This document shows positions 1 through 64,000 of a stretch of DNA of 64,000 bases, one piece after another; position 1 is the stretch's first letter, and every line of letters begins with the position of its first letter. Origin of the DNA: Massalongia carnosa (Eukaryota); the NCBI GenBank assembly GCA_965645245.1, contig OZ287074.1, positions 124,001 through 188,000 of the forward strand, written 5' to 3'. Both the position numbers and the translations under genes were made by a program. The notes beneath the pieces were generated by a model, which did no database searches, was not told the DNA's origin, and saw only the letters and a program-made list of their open reading frames with translations.

Positions 1-1963
1 AAGGAAGATATCTCGTTCAGTTCTAGATCAATCCAACTGCCCATTACCACCATGATTCGTCCCCTTAGCTAGAGTCAAATTGCTCATGCTAATCGCAAGG
101 CGGCGATGTCTGTTTATATGACAAATCTTCCCTTCAACCACTTCGAGAATCCCTATGTTATTGCGGCATTTCAAGCTCTTTCTCCTGGATACAAGCCCCC
201 TCATGCCAGACTGATGGCTGAACGATTGTTGGATAAAGCCTATGAAACAGTTAAATTCAAAATAAATCAAGAATTGAATGCTTGCAATCATCTCAGCTTT
301 TTTACCGACGAGACAGCCAACATTCGAAAAGAGCGAGTAATAAATCTCTGCTGTCACGTTCCCATATCTGTCACTTCTAGTGGCGGAGGATTTCAGCTAA
401 AAGCTGATGTCGGAGTGGCGGAAAAAATGACGGTAATCGTACAAGCTGAATGGGTAATGAATGGATGTAGGGATGCTACCAACAATCAGCTTGAAAGGGT
501 TAATTGTATCTGCACCGACACGTGCTCTACAATGAAAGCCATGTGGACGGAAATTTCGAAAAGTGCAGAGATGAAGCATATTTTCTTCGTACCTTGCGAT
601 AGTCATGGTTTGCAGCTATTGTTAGGAGACATTTTGAAATTTCCTTATTTTACAGATGTTATAGAAAAGGCTCAGTTGATCGTCATCAGTTTTCGCGGTT
701 CAAATAAGGAATTAGCCAGTTTCTGGAAATACCAAATGAAGGCATACAAACAGCGTCGTTCCTTGGTTCTCAATGTTCTCACCAGATGGGGTACGACGGT
801 TGGTCTTTTAAATTCAGTACTGAATAATCAACAGGCCTTGTTGGATTATTTTCAGCAGAAGAATCCAGGCATAGATCAGGGAAGAAATAAACCTTTGGGA
901 AATTTCGTCAGCGATTATTCCTTTTGGAAGAAACTGACCATTGTCAAAAAGATACTGAATCCCATTCATAAACTTCAGTACATGTCCGAAGCCGAGGGAT
1001 ATAAGCTATACACCGTAACAAATAACTGGAATATCATTCGCTCTCATCTGTACTCGATGGCCGAAGAAGAAAGCGACAGTGAGGCGGATCTATATCACAT
1101 TGCTCACGTCGTTTGGGAAGATAGATATCTGAGTCAAATAACAGAGCTTCATGTGGTTGCATCTCTTCTGCTTCCGCAAAATCGTACGATAAAGGTGGTC
1201 GGAGTTACTACAGAACATGCTTTTTCATCGATCATGCATAGATTCTTTGCTCGATATCTGAATGCTGAAGATAGCATCGTTGCCATGAGACAATGGCTTG
1301 CTTTTCGAGATCAGGAAGATGGATTTCATGCAAACTCATAATGTTGGACTTATCAGATGACACCGGAGCTGTTTTGGAATTTTTGCAAGCATTTTGCATT
1401 GATTCTTAGCAAGCTGGCCAGAAAGGTAATGATGCTTCCTGGCAATTCAGTGCTGGCAGAAAGAAGTTGGTTGGTCATGAATTTGATCATGAACAAGACT
1501 CGAAATTCCATGGCATCGATCAACGTGGATAAGCTGATGTTTATTTATCTGAATGAAAGAACTCTTAACCGACCGAAAGAAATCAAAAGGAAGCTACAAT
1601 TCGCAGGCATTGACATAGAAGAAGACGATCTATGTGAGATGGAAGACAGATTGTTGCAGGAAGAAATCTCTCTGCAAGAAACAGCGACAGTAAAATCGTT
1701 GAAACGACCAGCAAGTCAAGCGATAGAGGGAGATGCGGTCAGGCTCAGAGATACTTGAGATTGTATGAAGATTAATAGCTAAATCAAGTATCTTCAAGTT
1801 GGCATGTCCTCGTTCCTATTTTCCGCTTTCCCCGCACCCCCCCTCCCCCCTGCCTACCCCCCTGCAAAACATCCATGAAAATTTCACTCGTGAAAGTCGC
1901 AGTGAAACTTTCATCCCGATCGGGTTAGGCAAAATTTCATGAAAGTTTCATTTCAGAGCCCTA
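1..1963 (+). mobile_element. hAT DNA transposon, right part (left end outside the window)
   Basis: hAT transposase ORFs 106-1758; subterminal TGAAA/TTTCA repeats 1875-1955; ends ...TTTCAGAGCCCTA (TAGGGC- on the reverse strand, hAT-like TIR). The TSD cannot be checked. Confidence 0.75.
106..1758 (+). pseudogene. hAT transposase (DUF659-like plus C-terminal dimerisation domain) with an in-frame TAA at 1339-1341; 5' part outside the window
   Basis: Motifs FTDET, CTDT, PCDSH (CxxH), TRW, FW...LARKV...NSVLAERSW. ORFs 106-1341 and 1357-1758 are in the same frame. Confidence 0.85.
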
Positions 1964-2180
1964 GGGGTGGCTAATACGTTAGTGCCGGGAGAGGGGCCAC
2001 GCCATACTAATTTGGGTGTGGCTATCATGTCAGCTCAGACCTGGAGGGGACCATCGCGAGGCGAGTTGCCGCTCTCTGTTCAGCGTTTCACTGCTGAACC
2101 GACCCTCGCCGGCCCTCTATCGATCCGCCGCTCAAAGACGCTTGGTGACAGCTGCGCTCGATGATTAGCCCTTAAACTGG

Positions 2181-5100
2181 ATGGCCACGAAGAAGGGCAC
2201 CGTTTTCCGCGTCACCGGTCTCGCAGCCTCGCAGTCTGACGACGAACTGAAAATAACACTGAGGGATGCCATCAACAACAACCTGTCGGAAGAAGAACAC
2301 TCGAAGCTAGATATAAGTGCAGCTATTGTACCCTCTTGCTACGAAAATGAGCAGGAAAGGGTCGCGCTGGTGGAGTTCCACGGCGGGGTGCCTAGATTCC
2401 TGTCCGAGCTGACAGCCAACCCGCTGGGAGACTGGCAGGTTGAGATGTCGGACACGGACATTAGCTTTGACTGCCACTTCTTCGGATTCACTCAACTGTA
2501 CGCGCCAAAGTCAGATGCGCCGGTTGCCGCAGAGTACGTAGCACTTATCTGAATGTGTAGCCTGTGTCCGTTATTCCTGACTGCTTTCTTACTGCTCACT
2601 GCTAATCTACCACGTCTCAGTATAATTGCAATCACCGGCCTTGACGGACACGCATACGGGTCATGGAGGGGAAAGGGAAACCTCGGGCGAATGTGGCTGC
2701 ACCACTTCCTGTCCAAGGACCTGCCATGCTGCCGCACGATGATCTATGGCTACAACTCCAAGCTGTCAAGCCATGGGATCGACACAATTATGGACTACGG
2801 CCGGGAGCTGGAAGAAGAGCTCAAGAAGGTCCGGAACACTGAAGAGGTAAGCGGCTGTTACAATGTACCATCGCGAGCGGAAGCATGAAGCTGATGGCTG
2901 CGATGCGCTAGCTGAGACAGCGGCCGCTCTTCTTTATCGCGCACAGCTTTGGTGGTATTATACTTGCTCACGTAGGTCGTCTGCTGTGACAGCTATATGC
3001 CTAAGGCTAAGCAGCAGCATAGTGCCTTGTCAAGGCGGTCCAGGCCAACGAAGATGATCATCCAACGATAGCAACCCTCTACAGAGCTACGTACGGCATG
3101 CTTCTGTTTGGGATTCCACACAAGGGGCTCGTGGTAGATGATATCCAGAAGATGCTGGCTGGGCAGGACAATCACCCGCGAAGTGCACTACTTCAGCAGA
3201 TCCGATCTAAGTCTGACTCGCTAGCGTTTCAGCTAGCAGATTTCAAGAATCTCATCCGAGACCGGAAGGTGGTAAGCTTCTACGAGACGGGGCAGACTAG
3301 GCAGCTTGAGTTTGTATGATCCTCTAGGATAAGATTATAGGAGACCACTGATATTTTGGCAACAGGACCGCGAAAGCAAATGCTGGAGAAGGACTGGCGA
3401 CTTCATCACGACAGTAGATATCGACTCGGCCCTTCTTCAGCTGCCAGATTCCATGGAGGAAAAGATCCCTCTAGACTCCGATCACTCGATGATTGTCAAG
3501 TTTGATAACAGGAATAATCGAGGGTATACCAGTGCGCGGGACAAGCTTAAACAGTTTGAGCAGGATGCACCGAGTGTGGTTGCGGCTCGATTTTGTACGT
3601 AGCCTTCTATTCTATGCTAGATCACATCAAGATTAGTCCTTGTTTAACCGTCCTTATGCTTGCTTCTGGGTAATAACGGCCGAGTTCTAGTGCGAGCGCA
3701 AAACAGACCCAAGCCTTGTTCCATGGTCCCCTTCCAGAGAGATAGCGCGTTCGTGGGCCGAGAGGGCATTCTTGCAACAATAAGCAAGAAGCTTGAACAA
3801 GCAGCCTTGCCTGATCACGGTCGAGTGGCCCTGAGCGGTCTAGGAGGCGTAGGGTATGCATTTCCATACATTGTGCTGTGAGAGGTAATGCTCATGTTCG
3901 TACTAGGAAGTCCCAGATCGCTATCGAGTATGCGTACAGAGTCAGAGAGTCGGCTCCGCAAACCTGGGTGTTTTGGGTGCATGCGAGCAACGCCAACAGA
4001 TTTGAGCAAGCTTATAGAGACATCGCTACCAAGGTCGAACTCCCCAGCCGCGATGAAGCAAAGGCTGATATCCTCCAACTCGTATATGACTGGCTCGGCG
4101 ATGAGAGAAACGGCCGATGGCTTATGGTAATCGACAATGCCGACGACGATGAGGTTTTCTTTGCCGCCGACGAAGATAACGTCGGTATTGCGGAGAAGAG
4201 CGCCATCCCCAGCCACACCAGGCCGCTTGAAAGCTTCATCCCTCAAACGCCGAACGGAACGATTCTCATCACCTCGAGGAACGAAATTGCGGCACAAAAT
4301 CTCGTTGAGCCGCATGGCAGAGTTGTCAAGGTGGAGCCAATGGATGAAGAGGACGCTCTAGCGCTGCTCAACACACGGCTACCATTTAGCGAGTCTAGTA
4401 GAGCGGATGCGAAGGCGCTTGTCCGGGCTCTAGAACGCATACCTCTTGCAATTACCCACGCTGCGGCGTACATCAAGACAAGAGCATTCACGACAACCAT
4501 GTCCGATTACCTTGAGCTGTTCCGTGAGAGCGAGGCCAATCAGGTGCGTCTCCTAGGCAAGAATGTTCTAAAGGACCTTCGGCGAGACTACAGCATACGG
4601 CATGCGGTTATCGCGACGTGGCAGATCTCGTTCACTCAGATCCAGAAGACGGAGCAGCCAGCTGCAGATTTGCTTGCATTGATGAGCATGTTCGATAGGC
4701 AGGGAATTCCAATAGCCCTGCTGCGGAACAGCACCAGTCGACTCGACTTTGACGACGCTCTGGCGCCGTTGCTAAGCTTCTCCCTTGTGCGGGCCGAGAT
4801 CGGAAAGCAGTCATTTGAGATGCACCGTCTAGTGCAGCTATCCATGAGAAAGTGGCTCGAGGCGGCCAAGCAGCTAAGCAAATGGACAAAGGAGTCGATA
4901 AGAGTTCTAGCCGCAGCATTCCCCAGCGGAGACTATAAGACGTGGGCGGATTGTCAAGTACTCCTTCCCCACGCAAGAGAAGCTATTGGCCATGGAACAG
5001 AAGATGAGGTGGACGTGACAAATCAGGCACAGGTTGCTTCAAACTTAGGATGGTACTTACTCCTTAGAGGTGAGTACAGAACGGCGGAGAAAGTTGTTCG

Positions 5101-7246
5101 AATGTCAGTCGAAGCAAGAGAGAGGGTACTTGGGCCAGAGCACCCAGATACGCTCACCAGTGTCAGCCAGCTTGGGTCGATGTTGTCGAGCCAGGGCAAG
5201 TACGAAGAGGCGGAAGCGATGGAGCGGCGAGCATTGGAAGGAAGGGAGAAGGTACTTGGGTCAGAGCACCCAGACACGCTCACCAGTGTTAGCCAGCTTG
5301 GGTCGGTGTTGTTGAGGCAGGGCAAGTACGAAGAGGCGGAAGCGATGCACCGACGAGATTTGAAAGGATCTGAGAAGGTACTTGGGCCAGAGCACCCAGA
5401 CACGCTCACCAGTGTCAGCCAGCTTGGGTCGGTGTTGTCGAGCCAGGGCAAGTACGAAGAGGCGGAAGCGATGCACCGGCGAGCATTGGAAGGATACGAG
5501 AAGGTAGTTGGGCCAGAGCACCCAGACACGCTCACCAGTGTCAGCCAGCTTGGGTCGGTGTTGTCGAGGCAGGGCAAGTACGAAGAGGCGGAAGCGATGC
5601 ACCGGCGAGCATTGGAAGGAAGGGAGAAGGTAGTTGGGCCAGAGCACCCAGACACGCTCACCAGTGTCAGCAAGCTTGGGTCGGTGTTGTCGAGCCAGGG
5701 CAAGTACGAAGAGGCGGAAGCGATGCACCGACGAGATTTGAAAGGATCTGAGAAGGTACTTGGGCCAGAGCACCCAGACACGCTCACCAGTGTTAGCCAG
5801 CTTGGGTCGGTGTTGTTGAGGCAGGGCAAGTACGAAGAGGCGGAAGCGATGCACCGACGAGATTTGAAAGGATCTGAGAAGGTACTTGGGCCAGAGCACC
5901 CAGACACGCTCACCAGTGTTAGCCAGCTTGGGTCGGTGTTGTTGAGGCAGGGCAAGTACGAAGAGGCGGAAGCGATGCACCGACGAGATTTGAAAGGATC
6001 TGAGAAGGTACTTGGGCCAGAGCACCCAGACACGCTCACCAGTGTCAGCCAGCTTGGGTCGGTGTTGTCGAGCCAGGGCAAGTACGAAGAGGCGGAAGCG
6101 ATGCACCGGCGAGCATTGGAAGGAAGGGAGAAGGTACTTGGGCCAGAACACCCAGACACGCTCACCAGTGTCAGCCACTTTGGGTCGGTGTTGTCGAGCC
6201 AGGGCAAGTACGAAGAGGCGGAAGCGATGGAGCGGCGAGCATTGGAAGGAAGGGAGAAGGTATTTGGGCCAGAGCACCCAGACACGCTCACCAGTGTCAG
6301 CCAGCTTGGGTCGGTGTTGTCGAGCCAGGGCAAGTACGAAGAGGCGGAAGCGATGCACCGACGAGATTTGAAAGGATCTGAGAAGGTACTTGGGCCAGAC
6401 CACCCAGACACGCTCACCAGTCTCAGCCACCTTGGGTCGGTGTTGTCGAGGCAGGGCAAGTACGAAGAGGCGGAAGCGATGCACCAGCGAGCATTGGAAG
6501 GAAGGGAGAAGGTACTTGGGCCAGAGCACCCACACACGCTCACCAGTGTCAGCCAGCTTGGGTCGGTGTTGTCGAGGCAGGGCAAGTACGAAGAGGCGGA
6601 AGCGATGGAGCGGCGAGCATTGGAAGGAAGGGAGAAGGTACTTGGGCTAGAGCACCCACACACGCTCACCAGTGTCAGCCAGCTTGGGTCGGTGTTGTCG
6701 AGCCAGGGCAAGTACGAAGAGGCGGAAGCGATGGAGCGGCGAGCATTGGAAGGAAGGGAGAAGGTACTTGGGCCAGAGGACCCAGACACGCTCACCAGTG
6801 TCAGCCAGCTTGGGTCGGTGTTGTCGAGGCAGGGCAAGTACGAAGAGGCGGAAACGATGCACCGACGAGATTTGAAAGGATCTGAGAAGGTACTTGGGCC
6901 AGAGCACCCAGACACGCTCATCAGTGTCAGCCAGCTTGGGTCGGTGTTGTCGAGCCAGGGCAAGTACGAAGAGGCGGAAGCGATGCACCGGCGAGCATTG
7001 GAAGGATACGAGAAGGTACTTGGGCCAGAGCACCCACACACGCTCACCAGTGTCAGCCACCTTGGGTCGGTGTTGTCGAGGCAGGGTAAGTACGAAGAGG
7101 CGGAAGCGATGCACCGGCAAGGATTGGAAGGATACGAGAAGGTACTTGGGCTAGAGCACCCACACACGCTCACCAGTGTCAGCCAGCTTGGGTCGGTGTT
7201 GTCGAGGCAGGGCAAGTACGAAGAGGCGGAAGCGATGCACCGGTGA
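2181..7246 (+). CDS. Fungal NLR (STAND) protein: SesB-like alpha/beta hydrolase + NB-ARC + 17 TPR repeats. Exons 2181-2533, 2621-2846, 2912-2971, 3023-3313, 3366-3594, 3691-3853, 3907-7246
   Basis: Six GT-AG introns give a continuous frame. Lipase motifs DIIAITGLDGHAYGSW, AHSFGG (nucleophile), FGIPHKG, DSDHSMIVKF. FVGRE, Walker A GLGGVGKS (split by intron 6), Walker B LMVIDNAD, ILITSR, IPLAI, MHRLV, then kinesin-light-chain-like TPR units. Confidence 0.92.
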
Positions 7247-7272
7247 GCATTGGAAGGAAGGGAGAAGGTACT
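5125..7272 (+). repeat. Tandem array of 17 x 126-bp (42-aa) highly conserved TPR units
   Basis: Unit GPEHPDTLTSVSQLGSVLSxQGKYEEAEAMxRRxLxGxEKVL counted 17 times; DNA is nearly identical between units; the last unit is interrupted by TGA. Confidence 0.95.
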
Positions 7273-7831
7273 CAATTTTGCGATGAATATATTCCACTCT
7301 AGTATTCGTCTTCATGGACTTTGCCCATATCTCAATGAGATAGTTATGTTAGGTTAATATATCTCTTATAAAAAACACTAATTAATCGTGCTATACCATA
7401 TTCAAAACTCAATTTTTGCAATAAATCTTACTTGTTGTTTGAAACAATCAAGGACCTTGTTGAGGAAGATCAGATAAACGTTTGATTGCTAAAGATAGGC
7501 AGCGCGTATAATCTCTTCCTCAAGTTTATATTGTAAGGAGGCAATTCGGGTGGTAATAAATGTTATATCGACACCCTCACATAGTTCCTTGAGCTGCCTA
7601 GTTAAAGGTCACTTAGGTATTTGGAGAATAGGTGTTCTTTTTCTTCCATTTATTCCTATGCCTAGGGCCAATCCGGATTTTATTAAAACTTCCATCCTAT
7701 TATCTTAGGGGTACGGATATTTGCACACCCCTCCGGCTTCTTATACACCCATCTCTGGAGACATCAACACCTCAGGCCGGCACGCGGTGCGAAAAATAGT
7801 TGACACACCAAAAATAAAAAATAATTATGAT

Positions 7832-8176
7832 TGTCATGGAGTGACTGGGCACCTGCCAGTTAGTTCATTGAATCAACCTTAGCTGCTTGAACGAAGCACT
7901 AGCCGGTTAGCCGATCCGAAAGGAACTAAGCTTAATCCGGTTCAAAGGTAAGTGTTCCGACTATCAATAGTGTCATGGCGATAGTTTCATGCTAGGGACT
8001 TGGGGAAATTGGATCAACGGCTGGATTGGGACTAGTTCCGTTCGCCAGAGTCTTATACTCGCCCACGTTGGATTTTCTGTTTCTTTTCTCCTTGTCGAAC
8101 GTCTTGTCCACCTAGCTAGACAATCAAGTAACACGTTTGCACCACCTGAATTCCTACCTGACCTCGCACCGTGACA
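7832..8176. mobile_element. Solo LTR (345 bp), inverted twin of 9202-9546
   Basis: TGTCA...TGACA; flanks ATGAT / GATCA; appears to be the exact reverse complement of 9202-9546. Confidence 0.9.
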
Positions 8177-9201
8177 GATCATAGGGGGAGGGGGATAGTC
8201 GCCAGCAGCAAATTGCTACGTTTCTACCAAGACCGAAACAATCGTCTTGATGGAGCTTTTACTTTATGAGCCTTTCTCAGACTTACAATTGCATTAAAAG
8301 CTATATAATACGTAGGTGGAATTCTATTTATCAATAAGGATTTAATGAATCCATCTAAAGCCCTAGCTTCATGCTCTTTCAGTATCTGATTTTCTACCCC
8401 CTTTTTAACCCTTCTTTTTTCTGTCCTTCTTTCGGATGACGACGAACAAAAGACGTCAACGTTTTAACGTTGACATTGTAGATTTTTGACGCAGCAGCCT
8501 TTCTTACTTCGGGATGATCAATCAGAAATTGCTTCGCTTCTTCCAATCTTTCCATGGGGCTGAGAGTGGAAACCAAGATTGAGGCATTATTTTCCAAGGT
8601 ACGAAGGGAGGTTGAAAATTTCTTTTCGAAAGTTGCAAATGCGATAATAAAGGATCGGAAAGTGAGGGGGGGGGATAATTTTAATGACAACGATGACGAC
8701 GACGATAATTTCAAGCTTTTTACAATATTAAGTAATGATTGATCAATGTGGTTGAGAGTAAAAGGTGAAAAATGGTCAAAATTTCAGTTTGAATAGATGT
8801 AAATCGTTTTCCCCGACTAGGAGGCGACGGCCTCCGAGTCGTATCCCGCTAAGCGAGCCGACGATTAATCGTCCGAATTTCAAAACATCGACAACTTAGG
8901 AATGCGCTTGATCAGCTTATTAATCGACCTAAATGTCATTTCTTTGGTACATAATAGGAGGTGCGGAGCCATATGCTCTAACGAGAGGTGTTAGTGTATC
9001 CGGCCAAGCGGTGCGAAAAAATGTTGCCACACCAAAACTCATCAGTACGCATAAAACTACACAACTATCAAAGCTTCAACATAATATAGAAAAGCAACAA
9101 CAGATGAACCAGTAAAATAGACTTGATAGAGTAATAGATTTATATGTTCAAATTCACCTTAACTTTTTTGAAATGTATTACTTAACGATATAGCCTATCA
9201 T

Positions 9202-9546
9202 TGTCACGGTGCGAGGTCAGGTAGGAATTCAGGTGGTGCAAACGTGTTACTTGATTGTCTAGCTAGGTGGACAAGACGTTCGACAAGGAGAAAAGAAACA
9301 GAAAATCCAACGTGGGCGAGTATAAGACTCTGGCGAACGGAACTAGTCCCAATCCAGCCGTTGATCCAATTTCCCCAAGTCCCTAGCATGAAACTATCGC
9401 CATGACACTATTGATAGTCGGAACACTTACCTTTGAACCGGATTAAGCTTAGTTCCTTTCGGATCGGCTAACCGGCTAGTGCTTCGTTCAAGCAGCTAAG
9501 GTTGATTCAATGAACTAACTGGCAGGTGCCCAGTCACTCCATGACA
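9202..9546. mobile_element. Solo LTR (345 bp), inverted twin of 7832-8176
   Basis: TGTCA...TGACA; flanks ATCAT / TGATC. Confidence 0.9.
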
Positions 9547-9689
9547 TGATCATCATACATGGTCAGGAAATCATGGCAACGTGGTTTTCGGAGGATTTGC
9601 CGGTGGGCACGCGTATTGTGCCTTCCGATAGTGGTTTCATTTCTGATAAGATAGCAATTGAATATTCGAAGCATCTCATTCAAAATTCG

Positions 9690-9970
9690 TGTTATGATCT
9701 ACCTAGAGACTAGTCATAGGGACACTAGAAACGAATACAATCAAGATGAAGAAGGAAAGATCAATTGAAAGACAAATCTCGCTCCTATATAGTCCAGCGG
9801 CCCCTAGCCCTCGACCGACTCGTGGAAGGATCTAGAAGGTTCGAGCATTGACCAGCTATGGAAACCGTGAATGCCGCGATGAGTCTAGCGCGCACACGCG
9901 ATCCCGTGAGTTCGGCTTGTGGCTTGTTCCGCTCCAGTCTACCGAAGTAGTGCCGAGTAGAACCGTGACA
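9690..9970. mobile_element. Solo LTR (281 bp) inserted in the pogo transposase
   Basis: TGTTA...TGACA with 5-bp TSD ATTCG on both sides; interrupts the KHLIQNS/YTGP coding region. Confidence 0.9.
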
Positions 9971-11645
9971 ATTCGTATACAGGACCTAATGCAGATTGGA
10001 AATTGCTCCTGATGGATAATCATGGCAGTCACGTTACTCCTGAATTTGTACTTCTGGCCAATGAAAATCACATTCGTCCCTACCCACTAATTCAACATCT
10101 GACTGATTGCATGCAGTATTTAGATGTCAGCGTATTTCAGCCCTATAAACACTGGCATCAACAGGCTATTAAGGAGAATGTTGTATCGTCATTTGTCGAG
10201 TATTCCATGACTCGGTTTTCTTCAGGATTTGATCCAAATTAGAAACCAGACATTCAAAGCTTCTACAATCCGACATGCATTTGAAAATTCGGGAATGTGG
10301 CCGGTTAATCGAGAAACATGCATTCGTCAGCTGAAAAAATTCATTCTCGACAATTCTAGTCTGAACAATTCTGATCTTACTGATCAGCCCTCACTTCCTC
10401 TACCTCGTCAAATTCAACCGAGGGATATAGTCGACATAGATCACGGATTGCGTCAATAGGGGTCCAAAACTCAAGAATCTATGCTATGGAGTGATCCCGC
10501 CCGAGCAGGGGAATTTGATTCTTTTATAGCTGGTACGAAAGAGATCATTTCGAAGTCTATTCTCAGAGAAGCGGAGCTTGAAATGTATCAGCACCAAAGA
10601 ACGAATCAGCTAAACAGCAGACGAATATCTCGTAAAAGATTGAGACCTGAAATCGGAAGGTTGGGAATAACTGCTGAAGATGCGAAGCAAGCTATAGCGA
10701 TGAAGCTACAAAAAGATCAGGAAATTGAGAAGAAGAAGGAGAATAATAACTTCATGAAGTTGTGGAGAACGGAAAGAGACGAAATTCATGTCAAAGGGGT
10801 GACTGCTCGAAAAGCAGAATGGGATCGAGTCAAACGACTAAAAGAGATGCAGAAAGGGCTCGGTGCCATCTCAGTTGAGATTTATAAGGAGATTCCTGAC
10901 CCCGAGTTATTATGGAAAGCGACGAATGAGGTTTGGATAGCTGAGGAAGCGAAAAAAGAAGCCAGAAAGAATCCATCTGCATCTGCTCTTGCCAATTTTG
11001 AAGAAGACGTCACATTTATTGTAGATGAGACTGAAGCTAGAAATGAAGGCATTTCGAATATTTCGAACATTCCGGATATTCCAGAAGAAGCAGGGCTACG
11101 AGATGATTTTGTGTCTTTCGATCCAGGTTTCGAATCGGGAGATGCTTCGAATTATGAGGGGGATGCGGGGTATGCGGGGTATCAGGAAGATCAGAATAAT
11201 CAGGGTAGTCAAGGCGGCCAAGGGGGTCCGAGGGGTCAGAGGGACGCTTTTAATGACGGCTTTGATGATTACTATGCCTTTCGAGCTTTGTATGAAATTT
11301 AGAATCAATAAATCAATGTGGTTGAGGGTAAAAGATGAAAAATAGTCAAAATTTCAGTTTGAATGGATGCAAATCGCTTTCCGGATGCAAATCGCTTTCC
11401 CCGACTAGGAGGGGATAGCCTCCGAGTCGGATCCCACTAAGCGAGCCGACGATTATTAGCCCTGGGTTTTAAGACAAAGTTTTACTGAGGTTGGACACTG
11501 AAAATTAACTAAGTGATCGAATCCTGAAAAATTAAGGTTTAGTGAGCTGAATTCTGAGGAACATCACGGTCATACATACTTTTATTATTACATTACCATC
11601 ATCGAGAAATCGGGTGGACCCGCGAATTGGTCCAATGGTCGACTA

Positions 11646-12118
11646 TGTCATGAAATCGAACCAACCCGATCCAGAATTAATCCCGCATATAAATCTGACT
11701 AATTCCTAGGAATTGGATTGGGTGATCAAGATGTCTTTATTAATAAGGCTATAGCTAGGTGATGGATTGCTATACAAGATGTCGGACAAGGAGTCAACTA
11801 TCTAATTAATTTGTCCTTCCTTTTATATTTGTCTCGAACCCCTTTGCATAAATATTCGATCAGTGTTCACGTCCCCCTATTAGGAGACGTACGGCACGAA
11901 GGCTTGACGAGTTGATTGACGATAAAAGGTAGAGATGAGGTTCTCCTGTCGTTGGTACGCTTTTATGGTTATGGTACAGCTTTGACCTGAAGCCGTTGAG
12001 AGGGGTCTAAACTCGATTTAGTTAATGGGATTCTGACTAAGCTGAATAGAGGAACGGGAGCTTAGTCAGATTCATCTGCGGGATTGATTCTGGATCGGGT
12101 TGGTTCGATTTCATGACA
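11646..12118. mobile_element. Solo-LTR-like element (473 bp) with 57-bp terminal inverted repeats
   Basis: TG...CA ends, 5-bp TSD GACTA, 57-bp TIR with 3 mismatches; the internal motif CAAGATGTCGGACAAGGAG resembles neighbouring LTRs. Confidence 0.8.
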
Positions 12119-12202
12119 GACTAATAGGCTACATTAGTCAATTAGCCGAAATGTTCTAGGTAGCCGATTGCGCCCACGTTTGACATGGGCGCTTGACGAA
12201 TA

Positions 12203-14702
12203 ATCGTCGGCTCGCTTAGCTCCGTGGATCCGACTAAAATGCGAAAGCATTTTAGTTGGGAAAAGCGGTGCATCCCGGAAAGCGGTGCATCCAGCTAAAA
12301 TCATCAAATTTTCATCTTTTTCACCTTTTACCCTCAATCATCTGGGTTAATCATTAGTTAACGTCAAACAAAGCTTGAAAAACAGTGTCATTATCATAAC
12401 CATCATCAAAATCATCCCCTCGACCCCCCTGATCCCTTCTATTCTCCCAATCCTTCCGGTTCCCCCCATACCCCACATTCTCCTCATCCTCTTCATCCAT
12501 TAAAGATACGAAATCACTTTGCATCTCGATGGAGCCCCTGAAATCTCTCTGCACCCATAATTGTTCATCTATTACAATCGCGGATTCTTCCTCATCAATC
12601 GTAGCATTGATTTTTTCTGGCTTCTTTCTTCGCTTCCTCAGCTATCCACACCTCATTCGTCGCTTTCCATAAGGCCTCGGGGTCGGAAATTGCTTCATTC
12701 AACTCAATCGGTATGGGATTGAGGGTTTTGGACATTTCTTTTAATCGTTTGACTCGATCCCTTTCTGCTTTTCGAGCAGCCATTCCCTTGACGTGAATTT
12801 CGTCTCTTTCCATTCTCTATATCTTCATAAACTTATTGTCCACTCGTTTCTTTTCAGCCTTTTTTTCGTGTTGTAGCTTCACGGTTAAGGCATGCTCCGC
12901 ATCTTCCTTAGTCAGTCCCAATTTCCTGATTCAGGTCTCAGTCGTCTGAGAGAAAATTTTCTACTGTTTAACTGTTGCATTCGTGTCTGTTGCCACATTT
13001 TCAGCCCCGTTTCCTTTAGAATCGAGTTCGAAATAACTTCTTTTGCATTGATAACGAATGAGTCAAATTCCTCAGCCCGAATGGGGTCACTCCATAGCAT
13101 AGATTCCTGAATTTTTGGTCCCCGTTGATAGTCCAATCCATATTCTATGTCGGCTATTTCCCTTGGTTGGATTTGACGAGGTAGGGGGGGTAATGGGAGC
13201 TGGTTATCATTATTCGTCTCGGTCAGAATCTCAGTCAGATTGTTTGGATTGTTGGGATTGAATGTTTTCAGCTGTTGAATACATGCTTTTGGATTAACAG
13301 GCCACATGCCCGACTTTTCAAAGGCATGTCGAATAGTGGATGGTTTGAAGGTATTATTCCTGATTTTGACCAAATCCTTCAGGAATTGCATCAGGGAATA
13401 CTCAATAATTGACTCCAATATAGTCTCTTGAATAGCCACATTATGCCAATGCTTATAGGGTTGAAATACACCCAAATCCAATAGCTATATACTGTGGGTT
13501 AAATGCGGAATTAGTGGATAAGGACGAATATGATTTTTATTAGCCAAAGCAACAAATTCAGGAGTAATATTTCTGCCGTGATTATCCATAAGCAACAATT
13601 TCCAATCCGCATTCGGTCCTGCATCTGAATTCTTGATAAGATGCTTCAGGTATTCAACTTCTATCTTATCAGATGTAAATCCACTGTCCGAAGGCACGAT
13701 ATGCGTGCCCTGTGGCAGAACATCCGAAACCATATGGCCATTATGTCATGACCTTGTATGATGACCATTGGAGGGGGGGGATAGTCGCCGGCAGTATTGA
13801 TTGTCTCGATAATCGTCGCCGATCTACGGTTTTCCGGGCTGACCGCGTAGAATTGTTAAATTTCCATGGGAACAAGAATTTCCTGTCCCCTCATGCACCC
13901 AATGCGGAAGCCAGCTTCATCAAAATTCAGAATATTTGGTCTTTTTCGCATATTCAGTGTTTTCAATGCATGCCTATAATCAGCAAACCATCTGGTCACA
14001 TCCGATTCCTGAGCGGCTTCAAATAGAATCATGGACAATGGTTTTATCTTGATTTTATGCAAATTACTAAGCTTCCACCAATCCCGAAACCATCGTCTTG
14101 ACGGCCCTACATCGAGGAGATTATGAGCTTTTTTCAAGCTTACAATGGCATTAAAAACGATTTGATGCGTAGGTAGAATTCCATGCACCAACAAAGATTG
14201 AATAAAACCATTGATAACATTTGTTACATGATCTCTCAATATCTGATTTTGTCCTCTATTTTTCACTCCCGAACAACGACGAATGGAAGAAGTCAACGTT
14301 TTAACGTTGACGTTGAAAAGTCTAGATGCAGTCATCTTGGTTTCTTTGGGATTTGTCTTCAGAAATTGCTTCGCTTCCTCCATGGGATTGAGAATGGGGG
14401 CGTTACTATCCGTGGAGTGGGTTAAGAATTATGGATAAAAAGGATGATTGAGGACGTATAGAAAAGCTGAATATGCGACAATCCGATGAAATAACTAGTT
14501 TTTTTAGGAATAAATGCTCGGAAGGCTATACTTATCAATATAAGGTTATTAAATCGTCAATAATCAAGGTAGTTATTCAGATGATTGAGGGTAAAAGGTG
14601 AAAAAGATGAAAATTTGATGATTTTGGCTGGATGCACCGCTTTCCCCGACTAAAATGCGAAAGCATTTTAGTCGGATCCACGGAGCTAAGCGAGCCGACG
14701 AT
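12203..14702 (-). mobile_element. Full-length pogo/Fot1-like (Tc1/mariner superfamily) transposon with frameshifted transposase (about 14383 to 12354)
   Basis: TIRs of about 125-140 bp starting ATCGTCGGCTCGCTTAG, TA TSD on both sides; DDD motifs NFDEAGF, LLMDNHG, DLGVFQPYK spread over several ORF fragments. Confidence 0.92.
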
Positions 14703-14881
14703 TAGTCGATCATTTGACCTGTAAACAGCTGCTCTTTGACTATTGATTAACTTTACCTTTCTTTGTCCAATGATGATAATTGCTTTATTGACTCTTTTGT
14801 GTTATTATAAGCATTTGAATCAAATATTTTCATTAATTAACTTGTTGTTTTAGTAACGATTGTAACAAATCTTGCGTATGT

Positions 14882-15237
14882 TGTGGAAGGATGAACTGGG
14901 TGGTGTGCGTGGTCTACTACAGCTAGGAGTGCAAGAGAACAAACAAACAAGAGACGAGCAGAACAATAGAATAAGAACAATAGCTAGACTGATCACTGTA
15001 AGCCTCGCGCCTCGTGCCTGATGCCTCGTGCCTGTGAACTGTATGTGTTGATGCTATATGTTGTAGTTATTGCTACGAGCATGCTTACTCTAAAAGGAAA
15101 AGAACTATCTATAACTAAACTAAAAGAAATACTGTCACCTGACTTCCCGCTATCTTTACCGAGTATCAGCCGAAAAGAACTAACTCCCGAACCGCTAGCA
15201 ATTTGAATTTAGAGTATCACCGCTCCACCCGCCTACA
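14882..15237 (-). mobile_element. Solo LTR, same family as 42392-42694 (opposite orientation)
   Basis: TGT...ACA; extensive reverse-complement identity to 42392-42694; possible 4-bp TSD ATGT. The left boundary is ambiguous by 3 nt. Confidence 0.8.
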
Positions 15238-15568
15238 ATGTCATAATGCACTGCTTTTGTTTCCTTTTCGAGCGCTTGATGCTGCAAGATACGACGATAA
15301 AGACACACCAGTCGAGTAAATTATCAAGATTTGGTTTAAATAATGTTATATAAGTTCTCCCATATTGTCGTCCTCCCTCGCAGAGTCTTCATCTGCTTGA
15401 GAATGTGCCCAGTTTCCTCTTCGTATCATTACTCTATGCACCTGTTCCACCCGATCCAAAAATGAACTCTATTCCTCCTCAAAGCTCAATACGGCCTTGG
15501 GATTGTTGATACCGTATACCAGAACGACTCGCCATCTTTCATTCCCACAGCAGTCTGCCACTCCTTCC

Positions 15569-16055
15569 TGTCACGAAATCAGGTCGAGGGCAAGGGCAAA
15601 GGCAAGGTGGGTTGATGGTCAAGCTTATTGATTGAGTCTATAGCTATGAATCTAGGCTAGGCTAGGTTGGCTATTCAAGACGTTCGACAAAGAATCAGAA
15701 CTTCCATGATTCGACTTCTTTCTTATATCTTTGTCCTCCCATATTCATCTCTCTAGGGTGGCGGCGAATGATGTCTAGTCAGTGCGATGATGAATGAGGG
15801 GCATTATAGCGGCAATAAGCACGATGGGGTCAGCGAGGAGACGGGAGATGTCAAACATCAATGCGAAGCTATTAGACATGATAATAGTCGAAAGACGGAA
15901 ATAAATCATCAATGCGAGGCTGATTAATGATCAGTAATCGGCGAATTCGAAGAATGATATGAGGGTCCCGAAGGCATGGCACGACGTCCGTGAGTAGTCA
16001 TCAGATCAAGGCACGTGATAGAGGCACGTGGTGAGGTCGGAGGCATTTCATGACA
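15569..16055. mobile_element. Solo LTR (about 487 bp) with non-matching flanks
   Basis: TGTCAC...ATGACA; shares CAAGACGTTCGACAA with the LTR at 9202-9546; flanks CTTCC vs AACAC. Confidence 0.7.
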
Positions 16056-16568
16056 AACACATCTAAATAGACGATCCTATAGCGTCGATAACTGGCGAGC
16101 GGGTGACGACCGAGATTTTAAGTAAATTCGGCTTTTCGCCAAAGAATGAGCAAGTTGACGCTATCATGACTTTGGCACAAGATCAAAAGGATCTAATATT
16201 TATCGCCAAGACTGGATTTGGAAAGAGTATTATCTTTCAAGCTATGCGATTAATGTTCTCTTGTCTTAAGATCGCTTTAATTATCATGCCTCTCAAGACC
16301 TTAGAAGCTCAACAGTGCAAGAAGTTGAGCGTTATCGAGGGATGCAAGCCTTTCGTGTTGGACGGTGATAGTAATAATTCTTCTAATTTAAAGTAAATTC
16401 GTGAAAACAATTATACGCATGGTGTGTATTCAAATTATGATTGATTTAAATATAAAAACTTACTCGTTGATATGAATAGTTTTTATTAGCCCAGAGATAG
16501 CGACGTCAAAGCTGTTTAAACAGGAGGTTCTGAGGCATTCAAGTTTTTTCTTGAATTTATGTCTTTTA

Positions 16569-17597
16569 TGTAATGGGCTACGAGACCAGTAAGCTTATCA
16601 CGAGCGACACTGATCTCGAAAGGGGAAATGCTCAGCGTGAGAGGAGGAAGATAGCTACTACGTGCTAGTCTCCGAGAGTATACGTGATCCAAAGAACTAA
16701 TGGATGTGGAAGTGCTTAGACCAAGAGATCTCGTCCGAGACCCAAACGTAGGTTGTTCATAGAATAAAGACTAATTGCTAACGAATACTACAATATTCGT
16801 TCTGATATTTATCCTACTCACCCCAAGCCTATAGCCTTGGGAGCCTTGGAGCCTTAGGAGCCTTGCAAGCCTTGGGAGTCTTGCGAGCATTACAGCCTTG
16901 CAATCCACATCCGACTTTATCGCATTACATCCAACCATCCCTCAGGATCCATCCACGAACTCGGCGTTCGCTGGATCATCTAGTCAGCCTCGAGCAGCCT
17001 TCTAGACCTTCCCTTGCAAGGTAGAACAATTCTACCCCCGGCTAGATCCCTCACTACATGCCTCAGGCTATGTAGCTTCATTTCGCCGTCACCACTACCT
17101 AGTGATGGAAGGTTACCTCCGACTGAATACCTCGCTACACTGCGGACCTGCCTCTAAACACAAGGTCTAGACAACGAGGTCATGTAGGTTCATTCAGCCG
17201 ACATCACTACCAACGTAGTAATAAAGGTTGAAGCTGAAGTTTACACCGGGGAGCCTAGCTCAAGCTGCGTCCAGCGAGCCGTGCCTCCTGCTACCTCTCT
17301 TGAACCCTCAAGAGATCCAGTAGCTCCGAGTAGGCCAGTAGATCCCATATAGAGTTCCTTGGCGTCTCCACAGGAGTCCGCCTACACTCCATGGCAATCT
17401 ACCACCACGGCCTCGACAGGTGTTTGATCTGTAAGTAGTCAAGAACGTGATAACAATAACTCCGAAGTTTCGGGGCAAGATGGCAGTGTGTCAGCCTCGA
17501 CGGCTTATGCGACTTCGTACTACGGCATGGTCCACGCTAGTTAATCCCGCAACCGCCATAGGCGATCACGTATCCCTCTAGCGCCATCCGTATTACA
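16569..17597 (-). repeat. 3' LTR of the Gypsy element
   Basis: Direct repeat of 23058-24086. Confidence 0.95.
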
Positions 17598-17689
17598 ATT
17601 GCCTCCCCTCTAGGACGCGAGCTCCGCCGAGCGTGTAGTAGATAGTAACGACACGTTAGGTGGGTGGTATGATGTGTATGGCAGGCGGT

Positions 17690-17925
17690 GAAAAACCTCC
17701 TTCCTTGTATGATAGCAAGGAGGAAAACCGGCCTCCGAAGTCAATGAAAAACCTCCTAACCCAGTGGGAACTGAGGAGGAAAACCGACTTTATCGAAATC
17801 GATGAAAAACCCTAAAACCCTGATAAGACAACGGGAGAACGTAGGGAAAACCGACTTCTCAAGATCGATGAAAAACCCTTAAACCCTGATAAGATAACGG
17901 GAAAACGAAGGGAAAACCGATCCTA
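17690..17925. repeat. Degenerate tandem repeats (about 55-65 bp) in the Gypsy 3' UTR
   Basis: Recurring TGAAAAACC...GGAAAACCG units, about 4 copies. Confidence 0.6.
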
Positions 17926-17964
17926 GATTCCATAGCAAGTGGCAGGAGAGAAACCCCGAGGCTA

Positions 17965-20900
17965 CTACTTCTTCGCCTTCTTGCTCCGAGTACTGGTAGC
18001 TTGTCGGCCGCGTTTCCTCTTGCCTTGAGGCTTAACAGCCGGCTTAGCCATTGGCGGTGCGGTGTCAATAGGAGGAGAGGTTGCTGTCGGCTTGGTGGGG
18101 TTACCCTCATGGTAGGCTTTGACGATCTTCCGTAAGTGTTTGATCGCTGCCGCCGGTTCCCACGTACTTTCATCCTCTGGATAGCCCTTCCAGGAGACCA
18201 GATAGTAGAGGCCTGGTAGGTGGCCAGCTTCTGACTCCTTGGCATAGACCGCGCTATCCAAAATGCCTTCAACCTCGTATTCCTCATCGTTACCAGCTTC
18301 GAATTCCAGCTGTTCCGCGATCTTCTCGTCCACCCGCCCCTTCCTTGTGGTGTCCTGCTCCAGTAGTGATACATGAAAGACATCATGGATGCGCCACCGC
18401 TTTGGAAGCTCCAGCTTGTAGGCTTGCTTGCCCACTGGTTGCAAGACACGGAATGGCCCAAAGAACTTAGCCTCTAGCTTGCGATTGCGTTTGGTCTTAA
18501 TATATTTGCTGTTCAACCAAACTTTATCGCCAGGTGCATAGCTCCGTGGCTTGGTTCCTTTGTTGTGGGCCTTTGTCTGCCATGCTTGTGCGTGCTGAAG
18601 GTTTTCCTTACAGATAGCCATCAAGTCCTTTAGTTCTGCAGCTAGTTCATTTGCTGACTTGGACCTGGAACGGGGGTCGATGTCTTCCTCATATGAGACA
18701 CGGGGGTGGTAGCCACAGTTGAGCTCGAACGGCGTATGCCCAGTACTCGCGTTTTTCGCATTGTTGTACGCGAACTCAGCCATCGGAAGCAGGCGCGCCC
18801 AGTCGTCTTGTTCGTAGTTGACGAACGCCCTAAGATAGGCTTCCATGGTGCTGTTCTGACGTTCGGTCTGCCCATCGGTCTGTGGATGGAACGCGGTAGA
18901 GAGGCGTCGCTTGATGCCTAAAAAGTAGCACAAGGAAGACCAGAACTTGGAAGTGAAAACTGAGCCGCGGTCGCTGACGATAGAGTCGGGCAAGCCGTGG
19001 TGACGAACTACCACGTCTATGATTACCTCTGCTAGCAATGGCGCAGTGATCGTTGTTAGCACTGGCTCATAGTGCACCATCTTCGTAAGCCGGTCGACGA
19101 TAACCAGGATCGAATCGTAACTGTCGCGCTTCCAATACGCAGATTCAGGCAACCCCGTCACGAAATCCATAGACAAGTCCTTCCAGCGATGAGTTGGCAC
19201 TGGCAGTGACTGTAGGTCTCCGTAAGGCTTGTGTCTGACCGCTTTAGAAGATAAGCAGACGTCGCAACCCTTGACATAGCTCTCAACATCGCGGCGGAGA
19301 GTCTCCCAGAAGTACTTTCTCGCAATGAGTTCTCGCGTCTTTTCGATGCCGAAGTGTCCTGCTAATGGATCATCATGATGCCTACTGATTAGCTCAGTTC
19401 TGAGGATCTCAGGGACATAAGGCAGGCTTTGATAGTGCAAAATCCCCTCGGTGTCTTCCCAACCATCTTTTCCAAGCTTCTCTGCTCTGATCGTCTGAGC
19501 TTGGGTATCTTCCTCCTGCAACTCTTGCAACCTCAACCTCATGCCACCAATGCTGACTTTGTAAGGACCTTCTGAGGTCAAGTCTTGGCGGAGCGTATCC
19601 CAAAACTGACGCAGTTGAGGGAAGACGTGCGTTCCACAGATAATGATGTGGTGTGGAGGGGTGAGATGCTGAGTACTAGTGATACCAGAGATGCTGGCGC
19701 TGGTCAGCGAGGACTGCAGTCGGTGAAGGATTCGAGTATTCTCAGCTCGAAGCACTTCCTCTTCGCCTTGGCTCCTCTGAGGATAGCGAGATAAAGCATC
19801 GGCAGCTCCATTAGCCTTGCCTTGACGATAATCGATGCGGAAATTGTAACGAGAGAGTTCTTGCGCCCAGCGAACCTGGCGGGGGCTTAAACTCTTCGTA
19901 TCCATAAATCGCCGCAGGTTGTTGTGGTCTGTAAGCACGAGGACTTCATGCTTACAACCTTCGAGATAATGCCTCCAATTCTTAAAGGCTTCAACGATGG
20001 CCAGTAGTTCCCCATCGTGAGTTTCGTAACGAGTTTCTGCAGGAATCATTTTCCGAGAAAAATACGCTACTGGGTGCCATTGGCCGGTTTCGATATCCAG
20101 CTGGCTAAGAACGCCACCTATGGCGTAACCCGAGGCGTCCGTCTCAAGTCGGATGTGGCGCTCAGGGTCAAAATGTCGGAGGATCGGTGCTTCAGTGAAC
20201 GCCTGCTTTAATTGGGCAAAGGCTAACTTAGCGGCAGGAGTTAGAAAACAAGATTCTTCCGCTCCGCGCCTCGCCTTTGGGGATGGCCCAGTGTTGGCTA
20301 CCAAGTTTGTTTTAAGCATTGAGGTGAGTGGAGCAGCAATCTTGCTGAACCCCCGGATGAACCGCCGGTAGAAGTTGGCGAATCCCATAAACACCTGGAC
20401 GTCTCGTACTGACTTGGGTTCTGGCCAGTTCGTGACAGCTTCAATCCTTTCCTCTTCCATACGAATTCCTTGGCCAGAGACAACGTAGCCTAGGAAGCGA
20501 ACCTCATCTTGATGAAAACGACACTTCTTTAGATTGGCAAAAAGTCCATTTTTTCGGAGGTTCTCCAAGACCCACTTAACAGCCTCAACATGGCCTTGGC
20601 CTACGTCCTCAGTATAGATCAGGATGTCATCTAAGTATACGATGACAAAGACGTCGAGTTTCTCTGCTAGAATTTTGTTGATATAGCCCTGGAAACTAGC
20701 TGGGGCATTGGAAAGGCCGAAGGGCATAACCTGATACTCGAAGTGACCATATCGAGTCCTGAAGGCCGTCTTCCATTCGTCACCCTCTCGAATTCGCATC
20801 CGATGATACGCGTTCGTGAGATCTAGCTGCGTAAATCGCTTGGCACGGCCTAGTCGATCAAGCGACTCTCCAATCAAGGGTAACGGGTACCGATTCTTGA

Positions 20901-21852
20901 TCGTCAGGGTATTGAGTCCTCGATAATCCACACACAGGCGGAGACTACCGTCCTTCTTGCGGATGAACAGTATAGGAGCACCAGCCGGAGACTGAGAAGG
21001 CCTAATAAAACCGCTGGCTAGATTGGTTTCAATGTAGGTTTTCAGTGTCTCTAGTTCCATAGGACCTAGGCTGTAGATTGGGCCATAAGGTGGCTGCTTA
21101 CCATCTACTAGATCGATAGGATGGTCGTTAAAGCCGGTGTGCTCCGGTAGTTCCGCTGCAGATTCAGGGGAGAAAACGTCAGAGAAGTCGGAATATTCAA
21201 CGGGGATATTGGCCTCCTCGCTCACTAGCGAGGCTACTTGGGCCTGGCGAGAGGCGTGGATCGGCATGGACGATGGCTTGCTTACGGCCATTACATGCAC
21301 CACATATGCCTCATCGTCTCCTCCAAGGACCGTCTCCGCGAACTCTTCCTTATCGATGATCTCCACACGTCTGGTTGTTGGTAAAGCCTCGGCAGCTGTG
21401 TAAGTTCTCCAGGCAAGCTCTCGCTCTGGAAACCGTATATCCACACTGCTGAGTGTAAGAAAAGGCATTCCCAGGACCACCTCCAGGCTAATATTAGCCA
21501 ACAAGAAGGTTTCCTGGAAGAATCGAACCTTCCCTAGCTTATCCTCGACCGAGAACCCTGCGATAACCATACCGAAGGTATCCAGGTGAGATCCATCAAT
21601 CTTCTGCGCCCCAACATCTGTTTCCCTAACACGAAGCCCTAGTTTCGCGGCATAAGCGGGGTGCATTGCATTGACCTCGCTGCCGGAATCTATCAAAGCT
21701 TCTACCTCGTCTTGATCCTTCCTCAAACGGACCGGATATCGAATACAAGGAACCCGCTCAAGATTAGCCTCCTTACTAGTTTCAGTCAAAGGCGCGGAGG
21801 TTGCCAAGACCGATACTAGTTTTTTGAAGCGTCCTTCTTGGACTCGCGACAA
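17965..21852 (-). CDS. pol: Pol polyprotein: protease-RT-RNase H-integrase-chromodomain
   Basis: LIDSGS, YLDD, TDAS...ELLAI...TDH...ADALSR, HHCC plus DDE integrase, GPF, chromodomain YEVEGILD...YLVSWKGY...TWEP. Probably expressed by -1 frameshift at A AAA AAC TAG at the end of gag. Confidence 0.96.
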   Translation of the reverse strand: MSRVQEGRFKKLVSVLATSAPLTETSKEANLERVPCIRYPVRLRKDQDEVEALIDSGSEVNAMHPAYAAKLGLRVRETDVGAQKIDGSHLDTFGMVIAGFSVEDKLGKVRFFQETFLLANISLEVVLGMPFLTLSSVDIRFPERELAWRTYTAAEALPTTRRVEIIDKEEFAETVLGGDDEAYVVHVMAVSKPSSMPIHASRQAQVASLVSEEANIPVEYSDFSDVFSPESAAELPEHTGFNDHPIDLVDGKQPPYGPIYSLGPMELETLKTYIETNLASGFIRPSQSPAGAPILFIRKKDGSLRLCVDYRGLNTLTIKNRYPLPLIGESLDRLGRAKRFTQLDLTNAYHRMRIREGDEWKTAFRTRYGHFEYQVMPFGLSNAPASFQGYINKILAEKLDVFVIVYLDDILIYTEDVGQGHVEAVKWVLENLRKNGLFANLKKCRFHQDEVRFLGYVVSGQGIRMEEERIEAVTNWPEPKSVRDVQVFMGFANFYRRFIRGFSKIAAPLTSMLKTNLVANTGPSPKARRGAEESCFLTPAAKLAFAQLKQAFTEAPILRHFDPERHIRLETDASGYAIGGVLSQLDIETGQWHPVAYFSRKMIPAETRYETHDGELLAIVEAFKNWRHYLEGCKHEVLVLTDHNNLRRFMDTKSLSPRQVRWAQELSRYNFRIDYRQGKANGAADALSRYPQRSQGEEEVLRAENTRILHRLQSSLTSASISGITSTQHLTPPHHIIICGTHVFPQLRQFWDTLRQDLTSEGPYKVSIGGMRLRLQELQEEDTQAQTIRAEKLGKDGWEDTEGILHYQSLPYVPEILRTELISRHHDDPLAGHFGIEKTRELIARKYFWETLRRDVESYVKGCDVCLSSKAVRHKPYGDLQSLPVPTHRWKDLSMDFVTGLPESAYWKRDSYDSILVIVDRLTKMVHYEPVLTTITAPLLAEVIIDVVVRHHGLPDSIVSDRGSVFTSKFWSSLCYFLGIKRRLSTAFHPQTDGQTERQNSTMEAYLRAFVNYEQDDWARLLPMAEFAYNNAKNASTGHTPFELNCGYHPRVSYEEDIDPRSRSKSANELAAELKDLMAICKENLQHAQAWQTKAHNKGTKPRSYAPGDKVWLNSKYIKTKRNRKLEAKFFGPFRVLQPVGKQAYKLELPKRWRIHDVFHVSLLEQDTTRKGRVDEKIAEQLEFEAGNDEEYEVEGILDSAVYAKESEAGHLPGLYYLVSWKGYPEDESTWEPAAAIKHLRKIVKAYHEGNPTKPTATSPPIDTAPPMAKPAVKPQGKRKRGRQATSTRSKKAKK

Positions 21853-22967
21853 GTGCTTGCGTAGTGTCCCTTCTTGTTGCAGTTGAAGCAGGTGATTTGG
21901 GACACGTCCCTGCTGGTGCCATTGGAAGTGTTGGCACCGGTGGCCGGAGTCGACTCCGAGCCTTTCCGATCTCGAGCTTGATCAAGACGTCGCTGCCTTT
22001 TCTTTTCTCTCCGAGCTTTCTTGTCGGCAATCTCGCTGTTCTCTGGGCGCGAGGAGTTTGGTTGCTTCGGACCCGACGTTTTGGGCTTTTCGCTAGGCTC
22101 GTCTCGAGGGTCTCGAGTAGAGGTCTGGGGTTTGGCCACAGTGGCATGAGCGGGCCGGTTTCCATGTGGACAACGCTGATCCATCTCACGAAGGATCGAT
22201 TGCGGCTGCAGGCTAGCTTTTGCCTCAGCATCGATCGCTTTTTCGACCAGCTCCTCCCAACTGTCTAGTTCCCTTCCTCGTTGTTCCATCTGGGCCTTTA
22301 TCGAAGGCTTGAGGCCTTCACGAAAGAACCGAATAAGGTCCGACTCCTCTGGAGCTCCCTCAGCATCAAACTCCAGGAGTATAGATTGCAGATGTTCCAG
22401 GTGAGAAGCCCAATCCTGAACTTCTTCTTGTTGATACTGTGAGTCCCGCTTGATCCTACTCCAGGTTGCGTCCACAAAAGCCCTAGAGTCCCCAAGATTC
22501 TTCCGAAGGAAAGCCTTGAACTCGATCCAAGACAAAGGTCCTACCTCTTCGCCTTGGCTTCGACGTTTGTGCTGGTGCCAACGAAAGCTAATCCGGCCAC
22601 GAAGGAAAGATGCGGCAAAGGGGGTACGGTTAGACCCAGTGGCGCCGGCGGTGTCAAAGTGGTCTTCGCATTGTTGGCAGAAATGGTAACACTCCATATG
22701 GGACTTCCCATAGTAGAGATCCGGGAACCGAGCTTTCAACTGACCTTCTCGGGGGCCTTCATGTCGACTGCCTTGTGCCTGGAGGAACGACTCCATGCAG
22801 AGCTTTGTGATTCTCTGCAGATCTTCCTCGGTGTATTTGGCAGGGCCCGTAGCTTCCTCAGTGCTTGGTGCCGGTGTCTCTTCCGAAGGCCTTGAAATAT
22901 CTTCTGCCTGGGGAGATCTTGTTGGACCTTGCCGAACGTTCCTGCGAGGGCGAGAGCTTGAAGACAT
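21816..22967 (-). CDS. gag: Gag with CCHC zinc knuckle
   Basis: 383-aa ORF with retrotransposon gag motifs (FREGLKPSIK) and CFNCNKKGHYASTC; overlaps pol. Confidence 0.93.
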   Translation of the reverse strand: MSSSSRPRRNVRQGPTRSPQAEDISRPSEETPAPSTEEATGPAKYTEEDLQRITKLCMESFLQAQGSRHEGPREGQLKARFPDLYYGKSHMECYHFCQQCEDHFDTAGATGSNRTPFAASFLRGRISFRWHQHKRRSQGEEVGPLSWIEFKAFLRKNLGDSRAFVDATWSRIKRDSQYQQEEVQDWASHLEHLQSILLEFDAEGAPEESDLIRFFREGLKPSIKAQMEQRGRELDSWEELVEKAIDAEAKASLQPQSILREMDQRCPHGNRPAHATVAKPQTSTRDPRDEPSEKPKTSGPKQPNSSRPENSEIADKKARREKKRQRRLDQARDRKGSESTPATGANTSNGTSRDVSQITCFNCNKKGHYASTCRESKKDASKN

Positions 22968-23057
22968 CGTTTGCGGAGTTCAAGAACAGATGGCTCCACT
23001 AGCTAAGCTTCCTCCAAACGGGCTGGCTGACCCGTAGGGTATGAGAGCAATTAGAAT

Positions 23058-24086
23058 TGTAATGGGCTACGAGACCAGTAAGCTTATCACGAGCGACACT
23101 GATCTCGAAAGGGGAAATGCTCAGCGTGAGAGGAGGAAGATAGCTACTACGTGCTAGTCTCCGAGAGTATACGTGATCCAAAGAACTAATGGATGTGGAA
23201 GTGCTTAGACCAAGAGATCTCGTCCGAGACCCAAACGTAGGTTGTTCATAGAATAAAGACTAATTGCTAACGAATACTACAATATTCGTTCTGATATTTA
23301 TCCTACTCACCCCAAGCCTATAGCCTTGGGAGCCTTGGAGCCTTAGGAGCCTTGCAAGCCTTGGGAGTCTTGCGAGCATTACAGCCTTGCAATCCACATC
23401 CGACTTTATCGCATTACATCCAACCATCCCTCAGGATCCATCCACGAACTCGGCGTTCGCTGGATCATCTAGTCAGCCTCGAGCAGCCTTCTAGACCTTC
23501 CCTTGCAAGGTAGAACAATTCTACCCCCGGCTAGATCCCTCACTACATGCCTCAGGCTATGTAGCTTCATTTCGCCGTCACCACTACCTAGTGATGGAAG
23601 GTTACCTCCGACTGAATACCTCGCTACACTGCGGACCTGCCTCTAAACACAAGGTCTAGACAACGAGGTCATGTAGGTTCATTCAGCCGACATCACTACC
23701 AACGTAGTAATAAAGGTTGAAGCTGAAGTTTACACCGGGGAGCCTAGCTCAAGCTGCGTCCAGCGAGCCGTGCCTCCTGCTACCTCTCTTGAACCCTCAA
23801 GAGATCCAGTAGCTCCGAGTAGGCCAGTAGATCCCATATAGAGTTCCTTGGCGTCTCCACAGGAGTCCGCCTACACTCCATGGCAATCTACCACCACGGC
23901 CTCGACAGGTGTTTGATCTGTAAGTAGTCAAGAACGTGATAACAATAACTCCGAAGTTTCGGGGCAAGATGGCAGTGTGTCAGCCTCGACGGCTTATGCG
24001 ACTTCGTACTACGGCATGGTCCACGCTAGTTAATCCCGCAACCGCCATAGGCGATCACGTATCCCTCTAGCGCCATCCGTATTACA
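23058..24086 (-). repeat. 5' LTR of the Gypsy element
   Basis: Direct repeat of 16569-17597. Confidence 0.95.
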
Positions 24087-25955
24087 TTTTAGCTCTTGAT
24101 AAGATGCATCTTGTATCCGAATGGCGAGATTTCCGGCCCGAATACTTCAATCTCGGTGTGCTTCGTACACGATTACCAGACGGTATTCCTTTTCTGGGTG
24201 CGTCTGCAACGCTGGATCTAAAAACCCTAGAGAGCGTTAAAGATCGCTGTGGCTTTGATAACGAAAGTACTGTTATTCGAACAGCGCTTGATCGTCCAGA
24301 GATATACATACAGACAAGCAGTCTACAGAGGCCTATGAACAGCAGTATCGATCTTCAACATCTTTTACCAACACGGGCTGAGAGTCCTTTTGATATTCCG
24401 AAAACGATTATCTTCATGCATTCAATTTCATCTATCAAAAAGGCGTGTGCGCTAATGAAAGTATGGATGAATCAATTGTCCTATCCAATTGAGGCCGCTA
24501 GTTGGGTCGCGCCTTTCTTTTCCTACATGGCCACCCAAGACAAAGAAAGGATTGCGGCTCTCTTCGAAATGCCCTCGAATCAATGTAAATTTCCTCGAAT
24601 CCTGATCGCAACGGATGCATACGGGCTTGGTATTGATAAACCAGACGTTATGAGAGTTACGCAATTGGCTGCTACCCTCGTCAATGGCGAAGCTATATCA
24701 ACGTTTAGGTCGTGCTTTGCGTTGCGGTCGAGGACAGGCGCATTTTACTCTTTTGCATCCTTCTTGGTGCATAGGTCCAAGAAGCGGATCAAAAATGGAC
24801 GAACAGGACGGATCTGATGACGCGGGAATCGAGATTGAATCCAAGGCCAGTAAACGCTGCATCAATCAAAAGGATGCTGATCGGCGACGAGATATACCAC
24901 CGGGTCTTCGGGAGATAATCAATGTGCCTTCAGATGGTTGCGTTCGAGGTATTGGCTTGAATTTCTTCAATGATAAAGTGTATCCAACGTCGGCCTATGT
25001 TAAGCCGTAACCTTGCTGTTCAATTTGCGATCCAAGTTTTCAGACATCAATAGCCGCCAATGAGATGTTAAATAGAACGGCCGAGCGTGACTCGTCTAGG
25101 CGGCCTTGGTTTACCCTTAAACTTCGAGAATGGAGGGAGGCCAAGGCGCAGGAAAAGTTCCCAAATTCACATATGCGATACTTCCCATCATTGATAATGC
25201 CCGATGAGGTACTGAAGTCTTTGACCACTTGGGCGGATCAGATTGTGGACGAGCCCACCATGCGGCGATGGATTGGTAACACATGGGCTGGTATTAGGCC
25301 CTACGGCACCGAGCTTTTAGAAATTTTAAAGCGGGCTCAAGCGATGAGATTAGACGAGGGAGACATGTTCGGGGAATGGAAACGACACAACGACATAAAG
25401 CGAAAACGATTACCCAGCCTAACATGCAACTCCGCCAGTATTGAATTTGAGGAACGGAGGAAAAACTGGATGATCAAACAAGGATATATGTCGAGAAAGG
25501 TTTTTAAGAAGCGAAATGCGGTCAAGAAGAAAGTCTCGAAGGAAAGCGAGAGCACAGAGCCATCGGGCGAGAATCCTGCGCCTAATCACAATATCTCCGA
25601 TGCGGCGCTCGTTGTTGACAATGTTGATGCTCTTAAATTATCGATGAAGGCATCAAAGACCAAAAAAGTGCCTCGAGATCCTATGGAAGCGTTGTCGCTG
25701 AATGTACCCATGGCCCTTCCTCCGACACGATCTAGACAAGAAAGACAGTGCCCCGTCCGCTACCTCTGACTCTGTAAAGCCGCGCGGCACGGATTAACAT
25801 GACTAGGCTATCTCGTGGTATCGATGATTTAATCATAAAAACATACCGCCAGATATCTCGAGACGGGCCATTGAAATGACAGGGCTGTCGGGGACCTGCT
25901 GTGTTTCATCGACAAAATTGGGCTCGGCTTCATACTTACCCTCAAGGTCGTCTGT

Positions 25956-26469
25956 TGTCAGGGCATAGAAGGAATAGGGGCTAAGCTAACTAAGCGGGGC
26001 TTAGTTCTACGGCTAGGCTTAGTCATATGGAAAGCAGTTGGTCTGCGTTACGCGGCTGGTATCTACTGCCGAGAGTATAGTACGAGCGATCGAGATATAC
26101 GAGGATGCTCGTACGATTAGTGAGCGAATGGTACGATACAGTCAGCACAGTGTCCACGATACAGTCAGCACAGTGTCTACGATACAGTCAGCACAGTGTC
26201 CACGATGCAGTCAGCAGAGTGTTTAGCCGGCTTATCCGGTAGGAGTAATGGGCGGTCAAGATAGTTACAGTATCAAGGGCCCAGAGGGTCAAAGGCTTCG
26301 GTCCGGGTATATAAGGAGGCTGCTCGAGGGAGATGCAATCTTCAACGATTAGTCTTCCGCTTTACCTACATACTTCTTTTAGTATATTAGTATAGCAATC
26401 ATTAGTGTCTTCACATTGTCACATATCCCTAGGCCTGGTGTCTGATAATCGCCAGGTCTGACTCTTACA
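25956..26469 (+). mobile_element. Solo LTR (514 bp) with an internal 23-bp tandem repeat (about 4 copies, 26133-26223)
   Basis: TGTCA...TTACA, TSD TCTGT; TATATAA near 26309; repeat unit ACGATACAGTCAGCACAGTGTCC. Confidence 0.88.
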
Positions 26470-26521
26470 TCTGTTGAAATTTCTTTTGAAATTTCTTCGG
26501 AAAGATACTGCTGATTGTATT

Positions 26522-28200
26522 CCGAGTCACAGACATATTCGAAGTAAGAACCGGAATACCACAAGGCTCTCCTATTTCTCCTATCCTCTATCTTTTCTAT
26601 AATGCAGACCTACTAGACATATGTGAAAGACCCGGAACCAACACGAGCGCCATAGATTTCGTAGATGACATAAACGTGTTAGCATATGGGAAAAGCACGG
26701 AAGAAAATTGCAAAACGCTGGAGGAAATTCACAAGAAATGCGAAAGAAGGGCCATTCGGCACGGATCGGTTTTTGCACCGAAAAAGTACGAACTGATACA
26801 CTTGTCAAGAAATCCGAAGAAATTTAACATGACTGCTGTTGTTAAGATAGAAAACAGCATCATTAAACCAAAAACAGATATTAGAATCTTGGGACTCCGA
26901 ATCGACACCAAATTGAAATGGGGTCCACATATCAGAAAGATTCAGGAAAAACTGACAAAACAATCCAGGGCACTGACAAAAATTTCTATCTCCACATGGG
27001 GCGCCACCTTTCCAAAAGCCCGCCAGATATACACCGCCGTAGTTCGCCCGGCCATAACGTATGGTTCTACTATATGGCACATGCCAAAGGATATAAAAAA
27101 ATCGAACGGCATCTCAAACAAGCTAGCCGTCATACAGAATAAATGCTTACGAACTATAGCTGGAGTATTTAAGGCGACCCCAATAGCGGTATTGGAAGCA
27201 GAAACGTACATAGCTCCTATTGATATACATCTATATCAACTTCAGACTCAGGCTAGACATCGCTTGTGTCAGGAAGGTCAAAAGAAATTCATCATTAATG
27301 CATGCAACTCTATTGCAAACAAACTCAGAGGCCGGGCTGGACGCAAACGAGCTCCTGCGAGTACCCCGGGAATGCTGAAACACGCATGGGCCAAGAAAAT
27401 AATATCGGACACACATAAAATCGCGTCGCCGGTAGCGCACCCACCATGGGCCGAACCCCCCCCGAATACAGCTCGAGAAATTGAAGAGGCGCGGGCGGCT
27501 CAAGGTAAAATAACCGCAAAAATTAAAAAACGATATATAGACGCATGGCAGACCTCATGGAAAACATATCAGAATCGCACATCTACGCCTAATCCAGCAC
27601 AGGCAGCCCCACTAACCAAAAAACGCATCAAATAACACAAAACTCTAGCCAAAGCAGAAAGCGCTCTAACTATCCAGATACGCTCAGAAAAGATAGGCCT
27701 AGCCGACTTTTTATTTAGACGTCACGTCCCCGACGTCCTAACACCGAACTGTCCATGTAGCTGGCCGAAACAAACCGCGAAACATGTAATCATGTTTTGC
27801 AAACTTAACAGCAACAGACAGTCAATGTTACGTTCTATAGGCACAAACAACTATCGACTGATTACAGACTGATCCAGAGCGATGAAGCTAGTCACCGCTT
27901 GGTTAATGAAGACCGGCTTACTGACTCAGTTCTCAATGACAGCACAGCATTTATATCATTGACAACCACACGTCAAGTCGCTAAAAGGCGACTTTCCTTT
28001 CCTTTAACCTGTCACCGGTCAACTGTTCTTCAGATAGATCCCTCGACCGAGACTCGAAAAGTATTCGGAGAGATGTCGGATTACTTGGCTTTTCTTCCTT
28101 AAAAGGTTTTCCATGTATTATATAATTCCATAGATTTGCCCGCATGGGCCGGCCTTCGGCCGGTACCACATCGGAATAAGAATTATCATCATCATCATCA
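26522..28200 (+). mobile_element. 5'-truncated Tad1-like LINE (RT C-terminal half + CCHC)
   Basis: GIPQGSPISPILY, FVDD, LGLRIDTKLKW, CPCSWPKQTAKHVIMFC; in-frame stop at 27633; (CAT)n 3' tail; 14-15-bp TSD (A)CTGCTGATTGTATT. Confidence 0.93.
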
Positions 28201-29631
28201 CTGCTGATTGTATTTTAATACATTTTCTCCAAGTTTCTTCAATCCTCAACATAAAGATTAGCTGTTGGATTAGTTGAAAATCGATCATAGCTTCTTTTAC
28301 AGAGTGATTTATGCGCTAGTGCCGTAGCCATGCCCCACACATCCTCCGCGGCCGATTTTGCTGGATGCCTTGAAGAGTTGACTCTTCCAAAGTAAAATTC
28401 AACGATTTCTTTGAGCTTCATAAGGTATGGACCGTTGAGTGCCTAGTTCGCGAGCAAGGTGTCACTATACTTTGAAAAATAAGATCGCTCGTGTTGGAAC
28501 GTCTTGAGATTATTGTTTAGTATCTCTAAAAGCCGATCAGTCTCAAAACTCGACTCTTCGTCACCGCGTAAATTGACAAGACTATTCATTAAAATACTTT
28601 CCTGTAGCCTTATGGTCGCTGCGGAAGAATCAATCGCATGAAGGATGTATAGAAGAGCTTGCGCATATTTCGGGGTGCCAGCTACGCTTGCCTGAAAGAT
28701 CACTGTTGCGTGGCGCAATGCGTGACGAAGTAGTCCAATATCCGCATATTTGATTGCGTATCGAAGTGTTAGATACGATACAACGTGATCACAGAAGTTC
28801 TGATGATTCTGAAATTATTGATCAAGCGTTGGAGGAAGCATATCTAATGAAGTTGAGGGTAATTCCGCGTGAAGTTTGCGAGATATCCTGCCCAACATAT
28901 TCATCCAAGTGCCATCCTGCCCGCAAGTCTGCGCTGTGAGCCACGAAATAGTTGCTTCGATTCGCTGCGGAGCATATCCATCCTTTCGTAAAAACCTAAT
29001 CCACGTCCCAACGATTCTAGCTTGATAGCTCTGAATGATCAGATCCTCTGAGGCCTGGAAATCGTTCGGCTGCACGACACGAGCGCGACTCCACCGATCG
29101 GCGGCATATTGAAGAGTCGAAGGATCAACCGGCTGGGCCTCTCCCCAATGTATTTTTATGAATAAGCTGCAGCATGTTAAAGCGAAGATGCCATAACCCT
29201 AATCCCGGTAAAATCCAGTCGAACCGATCGAAAGATTGCTCCGATATCCCACGACGTAATTCCTTGACAGATTGCATTCTCGACCATGTCTTGAGGTCAC
29301 CATAAATAAGCCGAATGACGCTCGCAAACGTCGAGTCATCCTCCTTGAACTTGAACTGTCGCACAAATATATCCTCCAATATTTGAATATTATTAGATGT
29401 TGTGCTCTCATCCTTCATGACTGGTTTGATAGGAATGTAATTGGTCTTGTATTTTTTCATCTTATTCAGCACGGGCATTGCAGTCGACCAGGGATGTTGA
29501 ACGTCGCCAATCTCTGGGCCATAAAGCGCTCGAATCGCTGACTCTAGATGATGAAGACGAATCTAGGTGCGCGGTGCATTAGCGGTTGAGCGCGGTATAT
29601 ACATCTCGTCCTGTATTGAACTCACCTGCAT

Positions 29632-30115
29632 TGTAATAGGGTAGGCCTAGTATGCGTTCGTTGAACGTAAGACTGGCCTATGTGGCTATGTGGGATACGT
29701 ACAGCCAAAACAACCACCAAGACAATAAGGTCCCGCCTAACCCAGTTAGGCATAGTGTGGGGACTTAACTTATTATGGAGGTGTTTTCGTAGTACACGAA
29801 GTATCCCCTCGCCTCGCCTCACCTCCCCTAGCTCACCTGCCTAGTCTTATCTACCCGTGTCTTTCGGTGTCCGAAGTATTTCGGAGTCCGAAAATACCAG
29901 GTAGTATGGGCAAGGTATGGAAGAAGAGCTTAGGTTATGGATTGTCCTATCCTATATAGATCAATGATCAAGCACTTTAAAAGGGTAGCATTTAGTCTAC
30001 CCTTTGACCCGACCCAACCTATTTGTACCTCTATTGTGACCATCACGTTGTGTAGCCCCTGTGGATCCCATCTTCCAGTAGTGAATGCCTGCTGGGAGAA
30101 GGTCTCCCCGTTTCA
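29632..30115 (+). mobile_element. Solo LTR (484 bp) inserted in the Academ-type transposase
   Basis: TGTAA...TTTCA, TSD TGCAT; a second copy lies inverted at 45944-46427. Confidence 0.92.
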
Positions 30116-31552
30116 TGCATCTCGAGATCACCAGTCTCCAGCTTTCGCGCGATTCTTTCAGCTGATAAAAGATGCGTGGCGGGGCGCCACATATCCTGCC
30201 TCAAAGCGCCGGCATCGAATCCTTGCCCCTAGAAAATTAGAGCGGTAGTGATTGATCTGACGTCTCTATTATCCCCCGTGCGCTCTCCTCGTTTACCTTC
30301 TGCGAAGTCAAAGTTATCGTATGTCAAGATCATGTTTGAGCCTTGTCCTAGCATCTGAACCTTTCGTTCGGCCTCCTTAATCAAGGATAACATGCGCCGC
30401 TGCAGGGTAGTATATGACATCGTCAGGTCAAAATGACAGAGTGTATCTAGAACTCGCCGCCTCGCCCAACCTTGATAAATATAAAGGCCTAAGACGGACT
30501 GAATATTAGTCGCCTTATTAGGTCGCAATTTGTGACAAAGCATTGCCAATATAATGGTGTGCCGGCCGCTGGGAGAATCCAACGTCACATCGAGAGGTTC
30601 CTGCGGGCGAGCCTCGCGACAAACACTATCAATTAGCTCAAGCCATCGTGGCGCCAACTGCTTGGCGGCAGATGCAGCAAGTTTAATAGCCTCCAAGGTC
30701 CCAAACTCGACTGTCGCAGAGGGCGGCTGGAAAGGGCCAAAGGCTGCGTGATCTGCCAAAGCTTTGATTTCTTCACGAAGCGTATCCGCGGCCCAAACCC
30801 ATCCTCTCTCGCGAAGGATAGTGGATATTCTACCAGGCCCAATGAGGCTTGAAAAGTCTTCTTGCCGCACAATATCGACATAGACAAAATCGAAGAGCTG
30901 GCCTTGCGCCTTTCGCATACTATGACGGGCTCGATTCTTACAAAGTGTTGATAAAAAATCTTTTACCGACCAATTTAGAGAGCTCAGAAATTTAAGCACC
31001 TCAACCAGCTTGTCGTAATCTGATATGCGCCGGCGGTGGCGTTTCGCGCCTCCATTTTTCAGGTAAGGCAGGAGGGGAGGAGGAAGAGGGTGAGCTATCA
31101 TTACTGCCTGACGGCGATGGGTGGGGCCGCTTGAGCGCACCGGCGGGAGTCAAGGGACTTGTCCGTAGGTCGGTAAGTGGCGAGGAGGGGCCCCCGACAA
31201 GAGCCATGGCTTTCGTCAGATAGCTTCAATCTAGATAAATCATACAATATCATTGATTGGCCGTCATTATTCATATCATCATGATCTTTGTAACTCAATG
31301 TAATCGCGCTACATGAAAATAATCAGTTCATCAACCTCAAAATTGAGCGAAAGCGAGCAATTTATCACTTAATCGACTCTCACATCGCTTTAATAGCCTG
31401 ATAGTGGTTATAACACATGATTATCGAGTCATCCATCTTGAGAGGTGCGTTTTTGGTATAAAATACAGTCTCTGGTAAACTAATACAACCCTAATCATTG
31501 TATTAAATCCATAAAAGGAAAGGTTTCACTGCTGAAATTTTTATTACGCGGA

Positions 31553-31676
31553 TCTGGCCGTAATTTTGAGTTTTGCGCTCAGACGTGCTATCGCACTGAT
31601 GTTAGTCAGCAGCGACGCTAACCCGAAGGGGCTTAGCCGGCTCATAGAGCCACGCACGTCTGAGGTACTGAGGCAA
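31553..31676. repeat. Right terminal inverted repeat of the AcademH-like element
   Basis: Matches both ends of 54821-55502 (CCGTAAT..GAGTTTTG.GCTCAGAC ... CTAACCCGAAGGGGCTTAGCCGG ... GCACGTCTGAGGTACTGAGGCAA). Confidence 0.8.
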
Positions 31677-32500
31677 ATTTAAAGCAAGATCTTTCAGGGC
31701 TTGCGTGCTAGTCGAAACGACGACGCCCGCCTCCAGTACGAAGACAGATGGAAAGGTGACGGCTGTACGGACCGGACCAATCAGGAGCCTCGGAACTGCG
31801 ACTCGGCAGTCAGTTGAAGTCGAGAGACTATTCCCGTTTGAGAACATCGCCACATTTAGCGAATGCCTCAATGATTTAGCGACGGCGTAAGTGCGACAGT
31901 GGCAAAAATATAGTCTACCCACAGACATGAGGACTGAGCGGTATCGCATTCCTGCTAGGAGATTAGCCAGCGTCGGGAACCGAGAGACAAAACGACACGG
32001 AGTAAACATAAAAGTGGCCTCATTTCCCTCCGATGGCAGAACATCGCAGCCATTCCATTCTACCCATTCGTACAATTCATATCATACTTCCTATTCACCA
32101 GTTGACAATGCCGAGAGAGAAAGCAGAGCGCATTGCTATAACAGACAACGTCTGCATACGGAGGCGGCACCAGCACCTCTGCACCACAGACATTTCGACC
32201 TACCTCTACCGTACCAGACACATACTTGCCCTTGTTTATCATATCATTGTTTCAAACCGACTAAGCAAGCTCCTATTGGTCATTTGTCTGCAGGAGAGAC
32301 GTATACTCATCATCCTGTTTCGCATTGTCATCCATATTATTGTCAGCCGAGTAGTAGTCATATCCCAACCTCTGACGACAAAGGAACAACTACCTCACAG
32401 CTGACAAAAATCGTTACAAACCTCATTCCTCTTCTTGAGCAACTTGTCATTAGCGTCCGAAACACTAACGAGGCACGTACGCGAACTGAAAGTTCTGTTC

Positions 32501-35500
32501 CGAGGTGCTTAGGGACAGTCCCCCCCCGACCGTCCCCCCCTGTGTAAATCTTTGCTAGTAAACAGCCATTTCACTGCTTATCCAGGGTGCGTACAAGCTA
32601 GTAATGCAACTACCAACAGCACATTAAACTCTTTTCGGTTTAAATCGTATGACGTGTTATTGCTACTAATAATTACCATACTCGGTCTGATAAAGCATAC
32701 CCTCACCCTCACCCTCACTTACCATTTGCCCTTGCCCTTGTCCTAACCCTTTGCCCTCCCTAAATCTCCCCTTCCACTTATGCTGTACCTCATATTATAT
32801 ATTTTACTACTCCTCATCGCGATGGAGTTCGATCCCACTTCTTTGGATGCACGGAAGCAACATGCCATTGCCCTTCTACCCCCACCTCACCTCCTCCCTC
32901 CACAAGAAAATGAGGTATTTTCGTCTTGGGAGGAGGCAAAGACTCGTCTTCAAGACTATGCCTTCATCCAAGGCTTCGCGTTGGTCACAGAAACTCACGA
33001 TAAGAAAAACCATTTAATCGTATTAGACTACACACGCCACCACAAAAGAGTTAGAACACTAGAAAAGTAGAGGAGGAAGACCAGGTGCGAGCCAATACCA
33101 AAGTTTCGTTCAATGAGTGCCCTTATCGCCTCCGTCTCAAAAAAAACAAAGACAATGCATGGAGACTAATAGTCACTAACTCCGAGCACAATCATGAGAT
33201 GGCCACTGATCCCTTTGCATTCAGAGAACATCATAGTAGGGACCCTGATCGAACCGATGCCCTAGATCAAGGGAAGAGTCTCCGTGCATCGTCAACCCAA
33301 TATGGCCAAGCAGCGAGAATATTAGGAATCCAAGGACTCCGTCTGTCGAGGAGCGATTATTATAATCTCGCTCATTCGGAGGGAGCTCACACGCCTGAAG
33401 AAGAGCTTTCTTTTGCCTTGGGCTCGTTGAAAGACAGGGGCTTTCATGTACGGTGTAAGGAAAAATATATTGTTAAGAATAATGTGCGTGAGAGACGGGT
33501 GATAGAACAATTTTTTTTTGTAATGCAGAGCAAATTAGGCTGGCTCGACAATTCGTGGGTGGGTTTTTATTAGAAACGGATGCAACGTTCAATACTAATA
33601 AATTGAACTTGCCTTTATCCGTTTTGGTTGGAATTACTAACACCGACCTTTCGTTTCCCGTCGCTTATTGTTATATAACTTCCGAATCGGCCGAATGTTT
33701 CACTTTTATTTTCGAATGTATGAAAGAGTTGATTTATCATGATGATTGCCCCGGGCCTGGGGTGATTCTCGGGGATTTTGCAGCTGGGTTGACTGTAGCC
33801 ATTCAAAGAAAAGCTAAAGCTCCGGCAATTGATCTCGATGCTGCATTGACCATTGCAAGAAAGGTCGCCGAAAATCTAAACCAATCAACGATGAAAGCGG
33901 GCGAGGAGAGATGCGTTTTGCAGCTGTGCACGTGGCATGCGGCCGAGGCAATAAAAAAACGACTGATCAAGGCAGGAAAATATCCCCAAGAAGTGCGCAA
34001 AAAGCTGGATACTCTGATTTGGGATTATATAAAATCCCTCACTATTGATGAGTTGGATGAGAGACGAAGAAAAATGCTGAATGAACTTCATCCCGCAGAA
34101 AAGGTTAGTAGTGATATATCAAATTAAATTTCAAGCGAGTTAGGGCTACTGCTAACGCTACCTCTTTCGCAGGATTATCTCATGAATTTCTATCAACGCC
34201 AAGAAATTCAATTCGTGCATGCATATACTACTAAACTCCCTAATTTAGACGCACATAGCACACAGCGTTCAGAAGGTCTACATTCATTGGTTAAAATGTG
34301 ACCAATAGAAATACTCCTATAAGACAATCGGTGCAGAAAATATGTGATGAGGTGCGGAAAAAACAATTAGATCAGGAGATTTTGTGCAATCAACAGCGAA
34401 TACGCAATCCTAGATTGATCGATAGAAATGCTTTTACGCTACTCATTAGGAAAATTACGCATCATGCCATTGGCCTCGTTTCAAGAGAACTCGATGCCGC
34501 CAAATCATTAGCTGAACGAATCCTTTCTATTGTCCCTGATGGTGGAAGCTGTATTTATGATTGTGAATTGCCTTTAAGGTACGGTCTCCCATGCAAATGC
34601 TGGTTGTATAAATGCATCATCGACTCGGTCCCTATTCCCGTTTCCCTTATCCACCCCCGCTGGTTTTTTGATGGCCCACCTTATGCGGTCTCTTGGCAAA
34701 TGACCTTCGATTTCGCTCGCGGCTCGGAGCCCGAGGTCGAAAAGATCGTCGATGAGGTCGAAGGGACGGGAGAGATTGAGGCGGATAAGGATGAGGTCGA
34801 GCTCGAAGAAGGCGTGTTGAGTGAGGATAGATTTCGCCGCGGGGGCCTTGATTTGCTACATTCTGTGGCATATCAATCTATTGACCTGCATCAATCAATA
34901 GAAGATTCTCATCTAAGGGAGGAGTACGCTCGCGAGCATTCTCACATCGTTGAAAAGTTCAATAAGAAATGGCAAAAGAAGGAGCTGGTAAGACCTCTCA
35001 TCCCCACCACATTCCCCGACGAAATTCGGCCCAAAGAAAACCTCATGTATAAGAAAGGAGGGAGTCGTCGACGTGCCTATACTGGTCGCGAGGCAGCTGA
35101 GGCTAGAGAAACTGAACAGCGACGTACTAGGCGAAAGGACTCTATTGAACAAGGGAGGAGGCTTAAATATAATAGATTGCGTGTTGGGGGCGACGATGAG
35201 GTTGAAGGTGAAACAGAAGGTAAAATTCACGATTTTGCAAAGTTATTGCGCTCGGGTCGGCTAATATTGGGTACAATAGGTTTAGGAGAAAACTTAGTTA
35301 TGGAGAGAATCAAAAACGCGTCTATCGTCTCCGACGACGATGACGAGGTGCAGTATATAAGCACTCAGCCCATTCTCGGTCGTTCTATGGATCCTATGCT
35401 TCCTTCAGATGACGATAATGATGTTATTTTTACATCAGAAGCCTTGTCGGATTCGCCCGAAGATATTGACGATGTGCTTGCCAAGCATAGTCAAAAAGCC

Positions 35501-35962
35501 CTACCTCAGGCAGCGCCGGCTCCATCTCTTTATAGTCTTAGCCAAAACGTGCGCGCCAGTCAAATTCTCCCTACTTCCTCGGCAACAACGCGAAGGTCTC
35601 GGGGTGTGGCGAAGAAATCAAAGGCTCAGTTGGAGTTGGAATCTCAGCAAAGAGTCGAGAAATCAGTCAAACAGGCTAGGGCTCAAGCGAGAAAGGAAAC
35701 GACGATGAGAAAAGGTGGCTAAAACCATGAAGCCTTGAAAAGATGATGTATCGCAATTGGCTGACGAGTTTTTGGAGTTGAAGTCATCGCAATAGGTAGA
35801 TTTGTAGATGTTGAATACACTTAGTCAGTAACAGCAACATTATTAATACGTAGTGTAACTGCTAGCTTGTACGCACCCTGGATGAGTAGTAAAATGGCTG
35901 TTTACTAGTAAAGATTTACACAGGGGGGGACGGTCGGGTGGGGACTGTCCCTAAGCATCTCG
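32501..35962 (+). mobile_element. Mutator-like element (MULE)
   Basis: TIRs of about 110 bp (CGAGRTGCTTAGGGACAGTCC...), 9-bp TSD GTTCTGTTC. Confidence 0.95.
32822..35722 (+). pseudogene. MULE transposase (FAR1-like N-terminus, DDE, SWIM-like region), disrupted
   Basis: CPYRL...HNH, ETDATFNTNKLNLPL, ILGDFAAGL, LQLCTWHA, QRSEG, YGLPCKC. TAG at 33068 and a frameshift in the poly-T near 33510; intron about 34104-34172. Confidence 0.88.
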
Positions 35963-38449
35963 GTTCTGTTCCACCTGCGAGCCGAGATATTCTATCGACT
36001 ACCATACCTACAACCGAAGGTCAACCTAGTCACGAGGCAGAGAGCACCATGACCACACCATCGTCGATAAGCCCCGAGTCTTTTGGAAATAGACCAGCCA
36101 TGTCCGCTGGACCCTTCGGATTTGTGATGACCGTGCCTCAACTAGGCACTCCTGGCACTCCATTCTTTCAAGGTAAAAATGTGTCGGAGTTTCTGAGTCG
36201 GTACGAGGATATGAGTGAGGATTATCATGTCGGAAACAATGAGAAAATTCGTAGGTTGCCTCGTTATTGTGACATGCTAATTGGCCAGACCATTGAGTCG
36301 CTTCCGGACTTTGTGGAGAGAAGATGGGCACAGCTGAGCAAGGTGATGACGAAAGAGTACGAGGCTGGCGATAGCATTCAGCATGTGAATTCTCGACCGT
36401 TTCTGGAGTCGTACAAGGACAAAGTACGCACTAGCGACGATGATTTGCGGAACTTGTGTCGAAAGTTCGGTGCCATATCTAAAGTCCTAATTAGTCAGGA
36501 GAAGCTAGACATTTACACACGAAATCAGTGGTTCATGCTAGGTCTTCCTACTAACATCCGCGAAGAGTTATTCTTTCGTCGAGGTGTTGATTTCGACGGT
36601 AATGTGATGAAGGACTTTGATGGACTAGTGAAAAAGACTCTGACACTAGTAGAGGCGAGAATGAAATACAAGGGAAGTGATGCGGACCGAAAAGAGCGTT
36701 ATTGATAAATATAGTGCTCTAGCCGACCAGTTCGACAAAAAGATAGTGCTAGACGGTCATGAAAATATCACGAACTCGCTTAGTCCACCAGTAGCAGACT
36801 CGACTACTGTTAGCCTATCGAAGTCCACGGAGAAGACGATGGTGGATAAGTTCGATGCATTAGTCCTATCCACCGGAGCTCAAATGCGACCGGTCAACCA
36901 GAATAGTCAGCAAAGTCAGCAGAGTCGGAACCGTTCCCAGTCATCCTATGACGGACAGAGACAACAGCATGACCATCAATATGGTAACGACGAAAGCTGC
37001 AACTATTGCGGAGAGAAGGTACTGCGTGACAGGCGAAGGGACTGTCCAGACTTCGACGCTGACCAAAGGAATGGTGTTATTCATCTGAATGAAAAAGGCC
37101 TGCTCTGTCTGGGACCAATGGGTACATATTCCAACCCCATTCGGCATTTACCGGGTGTGACACAAAAAGAGTCCATTAGACGTGCGAAGATGTTGGCCAA
37201 TCAATTTAGTCAAGCTGGACAAAATGCCGAAGTGCCCACGGTTTGAATAGGCGAGGATAGTGCAGATGACTTTTCTTCTGACGAAGAATGGGACCCGGAG
37301 GTGACGATCATCGAACACACCACCTCTACCAACTCGGCTAGGACCGAAAACAATAAATCTGCTGAAGAGAACTGGAAAGAGCCGGCTAAACGAATTCTGA
37401 AACGCAGGGCTGAGCGCGAGGACCGTTTCGCAGTACTTAAAGCACCTAGATATGGCAATTGGAGTCCTCTTCCTACTTCGGTAGAACGTCAAAGTGATAG
37501 TATCGATCAATCAAAACCGATCGACGGAACTTCCGCGGCAGAACCTGAGCAACATAATAGTCAAGGGCCGACTATAAATCATGTGGGGGGACGAGGACGA
37601 CCGACAGTCCATGATTCCACCTGGCTGGCCAATGGCAGTAGTGATTCCTAGCAGACGTGCTGATGCGATGGAGACGGTGGAAAATTGACATATCCGACTA
37701 CCTATATCAAACGAATTTCCTTAGTAAAATGCATATTGTCAGCGGAAGAAGCACACGAACCTTCGGAATAGTTTCATTTCACACTTACTAAAATTCACCG
37801 AAAACTTCACCAACCTTAGTCCAAATTGCCATCATCCGAATCCTCACCTCCATTTTTTACCTTTTCCATACTACCAGAACTCAGCAAATTGTCTAGCTTT
37901 TACTATCTTCCTATCAACAAACACCACTGCTAAGCTCAACACCTTATCTCAGCGAAAGTCAGCAAGCTACTCGAGAACTCGGACCATTTTATCTTACCTT
38001 ACCCCACATCTTTTGACATGTCTTCCCAACTAGTCATTGTCCTAGGGAATGACCACTTTCACCGCATGACAGATGCACTAGCTTTCCTTGAGACATTGAC
38101 CCCAGCAGACCGATACGAGAGACAGAGAACTATAGCATCGCAGCTAATAGAGTTCCAGCAAATGCTAGAGGATAGCATAACGGACTATTATGATTATGTC
38201 ATGCAGAAAGATGCCTGGGCCTCGATGATGAAAGAAGAAGAGTTCAAAGCTCAATGAGACGATGTTATTGAGGAGGTGGATATGGCCCAACTGTCACGGG
38301 CAGTTGGAGAATGGAGGCATTGGGCACTCGAGGAGACCATTACTATGTTTCAGCATGTGAAGAAAGCAGAGGAAGAGGGCTTTGGGGCTAGGTCAAATTT
38401 CCGGTTGAAGCGAGAGTCACATGGCAGGCCCATTCCTCACATCTCTGAT

Positions 38450-41400
38450 CAGTGTTCGCAATGGAGTGATTCTTAATGGATATCCACTCCATTTAATCCA
38501 CTCAAATCCACTCCAAAGGTTTTTTTTTTAAATGGAGTCCATCCAATAAGGTTTTAGGCTTAATGGAGTCACTCCAATAAGGATTTATCTAATGGAGTGG
38601 ACTCCATAGAGTCCAATGGATTAGGGCCTAAAAATAGGTGGTGTTTTAGGTATAGCTCCAGGGGCCTTAAAGCTATGGTAATTCCCACATTTTAAGTGAT
38701 ATTTCACTTGTTTACTGCTTTTATTCGTGTCAACCTACAAATATCACTTGCTATGGACTGAATTTGCTTCTATTTAAACTAGAAACCACCAAAATCCGTC
38801 CCGAACCGTACTTGCAGTGATGTCTGATATTAGTGACGATACAACTACAACCCGCCCCGACCCTGGCGAGACAGAGTCAGTATTTGAGCTTCCTGGAGCA
38901 TGTGATATCGACGTTCCTGAACGTATTACGCGTGGCAGAAAGCGTACGGTTGGTTCAGCAGAGCTTGGGAATGAAGCTTCAAGAGTATTGATCCATATCC
39001 TTTATTTAATCAAGCTTATATATTAATATATGGTAGAGGTCTCCATCCCAGTCAGCCCTGAGCTTTTCTCGACGTTCCCCTGCACCCTCCACGACTTCCC
39101 AAGCTACGGAGCGTCCCCATATCATCCTGAGCGGCACTATATACTCTGAGAACGACAGGAACGCTCCTGGTAACCATTCCAGCAGCCCTTCTAGGCCGTC
39201 ACCTATAACCTCTATTGAAGGCAGGGTTATTGGTGGCCGGTTTTCGTCTCCTACAAGTGGAATAGCTTCAAAGAGAGCTAGAGCGAGCCGTAGTTGGATA
39301 TGGGATTGGGGCACCAAGGCAGAGAGGGAGGGCAAGGCCTATTGGGTGTGTAACAAATGTAAAGTACCAGATTTATACTTATTTGCCATGTTTGCTATGA
39401 AAATTTGTATAGAACTCAGTGTAATTCCGCCTATTTTATATGTACCGAACCATCGAGTTGTCATTTTGACATGTACTATACATTTGTCCAATATCTATTT
39501 AATTTATATTAACGATTATTAAAGCTAATTAACTACAGGTGTTGCAGACGGTTCTAATACTGAGTATATGATCACAAACGGCACTGCTTCATGTGGAGAG
39601 CACTTACGAAAGGACCATAATTCTTGTTCCACCTAAGGAAGCAGCTGCTAGGGCATCTATCTCTGTTGTTGAACATCTTCAACAAGGGGTAGTAGTTGCT
39701 CCTTTTAGTCCAGAAGTCTTTCGACAAAAGCTCTTACGATTTCTTTGTATTTGTCATATTCCTTTTGCCATTGTAGAGCAGCGTGCTTTTCGAGACCTGC
39801 TTTTATATTCAAGTCCGTATTTACGAGGCAATGATACACTCCCCAAGTCGGGCAATTCCATTAAAGCTGCACTATTAGAGATATTTCTAGCTTGTCAACT
39901 TGTATTGATTCAGTTATTAGTGGAAAGCAACTGCCAAGTCCATATATCCTTTAACTTATGGTCGTCTTCTAATAATTTCTCTATGCTAGGTCTTTGCTGT
40001 CACTTTATTGATCGTTCCTGGCAAGCACGTACAGTGATTCTTGGCATGAAGCGTCTTATTGGACCCCATAGTGGAGAGAATATGTCAAAATTAATAGTCA
40101 AGGCCCTTGAAGTTTATAAACTAGGGGGTAGGCTCGGCTACTGTGTTTTGGATAATGCCGGTGATAATGACACTTGCTTGAGAGCAGTCGAGGAACATCT
40201 CCTTTTGCAGGGAGTTAGGTGGGACGCTGATACTCACCGACTACGTTGTTTCGGCCATATCGTTAATCTCGTGGCAACTGTATTCTTAGAGAACAAACCT
40301 ACGAAGCAAGCGCGTCAACGACTCCCAGGGGAGCCCAAGGCAGTCTGGAAACGTCCAATAGATGCTATTACGAAGCTTCATGTGATTATTGTCTTTATAA
40401 TGGCCACCGCTCGAGCAGTTTGAAGGGATTAATAAGACGATTTAAGATCCTCTCTTGCATCCAATTAAAGAGCAAATCACTAGATGGTTTTCAACTCTTA
40501 ATATGCTTCGACGGGCCATTCAAATCAAAGACTCTCTTGATCTATTCGTCCATCGTAACTCTGAGCAATCATTTACTGAGAAGACTCTTTTTGATTCGCA
40601 AATGACGGTTGACGATTGGAACTACGCCAAGGAAGTGATTGCTTTTATGGAACCACTCGAAGAGCTTATGATGAGTTTACAAGGAAGAGAGATGTCTGGT
40701 ATATTATATAAGCTTTAAATAACTCGATAATCACTAAGCTTTTAATAGGAAATAATGGTTACGCTCACCAAGTGCTCCCTTCATATGATTTAATAAAAAA
40801 GGGGATGGAAGAGCAGCTATTTGGCTTTGAACTTGATGAAGTCGATCAGTCAAACCCACAGGAACTAGCTAGTAAACGACTGGAACTGAACATTATTAAC
40901 GCCATGCAAAAGCTAGAGAAATACCGTCAACTACTCACTTCCCCTATTTATTTAGTGGCCGTCATCCTGATGCCCTGGTATAAGTGGACTTATTTTGAGG
41001 ATAGTATGAGTGCTAGTGACCTTGCTCAAGCTCGTACGAAGGTCCAAAAACTTTGGCAAGACTTATATGCAAATATAGAGGTTGCTGAAGATGATACACC
41101 GTCACCTGGAAGTCAAAATAATAAGGTATATTAACACTTATTAATATAAAAACACGGCTAACTATATTTGTAGCATGCTAAGCCCTCCCTTTTGAAGGAA
41201 CACCTTAAAAGGAGTACAAACAAAGCTAAATCCACTGTCAGAGATGAATATAGACGGTACTGTAATACAGAACCAGTTGATGAAGATGGTTGCGGGTTCT
41301 CTGGCCACTTAGAATGGTGGAAAGCTCACGAGCCTCACTATCCTAGACTAGCTCAAATGGCCAGGGATATATTCTCTGTGCCTGGCATGAGTGCAGAGGT

Positions 41401-42250
41401 CGAACGCTTGTTCTCTTCGTCCAAATTGATGATTCCAGATCATAGGAATCGTCTAAAACCCGACTTTATTGAGGCAGGAGAGTGTATTAGAAGCTGGGCC
41501 ATGGGTGGGCTAGTTCTAGGAGACTATTTCGAGTACTTACCAGCGTACCAGAAGGCAGGAGAGAAGTTCGGGGATCAAGGGAACCCATAGGAGGTGGGAT
41601 GAGTGCATGGTTGCCAAGGGGACTAGAAGTTGATATTTGCTATGTTTGATGGCAAATTTGGCATTGCTGGAAAGGTTCTTTTAGGTATCTTTTGAATTTT
41701 TCCTAGTTAATTTTAGTTGAAAGGTTCAAAAACTACTTTGAGTTCGTGGGGAACAAATGCAAAAACACTCCTTCCTCATCACTTCAACATCGCAACCTCA
41801 ATCTACCACCTATATTTCAGACTCTACCCCCTAGCCGAGGTTTACCGGGCCATGGAAGGTGCGAAAATCCAGCCAAAATCATCAAAACACAAAGGTCGTC
41901 GTCCTCGCTTAGCTGGGTCGTCGTCTCGATTAGGCAATTTATATCTACTACAAAGTGGTTTTACGCTCGAGGGAGGTTCCGGAAAGGTTTGTACGCACTG
42001 CACTTCAGTGGAGTCCATGGAGTCCATGGATTAAATGGATTAAATGGATTTAATCCAGTGGAGTCCACTGGATTTACTCCACTGGAGATTCATGGACTCC
42101 GATCCACTCCATCCATTAAATATATTCCTTAATGGAGTCCAATCCATTAAGGTTTAATCTTAATGGACTCCAATCCATATAGGTCTAGACTTAATGGATT
42201 GGATTGGAGCGCCACTCCAATCCAATCCAGTCACTCCATTGCGAACACTG
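38450..42250 (+). mobile_element. hAT DNA transposon (3801 bp)
   Basis: 20-bp TIR CAGTGTTCGCAATGGAGTGA, 8-bp TSD TCTCTGAT, arrays of AATGGA/TGGAGT subterminal repeats. Confidence 0.96.
38820..41590 (+). pseudogene. hAT transposase (BED finger, DDE, dimerisation domain), spliced and frameshifted
   Basis: SWIWDWG...YWVCNK, ISFNLWSS (first D appears as N), LDNA, RCFGH, TRWFST, WWK...YPRLAQMARDIFSVPGMSAEVERLFS. Confidence 0.88.
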
Positions 42251-42391
42251 TCTCTGATAACATTGATACGACTCCGGGACCCGAACTGGATGAGGAGGAG
42301 TTAGAGTTTGCTGAGGCCGGAATGAAGCGAACAGTGGAGTATGAACAGTGATAGGTGTCAGAGGTCGACACCTAAAGAGAGAGGGGAACTA

Positions 42392-42694
42392 TGTAGGGGG
42401 GTGGAGCGGTGATGCTCAAAATTCAAATTGCTAGCGGTTCGGGAGTTGGTTCTTTTCGGCTGATACTCGGTAAAGGTAGTTACGGGGAAGTCAGGTGACA
42501 GCCTTTCTTTAGTTATATATAGCATCAACACATACAGTTCACAGGCACGAGACATGAGGCACGAGGCGCGAGGCTTACAGTGATCAGTCTAGCTATTGTC
42601 CTTGTTCTATTGTTCTGTTCTTCTCTTGTTTGTTTGTTCTCTTGCACTCCTAGCAGTAGTAGACCACGCACACCCAGTAGTTCATCCTTCCACA
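42392..42694 (+). repeat. LTR, probably the 3' LTR of the remnant at 31677-42694
   Basis: TGTAG...CCACA; homologous to 14882-15237; preceded by a polypurine tract. Confidence 0.75.
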
Positions 42695-42779
42695 ACGTGA
42701 GCCGAAATTCCCCCACCAAAATTTACCCCTTTGATTCAACCATTCTTCATCATCTCATCAGCTTATCCTCAGCATGTCT

Positions 42780-43140
42780 ACTCATTACGATACTCCACGA
42801 CGTGCTAGAGTACAGGGAGTTTTCTAATATTTGACTGCGCATAATATTCCCTTCGAACCACGAGATATATTTAAGCAATTCAATGTTTTCAAGAATGTGG
42901 GCTACAAATTAATTCAAAAAAAAATGCTTCGTCTCGACGAAATCATCGACGTATGGGTCGGCCATACAAGATTACTTCGGAGCAGGTGCGCGAGGGAGAT
43001 CAGATACTGCAAGAAGAAGGATTGGAAGTAAGACGCCTCACATGGGAGCAATTAGCCACGGAGGTGGGGGCGGACGTGATTGACGAGACGATGAAGAATA
43101 TCATGCAAGCGGCTCTAGATTACGAAAAATGTCTCGTGAG
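42780..43140 (+). pseudogene. Tc1/mariner transposase N-terminal (HTH) fragment
   Basis: DTPRRARVQG..., GRPYKITSEQVRE...RRLTWEQLA; stops and frameshifts. Confidence 0.6.
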
Positions 43141-43259
43141 ATATTTCCACCTCAATAGACATATCCAATCACAAACAAACAAAAAAATTGCATTTCTTTC
43201 TCCTTTTCAAATCTATCATTTCCTCTTCGCTTTGAACACTAATCCCATACCACCCCCCT

Positions 43260-43950
43260 CCTATCCTCAATCCGGTCACCAGCCGGAGTCTTAATGAAGA
43301 CATCAAAGTTCCCAAAAGCCTCAATTGCAACAATGCTTTTGCCTGCACTGAATGTTTCCTTTTTTGCGTCACGCTCCCTCGATATCATGGTCTTATTGCA
43401 AATGTGAATTTTGGCCTTATCGTTCAATATTCATGAGTAAGTACTTAATCTCCCAATCCCCCCGAGGCAAATGCAGTAGTGTTAATTGTACCAAAGGCTC
43501 CCGAGTTTGACGTTTCGGGGTTTGGGATCGCGATGACGAGGACTAGGGATTTTGTCTCCATGAAGAATTTCGGGAATTAGATCGAGAGTAATAGAGAATA
43601 GATAGCCAGGCCTCGACCCTGATGGAAACCCCCCCCCCTGGATATGGTTTTGGATTAAATTTTCGACTTGCTCCCGAAAATTCGAGTCCTTCAGCGCATC
43701 ATCCACCTGGGCCCGGATTCTCGGATTTGGGATCTAATTGTCTGAACGGGGTTTCGGGCACTAGATAATTGCATATGGCCCAAGGATAAGCATCTCCACA
43801 AATGCAATTAGTGACTCTTCTACCTTTTAAGGTAGGGGGAGGACTCGAATTTCCGGAGTTTGAGTAGCTATTTGTTGAAAAGCAGAATGAGAATCCGCCC
43901 GGTGAAGACCTTTTGCTGAAGGTGCACGAAGCGACGAAACTTTTCAACCA
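43260..43950 (-). pseudogene. Ty1/Copia gag-protease remnant
   Basis: CICGDAYPWAIC knuckle-like motif and NDKAKIHICN...AIEAFG protease-like segment; fragmented. Confidence 0.5.
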
Positions 43951-43998
43951 TTGTATGCAAATCTGATAGGTGGAGATTCCGTGTTTTGAATGGGGCCG

Positions 43999-45944
43999 TC
44001 AGGCGCCTCTCTCTAAACTCGACCCCGTTCTCCACCCTATTTTGAAAGCCTTATGTTCAAGAGTCAAATCTAAAGCCCCGTTTATTACTTTTAAGGGGAA
44101 AACAAGCAGAATGCCGCAAGCTAAGGAGCCGGCGGTTCCATATTTAAGTACTCGTAGACCTGTACGGATGTCTTTGAACATGCCAACCAGAAAGGATGCT
44201 GTGACGATCGTCCCAAAAATATGAAAAGTCCAAAGCGCCACGGATTTCACGATGCGTAAAAGGATCTGAAGCTTGTCTTGACTTTGAGTTTCTTCCCTCT
44301 GTTCTTCTTTTTTCTTTTCTTCTTGAGCCTCTCGGTTTGCTTCTTCCGCGGATATCTTGCCTTGTTTTACTTGCTGTTGCCTACTGGTTCGCTTGTTCTC
44401 CAATTCTTTGTTCTTCCTCATTCGGAGGATTCGCCAACAAACGTTCCTCACCAGACGCACGAAATCCCTATTCATCGATAGTTTGGTCACCTTGCGGAAA
44501 ACCAGATATACCACATACATGATGAAGCCAACACTAACGCTCATGCCAAAAAAGTCGTACCACAATACCCCGAGAGTTGCAGCCCGGGTATTCATGCTAA
44601 GCAGCGAGGAGGCGAGGGAAACTGGGAGGAATATCGATGCAAGTATGGTTAATCGCTTGAGACTTGACGCTTGGGCAATACTCCGGGTAGAATCCTGAAA
44701 ATGCATTAGATTGTCGTAAAAGCTCTGGACATCTTTGATCACATCTTTCATGGCAGAGAGTTTCCATCGGGTCTCGTGTACAATTATGTGAAATCGACGG
44801 CACCGATCTGGCGCTATTTCGTGGAAATCTGCGATCGAGGTGAGCGTGGCTTCCGTAGCCTCGCCAATATCTCTCACGATCTGTGTAAATTCTCTGACAT
44901 GTTGCATGTCATGTTTTAACTGAAACGAGTCGGGCACAAAATCGGTTGTGATGCTTTGTTTGCGGATTGAGGTCAAAAACTTGCACCAGCATTCAGCAGT
45001 TGCTCTTAGCATATCCAACGACGCCAGCTTGGCCCCGAGCTGCATGTCTCCATCGAACAGGCCTGTAGCCGACTCTTCAGATTCTAGTAGATTTTGAAAT
45101 TTGGTCGAAAGCGGCAGATAGCCGGCAGATGACAGACTTCCCGGCCATTTCAAGAACTTACACTCAACTAAAATTGACTCAGGTCAGTTTGAAACGGAAG
45201 ATTTAACGTCAGCCATTCAGATCTGGGGTTGATACCTTGAAGATGTTTCTCAGAAAGAATTTTCATTCTCATCGCGGAGGGTGATACGCAAAATGCCGAT
45301 CCGTATTTTGTCAAGTACAGTATATGGCTTCTGCGAAGCAACCGAGGCTCATATAGCACCTCCATTTCTAGATTTTCACCTACAAAAATGGGATCGTTAA
45401 TCCAAAACCAGTCATTACCGTCTTGTTTCCAAAGTCCGAAAAGCTCCCAGATTCCTAAGTACGGGGGAGCAGGGACCTTATTGGTATTTCTAGTGAACAT
45501 TCCGAGAAAGAAACTACGGGCGATTTTATCACCTTCAGCGTCACTGTCCGCGGCTTCTTGAGCATTGCCCTCGGTGGCGAAAGCCAAGTTCTTTTTATCC
45601 GATAAGAGCTCATTGTCAAACCTTCTCGCATGGAGTTGTCGAAGAACAATCTTGAGACACGGTAGCAACGGCGACGTTTCTTCGATCTCAAATTGCTCAT
45701 GCACACACCGCTTGCCGTTCTTGTCAAAAGTGAAAACCGTCGTCATCACAGAATCAGGGATGATAGTATTGGATGTATCGCCGGCTTGGAGATTTGTTGG
45801 CATGGATGTAGTCTTCTGATTGTCATCTCTGAGAGGTATTGATGTCATCTCTAACTCTACACGTTGTTGTGAAGCGCCATGCTCTAGATCGTGATCGAAA
45901 GTCATGTCGTTGTGATATTCCGGCCTATAATTTTGAGACTTCAT
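43999..45944 (-). CDS. Fungal membrane protein with a CorA-like C-terminal TM region; exons 45944-45236 and 45167-43999 (about 625 aa)
   Basis: A 68-bp intron (GTATCA...CTGAC...TAG, 45235-45168) joins the two ORFs in frame. CorA-like LKRLTILASIFLPVSLASSLLSMN plus further hydrophobic helices. The true start is uncertain because it lies at an LTR junction. Confidence 0.7.
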
Positions 45945-46427
45945 GAAACGGGGAGACCTTCTCCCAGCAGGCATTCACTACTGGAAGACGGGATCCACAG
46001 AGGCTACACAACGTGATGGTCACAATAGAGGTACAAATAGGTAGGGTCGGGTCAAAGGGTAGACTAGATGCTACCCTTTTGAAGTGCTTGATCATTGATC
46101 TATATAGGATAGGACAATCCACAACCTAAGCTCTTCTTCCATACCTTGCCCATACTACCTGGTATTTTCGGACTCCGAAATACTTCGGTCTCCGAAACAC
46201 TCGGGTAGATGAGACTAGGCAGGCGAGCTAGGGGAGGTGAGGCGAGGCGAGGGGATACTTCGTGTATTACGAAAACACCTCCATGATAAGTTAAGTCCCC
46301 ACACTATGCCTAACTGGGTTAGGCGGGACCTTATTGTCTTGGTGGTTGTTTTGGCTGTACGTATCCCACATAGCCACATAGGCCAGTCTTACGTTCAACG
46401 AACGCATACTAGGCCTACCCTATTACA
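45944..46427 (-). mobile_element. Solo LTR (484 bp), inverted copy of 29632-30115, with non-matching flanks
   Basis: Reverse-complement homology along the full length; flanks CTTCA vs GAACA. Confidence 0.9.
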
Positions 46428-46755
46428 GAACAGGTCAATCTACTCCGTACGGCTGCCCTAGATGGACTTTAAGGTTTAGCGCCGGCGGATGATCGTTGTG
46501 GTTAGACTGCGAGCTTACCGAGTTGGGCTTAGTGTCCCTTTTCAGGAGTAAAAGGAAATCTCTGCGACCATGAGGATATCAGCATGCAAATTAGGTGGCT
46601 GATCAGCTGCTGACAGGTGGGGGTGCTGTCAGCCGTGCGGGAATCAATACCACCAATCGAAGCGTGGCCCCACCCAAATTAGTATGGGGCGGTGGCTCAA
46701 GTAAAGTTTTTCCGTCCCCGAACTTTGTCGATTTCTCAACCACCACGTTCAAAAT

Positions 46756-46818
46756 CCACCTCCAACCAACCTCCACCACCTCCAACCACCTCCAACCACC
46801 TCCAACCACCTCCTCCAC
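46756..46818. repeat. Short tandem repeat, (CCACCTCCAA)n-like
   Basis: About 6 imperfect 10-bp units. Confidence 0.7.
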
Positions 46819-47375
46819 CCCCATACCCGAGAAAGCGGCTGGGACAAGCACGAAAACATGACAATGAAGGCCTAGATGCCGGCTATTTACGCATGTGCCT
46901 CTCAATTGCTCTCGATGCGAAACGTCATCGCTTCGAGGTTGAAAAAGGTCGACGTGACTGCTTTTGCGACAAATCATTTACACTGAACTCGGTAAATTAA
47001 TTACTTGAAAGAATTGAAGATTATTTATCATGATGATTGTACGTCAATGACTGCACTGTCTTTAGAATGCAGTATGAATGTGGAATAAATAAATTAACCT
47101 AGCAATTCAACTCCAAACATGTCCAAAATTCAACCTTCGTACTCCATTTCCTATCGAAAAAGACGGTGTAAACACTGGAAAAACTGCTGTAACAACACCC
47201 ATCACCTCCAAAAAGTGCGGGAAAATACGAAAAGCAAATGGTTCAACGAAAACCTCAAACAAACTCCAAAAATGCACAAAAAATCATTCATCCACCCTTT
47301 CATTCATCATTCCGATTCTCGTCACCCTCGCTTGCCCTTCTTGATCTCGTTGGCCAGCCCGTTCAACTGTAGTAC

Positions 47376-49838
47376 TCATCGCTCGCTATCCAGCTGCTTT
47401 GCCATCTCTTCACGTGAACCTGCCCCAGCCCGGCGAGTGAGGTACTCGATGATGGTAAGTCTTTGGGAGTAATACTGTCGCTCTTTAGCAGGCCATCCTC
47501 GTCTCCAGCCGGAACCATAGCTGGAGTTTAACTTTCCCACAGCTGGCCCGGTGCCCAAACCAACAGTCCACTCCCTCCACAAATCCATCACTGAACAGAC
47601 CTGTCGATTCAAAAAATAAGAAGACGAGGCCGGAAGTTCGACAGAGACGTCAGCGTCGAAGAAAGCAAGCGCATGCTCGGATGGCGAGGGCGAGCGGGTG
47701 AGACTATGAGGCCGAGAGCGACGAGAGCGGGGGCGATGAGAGCGAGGAGTAGGAAGATCGTGAGCGGAGGGGCTCGAGGAGAATGAGGTGGTGGCCGCAG
47801 GGGGGTGAAGCAATGGATCAAGCGTATTTAGTGGAATCGGTGACGTAGCTCGAGGCAATTGACAAATCTTGGAGGGGGTCAAGGTGAATGTGACCTTGCT
47901 TGTTAGAAAATCATCCAATTTGCCCTCCATCAGACAGAACAGCTCCCTTTGTTTCAAGAATCCAGCGTTCATCAAACTGGTGAGGCCCACATGCAAATCA
48001 ACCACCTGCTGACCCAAGTGAGGCAAGGCAGTACGAATCAAACTGTTTTGATCCATCTCTTTCTCGTCCAGATGAGCCAAAACATCCGCAGCAAAAACGT
48101 CATACTCCGGCAGAGAAAACAAGCGTTGATTCCACAAAGGATGCTGAGGATATTTCTGTCGAAGAAGCACGGAGTCCTGCAGAAATACCACACGAAGATA
48201 GTCTAATAGCCTTACGAACTGAATAGTGGCTATATCATCGAAAGAATACTTCAACCACTTGTCTAGAGAAGGCCAGAAAGAAGACAAAAGCTCTGAAGAT
48301 GGCGTGACTGCTGCTCGAGCGATATGATAGGTTCCAGGATGCTTTGGATCGAATCCAGCCCTGCCTCGCACGAATTCTCTAGGCAGGGACGTAAGATAGC
48401 CCTTGTACATGGAGTCGGTAGTCCAATGAGCTGCACGACGTATCTGATCCTCCTGAATGCCTTTCAGCTCGGCATACTTTGTTCCAGAACCTCGCCCAGC
48501 ATGAGTGACCTTGCTATAGGTGAGGCCGAGGGGACTGTACACGCTGTGAATCCATTTGCGCTGGGTGGAATCAGAGATTTCTTTGCAGACGTCTTTAGGA
48601 GAGGCTATTAAACAAGAATCGTCAGTCGCATCATATCACTGAATTATTTCGCCGAACTGATAAAAACAATACAATAAAATGAAGGCAGATTCAGAGAAAA
48701 AACGATATTTTATTCAATAAAAGGAGGGGAAAGCGGAAAACTTCGAAAGCAGATGGACGAATTGAGAGCAATTTAGTGAAATGGATTGAACAAAAAGAAA
48801 AACTTTGAGAAACGTCGTCAAAACAGTGATAAAATGAAAGAAAATCTCCAAAACTCACCGATCAGGACTCGTGTATTATACCAGTCCTTATTGCTTCCAA
48901 AATTCGGAAAAGGTTCATCCGATTGCTCCCAACGCCAGAAAAAATACACCGATAATGCACTCATACCACAAAGCGAAAGGTCCTTGTGCCTCAGCATCCC
49001 ATTGTACTCGATGCGCCCATTCTGATTGGTTTTACCATTGCCCATGAGGTAAAGCAATGCCGGGCAGGGCGAGGGACCCTCGTTGTCAAACATGAGTAGC
49101 TGTAAATCAGGAAGCTCAGCAAAGCGACGAGACTCACCCCGAGCAAGAAGAAGGTGTCCTATAAGATAATCTAGACGTCCTCGTAGGTTACCTCCGAGAA
49201 TGGAGGCCTTGAAGGAGTGAGACTGCTTCCAAAACTCCTCCAATATTTCCCGGAGGGCCTTTTCATCATAGCCATCTGCTACCGTTCCTCGACCTCGATC
49301 CTCGAAGGCCAGCTTCTTCTTGATATGCTGATTTCGCGAAGAATCCTTCATAAGAGACTTCAGCGCATTGCCATTGGGATGAGGACGATTGTGCTGGCCT
49401 CGGGAAACTTGATAGGACCACAGATCTATCAGCGCAGTCTTGTATCCCCTTATTGAATTGTATTTGAGAGTTTGAGAGTCCTGATCCTCGTCCGAGTCAG
49501 AGTCGAGGGCTTGAGCTTTGCGGTTTTTCTTTGCCCGGTTCATGACCCTGTCCTGAAAAAATCGCACCACTTTGGCTTCATGTATAATTTCTCCATCATC
49601 ATAGTGATGCTCTTCGCAGAAAATCTGTGCCTCAATTAGTCAATTAAAAAAATCCACATAGCCTAATGAGAGTGAATTTTAAAAGGGGGGTTACCTTCCA
49701 TTCCTTGACCACCCGAGTATACGCGCGATTGGTGTTTTTGGGCCTGCTAATTTGCGTCAAGGCCAGGGCAGAGTGCTGTGCACGAAAATTGGCGGTGTCA
49801 TTGTCCAGATTACGCTGAACTTGTTCGACGGTAGCCAT
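47376..49838 (-). CDS. Crypton (CryptonF-like) tyrosine recombinase with NDC10-II-like and GCR1_C domains; exons 49838-49695, 49624-48859, 48604-47376
   Basis: Two GT-AG introns give one frame. YR residues ARGE (R), GKTN (K), THAGR (HxxR), AHW, MYKGY (Y); GCR1_C-like SVMDLWREWTVG...GSGWR...ERQYYSQR. Confidence 0.85.
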
Positions 49839-50722
49839 TGGTAAATATTTGATAAGGGGAAGAGTGACTGTGTATTGGAGGTGTTCTGCGCGTGCGACCG
49901 ATAGGGCTGAGATTGAACGCGGGCGCAAGTGTGAAAAGTGAAGAATTTGATCTATGACCCTTATCGGTGCCGTTACCTTCGCTTGCGCTGGGGGGGCTTT
50001 TAATTGGATGAATTGATTTGAATGCTTGAATTTGATTGGGCATGGGAACGACACAGGTCAGCCCGGGCAGGCCTAGGCACGTGACTCGGGGTCGGTGCTG
50101 AGGTGAGAACCTCATCTTCTAGGCCCGAGGCGTCTGCTGACGCTCAACGATCCGATAGATGATGCCCGACGGCAGTGCCCGACGGCGATGATCTAGATGG
50201 AGGTGCCCGGCGGCGCTCCGGATCGATGCCCTGGTTGACCTGTACGCCCATCGCTCACTTAAGGTGGCTTCTAACTAGCTATGAATCTCGGGTGGCCGAG
50301 GGTGGGGAAAAGCAGCAAGCACTGACAGCGAGGTAGGGGCACCGAGACAACGTGGGGTCGACGACGAGTCAGTGAGATGGATGAGGCCGAGTGAGAAGAA
50401 GTGGATGAGGAAAGAATTTTCAGAGGGTGATTCTTAATTTACTTTGACTCAGGGGCCTCACGTGACATAGAACCATCTCATCTATGACCCTTATCGGTGC
50501 CGTTACCTTCGCTTGCGCTGGGGGGGCTTTTAATTGGATGAATTGATTTGAATGCTTGAATTTGATTGGGCATGGGAACGACACAGGTCAGCCCGGGCAG
50601 GCCTAGGCACGTGACTCGGGGTCGGTGCTGAGGTGAGAACCTCATCTTCTAGGCCCGAGGCGTCTGCTGACGCTCAACGATCCGATAGATGATGCCCGAC
50701 GGCAGTGCCCGACGGCGATGAT

Positions 50723-51886
50723 CTAGATGGAGGTGCCCGGCGGCGCTCCGGATCGATGCCCTGGTTGACCTGTACGCCCAATGGAATGCCCAATTGAGTA
50801 GGGGTAGGAGTTTGTAGGATTCGTCTCGGCGACGACAGCACGTGGGACTGCTAGAGGGATGCCTTTTTGAAAACTGAGGTTCAAATTGAATAGTGAGGCC
50901 TGGGACGTCTGAAAGTATAGCTGAAACGCGTTTGATGACCATCTTCCGAGTCTCTGAATACTCTCATCCAGCATCCCGTGGTCGGCGGCGTGTTGTGCTG
51001 CTCCTTTTCTGAAGCTGTGTCCCGAGTATGCCGAGTCGTTGATGCCGACGGCTATCAGTCTCTTTTTCAGGGATGCTATGACGGAGGCTCTGGTGAATGC
51101 GGTGCCGAGACGAAAAAGCGGGGATGTAGATGGTTGAGGATCATTTCTGAAAAGACGCCGTAGTGCTGTCACGGGGCAAGTGCTCTCATTGGTCGCTGCC
51201 AGCACTATCTGAACTCCTGAGTGATTTGTGTCTGTTTTGCTTCTTTTGAGACGTAATGTCGCGTATTGATCGTTCTCGGCGAATGAGATGTCACCTCGTG
51301 TAGGTTTCAATCTCTGAAAAGATGTCTTCTTACGATCAGCGACAGTGTAGGTGATTTCCCCGAGTCTGAGGAACCCTGCCCATGCAACTTTGAATGTCGC
51401 GTCGATGTTGAGGTCTTCGGCCGAATGAGCGGGAATACTGGTGATTTTTGTCAGTAATTCTTTTGAAATGGGTAGGCGTCTTCTTTTTGTCTGAGAAAAG
51501 ATCCTTTTTCCCCCTTTCAGCATCAATTGAAGTCTCGGCCCCTCGAATGGGGTGAGGCCGTATCCTCGGTCTACATGGTATGATCTGAGGCCGGCGAGGT
51601 AGCTCGCTGCCGTCTCTGGTTTTATCTTTCCCTGCTTGGGTGTGCCGCCCCCGTATAGTCGACCGGCTAGCCATTCCTCGAGGGACTCGGTTGTTGCAGG
51701 CCACGACGTGCGTCCCGTCGTCGCGCAGAATGCCTCGTATGAGTCGATCGCCGTCCCGTACCCTTTTCTCGTGTCCGCCGAGTGTCCGTGCCAGACGAGA
51801 CGTTTTACCAGGGCTGACCCTGGTGTGGAGGATAGGTAGGTGGAGGGAGGTTCATCGAATTGTATGGGTTCTGCCAATGAGGGCAA
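50723..51886 (-). CDS. Tyrosine recombinase of the Ngaro element
   Basis: FLRLGE, SKTD, GHSFRKG, LGRW, FQLY (R-K-HxxR-W-Y). Confidence 0.93.
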   Translation of the reverse strand: MPSLAEPIQFDEPPSTYLSSTPGSALVKRLVWHGHSADTRKGYGTAIDSYEAFCATTGRTSWPATTESLEEWLAGRLYGGGTPKQGKIKPETAASYLAGLRSYHVDRGYGLTPFEGPRLQLMLKGGKRIFSQTKRRRLPISKELLTKITSIPAHSAEDLNIDATFKVAWAGFLRLGEITYTVADRKKTSFQRLKPTRGDISFAENDQYATLRLKRSKTDTNHSGVQIVLAATNESTCPVTALRRLFRNDPQPSTSPLFRLGTAFTRASVIASLKKRLIAVGINDSAYSGHSFRKGAAQHAADHGMLDESIQRLGRWSSNAFQLYFQTSQASLFNLNLSFQKGIPLAVPRAVVAETNPTNSYPYSIGHSIGRTGQPGHRSGAPPGTSI

Positions 51887-53508
51887 AAGTTAGCCAATCT
51901 TTCATCATCAAAACGTGACAGGGCATCTGCTAGTCCATTGGAAGTGCCACTGATCCATTGACAACGTAGTACGATGTCCCACTTTGCAGCTATGGACAGT
52001 ATTTCTCGTAGAGGCGCGTTGGCCGGTCCCTTGAGGGTTAGATTCGTGAATCCTGTGTATGCTGTGTTGCTGTCGGTAAAGACAAGGATCTGTCGATGTC
52101 GCCATGTCGGCGCCCATTTCTGAAGGATTAGAAGGATAGCTTCGACTTCTCGGACGTTTATGCTCGGTGATCCTTCCTGATTGAGGACTAGGACTCGGGC
52201 CCTACATGCGTTTTTTTGATTCACGAGCTCGTTGTCTTGTTGAAAATAGCCTCCGAGACCCGTGAGGCATGCATCCGTATGCACCTTGATCGTGTCTCGT
52301 GTTGACGTCTCGAAGAAGACAATACCGTTGAAGTCCACTAGAAGTTTGTTCCACCAGATGAGATCCTGTCTGACCCATGTGGGAATTCTTCTTTTGACCC
52401 GACGATGACTGCCCGAGGGAAATGAGGCTATAAAATTCCAGAATAATCGTAAGAAGACTCGGCCCAATTTGACTGCCTGTGCGCAGAAGCTTAGGAAGCC
52501 CGCTATTGACTGCATGTCGCCGAGGCTGATTGTCGTCTCGTTTAGTGCCTTTGTAGTGATGATTCTCGCTTTTTCCAGCTTGTCCGCTGGCAGACGAATA
52601 AGACTGTTGATGGTGTCGACCTCGAGTCCGAAGACTGTCGCTGTCGTTCCCTCGGCGTCTTTTGAGTCGTTTCTCGGGATGCCAAGAATGTCGGTGAGAA
52701 TGTTGTAGGCTTTTGTTTCTTGGTGCAATCGTTCTGACGATGTCTCGGATGGGAAAATTGCAACGAAGTCGTCTAGATAGTGATGTAATCTCCATTGTAG
52801 AAAGGATTCCAAAATCCAATGAAAGCCTTCCGCAAAAAGATTGAAGATGAACGGGGCCGTCGACAGTCCGAACGAAAGGCATGTCTCGGTGTAGAATTCG
52901 TCATTCCATCCGAAACCCAGAAGCCATTGATGATGAGGTGCGACGGGAACGTTTCGAAAGGCGTCTTTGACGTCTCTTTTCACTATGACAGCACCTTTGC
53001 CCGCTGACAGAATCAATTGAATAATGTCGTCGAGTCTGGCGTATTGTAATTTGGATGCCTCTTCTGGAATGTTGTCGTTGACTGATGTTTGATTGGGATG
53101 AGACAGATGATGAATGCGTCGCCATCCTCCGTCATGTTTCGGGACCAAGCCGAGGGGGGAGGCCACAAATGGCTGACTCGGGGCGGCTATTCGTCTGACT
53201 CGGCCCTTCCTGAGGTCCTCTTGGAGCTTATTCTCGATCGTTTCCGGGTCCTCATTCGCTGATGTCAGATTTTTTTCGATCCGAAGGATGTCTGTGGGGC
53301 CTTCGTATCCGATTTGTACTCCGAAACGAAGGATCATGGGCAGATGGACTCGGAGGGGGCCCGGATACTCTTGAAGTAGAGTTGCCCATGCGGACGGTAC
53401 GAGGGGAGATGGGCTGTCTTTCAAACGCTGACGAGATGCGTCTACGAGTTGAAACGAAGGGATTGTATTTGGTCTGATTGGTGCAGGTAAGCAGGGATGG
53501 GACGTCAT
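51805..53508 (-). CDS. Reverse transcriptase / RNase H of the Ngaro element
   Basis: SPLGLVPK, WRRIHHLS, DVKDAF, LSFGLSTAP, YLDD, HTDAC, EVEA, FTDS, LADALSR. Confidence 0.94.
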   Translation of the reverse strand: MTSHPCLPAPIRPNTIPSFQLVDASRQRLKDSPSPLVPSAWATLLQEYPGPLRVHLPMILRFGVQIGYEGPTDILRIEKNLTSANEDPETIENKLQEDLRKGRVRRIAAPSQPFVASPLGLVPKHDGGWRRIHHLSHPNQTSVNDNIPEEASKLQYARLDDIIQLILSAGKGAVIVKRDVKDAFRNVPVAPHHQWLLGFGWNDEFYTETCLSFGLSTAPFIFNLFAEGFHWILESFLQWRLHHYLDDFVAIFPSETSSERLHQETKAYNILTDILGIPRNDSKDAEGTTATVFGLEVDTINSLIRLPADKLEKARIITTKALNETTISLGDMQSIAGFLSFCAQAVKLGRVFLRLFWNFIASFPSGSHRRVKRRIPTWVRQDLIWWNKLLVDFNGIVFFETSTRDTIKVHTDACLTGLGGYFQQDNELVNQKNACRARVLVLNQEGSPSINVREVEAILLILQKWAPTWRHRQILVFTDSNTAYTGFTNLTLKGPANAPLREILSIAAKWDIVLRCQWISGTSNGLADALSRFDDERLANFCPHWQNPYNSMNLPPPTYPPHQGQPW

Positions 53509-53553
53509 GAATTCAGCTATTGAAGCTATTCTACTGCCTCCTGCACCAACCCC

Positions 53554-54567
53554 CTATTTCTTCGTTGGGCATGTCTTCTGGCCATGCCCAGCCGCGCCGC
53601 ACGATTTACATTTGTGCTGTCGGTAGCACGACGGCCAGGTGCAGGTGCCGCTGTTGTACTTGTCGCAGATTTCCCCCGCTGCCTTCTCGGCCCTATCGGC
53701 CCTGTCTCCTCTCGGGGTCGGTCGCCGGGACGGCGGGGATCGTGAGCGGCGACGGCGTAGGACTGTGAGGGGGGTGCAGAATCGAGCTTGGAATTCGTCG
53801 GGCATTTTCCATTGGGATGCGTCGGATGGCTGAGACGCGATGATGTGAGTGTGGGTTTCGATGGCGAGGGGGAGGACTGCTTCCTGCCACTCGTACACCT
53901 TGGCCAGCGTGAGGATTTTTCCGTGGAATGCCGACATGGTGGCGTGAAGCTGTTGACTCGATTTCCCGAAAAGACTGACCATGATCGAGGTGTAGTTGAT
54001 GAAGCTCTCGGTCCAGACGTCATGAACTGTCTTTCCGAAATCTTTGTAGGTCCCGGATGCCTTTCTCAACCTCAAGGCGCCGTCTTCGATGCCGATGCGG
54101 TCCTGATCCTTGTAGGACTCGTATTGCATGCCGTGCATGTGTCGGAGGCGGGAGAGGTTGATGGCTTTGAATTTATTTGAAAAGATCTTGATGATCTCGT
54201 CCTGTGGTAGGCCCGCGAAACGGGGTGCTATACTTCTTACTTCGAGAGGGATCTCACCTAGGTCCTCGTCGTCATCGCCGACGACACGACTCGGCTTGCC
54301 AGCAGGAATGACGGCCGCTATTCGGGCGTCAGATTCTCGGCGCATGCAGTCGATTTCTAGCTGCATTTTTTCCACCTCCTTCTCGGCGACCAATGCCTTG
54401 GACTCGGCAATTCTGGCCTCAGCCTCGGCCGCCTTCGCTTCTGCCTCGGCTTTCTTCTTTTGTAGGGCGAAGATTTGATTGGACTGGGCCTGCGTCAATC
54501 CGACAATCTCCTGGGAGTCGGGGACTATGTCGTCCATCGGGGTGCTTTGGGAACGGGTGTTCGTCAT
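53554..54567 (-). CDS. gag: Gag-like ORF1 of the Ngaro element
   Basis: Coiled-coil N-terminus; C-terminal CDKYNSGTCTWPSCYRQHKCKSCGAAGHGQKTC zinc fingers. ATG at 54567 chosen; the ORF is open to 54609. Confidence 0.85.
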   Translation of the reverse strand: MTNTRSQSTPMDDIVPDSQEIVGLTQAQSNQIFALQKKKAEAEAKAAEAEARIAESKALVAEKEVEKMQLEIDCMRRESDARIAAVIPAGKPSRVVGDDDEDLGEIPLEVRSIAPRFAGLPQDEIIKIFSNKFKAINLSRLRHMHGMQYESYKDQDRIGIEDGALRLRKASGTYKDFGKTVHDVWTESFINYTSIMVSLFGKSSQQLHATMSAFHGKILTLAKVYEWQEAVLPLAIETHTHIIASQPSDASQWKMPDEFQARFCTPLTVLRRRRSRSPPSRRPTPRGDRADRAEKAAGEICDKYNSGTCTWPSCYRQHKCKSCGAAGHGQKTCPTKK

Positions 54568-54820
54568 TGGGAAAAAGCACCGACAGCGAGGTAGGGGCAC
54601 CGAGGACAACGTGAGGTCGACGACGAGTCAGTGAGATGGGAAAAGCAGCAAGCACTGACAGCGAGGTAGGGGCACCGAGACAACGTGGGGTCGACGACGA
54701 GTCAGTGAGATGGATGAGGCCGAGTGAGAAGAAGTGGATGAGGAAAGAATTTTCAGAGGGTGATTCTTAATTTACTTTGACTCAGGGGCCTCACGTGACA
54801 TAGAACCATCTCAGCTGAAT

Positions 54821-55502
54821 TTGCCTCAGTACCTCAGACGTGCGTGGGCTCTAGGAGCCGTCTAAGCCCCTCCGGGTTAGCCTATTTCGCTAAGCTCCTT
54901 CGGATTAGCGTCCCAGCTGACTAACGTGGCTGCGATAGCACGTCTGAGCGCAAAACTAAATATTACGGTCAGATATTCGTAATAAATCGTGTATTATTGC
55001 GATTTTTCGACATTTTGACGTCTTGCTTTTTTGCTTGACACGGGCTATTTCTTCGAAAGAATTCAAGTAGAATTTGTATAGAAAGTTTCCTGAAATTCCT
55101 GTTCGTTGTAAAGTTCATGTGGGGCAATCTGATTGCACTTCGCATAGAAATCAAGAATCGACTTAACGAAAATAACAAGATGTATGTAAAATTGCTCTGC
55201 ACGTTATAAACATAAATAAAGATTGAAATTTATAACGAAAAAATCAAAAATACATTGATCATGATCATATCAAGCGACGACGACGTTACAAACATGAAAA
55301 CAATGAAGTTGTGACGTTGTTCTATAAGGTCGAAATCGTTCTTGTCATGATCGTTAAGCCATATCTGACCGTAATCTTGAGTTTTGGGCTCAGACTTGCT
55401 ACAGATGTGCTGCGTAGTCAGCCTGTTAACCCGAAGGGGCTTAACGTTCTGTAAGGCTAACCCGAAGGGGCTTAGCCGGGCACGTCTGAGGTACTGAGGC
55501 AA
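54821..55502. mobile_element. Non-autonomous MITE (682 bp) with AcademH-like termini
   Basis: TIR TTGCCTCAGTACCTCAGACGTGC (about 150 bp imperfect), 8-bp TSD AGCTGAAT, AT-rich non-coding core. Confidence 0.88.
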
Positions 55503-55590
55503 AGCTGAATAAGGTGAAGTTTGATGCTTAGTAAAGCAAGTGGCTATTTTTTAACCAGTAATTAGATGGCAGCAGGTGCTTATTTATATG

Positions 55591-58500
55591 TGTTAGTAGC
55601 ACTAGTAGATAGAACGGGCTGTGGGCACGACTAGAGGCTATTAAGGCCCGCTTCACTGTTAGGCACGGGACGCCTAGCCAGCCACGTGACCCCGAAAAGG
55701 GGCACACGCCTATATAGCCCACGCTCGCTACTAGCTAATAGAACAACTTTACCATCCAACTCAAGCACTGACGTAGTCATACGTCTGGTGCCACGAGTTG
55801 GGGTAAACCCACACTGATCAGTTTAGCTATTCAGATCAGAATACCCCAATCATTAAAACCTGAAAACCTCGCTATCGCTGACGATGGCAGGTTCTCCGAG
55901 CGTTGCTCCGAGCGCCGAAAACGCGATCGAGTCAACCGAGTCAACAAATCCCTTTCCCAACGGCATCGATCCGGAGACGGCCGATGCCGAGACAATCAAG
56001 AAATATGTTAAATATCACTTCCAAAGATACGCAGACAATGACTACGAGAACTACTATCTATGGAATATCGTCCAGGGAAACTTCGAGCACTTCAAAGAGG
56101 AGCATTTCAACAAATTCGATCGAGACACCTGGGAACTCGTAAAGGCCTACTGCTATCAACACGGCATTTGGATCGATCACAACTACGGGCCCGGCAGGAC
56201 TCGCGCATCCTTCATGATAAAGGCTATCAACACGGAATGGGAACTGGACTGGACTCTCGAACAAATTAAATGGGTTCAAGGACGATATAAACATCTATCC
56301 GAGAAAACCCTCGACCGAAAGCGAGAACTCATGAGCATCATCGAGTCAGATAACCTAAATCTCATCGCTGCAAATTCGCGAGGTCTATCTGCGGATCCGA
56401 GAACACAATCGTACCAGGATACCAGACTCCAGACCCCATTGCATCAGTCTGCATCACCAAATCCGTACATACCTCAGGCACCCCTCTCGTCGCAGTCCCC
56501 ACAATTTACTCAGCAGATCTCGCAAAAACTACCTCCGAGTCAATCATCGCATCAAACGCCTCATCATCAATTTCAGGAGAACTCGACCAATCAATACGCC
56601 AAGGAATTGACTCTGCTAGAGAAAATCTACAAGGATAACGACAAGTTTAGTGGCACGGGCGACAACTTCGGTTTCAAACTCACCATATTCCTCGACAAAT
56701 GCAGGCGAGTCGGGACTACCTCATATCGCGTTCATTCATGGAGCCTCGATTATGCTTTCTGGTCAGGCATTGACTCATTACTATGCAAATCGAGGTTCCG
56801 CTGCGTCGTTTGATGATTTCTGTCAAAACATGAGGACATTCTTTGAAGGGCCCGAGTGGGAACGCTACAATCTGGCAAAGTGGCAAACCATCTCCCTGAA
56901 CGATGTTATCTCGGCCAACCCCTCGCTGTCGACAACCGAGTGTCTCAGAAAGCTATGCACCGAGCTGGACACGATACAACGAGGCATCAACACGGCATAT
57001 CACGGGTCAATTCATCTGCGAGAAAACATCATTCGGGCCTGTAGGGGTCACCCAGCACTCGCGGCCGGTTTAAAAAATTCACCACAGGACACACCAGGAT
57101 TGGTCAATAACCTCTATGCCTCAATCGTCAATTATGAAGCGGTGCATAAGTCCGCGCAGGGGAGCTATCTAGGCGAGAATGAGGACGATGAGGAGTCTTT
57201 CTTCACCGATCGGCAGTATCGCCGAGGCGGTTTCAACCCTCGCTCTCGTGGCGGACAACGTTTCAACCGATCAAGTTATTCATCTCGAAACCAGTCTCGA
57301 AACCCGTCTCGTGGCCCAATGCGTCAAAAACGCTGCTTCGTATGCGATGAAGAAGGATGCTGGTCAACGAATCACTCATCGAAAGAACAGGAGGACTCCA
57401 AGAAGCGCTGGGGAGATAGGCATCCCAAGTACAAAAATCGCTCAGGCTATGAACGCAATCTTCGTCAATACATCGCTCATTATGAGGGCGATGATGAAGA
57501 TGAAGACGAAATAGCTCACTTTTTCGGAGACCTGTCCATCGAGGCAAAAGACCCTTCTCTTGATGCAGAGGTCGCTACCGAGATGTTTCATACCTCGATT
57601 GGCACCCTTCATCCAGTTGAGTCTATTAATGCGATCAACATGCTGACCAATAAGGCCTTCGAACATCGCATAACTTGGTCAGACAATACCATCGCCCCCG
57701 TCTCAGTGCCCTACAGTTTTATCACGTCAACCGACACTCGCTACGACGAGTCCGAGTTTAAAGGGCTACTGATCGATTCCGGTGCTGCAACTCGGTCAAC
57801 CGGTGGCATTGGGCAGCTAAAGGCCTTGCAGAAGATCATCTCGATAAAACTCGACGAGACAACGGCTGGGTCAGCAAATTTCGTCTTTGGCATCGGTAGT
57901 AAGTCTTCAATCGGCACGGTCAACCTGAATACCCCCATAGGAAGAATCGTCTTTCATATCGTACCAGTCAATACGCCGTTTCTCCTCTGCCTCGCCGACA
58001 TGGACAAGCTAGGTGCCTTCTTCAATAACCTAACCAATCAAGTTGTTCAGGCCCAACATACTCATCCTGTGATTCGCCGGTATGGTCATGCGTTTCTTTT
58101 ATGGTGCACATCTGCATATGCCCTCGCGATTGAATCATTCTCGGAAAATCCATGCTTCTTAACTACCACCGAGCTCCGCCGACTTCATCGTCGCTTCGGG
58201 CACCCATCAGTCTCGCGCCTACATCGGATTCTCGAGCGATCAGGTCATGATGTCGACCTTCGAGCCCTAGAATACCTCGTTAAATATTGCCACCATTGTC
58301 AGAAGCATGGAAAGTCGCCAGGCAGGTTCGGTTTTACCATAAAAGATGACGTCGAGTTTAATTACCACATTGTCGTCGATATTCTTTACATAGAAGGCAA
58401 GGCGGTGCTGCAGTTAGTCGACGAGGCAAATCGATTTCAATCAGGACGGTGGCTGAAGGACATTTCGGCCAGACATGTATGGGATCAGCTACGGGCATGT

Positions 58501-61483
58501 TGGATCGATACCTATCTCGGCCCCCCCGACCTCATCTCGGCCGATGCAGGCAAACAGTTCATGGCCAGGGAATTCCGACAATATGCTGCAAACATGGGAA
58601 TCATTGTCAAAAACGTCCCCGTCGAAGCGCATCACTCCATCGGTCTAGTTGAACGCTATCATGGACCACTTCGTCGAGCATATAGCATCATAACTGCCGA
58701 AATTCCCGGAATCGAGCCCGAGTTGGCCCTACAAATGGCATTCAAGGCACTCAACGACTCGGTAGGACCGAATGGTCTAGTTCCGACGTTGCTTGTGTTC
58801 GGTGCCTACCCGAGAATGACTGAAATGGATGCTCCCTCGCCTACAATCACCCAACGCACGATAGCCATGAGAAAGGCTATGGAGGAGGTACGCAAGCTGC
58901 ATGCATCTCGTCAGGTTAATGATGCATTGAACACTCGAAACGGCCCGTCCACCACCTTGATTCACGACTTGCCCATCAATTCGCCGGTGCTAGTATTCCA
59001 AGAAGGCAATATAGGTCGATCAGGGACGTGGAAGGGACCATACAAACTTCTCAGCCTACAAGGCGAGTCGGCTATCATCGAGCTGTCGAGCGGACCCACC
59101 AAATTCCGTTCCACCTCGTTGAAACCGTACTACGACCTTGCTGCTGATGGCATGAAGGATACAAATAAAGATGAAAAAGATGACGAAAGCGCAGGAGACG
59201 CCGACGTTGGTGCAGGACGTATAGATGATGGTACAGGAGATGCCTCATCTATTAACCCTCGAACCTCGGGACATGTTCCCTCGATCGATGCAGGAGATGA
59301 GGATACGGGTGCAGGAGACACCCCTCCTACGAATCCCCTCGTCTCGGGAATCATTGCCCCGACTGCCTCATCTTCATCAGCACCATCAGCACCAGTCAAA
59401 CGTGGCCGTGGAAGACCCAGAAAGCATCCCGAACATGTCAATTTCACTACGCCTTCCAACATCTGCTTCGTCATCGATACTCCTGAAGATAATGATGACG
59501 ACATCTCGAAATCACCCCAATTCACCTCATCGAGGCAAAAGGAAGTCGCCGGACTTCTAGAAAAAGGTGTATTCAAACTCGTAAATTCTGAAGACTTTCC
59601 AGATGACGCACGCGTTTTCAACTCAAGGTTTGTTGACGAAATAAAGAATCCTGGCACCGATAAGGCTTTCGAGAAATCACGTCTGGTCGTACAGGCCTAC
59701 AAAGACCTCAATAAAGACCTCGTTCTGACACAGTCACCGACAATTCAACGAGTCAGCCAATGTCTTCATCTGCCTCGCAGCAACATTTCAAAACGAGTCA
59801 ACAAAGCTATACCTTCGCGACGTCACTCAGGCATACGTTCAATCAAAGTCCGAGTTGAATCGTGAGTTTTACATCCGCCCGCCTCATGAACTCACCGCGA
59901 TGATGGGAGCTCCATCCAACTGCATCCTGAAAGTCATAAAACCTCTCTATGGCGTCCCGGAAGCAGGCAATCATTGGTTCGCCACGTATCATGCCCATCA
60001 TACTAGAAAACTCGGCATGACCGAGTCAACCTACGATCCATGCCTACTCTACAAATCCGAGCCTTTTGGCATCGTTGGCCTACAAACTGACGACACCCTT
60101 ATGCTAGCAAGCGACACCTTTTCGGCCGAAGAAGAAGATGCTATCAAGAAGGCTAAGATCATGACTAAAGAGCGCACTCATCTCATCCTCGAAACCCCAA
60201 TCAAGTTCAATGGCACCATGATCCGACTCGCCCCGAGCAGAGACATCATGTTGAGCCAGGAAACTCGTGTTGGAGGCATCTCGCTGGTTAAGAATCATGA
60301 CGCCTCGACAACTAGCTCGCGAGGCATCGTTCGAGAAAAGCTGTCTTCGAGAGAGCAATATGTGGCCCAACGAGCTAGAGGTGCATACACAGCTTCCATC
60401 TGTCAGCCCGAGGCCTCTTTCGATCTATCTTATGCCGCTCAGTCAACAAAGTTCTCCTCAGATGATATCAATGCCCTAAACAAGCTTAAGTGGCAAATAG
60501 ACAATCAATCCCGAGGGCTGAAATACGTCAAACTCGATCGAAACAGCCTTCAGTTGGTCGTTTTCACCGATTCATCCTTTGCCTACAACCGAGACCTCTC
60601 ATCACAAATCGGTTATGTCATATGCCTTGCTGACTCGACTGACAAAGCCAACGTCATTCATTGGTCATCAATTAAGTGTAAAAGGGTGACGCGGAGTGTC
60701 TTGGCCGCCGAGCTATATGGCATGGCACATGGGTTCGATATCGGGGCCGTCATAAAGGCAACCCTTAGCAAACTTCTCGGAACCGACATTCCACTGATTC
60801 TCTGCACGGATTCAAAATCGCTATATGACTGCTTAGTAAAACTCGGGACGACCCAAGAGAAACGCTTAATGATTGATGTCATGAGTCTCCGTCAGTCATA
60901 CGAGAGCCGTGAGGTGACCGAGGTGAAATGGATTCATGGCCACAACAACCCCGCCGACTCCATGACCAAGACAAAGGCATCCTCGGCCCTCAAAACGGTG
61001 ATTGATACTAATCGCATCAACCTAGATACGACCGAGTGGGTAGAACGAGCATCAGGCTATAGGGCGGCGATAAAATAGCAGGGTAATGATGTTCAATGAA
61101 CCTGAGGCCGCGCTATGTCAGTTGCGAGTTGGGTTGAGTGAGACGCTATATGAGGCCTCACACAGGCAAGCAAAGCCGGGCGTAGGGGGACAGCAGGCAT
61201 AGATGCAACCCGGCATCGAGGCATAGAGGGGGTTTATTTCGTTTTTCTAAGTGGTTCCAGTGTTAGTAGCACTAGTAGATAGAACGGGCTGTGGGCACGA
61301 CTAGAGGCTATTAAGGCCCGCGTCACTGTTAGGCACGGGACACCTAGCCAGCCACGTGACCCCGAAAAGGGGCACACGCCTATATAGCCCATGCTCGCTA
61401 CTAGCTAATAGAACAACTTTACCATCCAACTCAAGCACTGACGTAGTCATACGTCTGGTGCCACGAGTTGGGGTAAACCCACA
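55591..61483 (+). mobile_element. Ty1/Copia LTR retrotransposon (5893 bp)
   Basis: 223-bp LTRs 55591-55813 and 61261-61483 (3 mismatches seen), TSD ATATG, PR-IN-RT-RH domain order. Confidence 0.95.
55884..61078 (+). pseudogene. Copia gag-pol polyprotein with two frameshifts (about 56715 and 59765)
   Basis: CFVCDEEGCWSTNH, LIDSGA, LHRRFGH...CHHC, ISADAG, GLVERYH, AT-hook [39 protein letters not shown]. Confidence 0.88.
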
Positions 61484-61526
61484 ATATGGTAGCAGGCTAT
61501 AAGTTCACCGTGAGACATCAGAGATA

Positions 61527-61547
61527 ATCGTCGGCTCGTTTAGCTCC
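61527..61547 (+). repeat. Isolated pogo-family TIR fragment
   Basis: TA|ATCGTCGGCTCGTTTAGCTCC matches the TIR at 12203 with one mismatch. Confidence 0.55.
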
Positions 61548-61859
61548 TTACGTTCTGACACCTCCGGTGAAGCCTAAAGGCGCGATTCGGGGCATCTGCG
61601 CTGCGCTGACTCGCGGATCGAGTGCGGTCAGAGCGTATTGCGGCTCGTATGTTTGCCGCGTGTTCCCACCCTTGACAGGGAGATAGGCCAAACGCGCCGG
61701 GGATCTGGTGGTTGGGGAGATCGAATCAGGGCGGCGGTGGGGGCGCGCGTTGAGCATATTTCCCGCCTTTATTAACCTTTTCCGGTTTACTCGGCGCTAA
61801 CTTATTTAGCCTACAAGTCTAACTTTTTATAGTTAGACTTTACTTACTAAGTTCGCTGT

Positions 61860-63540
61860 GCCAGCACGTCTGAGGGCAAAACTCAATAAAACAGGCAGGT
61901 TTGCCTTATAAATGAGAAAAGGTTAAAATACCAAGCCGCCTTACCCGATTAAGCGTAAAATATCAACTCGATTGTGTTATACCATCCCATCGTTTTCTCA
62001 GTGTGTTATTTATGTGTTTTCCAACTACACGACAGACTAGGCGCGCTGTAGAACGCCATCAAGGAACAATGAGCGCGCTTTTTAACCTCGATGCAAGTTA
62101 GACAAAAGGCCCGGATCTCAGTCTACATTGGACATCTAGTTGAGTCACGAAAATAGTAAGAGAATGACAGCTGCAAGCGGTCATTGATTCATAATTAACT
62201 TGTCATCTCTATAGCTAGACTATATACGGCAAAGCTAGGATCGAGCGGCAATCATCCTTCATGAACAGGGTTGGACCTGGGTCGCGGAGGCCCTTCGAGC
62301 GGAGCTCAATGCACTGGTTGCAACGGCCGCATTTGGGGTTTTCCACCCACCGTCGGAGATTGACGAGCTGGGCACCTTAAATAGCTTCAAGGGTGCCGCA
62401 TCGGTCATCATAAGTAAGGCCCACGATGGCTAGATCCTATTCAGCGCGTCTGTTGTGATGCCCACCAAGACGAGTCCACTCATCCTCAGCGCGCTATTCC
62501 GGTCGGGCGGCAGTTAACGATATTGTCCCTCTTTTGTTACATGTTGCGCCCGAATACGTCAACAAATTTTCAGAGCGTCATGGGCCTTTATATCTATCAG
62601 AGTGGCGCCAGGCGTAGAGTTCTGGATACTTTCTGTCAACTTGGCTTGACAATGTCGTATTCCACTCTTCAACGGCGCATGTCAAGCTTAAGTGACGAAG
62701 CGAGGCGAAAAATAAGGACGATAGGACGACCTTCAACTACTGTTGTAACCTATGATAAATTTGTTTTTGCAGAAGGCCGAAGAGGCGAGAGAATTGGTGA
62801 CGTAAGAGAGTTTCGATCAATTACGACCGCTTTGATATTTGAAGGACAGGGCCTTGGGGTAACGGTCTTGAGACAAAATATGTGGCAACCTGAGAATTAT
62901 CCTTTGTCCGCCATATGACTCGCACTAAGATTGAAACCAGATGACATAGACGCACAGGTAAGCATCGACCACTTTTCCAAGCGGCTTACTTGAAACTGAT
63001 GAAATGTGGACGAAGATTCAAATTCATCATATCGAGTCGGCAATCCAAGCCCTTTACAATGCTAAATTCAGCGACTTCAACTTTCCTCGGGTTACATCCA
63101 TGCCTATATTGAAAAGACTGAATCGCCTTCGAACGAAGTATCATCCATTGAAGCCGGTTATGAAAGACGAAAGCACAACTGTTGAAGATCAAGCATTTGA
63201 GCTTGTGATTTCAACAAAGAACTGACTTGAATGTAAATCTCTAGTCAATCAAGAGGTGTTTTGATAAGTCGAGTTTCATCATGAAACCCACATGGACTTC
63301 TGACGCATTTTAAGGTTTCTTCATCTAACGTTGCAGAAACTCCCAAAAAGGGTATTCCATCTGGCAATCATGTTCGAAGCACCCCAAGATTGAAGTAATC
63401 AGGTCGAAAATCACGCCATTCCGATACCAGATGCAGCCCGTCGATAGCCAACAGACAAAGATTTGAGAAATAAGATGAATGACAGCGAACCATTTCGTTA
63501 AACAATTTCGACGTTGCTATTTCTGGAATCGTGAATACTG
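61860..63540. mobile_element. Second, internally deleted AcademH-like copy: transposase fragments (plus, about 62260-63190) and helicase fragment (minus, about 63225-63540)
   Basis: Inner TIR motif GCACGTCTGAGGGCAAAACTCAA; GWTWVAEALR, MGLYIYQSGARRRVLDT, TYDKFVF, PVMKDESTT; on the minus strand LCLLAIDGLHLVSEWRDFRPDYFNLG...PDGIPFLGVSATL. Confidence 0.8.
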
Positions 63541-64000
63541 TGTCAGGGTCCTAGCCTGACATAAGGCTGAGATGGAAGGGGGGAGCACGCGAGCACGCGA
63601 GGCTAGCGCGACACTCGGTGCAGATATTTCTAGCGAGTCGCGCACAATGTTTCTTTTCTTCTTTTGTAGATAAATTTTAGTTTAATAGCGGTTGATTAGA
63701 ATCGACGACAGCTTCCTTACACAATTTATCTACCTATTAGTATTCTTTCTTCCAGAACTTCCAGTAGGGACGAGGTCCCGTTCCAGCAACTTTCTTCCAG
63801 ATAGGGTGAAAACCCGTTCCAGTAACTTTCCAGACTGATCGTTTGTGCGAATCCAAACCGATCCAAATTCCAGAACTTCCAGAACTTTTAGAATCAGGGA
63901 ATCAAGCTATCCCATTTTCAGAATCCAGTCATGAGCTCAAAAACGCCCATGACGGCGAGAAAGGCCGTAGCCCCTCCCGCAGAGGCCCAGACCGGCCCAG
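63541..64000 (+). mobile_element. Probable start of another LTR element, truncated by the window edge
   Basis: TGTCA start cuts the helicase fragment abruptly; TTCCAG-rich repeats; possible ATG at 63931. Confidence 0.4.

Follow-up and report, generated by a model that had tools for sequence, protein, structure and literature searches.

A degraded helicase-encoding transposon, probably of the Academ superfamily, beneath four nested insertions in a lichen-forming ascomycete

Analysis of a 64,000-nucleotide stretch of Massalongia carnosa DNA (contig OZ287074.1; hereafter the window) revealed a region that probably harbours one inactive Academ-superfamily transposon, a cut-and-paste element of the AcademH-like kind that encodes a helicase; the host is a lichen-forming ascomycete. 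To our knowledge, Academ is among the least-studied transposon superfamilies, and we know of no explanation for why one of its branches has a helicase. AcademX elements have an XPG nuclease fused to the transposase; Kojima's 2020 article in Mobile DNA (11:15) is said to describe AcademH and to leave the role of its helicase unknown. A sequence-only reading of the window had paired a RecQ-like helicase with a transposase in one transposon unit related to a MITE, which is supported here, and had put it forward as the best candidate there for an undescribed system, which is not supported: the window holds no new kind of element, and the copy fits Academ/AcademH as described. AcademH had already been published, Ascomycota included; a paper citing Kojima 2020 credits that work with AcademH in Basidiomycota, Ascomycota and Mucoromycota, and a 2017 survey maps Academ profiles across fungi (Muszewska 2017, PMC5751038).

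Results

When two solo LTRs, a Gypsy retrotransposon and a LINE fragment were cut out, each at its target-site duplication (TSD), 5397 bp of positions 16056–31676 remained (Table 1), which bore out the predicted unit of about 5.4 kb under four nested insertions. The Gypsy element had LTRs of 1032 bp that were 99.9% identical to each other, and an open frame of 1338 aa with the Pfam order PR-RT-RH-INT-chromo. The LINE fragment matched Pfam RVT_1 (E 3.5e-9), the solo LTR at 29632–30115 was 96.6% identical to 45942–46435, and excision of the other solo LTR restored the transposase reading KEISTDDLEGKY of P0001. Both genes of the copy are pseudogenes, each with at least three stops and a frameshift. 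A search for the left (helicase-side) terminus of the window copy found none, and position 16056, where the unit had been thought to begin, is only the approximate start of helicase coding and no element end. With four nested insertions, degraded genes and an unrecognisable helicase-side terminus, the window copy is inactive.

Table 1 Features of the window copy, the insertions within it and its relatives in the window
Feature	Position	Strand	Evidence or remarks
Helicase gene, 5′ part	16067..16568	+	Pfam DEAD, E 4.4e-7
Ty3/Gypsy retrotransposon, later insertion into helicase gene	16569..24086	-	TSD TTTTA, 16564–68 and 24087–91
Helicase gene, 3′ part, stop TGA 25767–69	24092..25769	+	Helicase_C match; similarity to P0038
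Spacer, 59 bp, between converging stop codons	25770..25828	.	Stops 25767–69 and 25829–31
Last transposase coding segment, ...GGMFL then stop	25829..25955	-	P0001 residues 436–477
Solo LTR, TG..CA	25956..26469	.	TSD TCTGT, 25951–55 and 26470–74
Short transposase coding segment, solo LTR to LINE	26475..26521	-	P0001 residues 422–439
LINE fragment, 5′-truncated, (CAT)n tail	26522..28199	+	15-bp TSD, 26507–21 and 28200–14
Transposase core (DUF6589)	28215..29631	-	Pfam DUF6589; 92–100% identical to P0001
Solo LTR	29632..30115	.	TSD TGCAT, 29627–31 and 30116–20
Transposase N-terminal part	30121..31149	-	Aligns with N-termini of full-length DUF6589 proteins
5′ non-coding region and right terminus, outermost letters TTGCCTCAGTACCTCAGAC (31658–31676)	31150..31676	-	MITE match
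MITE, non-autonomous relative, 682 bp	54821..55502	.	Inverted ends of ~160 bp
Second copy, internal-deletion derivative	61843..63544	-	Diverged, 62–71% nt identity

The 5′ part of the helicase gene retains motif I (AKTGFGKS, from 16205), together with an in-frame stop (16397–16399) and a short intron (~16427–16460) whose position is common to relatives; these relatives begin about 20 aa ahead of the FGF motif. In the 3′ part, the Helicase_C match (E 1.1e-4, 22.9 bits) lies slightly below the 23.5 cut-off, motif II has decayed to DKMH (from 24095), motif VI reads QRLGRALR, and a Cys cluster is present at 24939 and 25011–25034. One frameshift (near 24624–24664) and two in-frame stops interrupt this part, which is 92–96% identical to gene model P0038, the representative of a cluster of 43 members. 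Motifs I, II, V and VI are kept across the helicase family, and DExH, ATDAYGLGIDNPDV, QRxGRAxR and four Cys are conserved among 18 relatives. The closest solved (PDB) relatives are RecQ, WRN and RECQ1, identity to cellular RecQ proteins being only 24–30%. The protein had been described as RecQ-like with Zn and HRDC-like domains: its core makes membership of the RecQ family likely, Pfam RecQ_Zn_bind and RQC had no match in the helicase, the Zn domain is reduced to the four conserved Cys, and the HRDC-like domain to sub-threshold Pfam matches (E 0.002 and 0.15) in two of the five relatives scanned.

Three transposase pieces matched Pfam DUF6589 (E 4.8e-25, 8.9e-7 and 6.7e-20). The first catalytic block, TYDNFDF, lies in the N-terminal part (D at 30316–30318; one in-frame stop at 30229–30231), and the core contains the second D in YGDLKT (29296–29298), the H of GLWH (29188–29190) and FETDRLLE (D at 28536–28538, E at 28524–28526), along with three in-frame stops, one frameshift (~29155–29198) and an intron (~29555–29620). 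P0002, P0003, P0005 and P0006 retain the C-terminal MF[FV][DE]. Convergence of the two genes, already noted from the letters, was upheld; the distance between their stops, previously put at about 63 bp, is corrected, since the last transposase coding segment runs from 25955 to 25829 and the stops are therefore 59 bp apart. Among 14 long members of the transposase family, no XPG or other Pfam domain besides DUF6589 was found. P0001 represents a 90% cluster of 72 members, the 15 listed ones being located on contigs of which the longest measure 1.3–3.8 Mb, and DUF6589 as a whole comprised 1647 representative clusters at E≤0.001. Pfam gives this family (PF20231) as one of unknown function, and the literature found to name it was one preprint, which treats it as a factor that may act in virulence or epigenetics in rust fungi.

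Assignment to Academ came from the catalytic blocks. The published RNase_H_Academ profile (Muszewska 2017, Suppl. File S1, PMC5751038) has f-D-N-w-D at nodes 2–6, g-d-q-p-[lt] at 190–194, g-f-F-H at 220–223, and W444, D450, E454 and K462. In a 93-sequence alignment of the transposase family, each of the four Academ blocks (DNxD, GDQ, GfFH and D-x3-E) found its best match among ~585 columns at CWDNFD (z 7.9), LQLVYGDQKT (z 4.7), GLFHLRMNFI (z 6.5) and YEMDRLNEFFN (z 5.6), respectively, a comparison that covers 37 of the 465 profile nodes, selected once the likeness had been noticed. The blocks are collinear with the profile, with spacings of 159/38/206 aa versus 184/35/227 nodes, and their matching in the same order identifies the element as a probable helicase-encoding (AcademH-like) member of the Academ superfamily. 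In the window's own transposase pieces, three of the four blocks rank top on the expected motif, block 1 scoring 13.4 bits on TYDNFD, first of 699 positions; the acidic residues picked out beforehand as catalytic candidates (YDN, GDLKT and ETDRLLE) coincide with the profile's two conserved D blocks and its D-x3-E block. When chained blocks were scored per protein, z was just 0.4–7.1, and one control helicase reached 31 bits. PF20231, matched by the window pieces and by all relatives, begins just past the first D of the Academ core and reaches the E, the first catalytic D lying upstream of the model; on these motif positions, DUF6589 is read as the putative core of the Academ transposase.

The last ~140 bp of the right-hand non-coding region are common to the MITE, and the right terminus contains a subterminal inverted CTCAGACGTGC arm pair (fold z = −4.9). 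The 19-nt terminus occurs three times in the window (31658–31676, 54821–54839 and 55484–55502; 0.01 expected), at the element end and at both MITE ends, which confirms the suspected TIR shared with a MITE. The MITE is flanked by the 8-bp duplication AGCTGAAT at 54813–20 and 55503–10, the sole insertion with both flanks readable (n=1). Its terminus was positioned by flank divergence in other copies: in run X3, seven contigs enter dissimilar sequence past 55502, and many MITE variants have both ends in common and different middles. The second copy, said earlier to have the same layout, is indeed a diverged relative; in place of that layout, an internal deletion has fused a helicase fragment (~63544–63107, − strand) directly onto an N-terminal transposase fragment (~62514–63183, + strand), with the junction near 63180–63230 and a partial TIR at 61843–61913.

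A scan of soil and lichen metagenomes with the helicase alignment yielded 13 loci, which fall into seven independent groups; the four groups with at least 2.5 kb downstream of the helicase are informative for linkage. A convergent DUF6589 gene lay beside the helicase in three of these four (L007, L008/9 and L011), and the fourth (L002/3) had inverted ends without a transposase. In L009, both frames are open with stops 64 bp apart, and near-identical copies (99.7–99.9%) adjoin different flanks. Helicase and transposase identities co-vary (r = 0.95; 15 pairs from six elements, two of the six gene pairs being putative, inferred from equal-sized contigs only). The expectation that both genes would prove linked in other copies was thus confirmed. 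Upstream of the helicase start, by 0.54–0.75 kb, four metagenome loci (L001, L003, L006 and L009) carry a terminus of the TTGCCTCAG type, TTG[CT]CTC[AG]G, at which the flanks of different copies part exactly. Inverted arms of the CTCAGAC type lie subterminally in six to seven of eight termini; these arms vary between families and are still complementary. Copies bounded by TIRs had also been expected: the transposase-side terminus is present in the window and the helicase-side terminus elsewhere, and at no single locus, among the window copy and the metagenome loci, were both seen around both genes. A search for a recognisable right end of L009 found none.

Discussion

Like AcademH, as known from its description, the element combines inverted termini with a DDE transposase whose catalytic blocks are of the Academ type and with an SF2/RecQ-like helicase that is encoded separately. 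AcademH also lives in fungi, Ascomycota among them, the host here being a lichen-forming member of the Lecanoromycetes. The Academ features of TIR and TSD are present in the ~160-bp inverted ends of the MITE and its 8-bp duplication, and a helicase accompanies the transposase, with no XPG domain, as judged from three of the four informative loci and the 14 long proteins. With AcademX and the original Academ (Kapitonov and Jurka 2010; Yuan and Wessler 2011), it has in common the four RNase H-like blocks, their order and similar spacing. AcademX is described with an XPG nuclease and 3–4 bp duplications, whereas the present element has a helicase gene, no XPG domain and 8 bp.

The duplication also differs from that of AcademH, for which 9 or 10 bp is given in the literature (PMC10045372), the MITE showing 8 bp at its single readable insertion. 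This difference, together with the complementary arms that differ between families, would suit a helicase-bearing lineage related to AcademH but outside it as circumscribed, an Academ sister or variant with 8-bp duplications and hairpin-prone ends. We consider such a placement improbable, as the catalytic blocks fit the Academ profile and the length comes from one duplication only. A one-base difference in target duplication falls within the spread inside other superfamilies.

Helicases are not confined to Academ: some members of Kolobok, whose target duplication is TTAA, encode RecQ as well, namely the fungal KolobokH and Kolobok-1_CCri. Like the present element, these are eukaryotic DNA transposons with a RecQ-type helicase. 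Kojima's KolobokP paper reports one such helicase on the complementary strand, that of Kolobok-1_CCri; in KolobokH, however, the helicase forms the downstream part of a fusion with the transposase (PMC9587614), whereas the present one has a gene of its own, convergent with that of the transposase. The family motif, G-L-[FW]-H, departs from the C/DxxH signature of Kolobok; the Kolobok profile has 273 nodes with a Cys-rich stretch at 40–50, whereas the D-D-E span here is much longer, with ~410 aa between D and E, and the conserved columns of the transposase family alignment include no Cys. As the duplication is moreover 8 bp and not TTAA, membership of Kolobok is very unlikely. That the helicase and DUF6589 genes are chance neighbours or a host gene pair, and not one mobile unit, would agree with the lack of a locus bounded at both ends, but we find it scarcely credible: the convergent layout with a ~60-bp spacer recurs at 30–35% protein identity, the deletion derivative in the window retains pieces of both genes, one type of terminus is found next to the transposase in the window and next to the helicase at other loci, and both genes are multi-copy.

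For the AcademH-like element, the order and orientation of the gene pair, the termini, the MITE with its 8-bp duplication and the deletion derivatives are direct observations, and many near-identical gene copies are present in the same species. An intact unit would span ~6 kb: a terminus TTGCCTCAG, a leader of ~0.5–0.75 kb, a RecQ-like helicase of ~700 aa with one conserved intron, a ~60-bp spacer, an opposite-strand transposase of ~850 aa with the DUF6589 core, a leader of ~0.5 kb and the inverted terminus. The transposase would use the D of YDN, the D of GDQKT and the E of D-x3-E in an RNase H-like fold, may bind repeated CCTCAG-type motifs at the ends, and would excise the element and paste it across an 8-bp staggered cut. 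Cellular RecQ/BLM helicases steer donor-site repair to sister-chromatid copying after P-element excision. By analogy, our best guess, a tentative one, is that the helicase might act in repair of the emptied donor site, steering it to copying from the sister chromatid; such repair would put the element back in place and account for the internal-deletion derivatives. A second possible role, in our view somewhat less likely, is the opening of hairpin-prone subterminal palindromes for end binding and cutting.

The link between DUF6589 and Academ should end the annotation of DUF6589 genes as host genes. A wider proposition, that these elements form a distinct helicase-bearing Academ branch, common and recently mobile in lichen fungi, with 8-bp duplications, palindromic hairpin-prone ends and a helicase that works in transposition, is doubtful; if true, ~1,600 representative DUF6589 clusters would be transposases and not host or virulence genes. 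L009, an apparently intact element with both reading frames open, could be used for assaying transposition with and without the helicase, and the TTGCCTCAG ends with their complementary subterminal arms offer a concrete substrate for helicase action.

Anatomy of the interrupted copy

The window is a stretch of fungal genome rich in transposons, and its proteins have their nearest named relatives in two lichen-forming fungi, Teloschistes exilis and Icmadophila ericetorum. The anatomy that a sequence-only reading had proposed for 16056–31676 was borne out: pieces of a helicase on the forward strand and of a DUF6589 (Pfam PF20231) transposase on the reverse strand are broken by four later insertions, each with its own target site duplication (TSD), and removal of the four leaves 5397 bp. 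The Gypsy insertion retains an open frame of 1338 aa encoding PR-RT-RH-INT-chromo. The transposase does not end near 28216: a close relative (P0001, 92–100% identity over alignable stretches) and remoter relatives extend through 26521–26475 and 25955–25829, and the relatives end in a conserved MF[FV][DE]. The two genes converge as proposed; because transposase coding continues to 25829, their stops (25767–69 and 25829–31) are 59 bp apart instead of about 63 bp.

Both genes of this copy are pseudogenes. In the helicase one stop lies at 16397, the 3′ part contributes two more as well as a frameshift, and DKMH stands in place of the DExH of relatives. At least four stops, plus a frameshift, interrupt the transposase. 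This copy is dead. RIP was rejected as the source of the stops, the dinucleotide indices (0.59–0.84 and 1.2–1.5) being without a RIP signature.

Features of the window and of related loci
Feature	Position	Strand	Details
Helicase piece, 5′	16067–16396	+	Pfam DEAD, E 4.4e-7
Helicase piece, 3′	24071–25769	+	Helicase_C, E 1.1e-4, slightly below Pfam cut-off
Helicase C-terminal basic motif	25720–25766		also in relatives P0040, P0042, P0049, P0052, P0054, P0205
Transposase pieces	31149 down to 25829	−	DUF6589, E 4.8e-25, 8.9e-7, 6.7e-20
Gypsy insertion	16569–24086		TSD TTTTA; 1032-bp LTRs, 99.9% identity
LINE insertion, 5′-truncated	26522–28199		TSD 15 bp
Solo LTR	29632–30115		TSD TGCAT; 96.6% identity to 45942–46435
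Solo LTR	25956–26469		TSD TCTGT
Ends with CTAAGCCCCTTCGGGTTAG-type stem-loops	31530–31676, 54821–54967, 55354–55502; metagenome loci L001 997–1146, L009 444–593, L006 66–215
TPR frame	3815–7243		1143 aa; 17 TPR_10/TPR_12 units, DUF7779 match
Tandem repeats of TPR frame	5111–7272		126 bp, 90–95% mutual identity
Inverted repeat	7824–8185 / 9194–9556		364 bp, 98.6% identity, arms about 1 kb apart
Two frames, NDC10_II and GCR1_C	47379–49639	−
Reverse-transcriptase element	50305–54816		RVT_1, RT_RNaseH; 179-bp flanking direct repeats, 99.4% identity
DUF659 frame	73–1338		transposon remains, hAT-like
FAR1 + MULE frame	33055–34124		transposon remains, Mutator-like
Copia-like element	55590–61483		transposon remains; 224-bp LTRs, 98.7% identity

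Linkage of the two genes in other copies

The diverged second copy reported at the far end of the window (61843–63544) shares 62–71% nucleotide identity with the first, but the same layout attributed to it did not hold: it is an internal-deletion derivative, in which about 370 bp of helicase run straight into the N-terminal third of the transposase, with a partial terminus after it. Elsewhere, the two genes are multi-copy: the transposase P0001 represents a 90% cluster of 72 members (the longest contigs of the 15 members listed measure 1.3–3.8 Mb) and the helicase P0038 represents 43 members. Metagenome contigs, scanned with an alignment of 18 relatives of the helicase, yielded 13 loci in seven independent groups, four of which were informative in extending 2.5 kb or more beyond the helicase on its downstream side. 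Linkage recurs in other copies, with a convergent DUF6589 gene in three of these four groups (L007, L008/L009 and L011); in the fourth (L002/L003), a further deletion derivative, inverted termini enclose a remnant of the helicase and no transposase. In L009 both genes have open frames whose stops lie 64 bp from each other, and its helicase has the intron at the same position as the window copy. Across six elements, two of whose gene pairs were matched only from equally long contigs, the identities of helicase and transposase co-vary (r = 0.95, 15 pairs), and both proteins form the identical two clades.

DUF6589 and the Academ transposase core

A profile built from 19 transposase relatives matched 1647 representative clusters at E ≤ 0.001, and full-length members of the family have 800–1050 aa. 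The N-terminal piece from the window aligns with long members, YDNFDF included; with the 306-aa N-terminal piece as query, no relatives were found among longer proteins. No Pfam domain besides DUF6589 was detected in 14 long members, the ESM Atlas returned DUF6589 clusters only and nothing once DUF6589 was skipped, and the family profile had no match below E 0.4 among PDB sequences. In a control, hhalign found the transposase and helicase alignments unrelated.

An HMM of the RNase H-like domain of Academ has been published by Muszewska et al. 2017 (PMC5751038), and its consensus includes f-D-N-w-D at nodes 2–6, g-d-q-p-[l/t] at nodes 190–194, g-f-F-H at nodes 220–223, and W444, D450, E454 and K462. 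Four blocks of this HMM (37 nodes), selected after the likeness had been noticed, were scored along an alignment of 93 family sequences. For every block, the best of about 585 columns falls exactly on a conserved motif of the family: CWDNFD (mean 10.3 bits, z 7.9), LQLVYGDQKT (6.7 bits, z 4.7), GLFHLRMNFI (12.0 bits, z 6.5) and YEMDRLNEFFN (6.3 bits, z 5.6). The blocks keep the order of the HMM, with spacings of 159/38/206 residues against 184/35/227 nodes, and three of the four also rank top on the window's own pieces, at TYDNFD, GLWHLRFNML and FETDRLLEILN. Chained block scores taken protein by protein were weaker (z 0.4–7.1, modestly above shuffles, with a control helicase at 31 bits), and the alignment-column test was used instead. 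From its conserved motifs we identify DUF6589 as the core of the Academ transposase, and we assign the element to the helicase-encoding (AcademH-like) type.

The main rival assignment is to Kolobok, because KolobokH likewise has a RecQ helicase. The KolobokH helicase is fused to its transposase, which differs from the element; the Kolobok transposase has a C/DxxH signature where the DUF6589 family has GLFH, and a Cys-rich stretch whereas the conserved columns of the family contain no Cys at all. The Kolobok profile has only 273 nodes. One feature does not match the assignment to AcademH: Kojima (PMC10045372) gives target duplications of 9–10 bp for AcademH and 3–4 bp for AcademX, in contrast to the 8 bp of a single insertion here (n = 1), that of a non-autonomous relative (MITE).

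The kind of element is already known, because AcademH is in print, where it is cited for Basidiomycota, Ascomycota and Mucoromycota, and a fungus-wide mapping of Academ cores dates from 2017. Connecting Pfam DUF6589 explicitly with Academ may be new; a literature search on the family turned up one paper, which reads it as a candidate virulence or epigenetic factor, and neither DUF6589, PF20231 nor Academ appears in the supplements of PMC10799480. How the termini are described here may also be new. Kojima 2020 may already cover termini, gene orientation and ascomycete families.

Termini and target duplication

Position 16056, where the proposed interval begins, turned out to be only the approximate start of helicase coding, because relatives begin about 20 residues ahead of the FGF motif. 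Judged from relatives, the helicase-side terminus is expected near 15300–15550; BLAST, pattern searches and alignment, with this interval included, found no left terminus of copy 1. The sequence TTGTTTTAG at 14845 was rejected as that terminus, with only 13 letters matching, and 14882–15237 looks like one more solo LTR. The right end lies at 31676 and reads inward TTGCCTCAGTACCTCAGAC. This word is present three times in the window, where 0.01 would be expected by chance, and its remaining two positions are the ends of the MITE. The proposal that element and MITE have a terminus in common was confirmed, about 140 bp of the element end being present in the 682-bp MITE (54821–55502).

In L001, L003, L006 and L009, termini of the type TTG[CT]CTC[AG]G precede the start of the helicase by 0.54–0.75 kb, and in comparisons of these loci the flanks of separate copies part exactly at TTG. 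The helicase side elsewhere and the transposase side in the window thus share one kind of terminus; no single locus has both ends around both genes. The right terminus of L009 was not found, the best candidate (9630–9653) being no better than shuffles.

The MITE, the sole insertion with both flanks, has an 8-bp TSD, AGCTGAAT, and its end point was fixed by flank comparisons and by contigs of a different run, whose sequence departs from that of the window from 55502 onward. No empty MITE site was present among the contig joints listed for four runs (78 further joints exist). At 2008–2063 of L008, two L009-type termini point toward one another, separated by exactly 8 bp (...GAGACAA CTGTGCTG TTGTCTC...), a spacing that may or may not be related to the 8-bp duplication; the sequence to their left is extremely AT-rich (GC 12–37% over 1.8 kb).

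CCTCAG occurs three times per end, once at the tip and twice as a subterminal inverted pair 70–100 nt apart. The subterminal arms pair in six to seven of eight folded ends (z −2.5 to −7.0), and their sequences vary between families while complementarity is kept. Nested between the arms are small CTAAGCCCCTTCGGGTTAG-type stem-loops rich in GC, with one or two repeats per end in the family of the window element. The termini, the target duplication, the non-autonomous relatives, the deletion derivatives and near-identical copies (99.7–99.9%) beside unlike flanks in metagenomes together point to recent activity of a cut-and-paste element.

The helicase and its possible role

The best solved relatives of the helicase are RecQ, WRN and RECQ1. 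Cellular RecQ proteins share only 24–30% identity with the transposon helicases and, unlike these, contain Pfam RQC, HRDC and Zn-binding domains; the HRDC-like domain claimed earlier is reflected by a sub-threshold match in two of the five transposon helicases scanned. Conserved ATPase motifs are found across the whole family, as is a short basic motif at the C-terminus, [ST]R-x-[GR]R..., which follows a long variable basic tail and takes the form PSRSRxxRxxPxRY in one clade and [ST]R-x-GR in the other. Because the ATPase motifs and this basic motif are kept, the helicase is under selection as an enzyme.

In the proposed working of the element, catalysis would be carried out by D, D and E residues of the Academ-type blocks of the transposase, corresponding to D290, D453 and E698 of the relative P0101, and the TTGCCTCAG and CCTCAGAC motifs are candidate transposase-binding sites. 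Cellular RecQ/BLM helicases steer donor repair to the sister chromatid after P-element excision. By analogy, our preferred but tentative reading is that the transposon helicase might steer repair of the emptied donor site toward copying from the sister chromatid; such a role would also yield internal-deletion derivatives, of which copy 2 and L002/L003 are examples. A second and somewhat less favoured reading is that the helicase would open the structured ends for the transposase.

Other features of the window

The long TPR frame, whose units are the tandem repeats, looks like a fungal NLR-type gene. The pair of NDC10_II and GCR1_C domains is typical of Crypton tyrosine-recombinase transposons or genes derived from them. 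The reverse-transcriptase element has no integrase match; when contigs of sequencing runs were mapped to the window, its cover was by far the deepest in X3 and X5 and absent in X1, and in the run of an organism designated D it was almost the sole part of 44–64 kb covered. Ribosomal or transfer RNA was rejected as the cause of deep cover at 50–54.8 kb, with no Rfam or tRNA match. Contigs of X1 and X3 join 49904 straight to 61484 and omit the 11.6 kb that hold the reverse-transcriptase element, the MITE and the Copia-like element; with only 24 letters on its shorter side, this join could reflect either a repeat artefact or a true haplotype that lacks the nested block. The 364-bp inverted repeat may be a foldback-type or long-TIR element, and further, more diverged inverted repeats lie at 8.2–14.7 kb.
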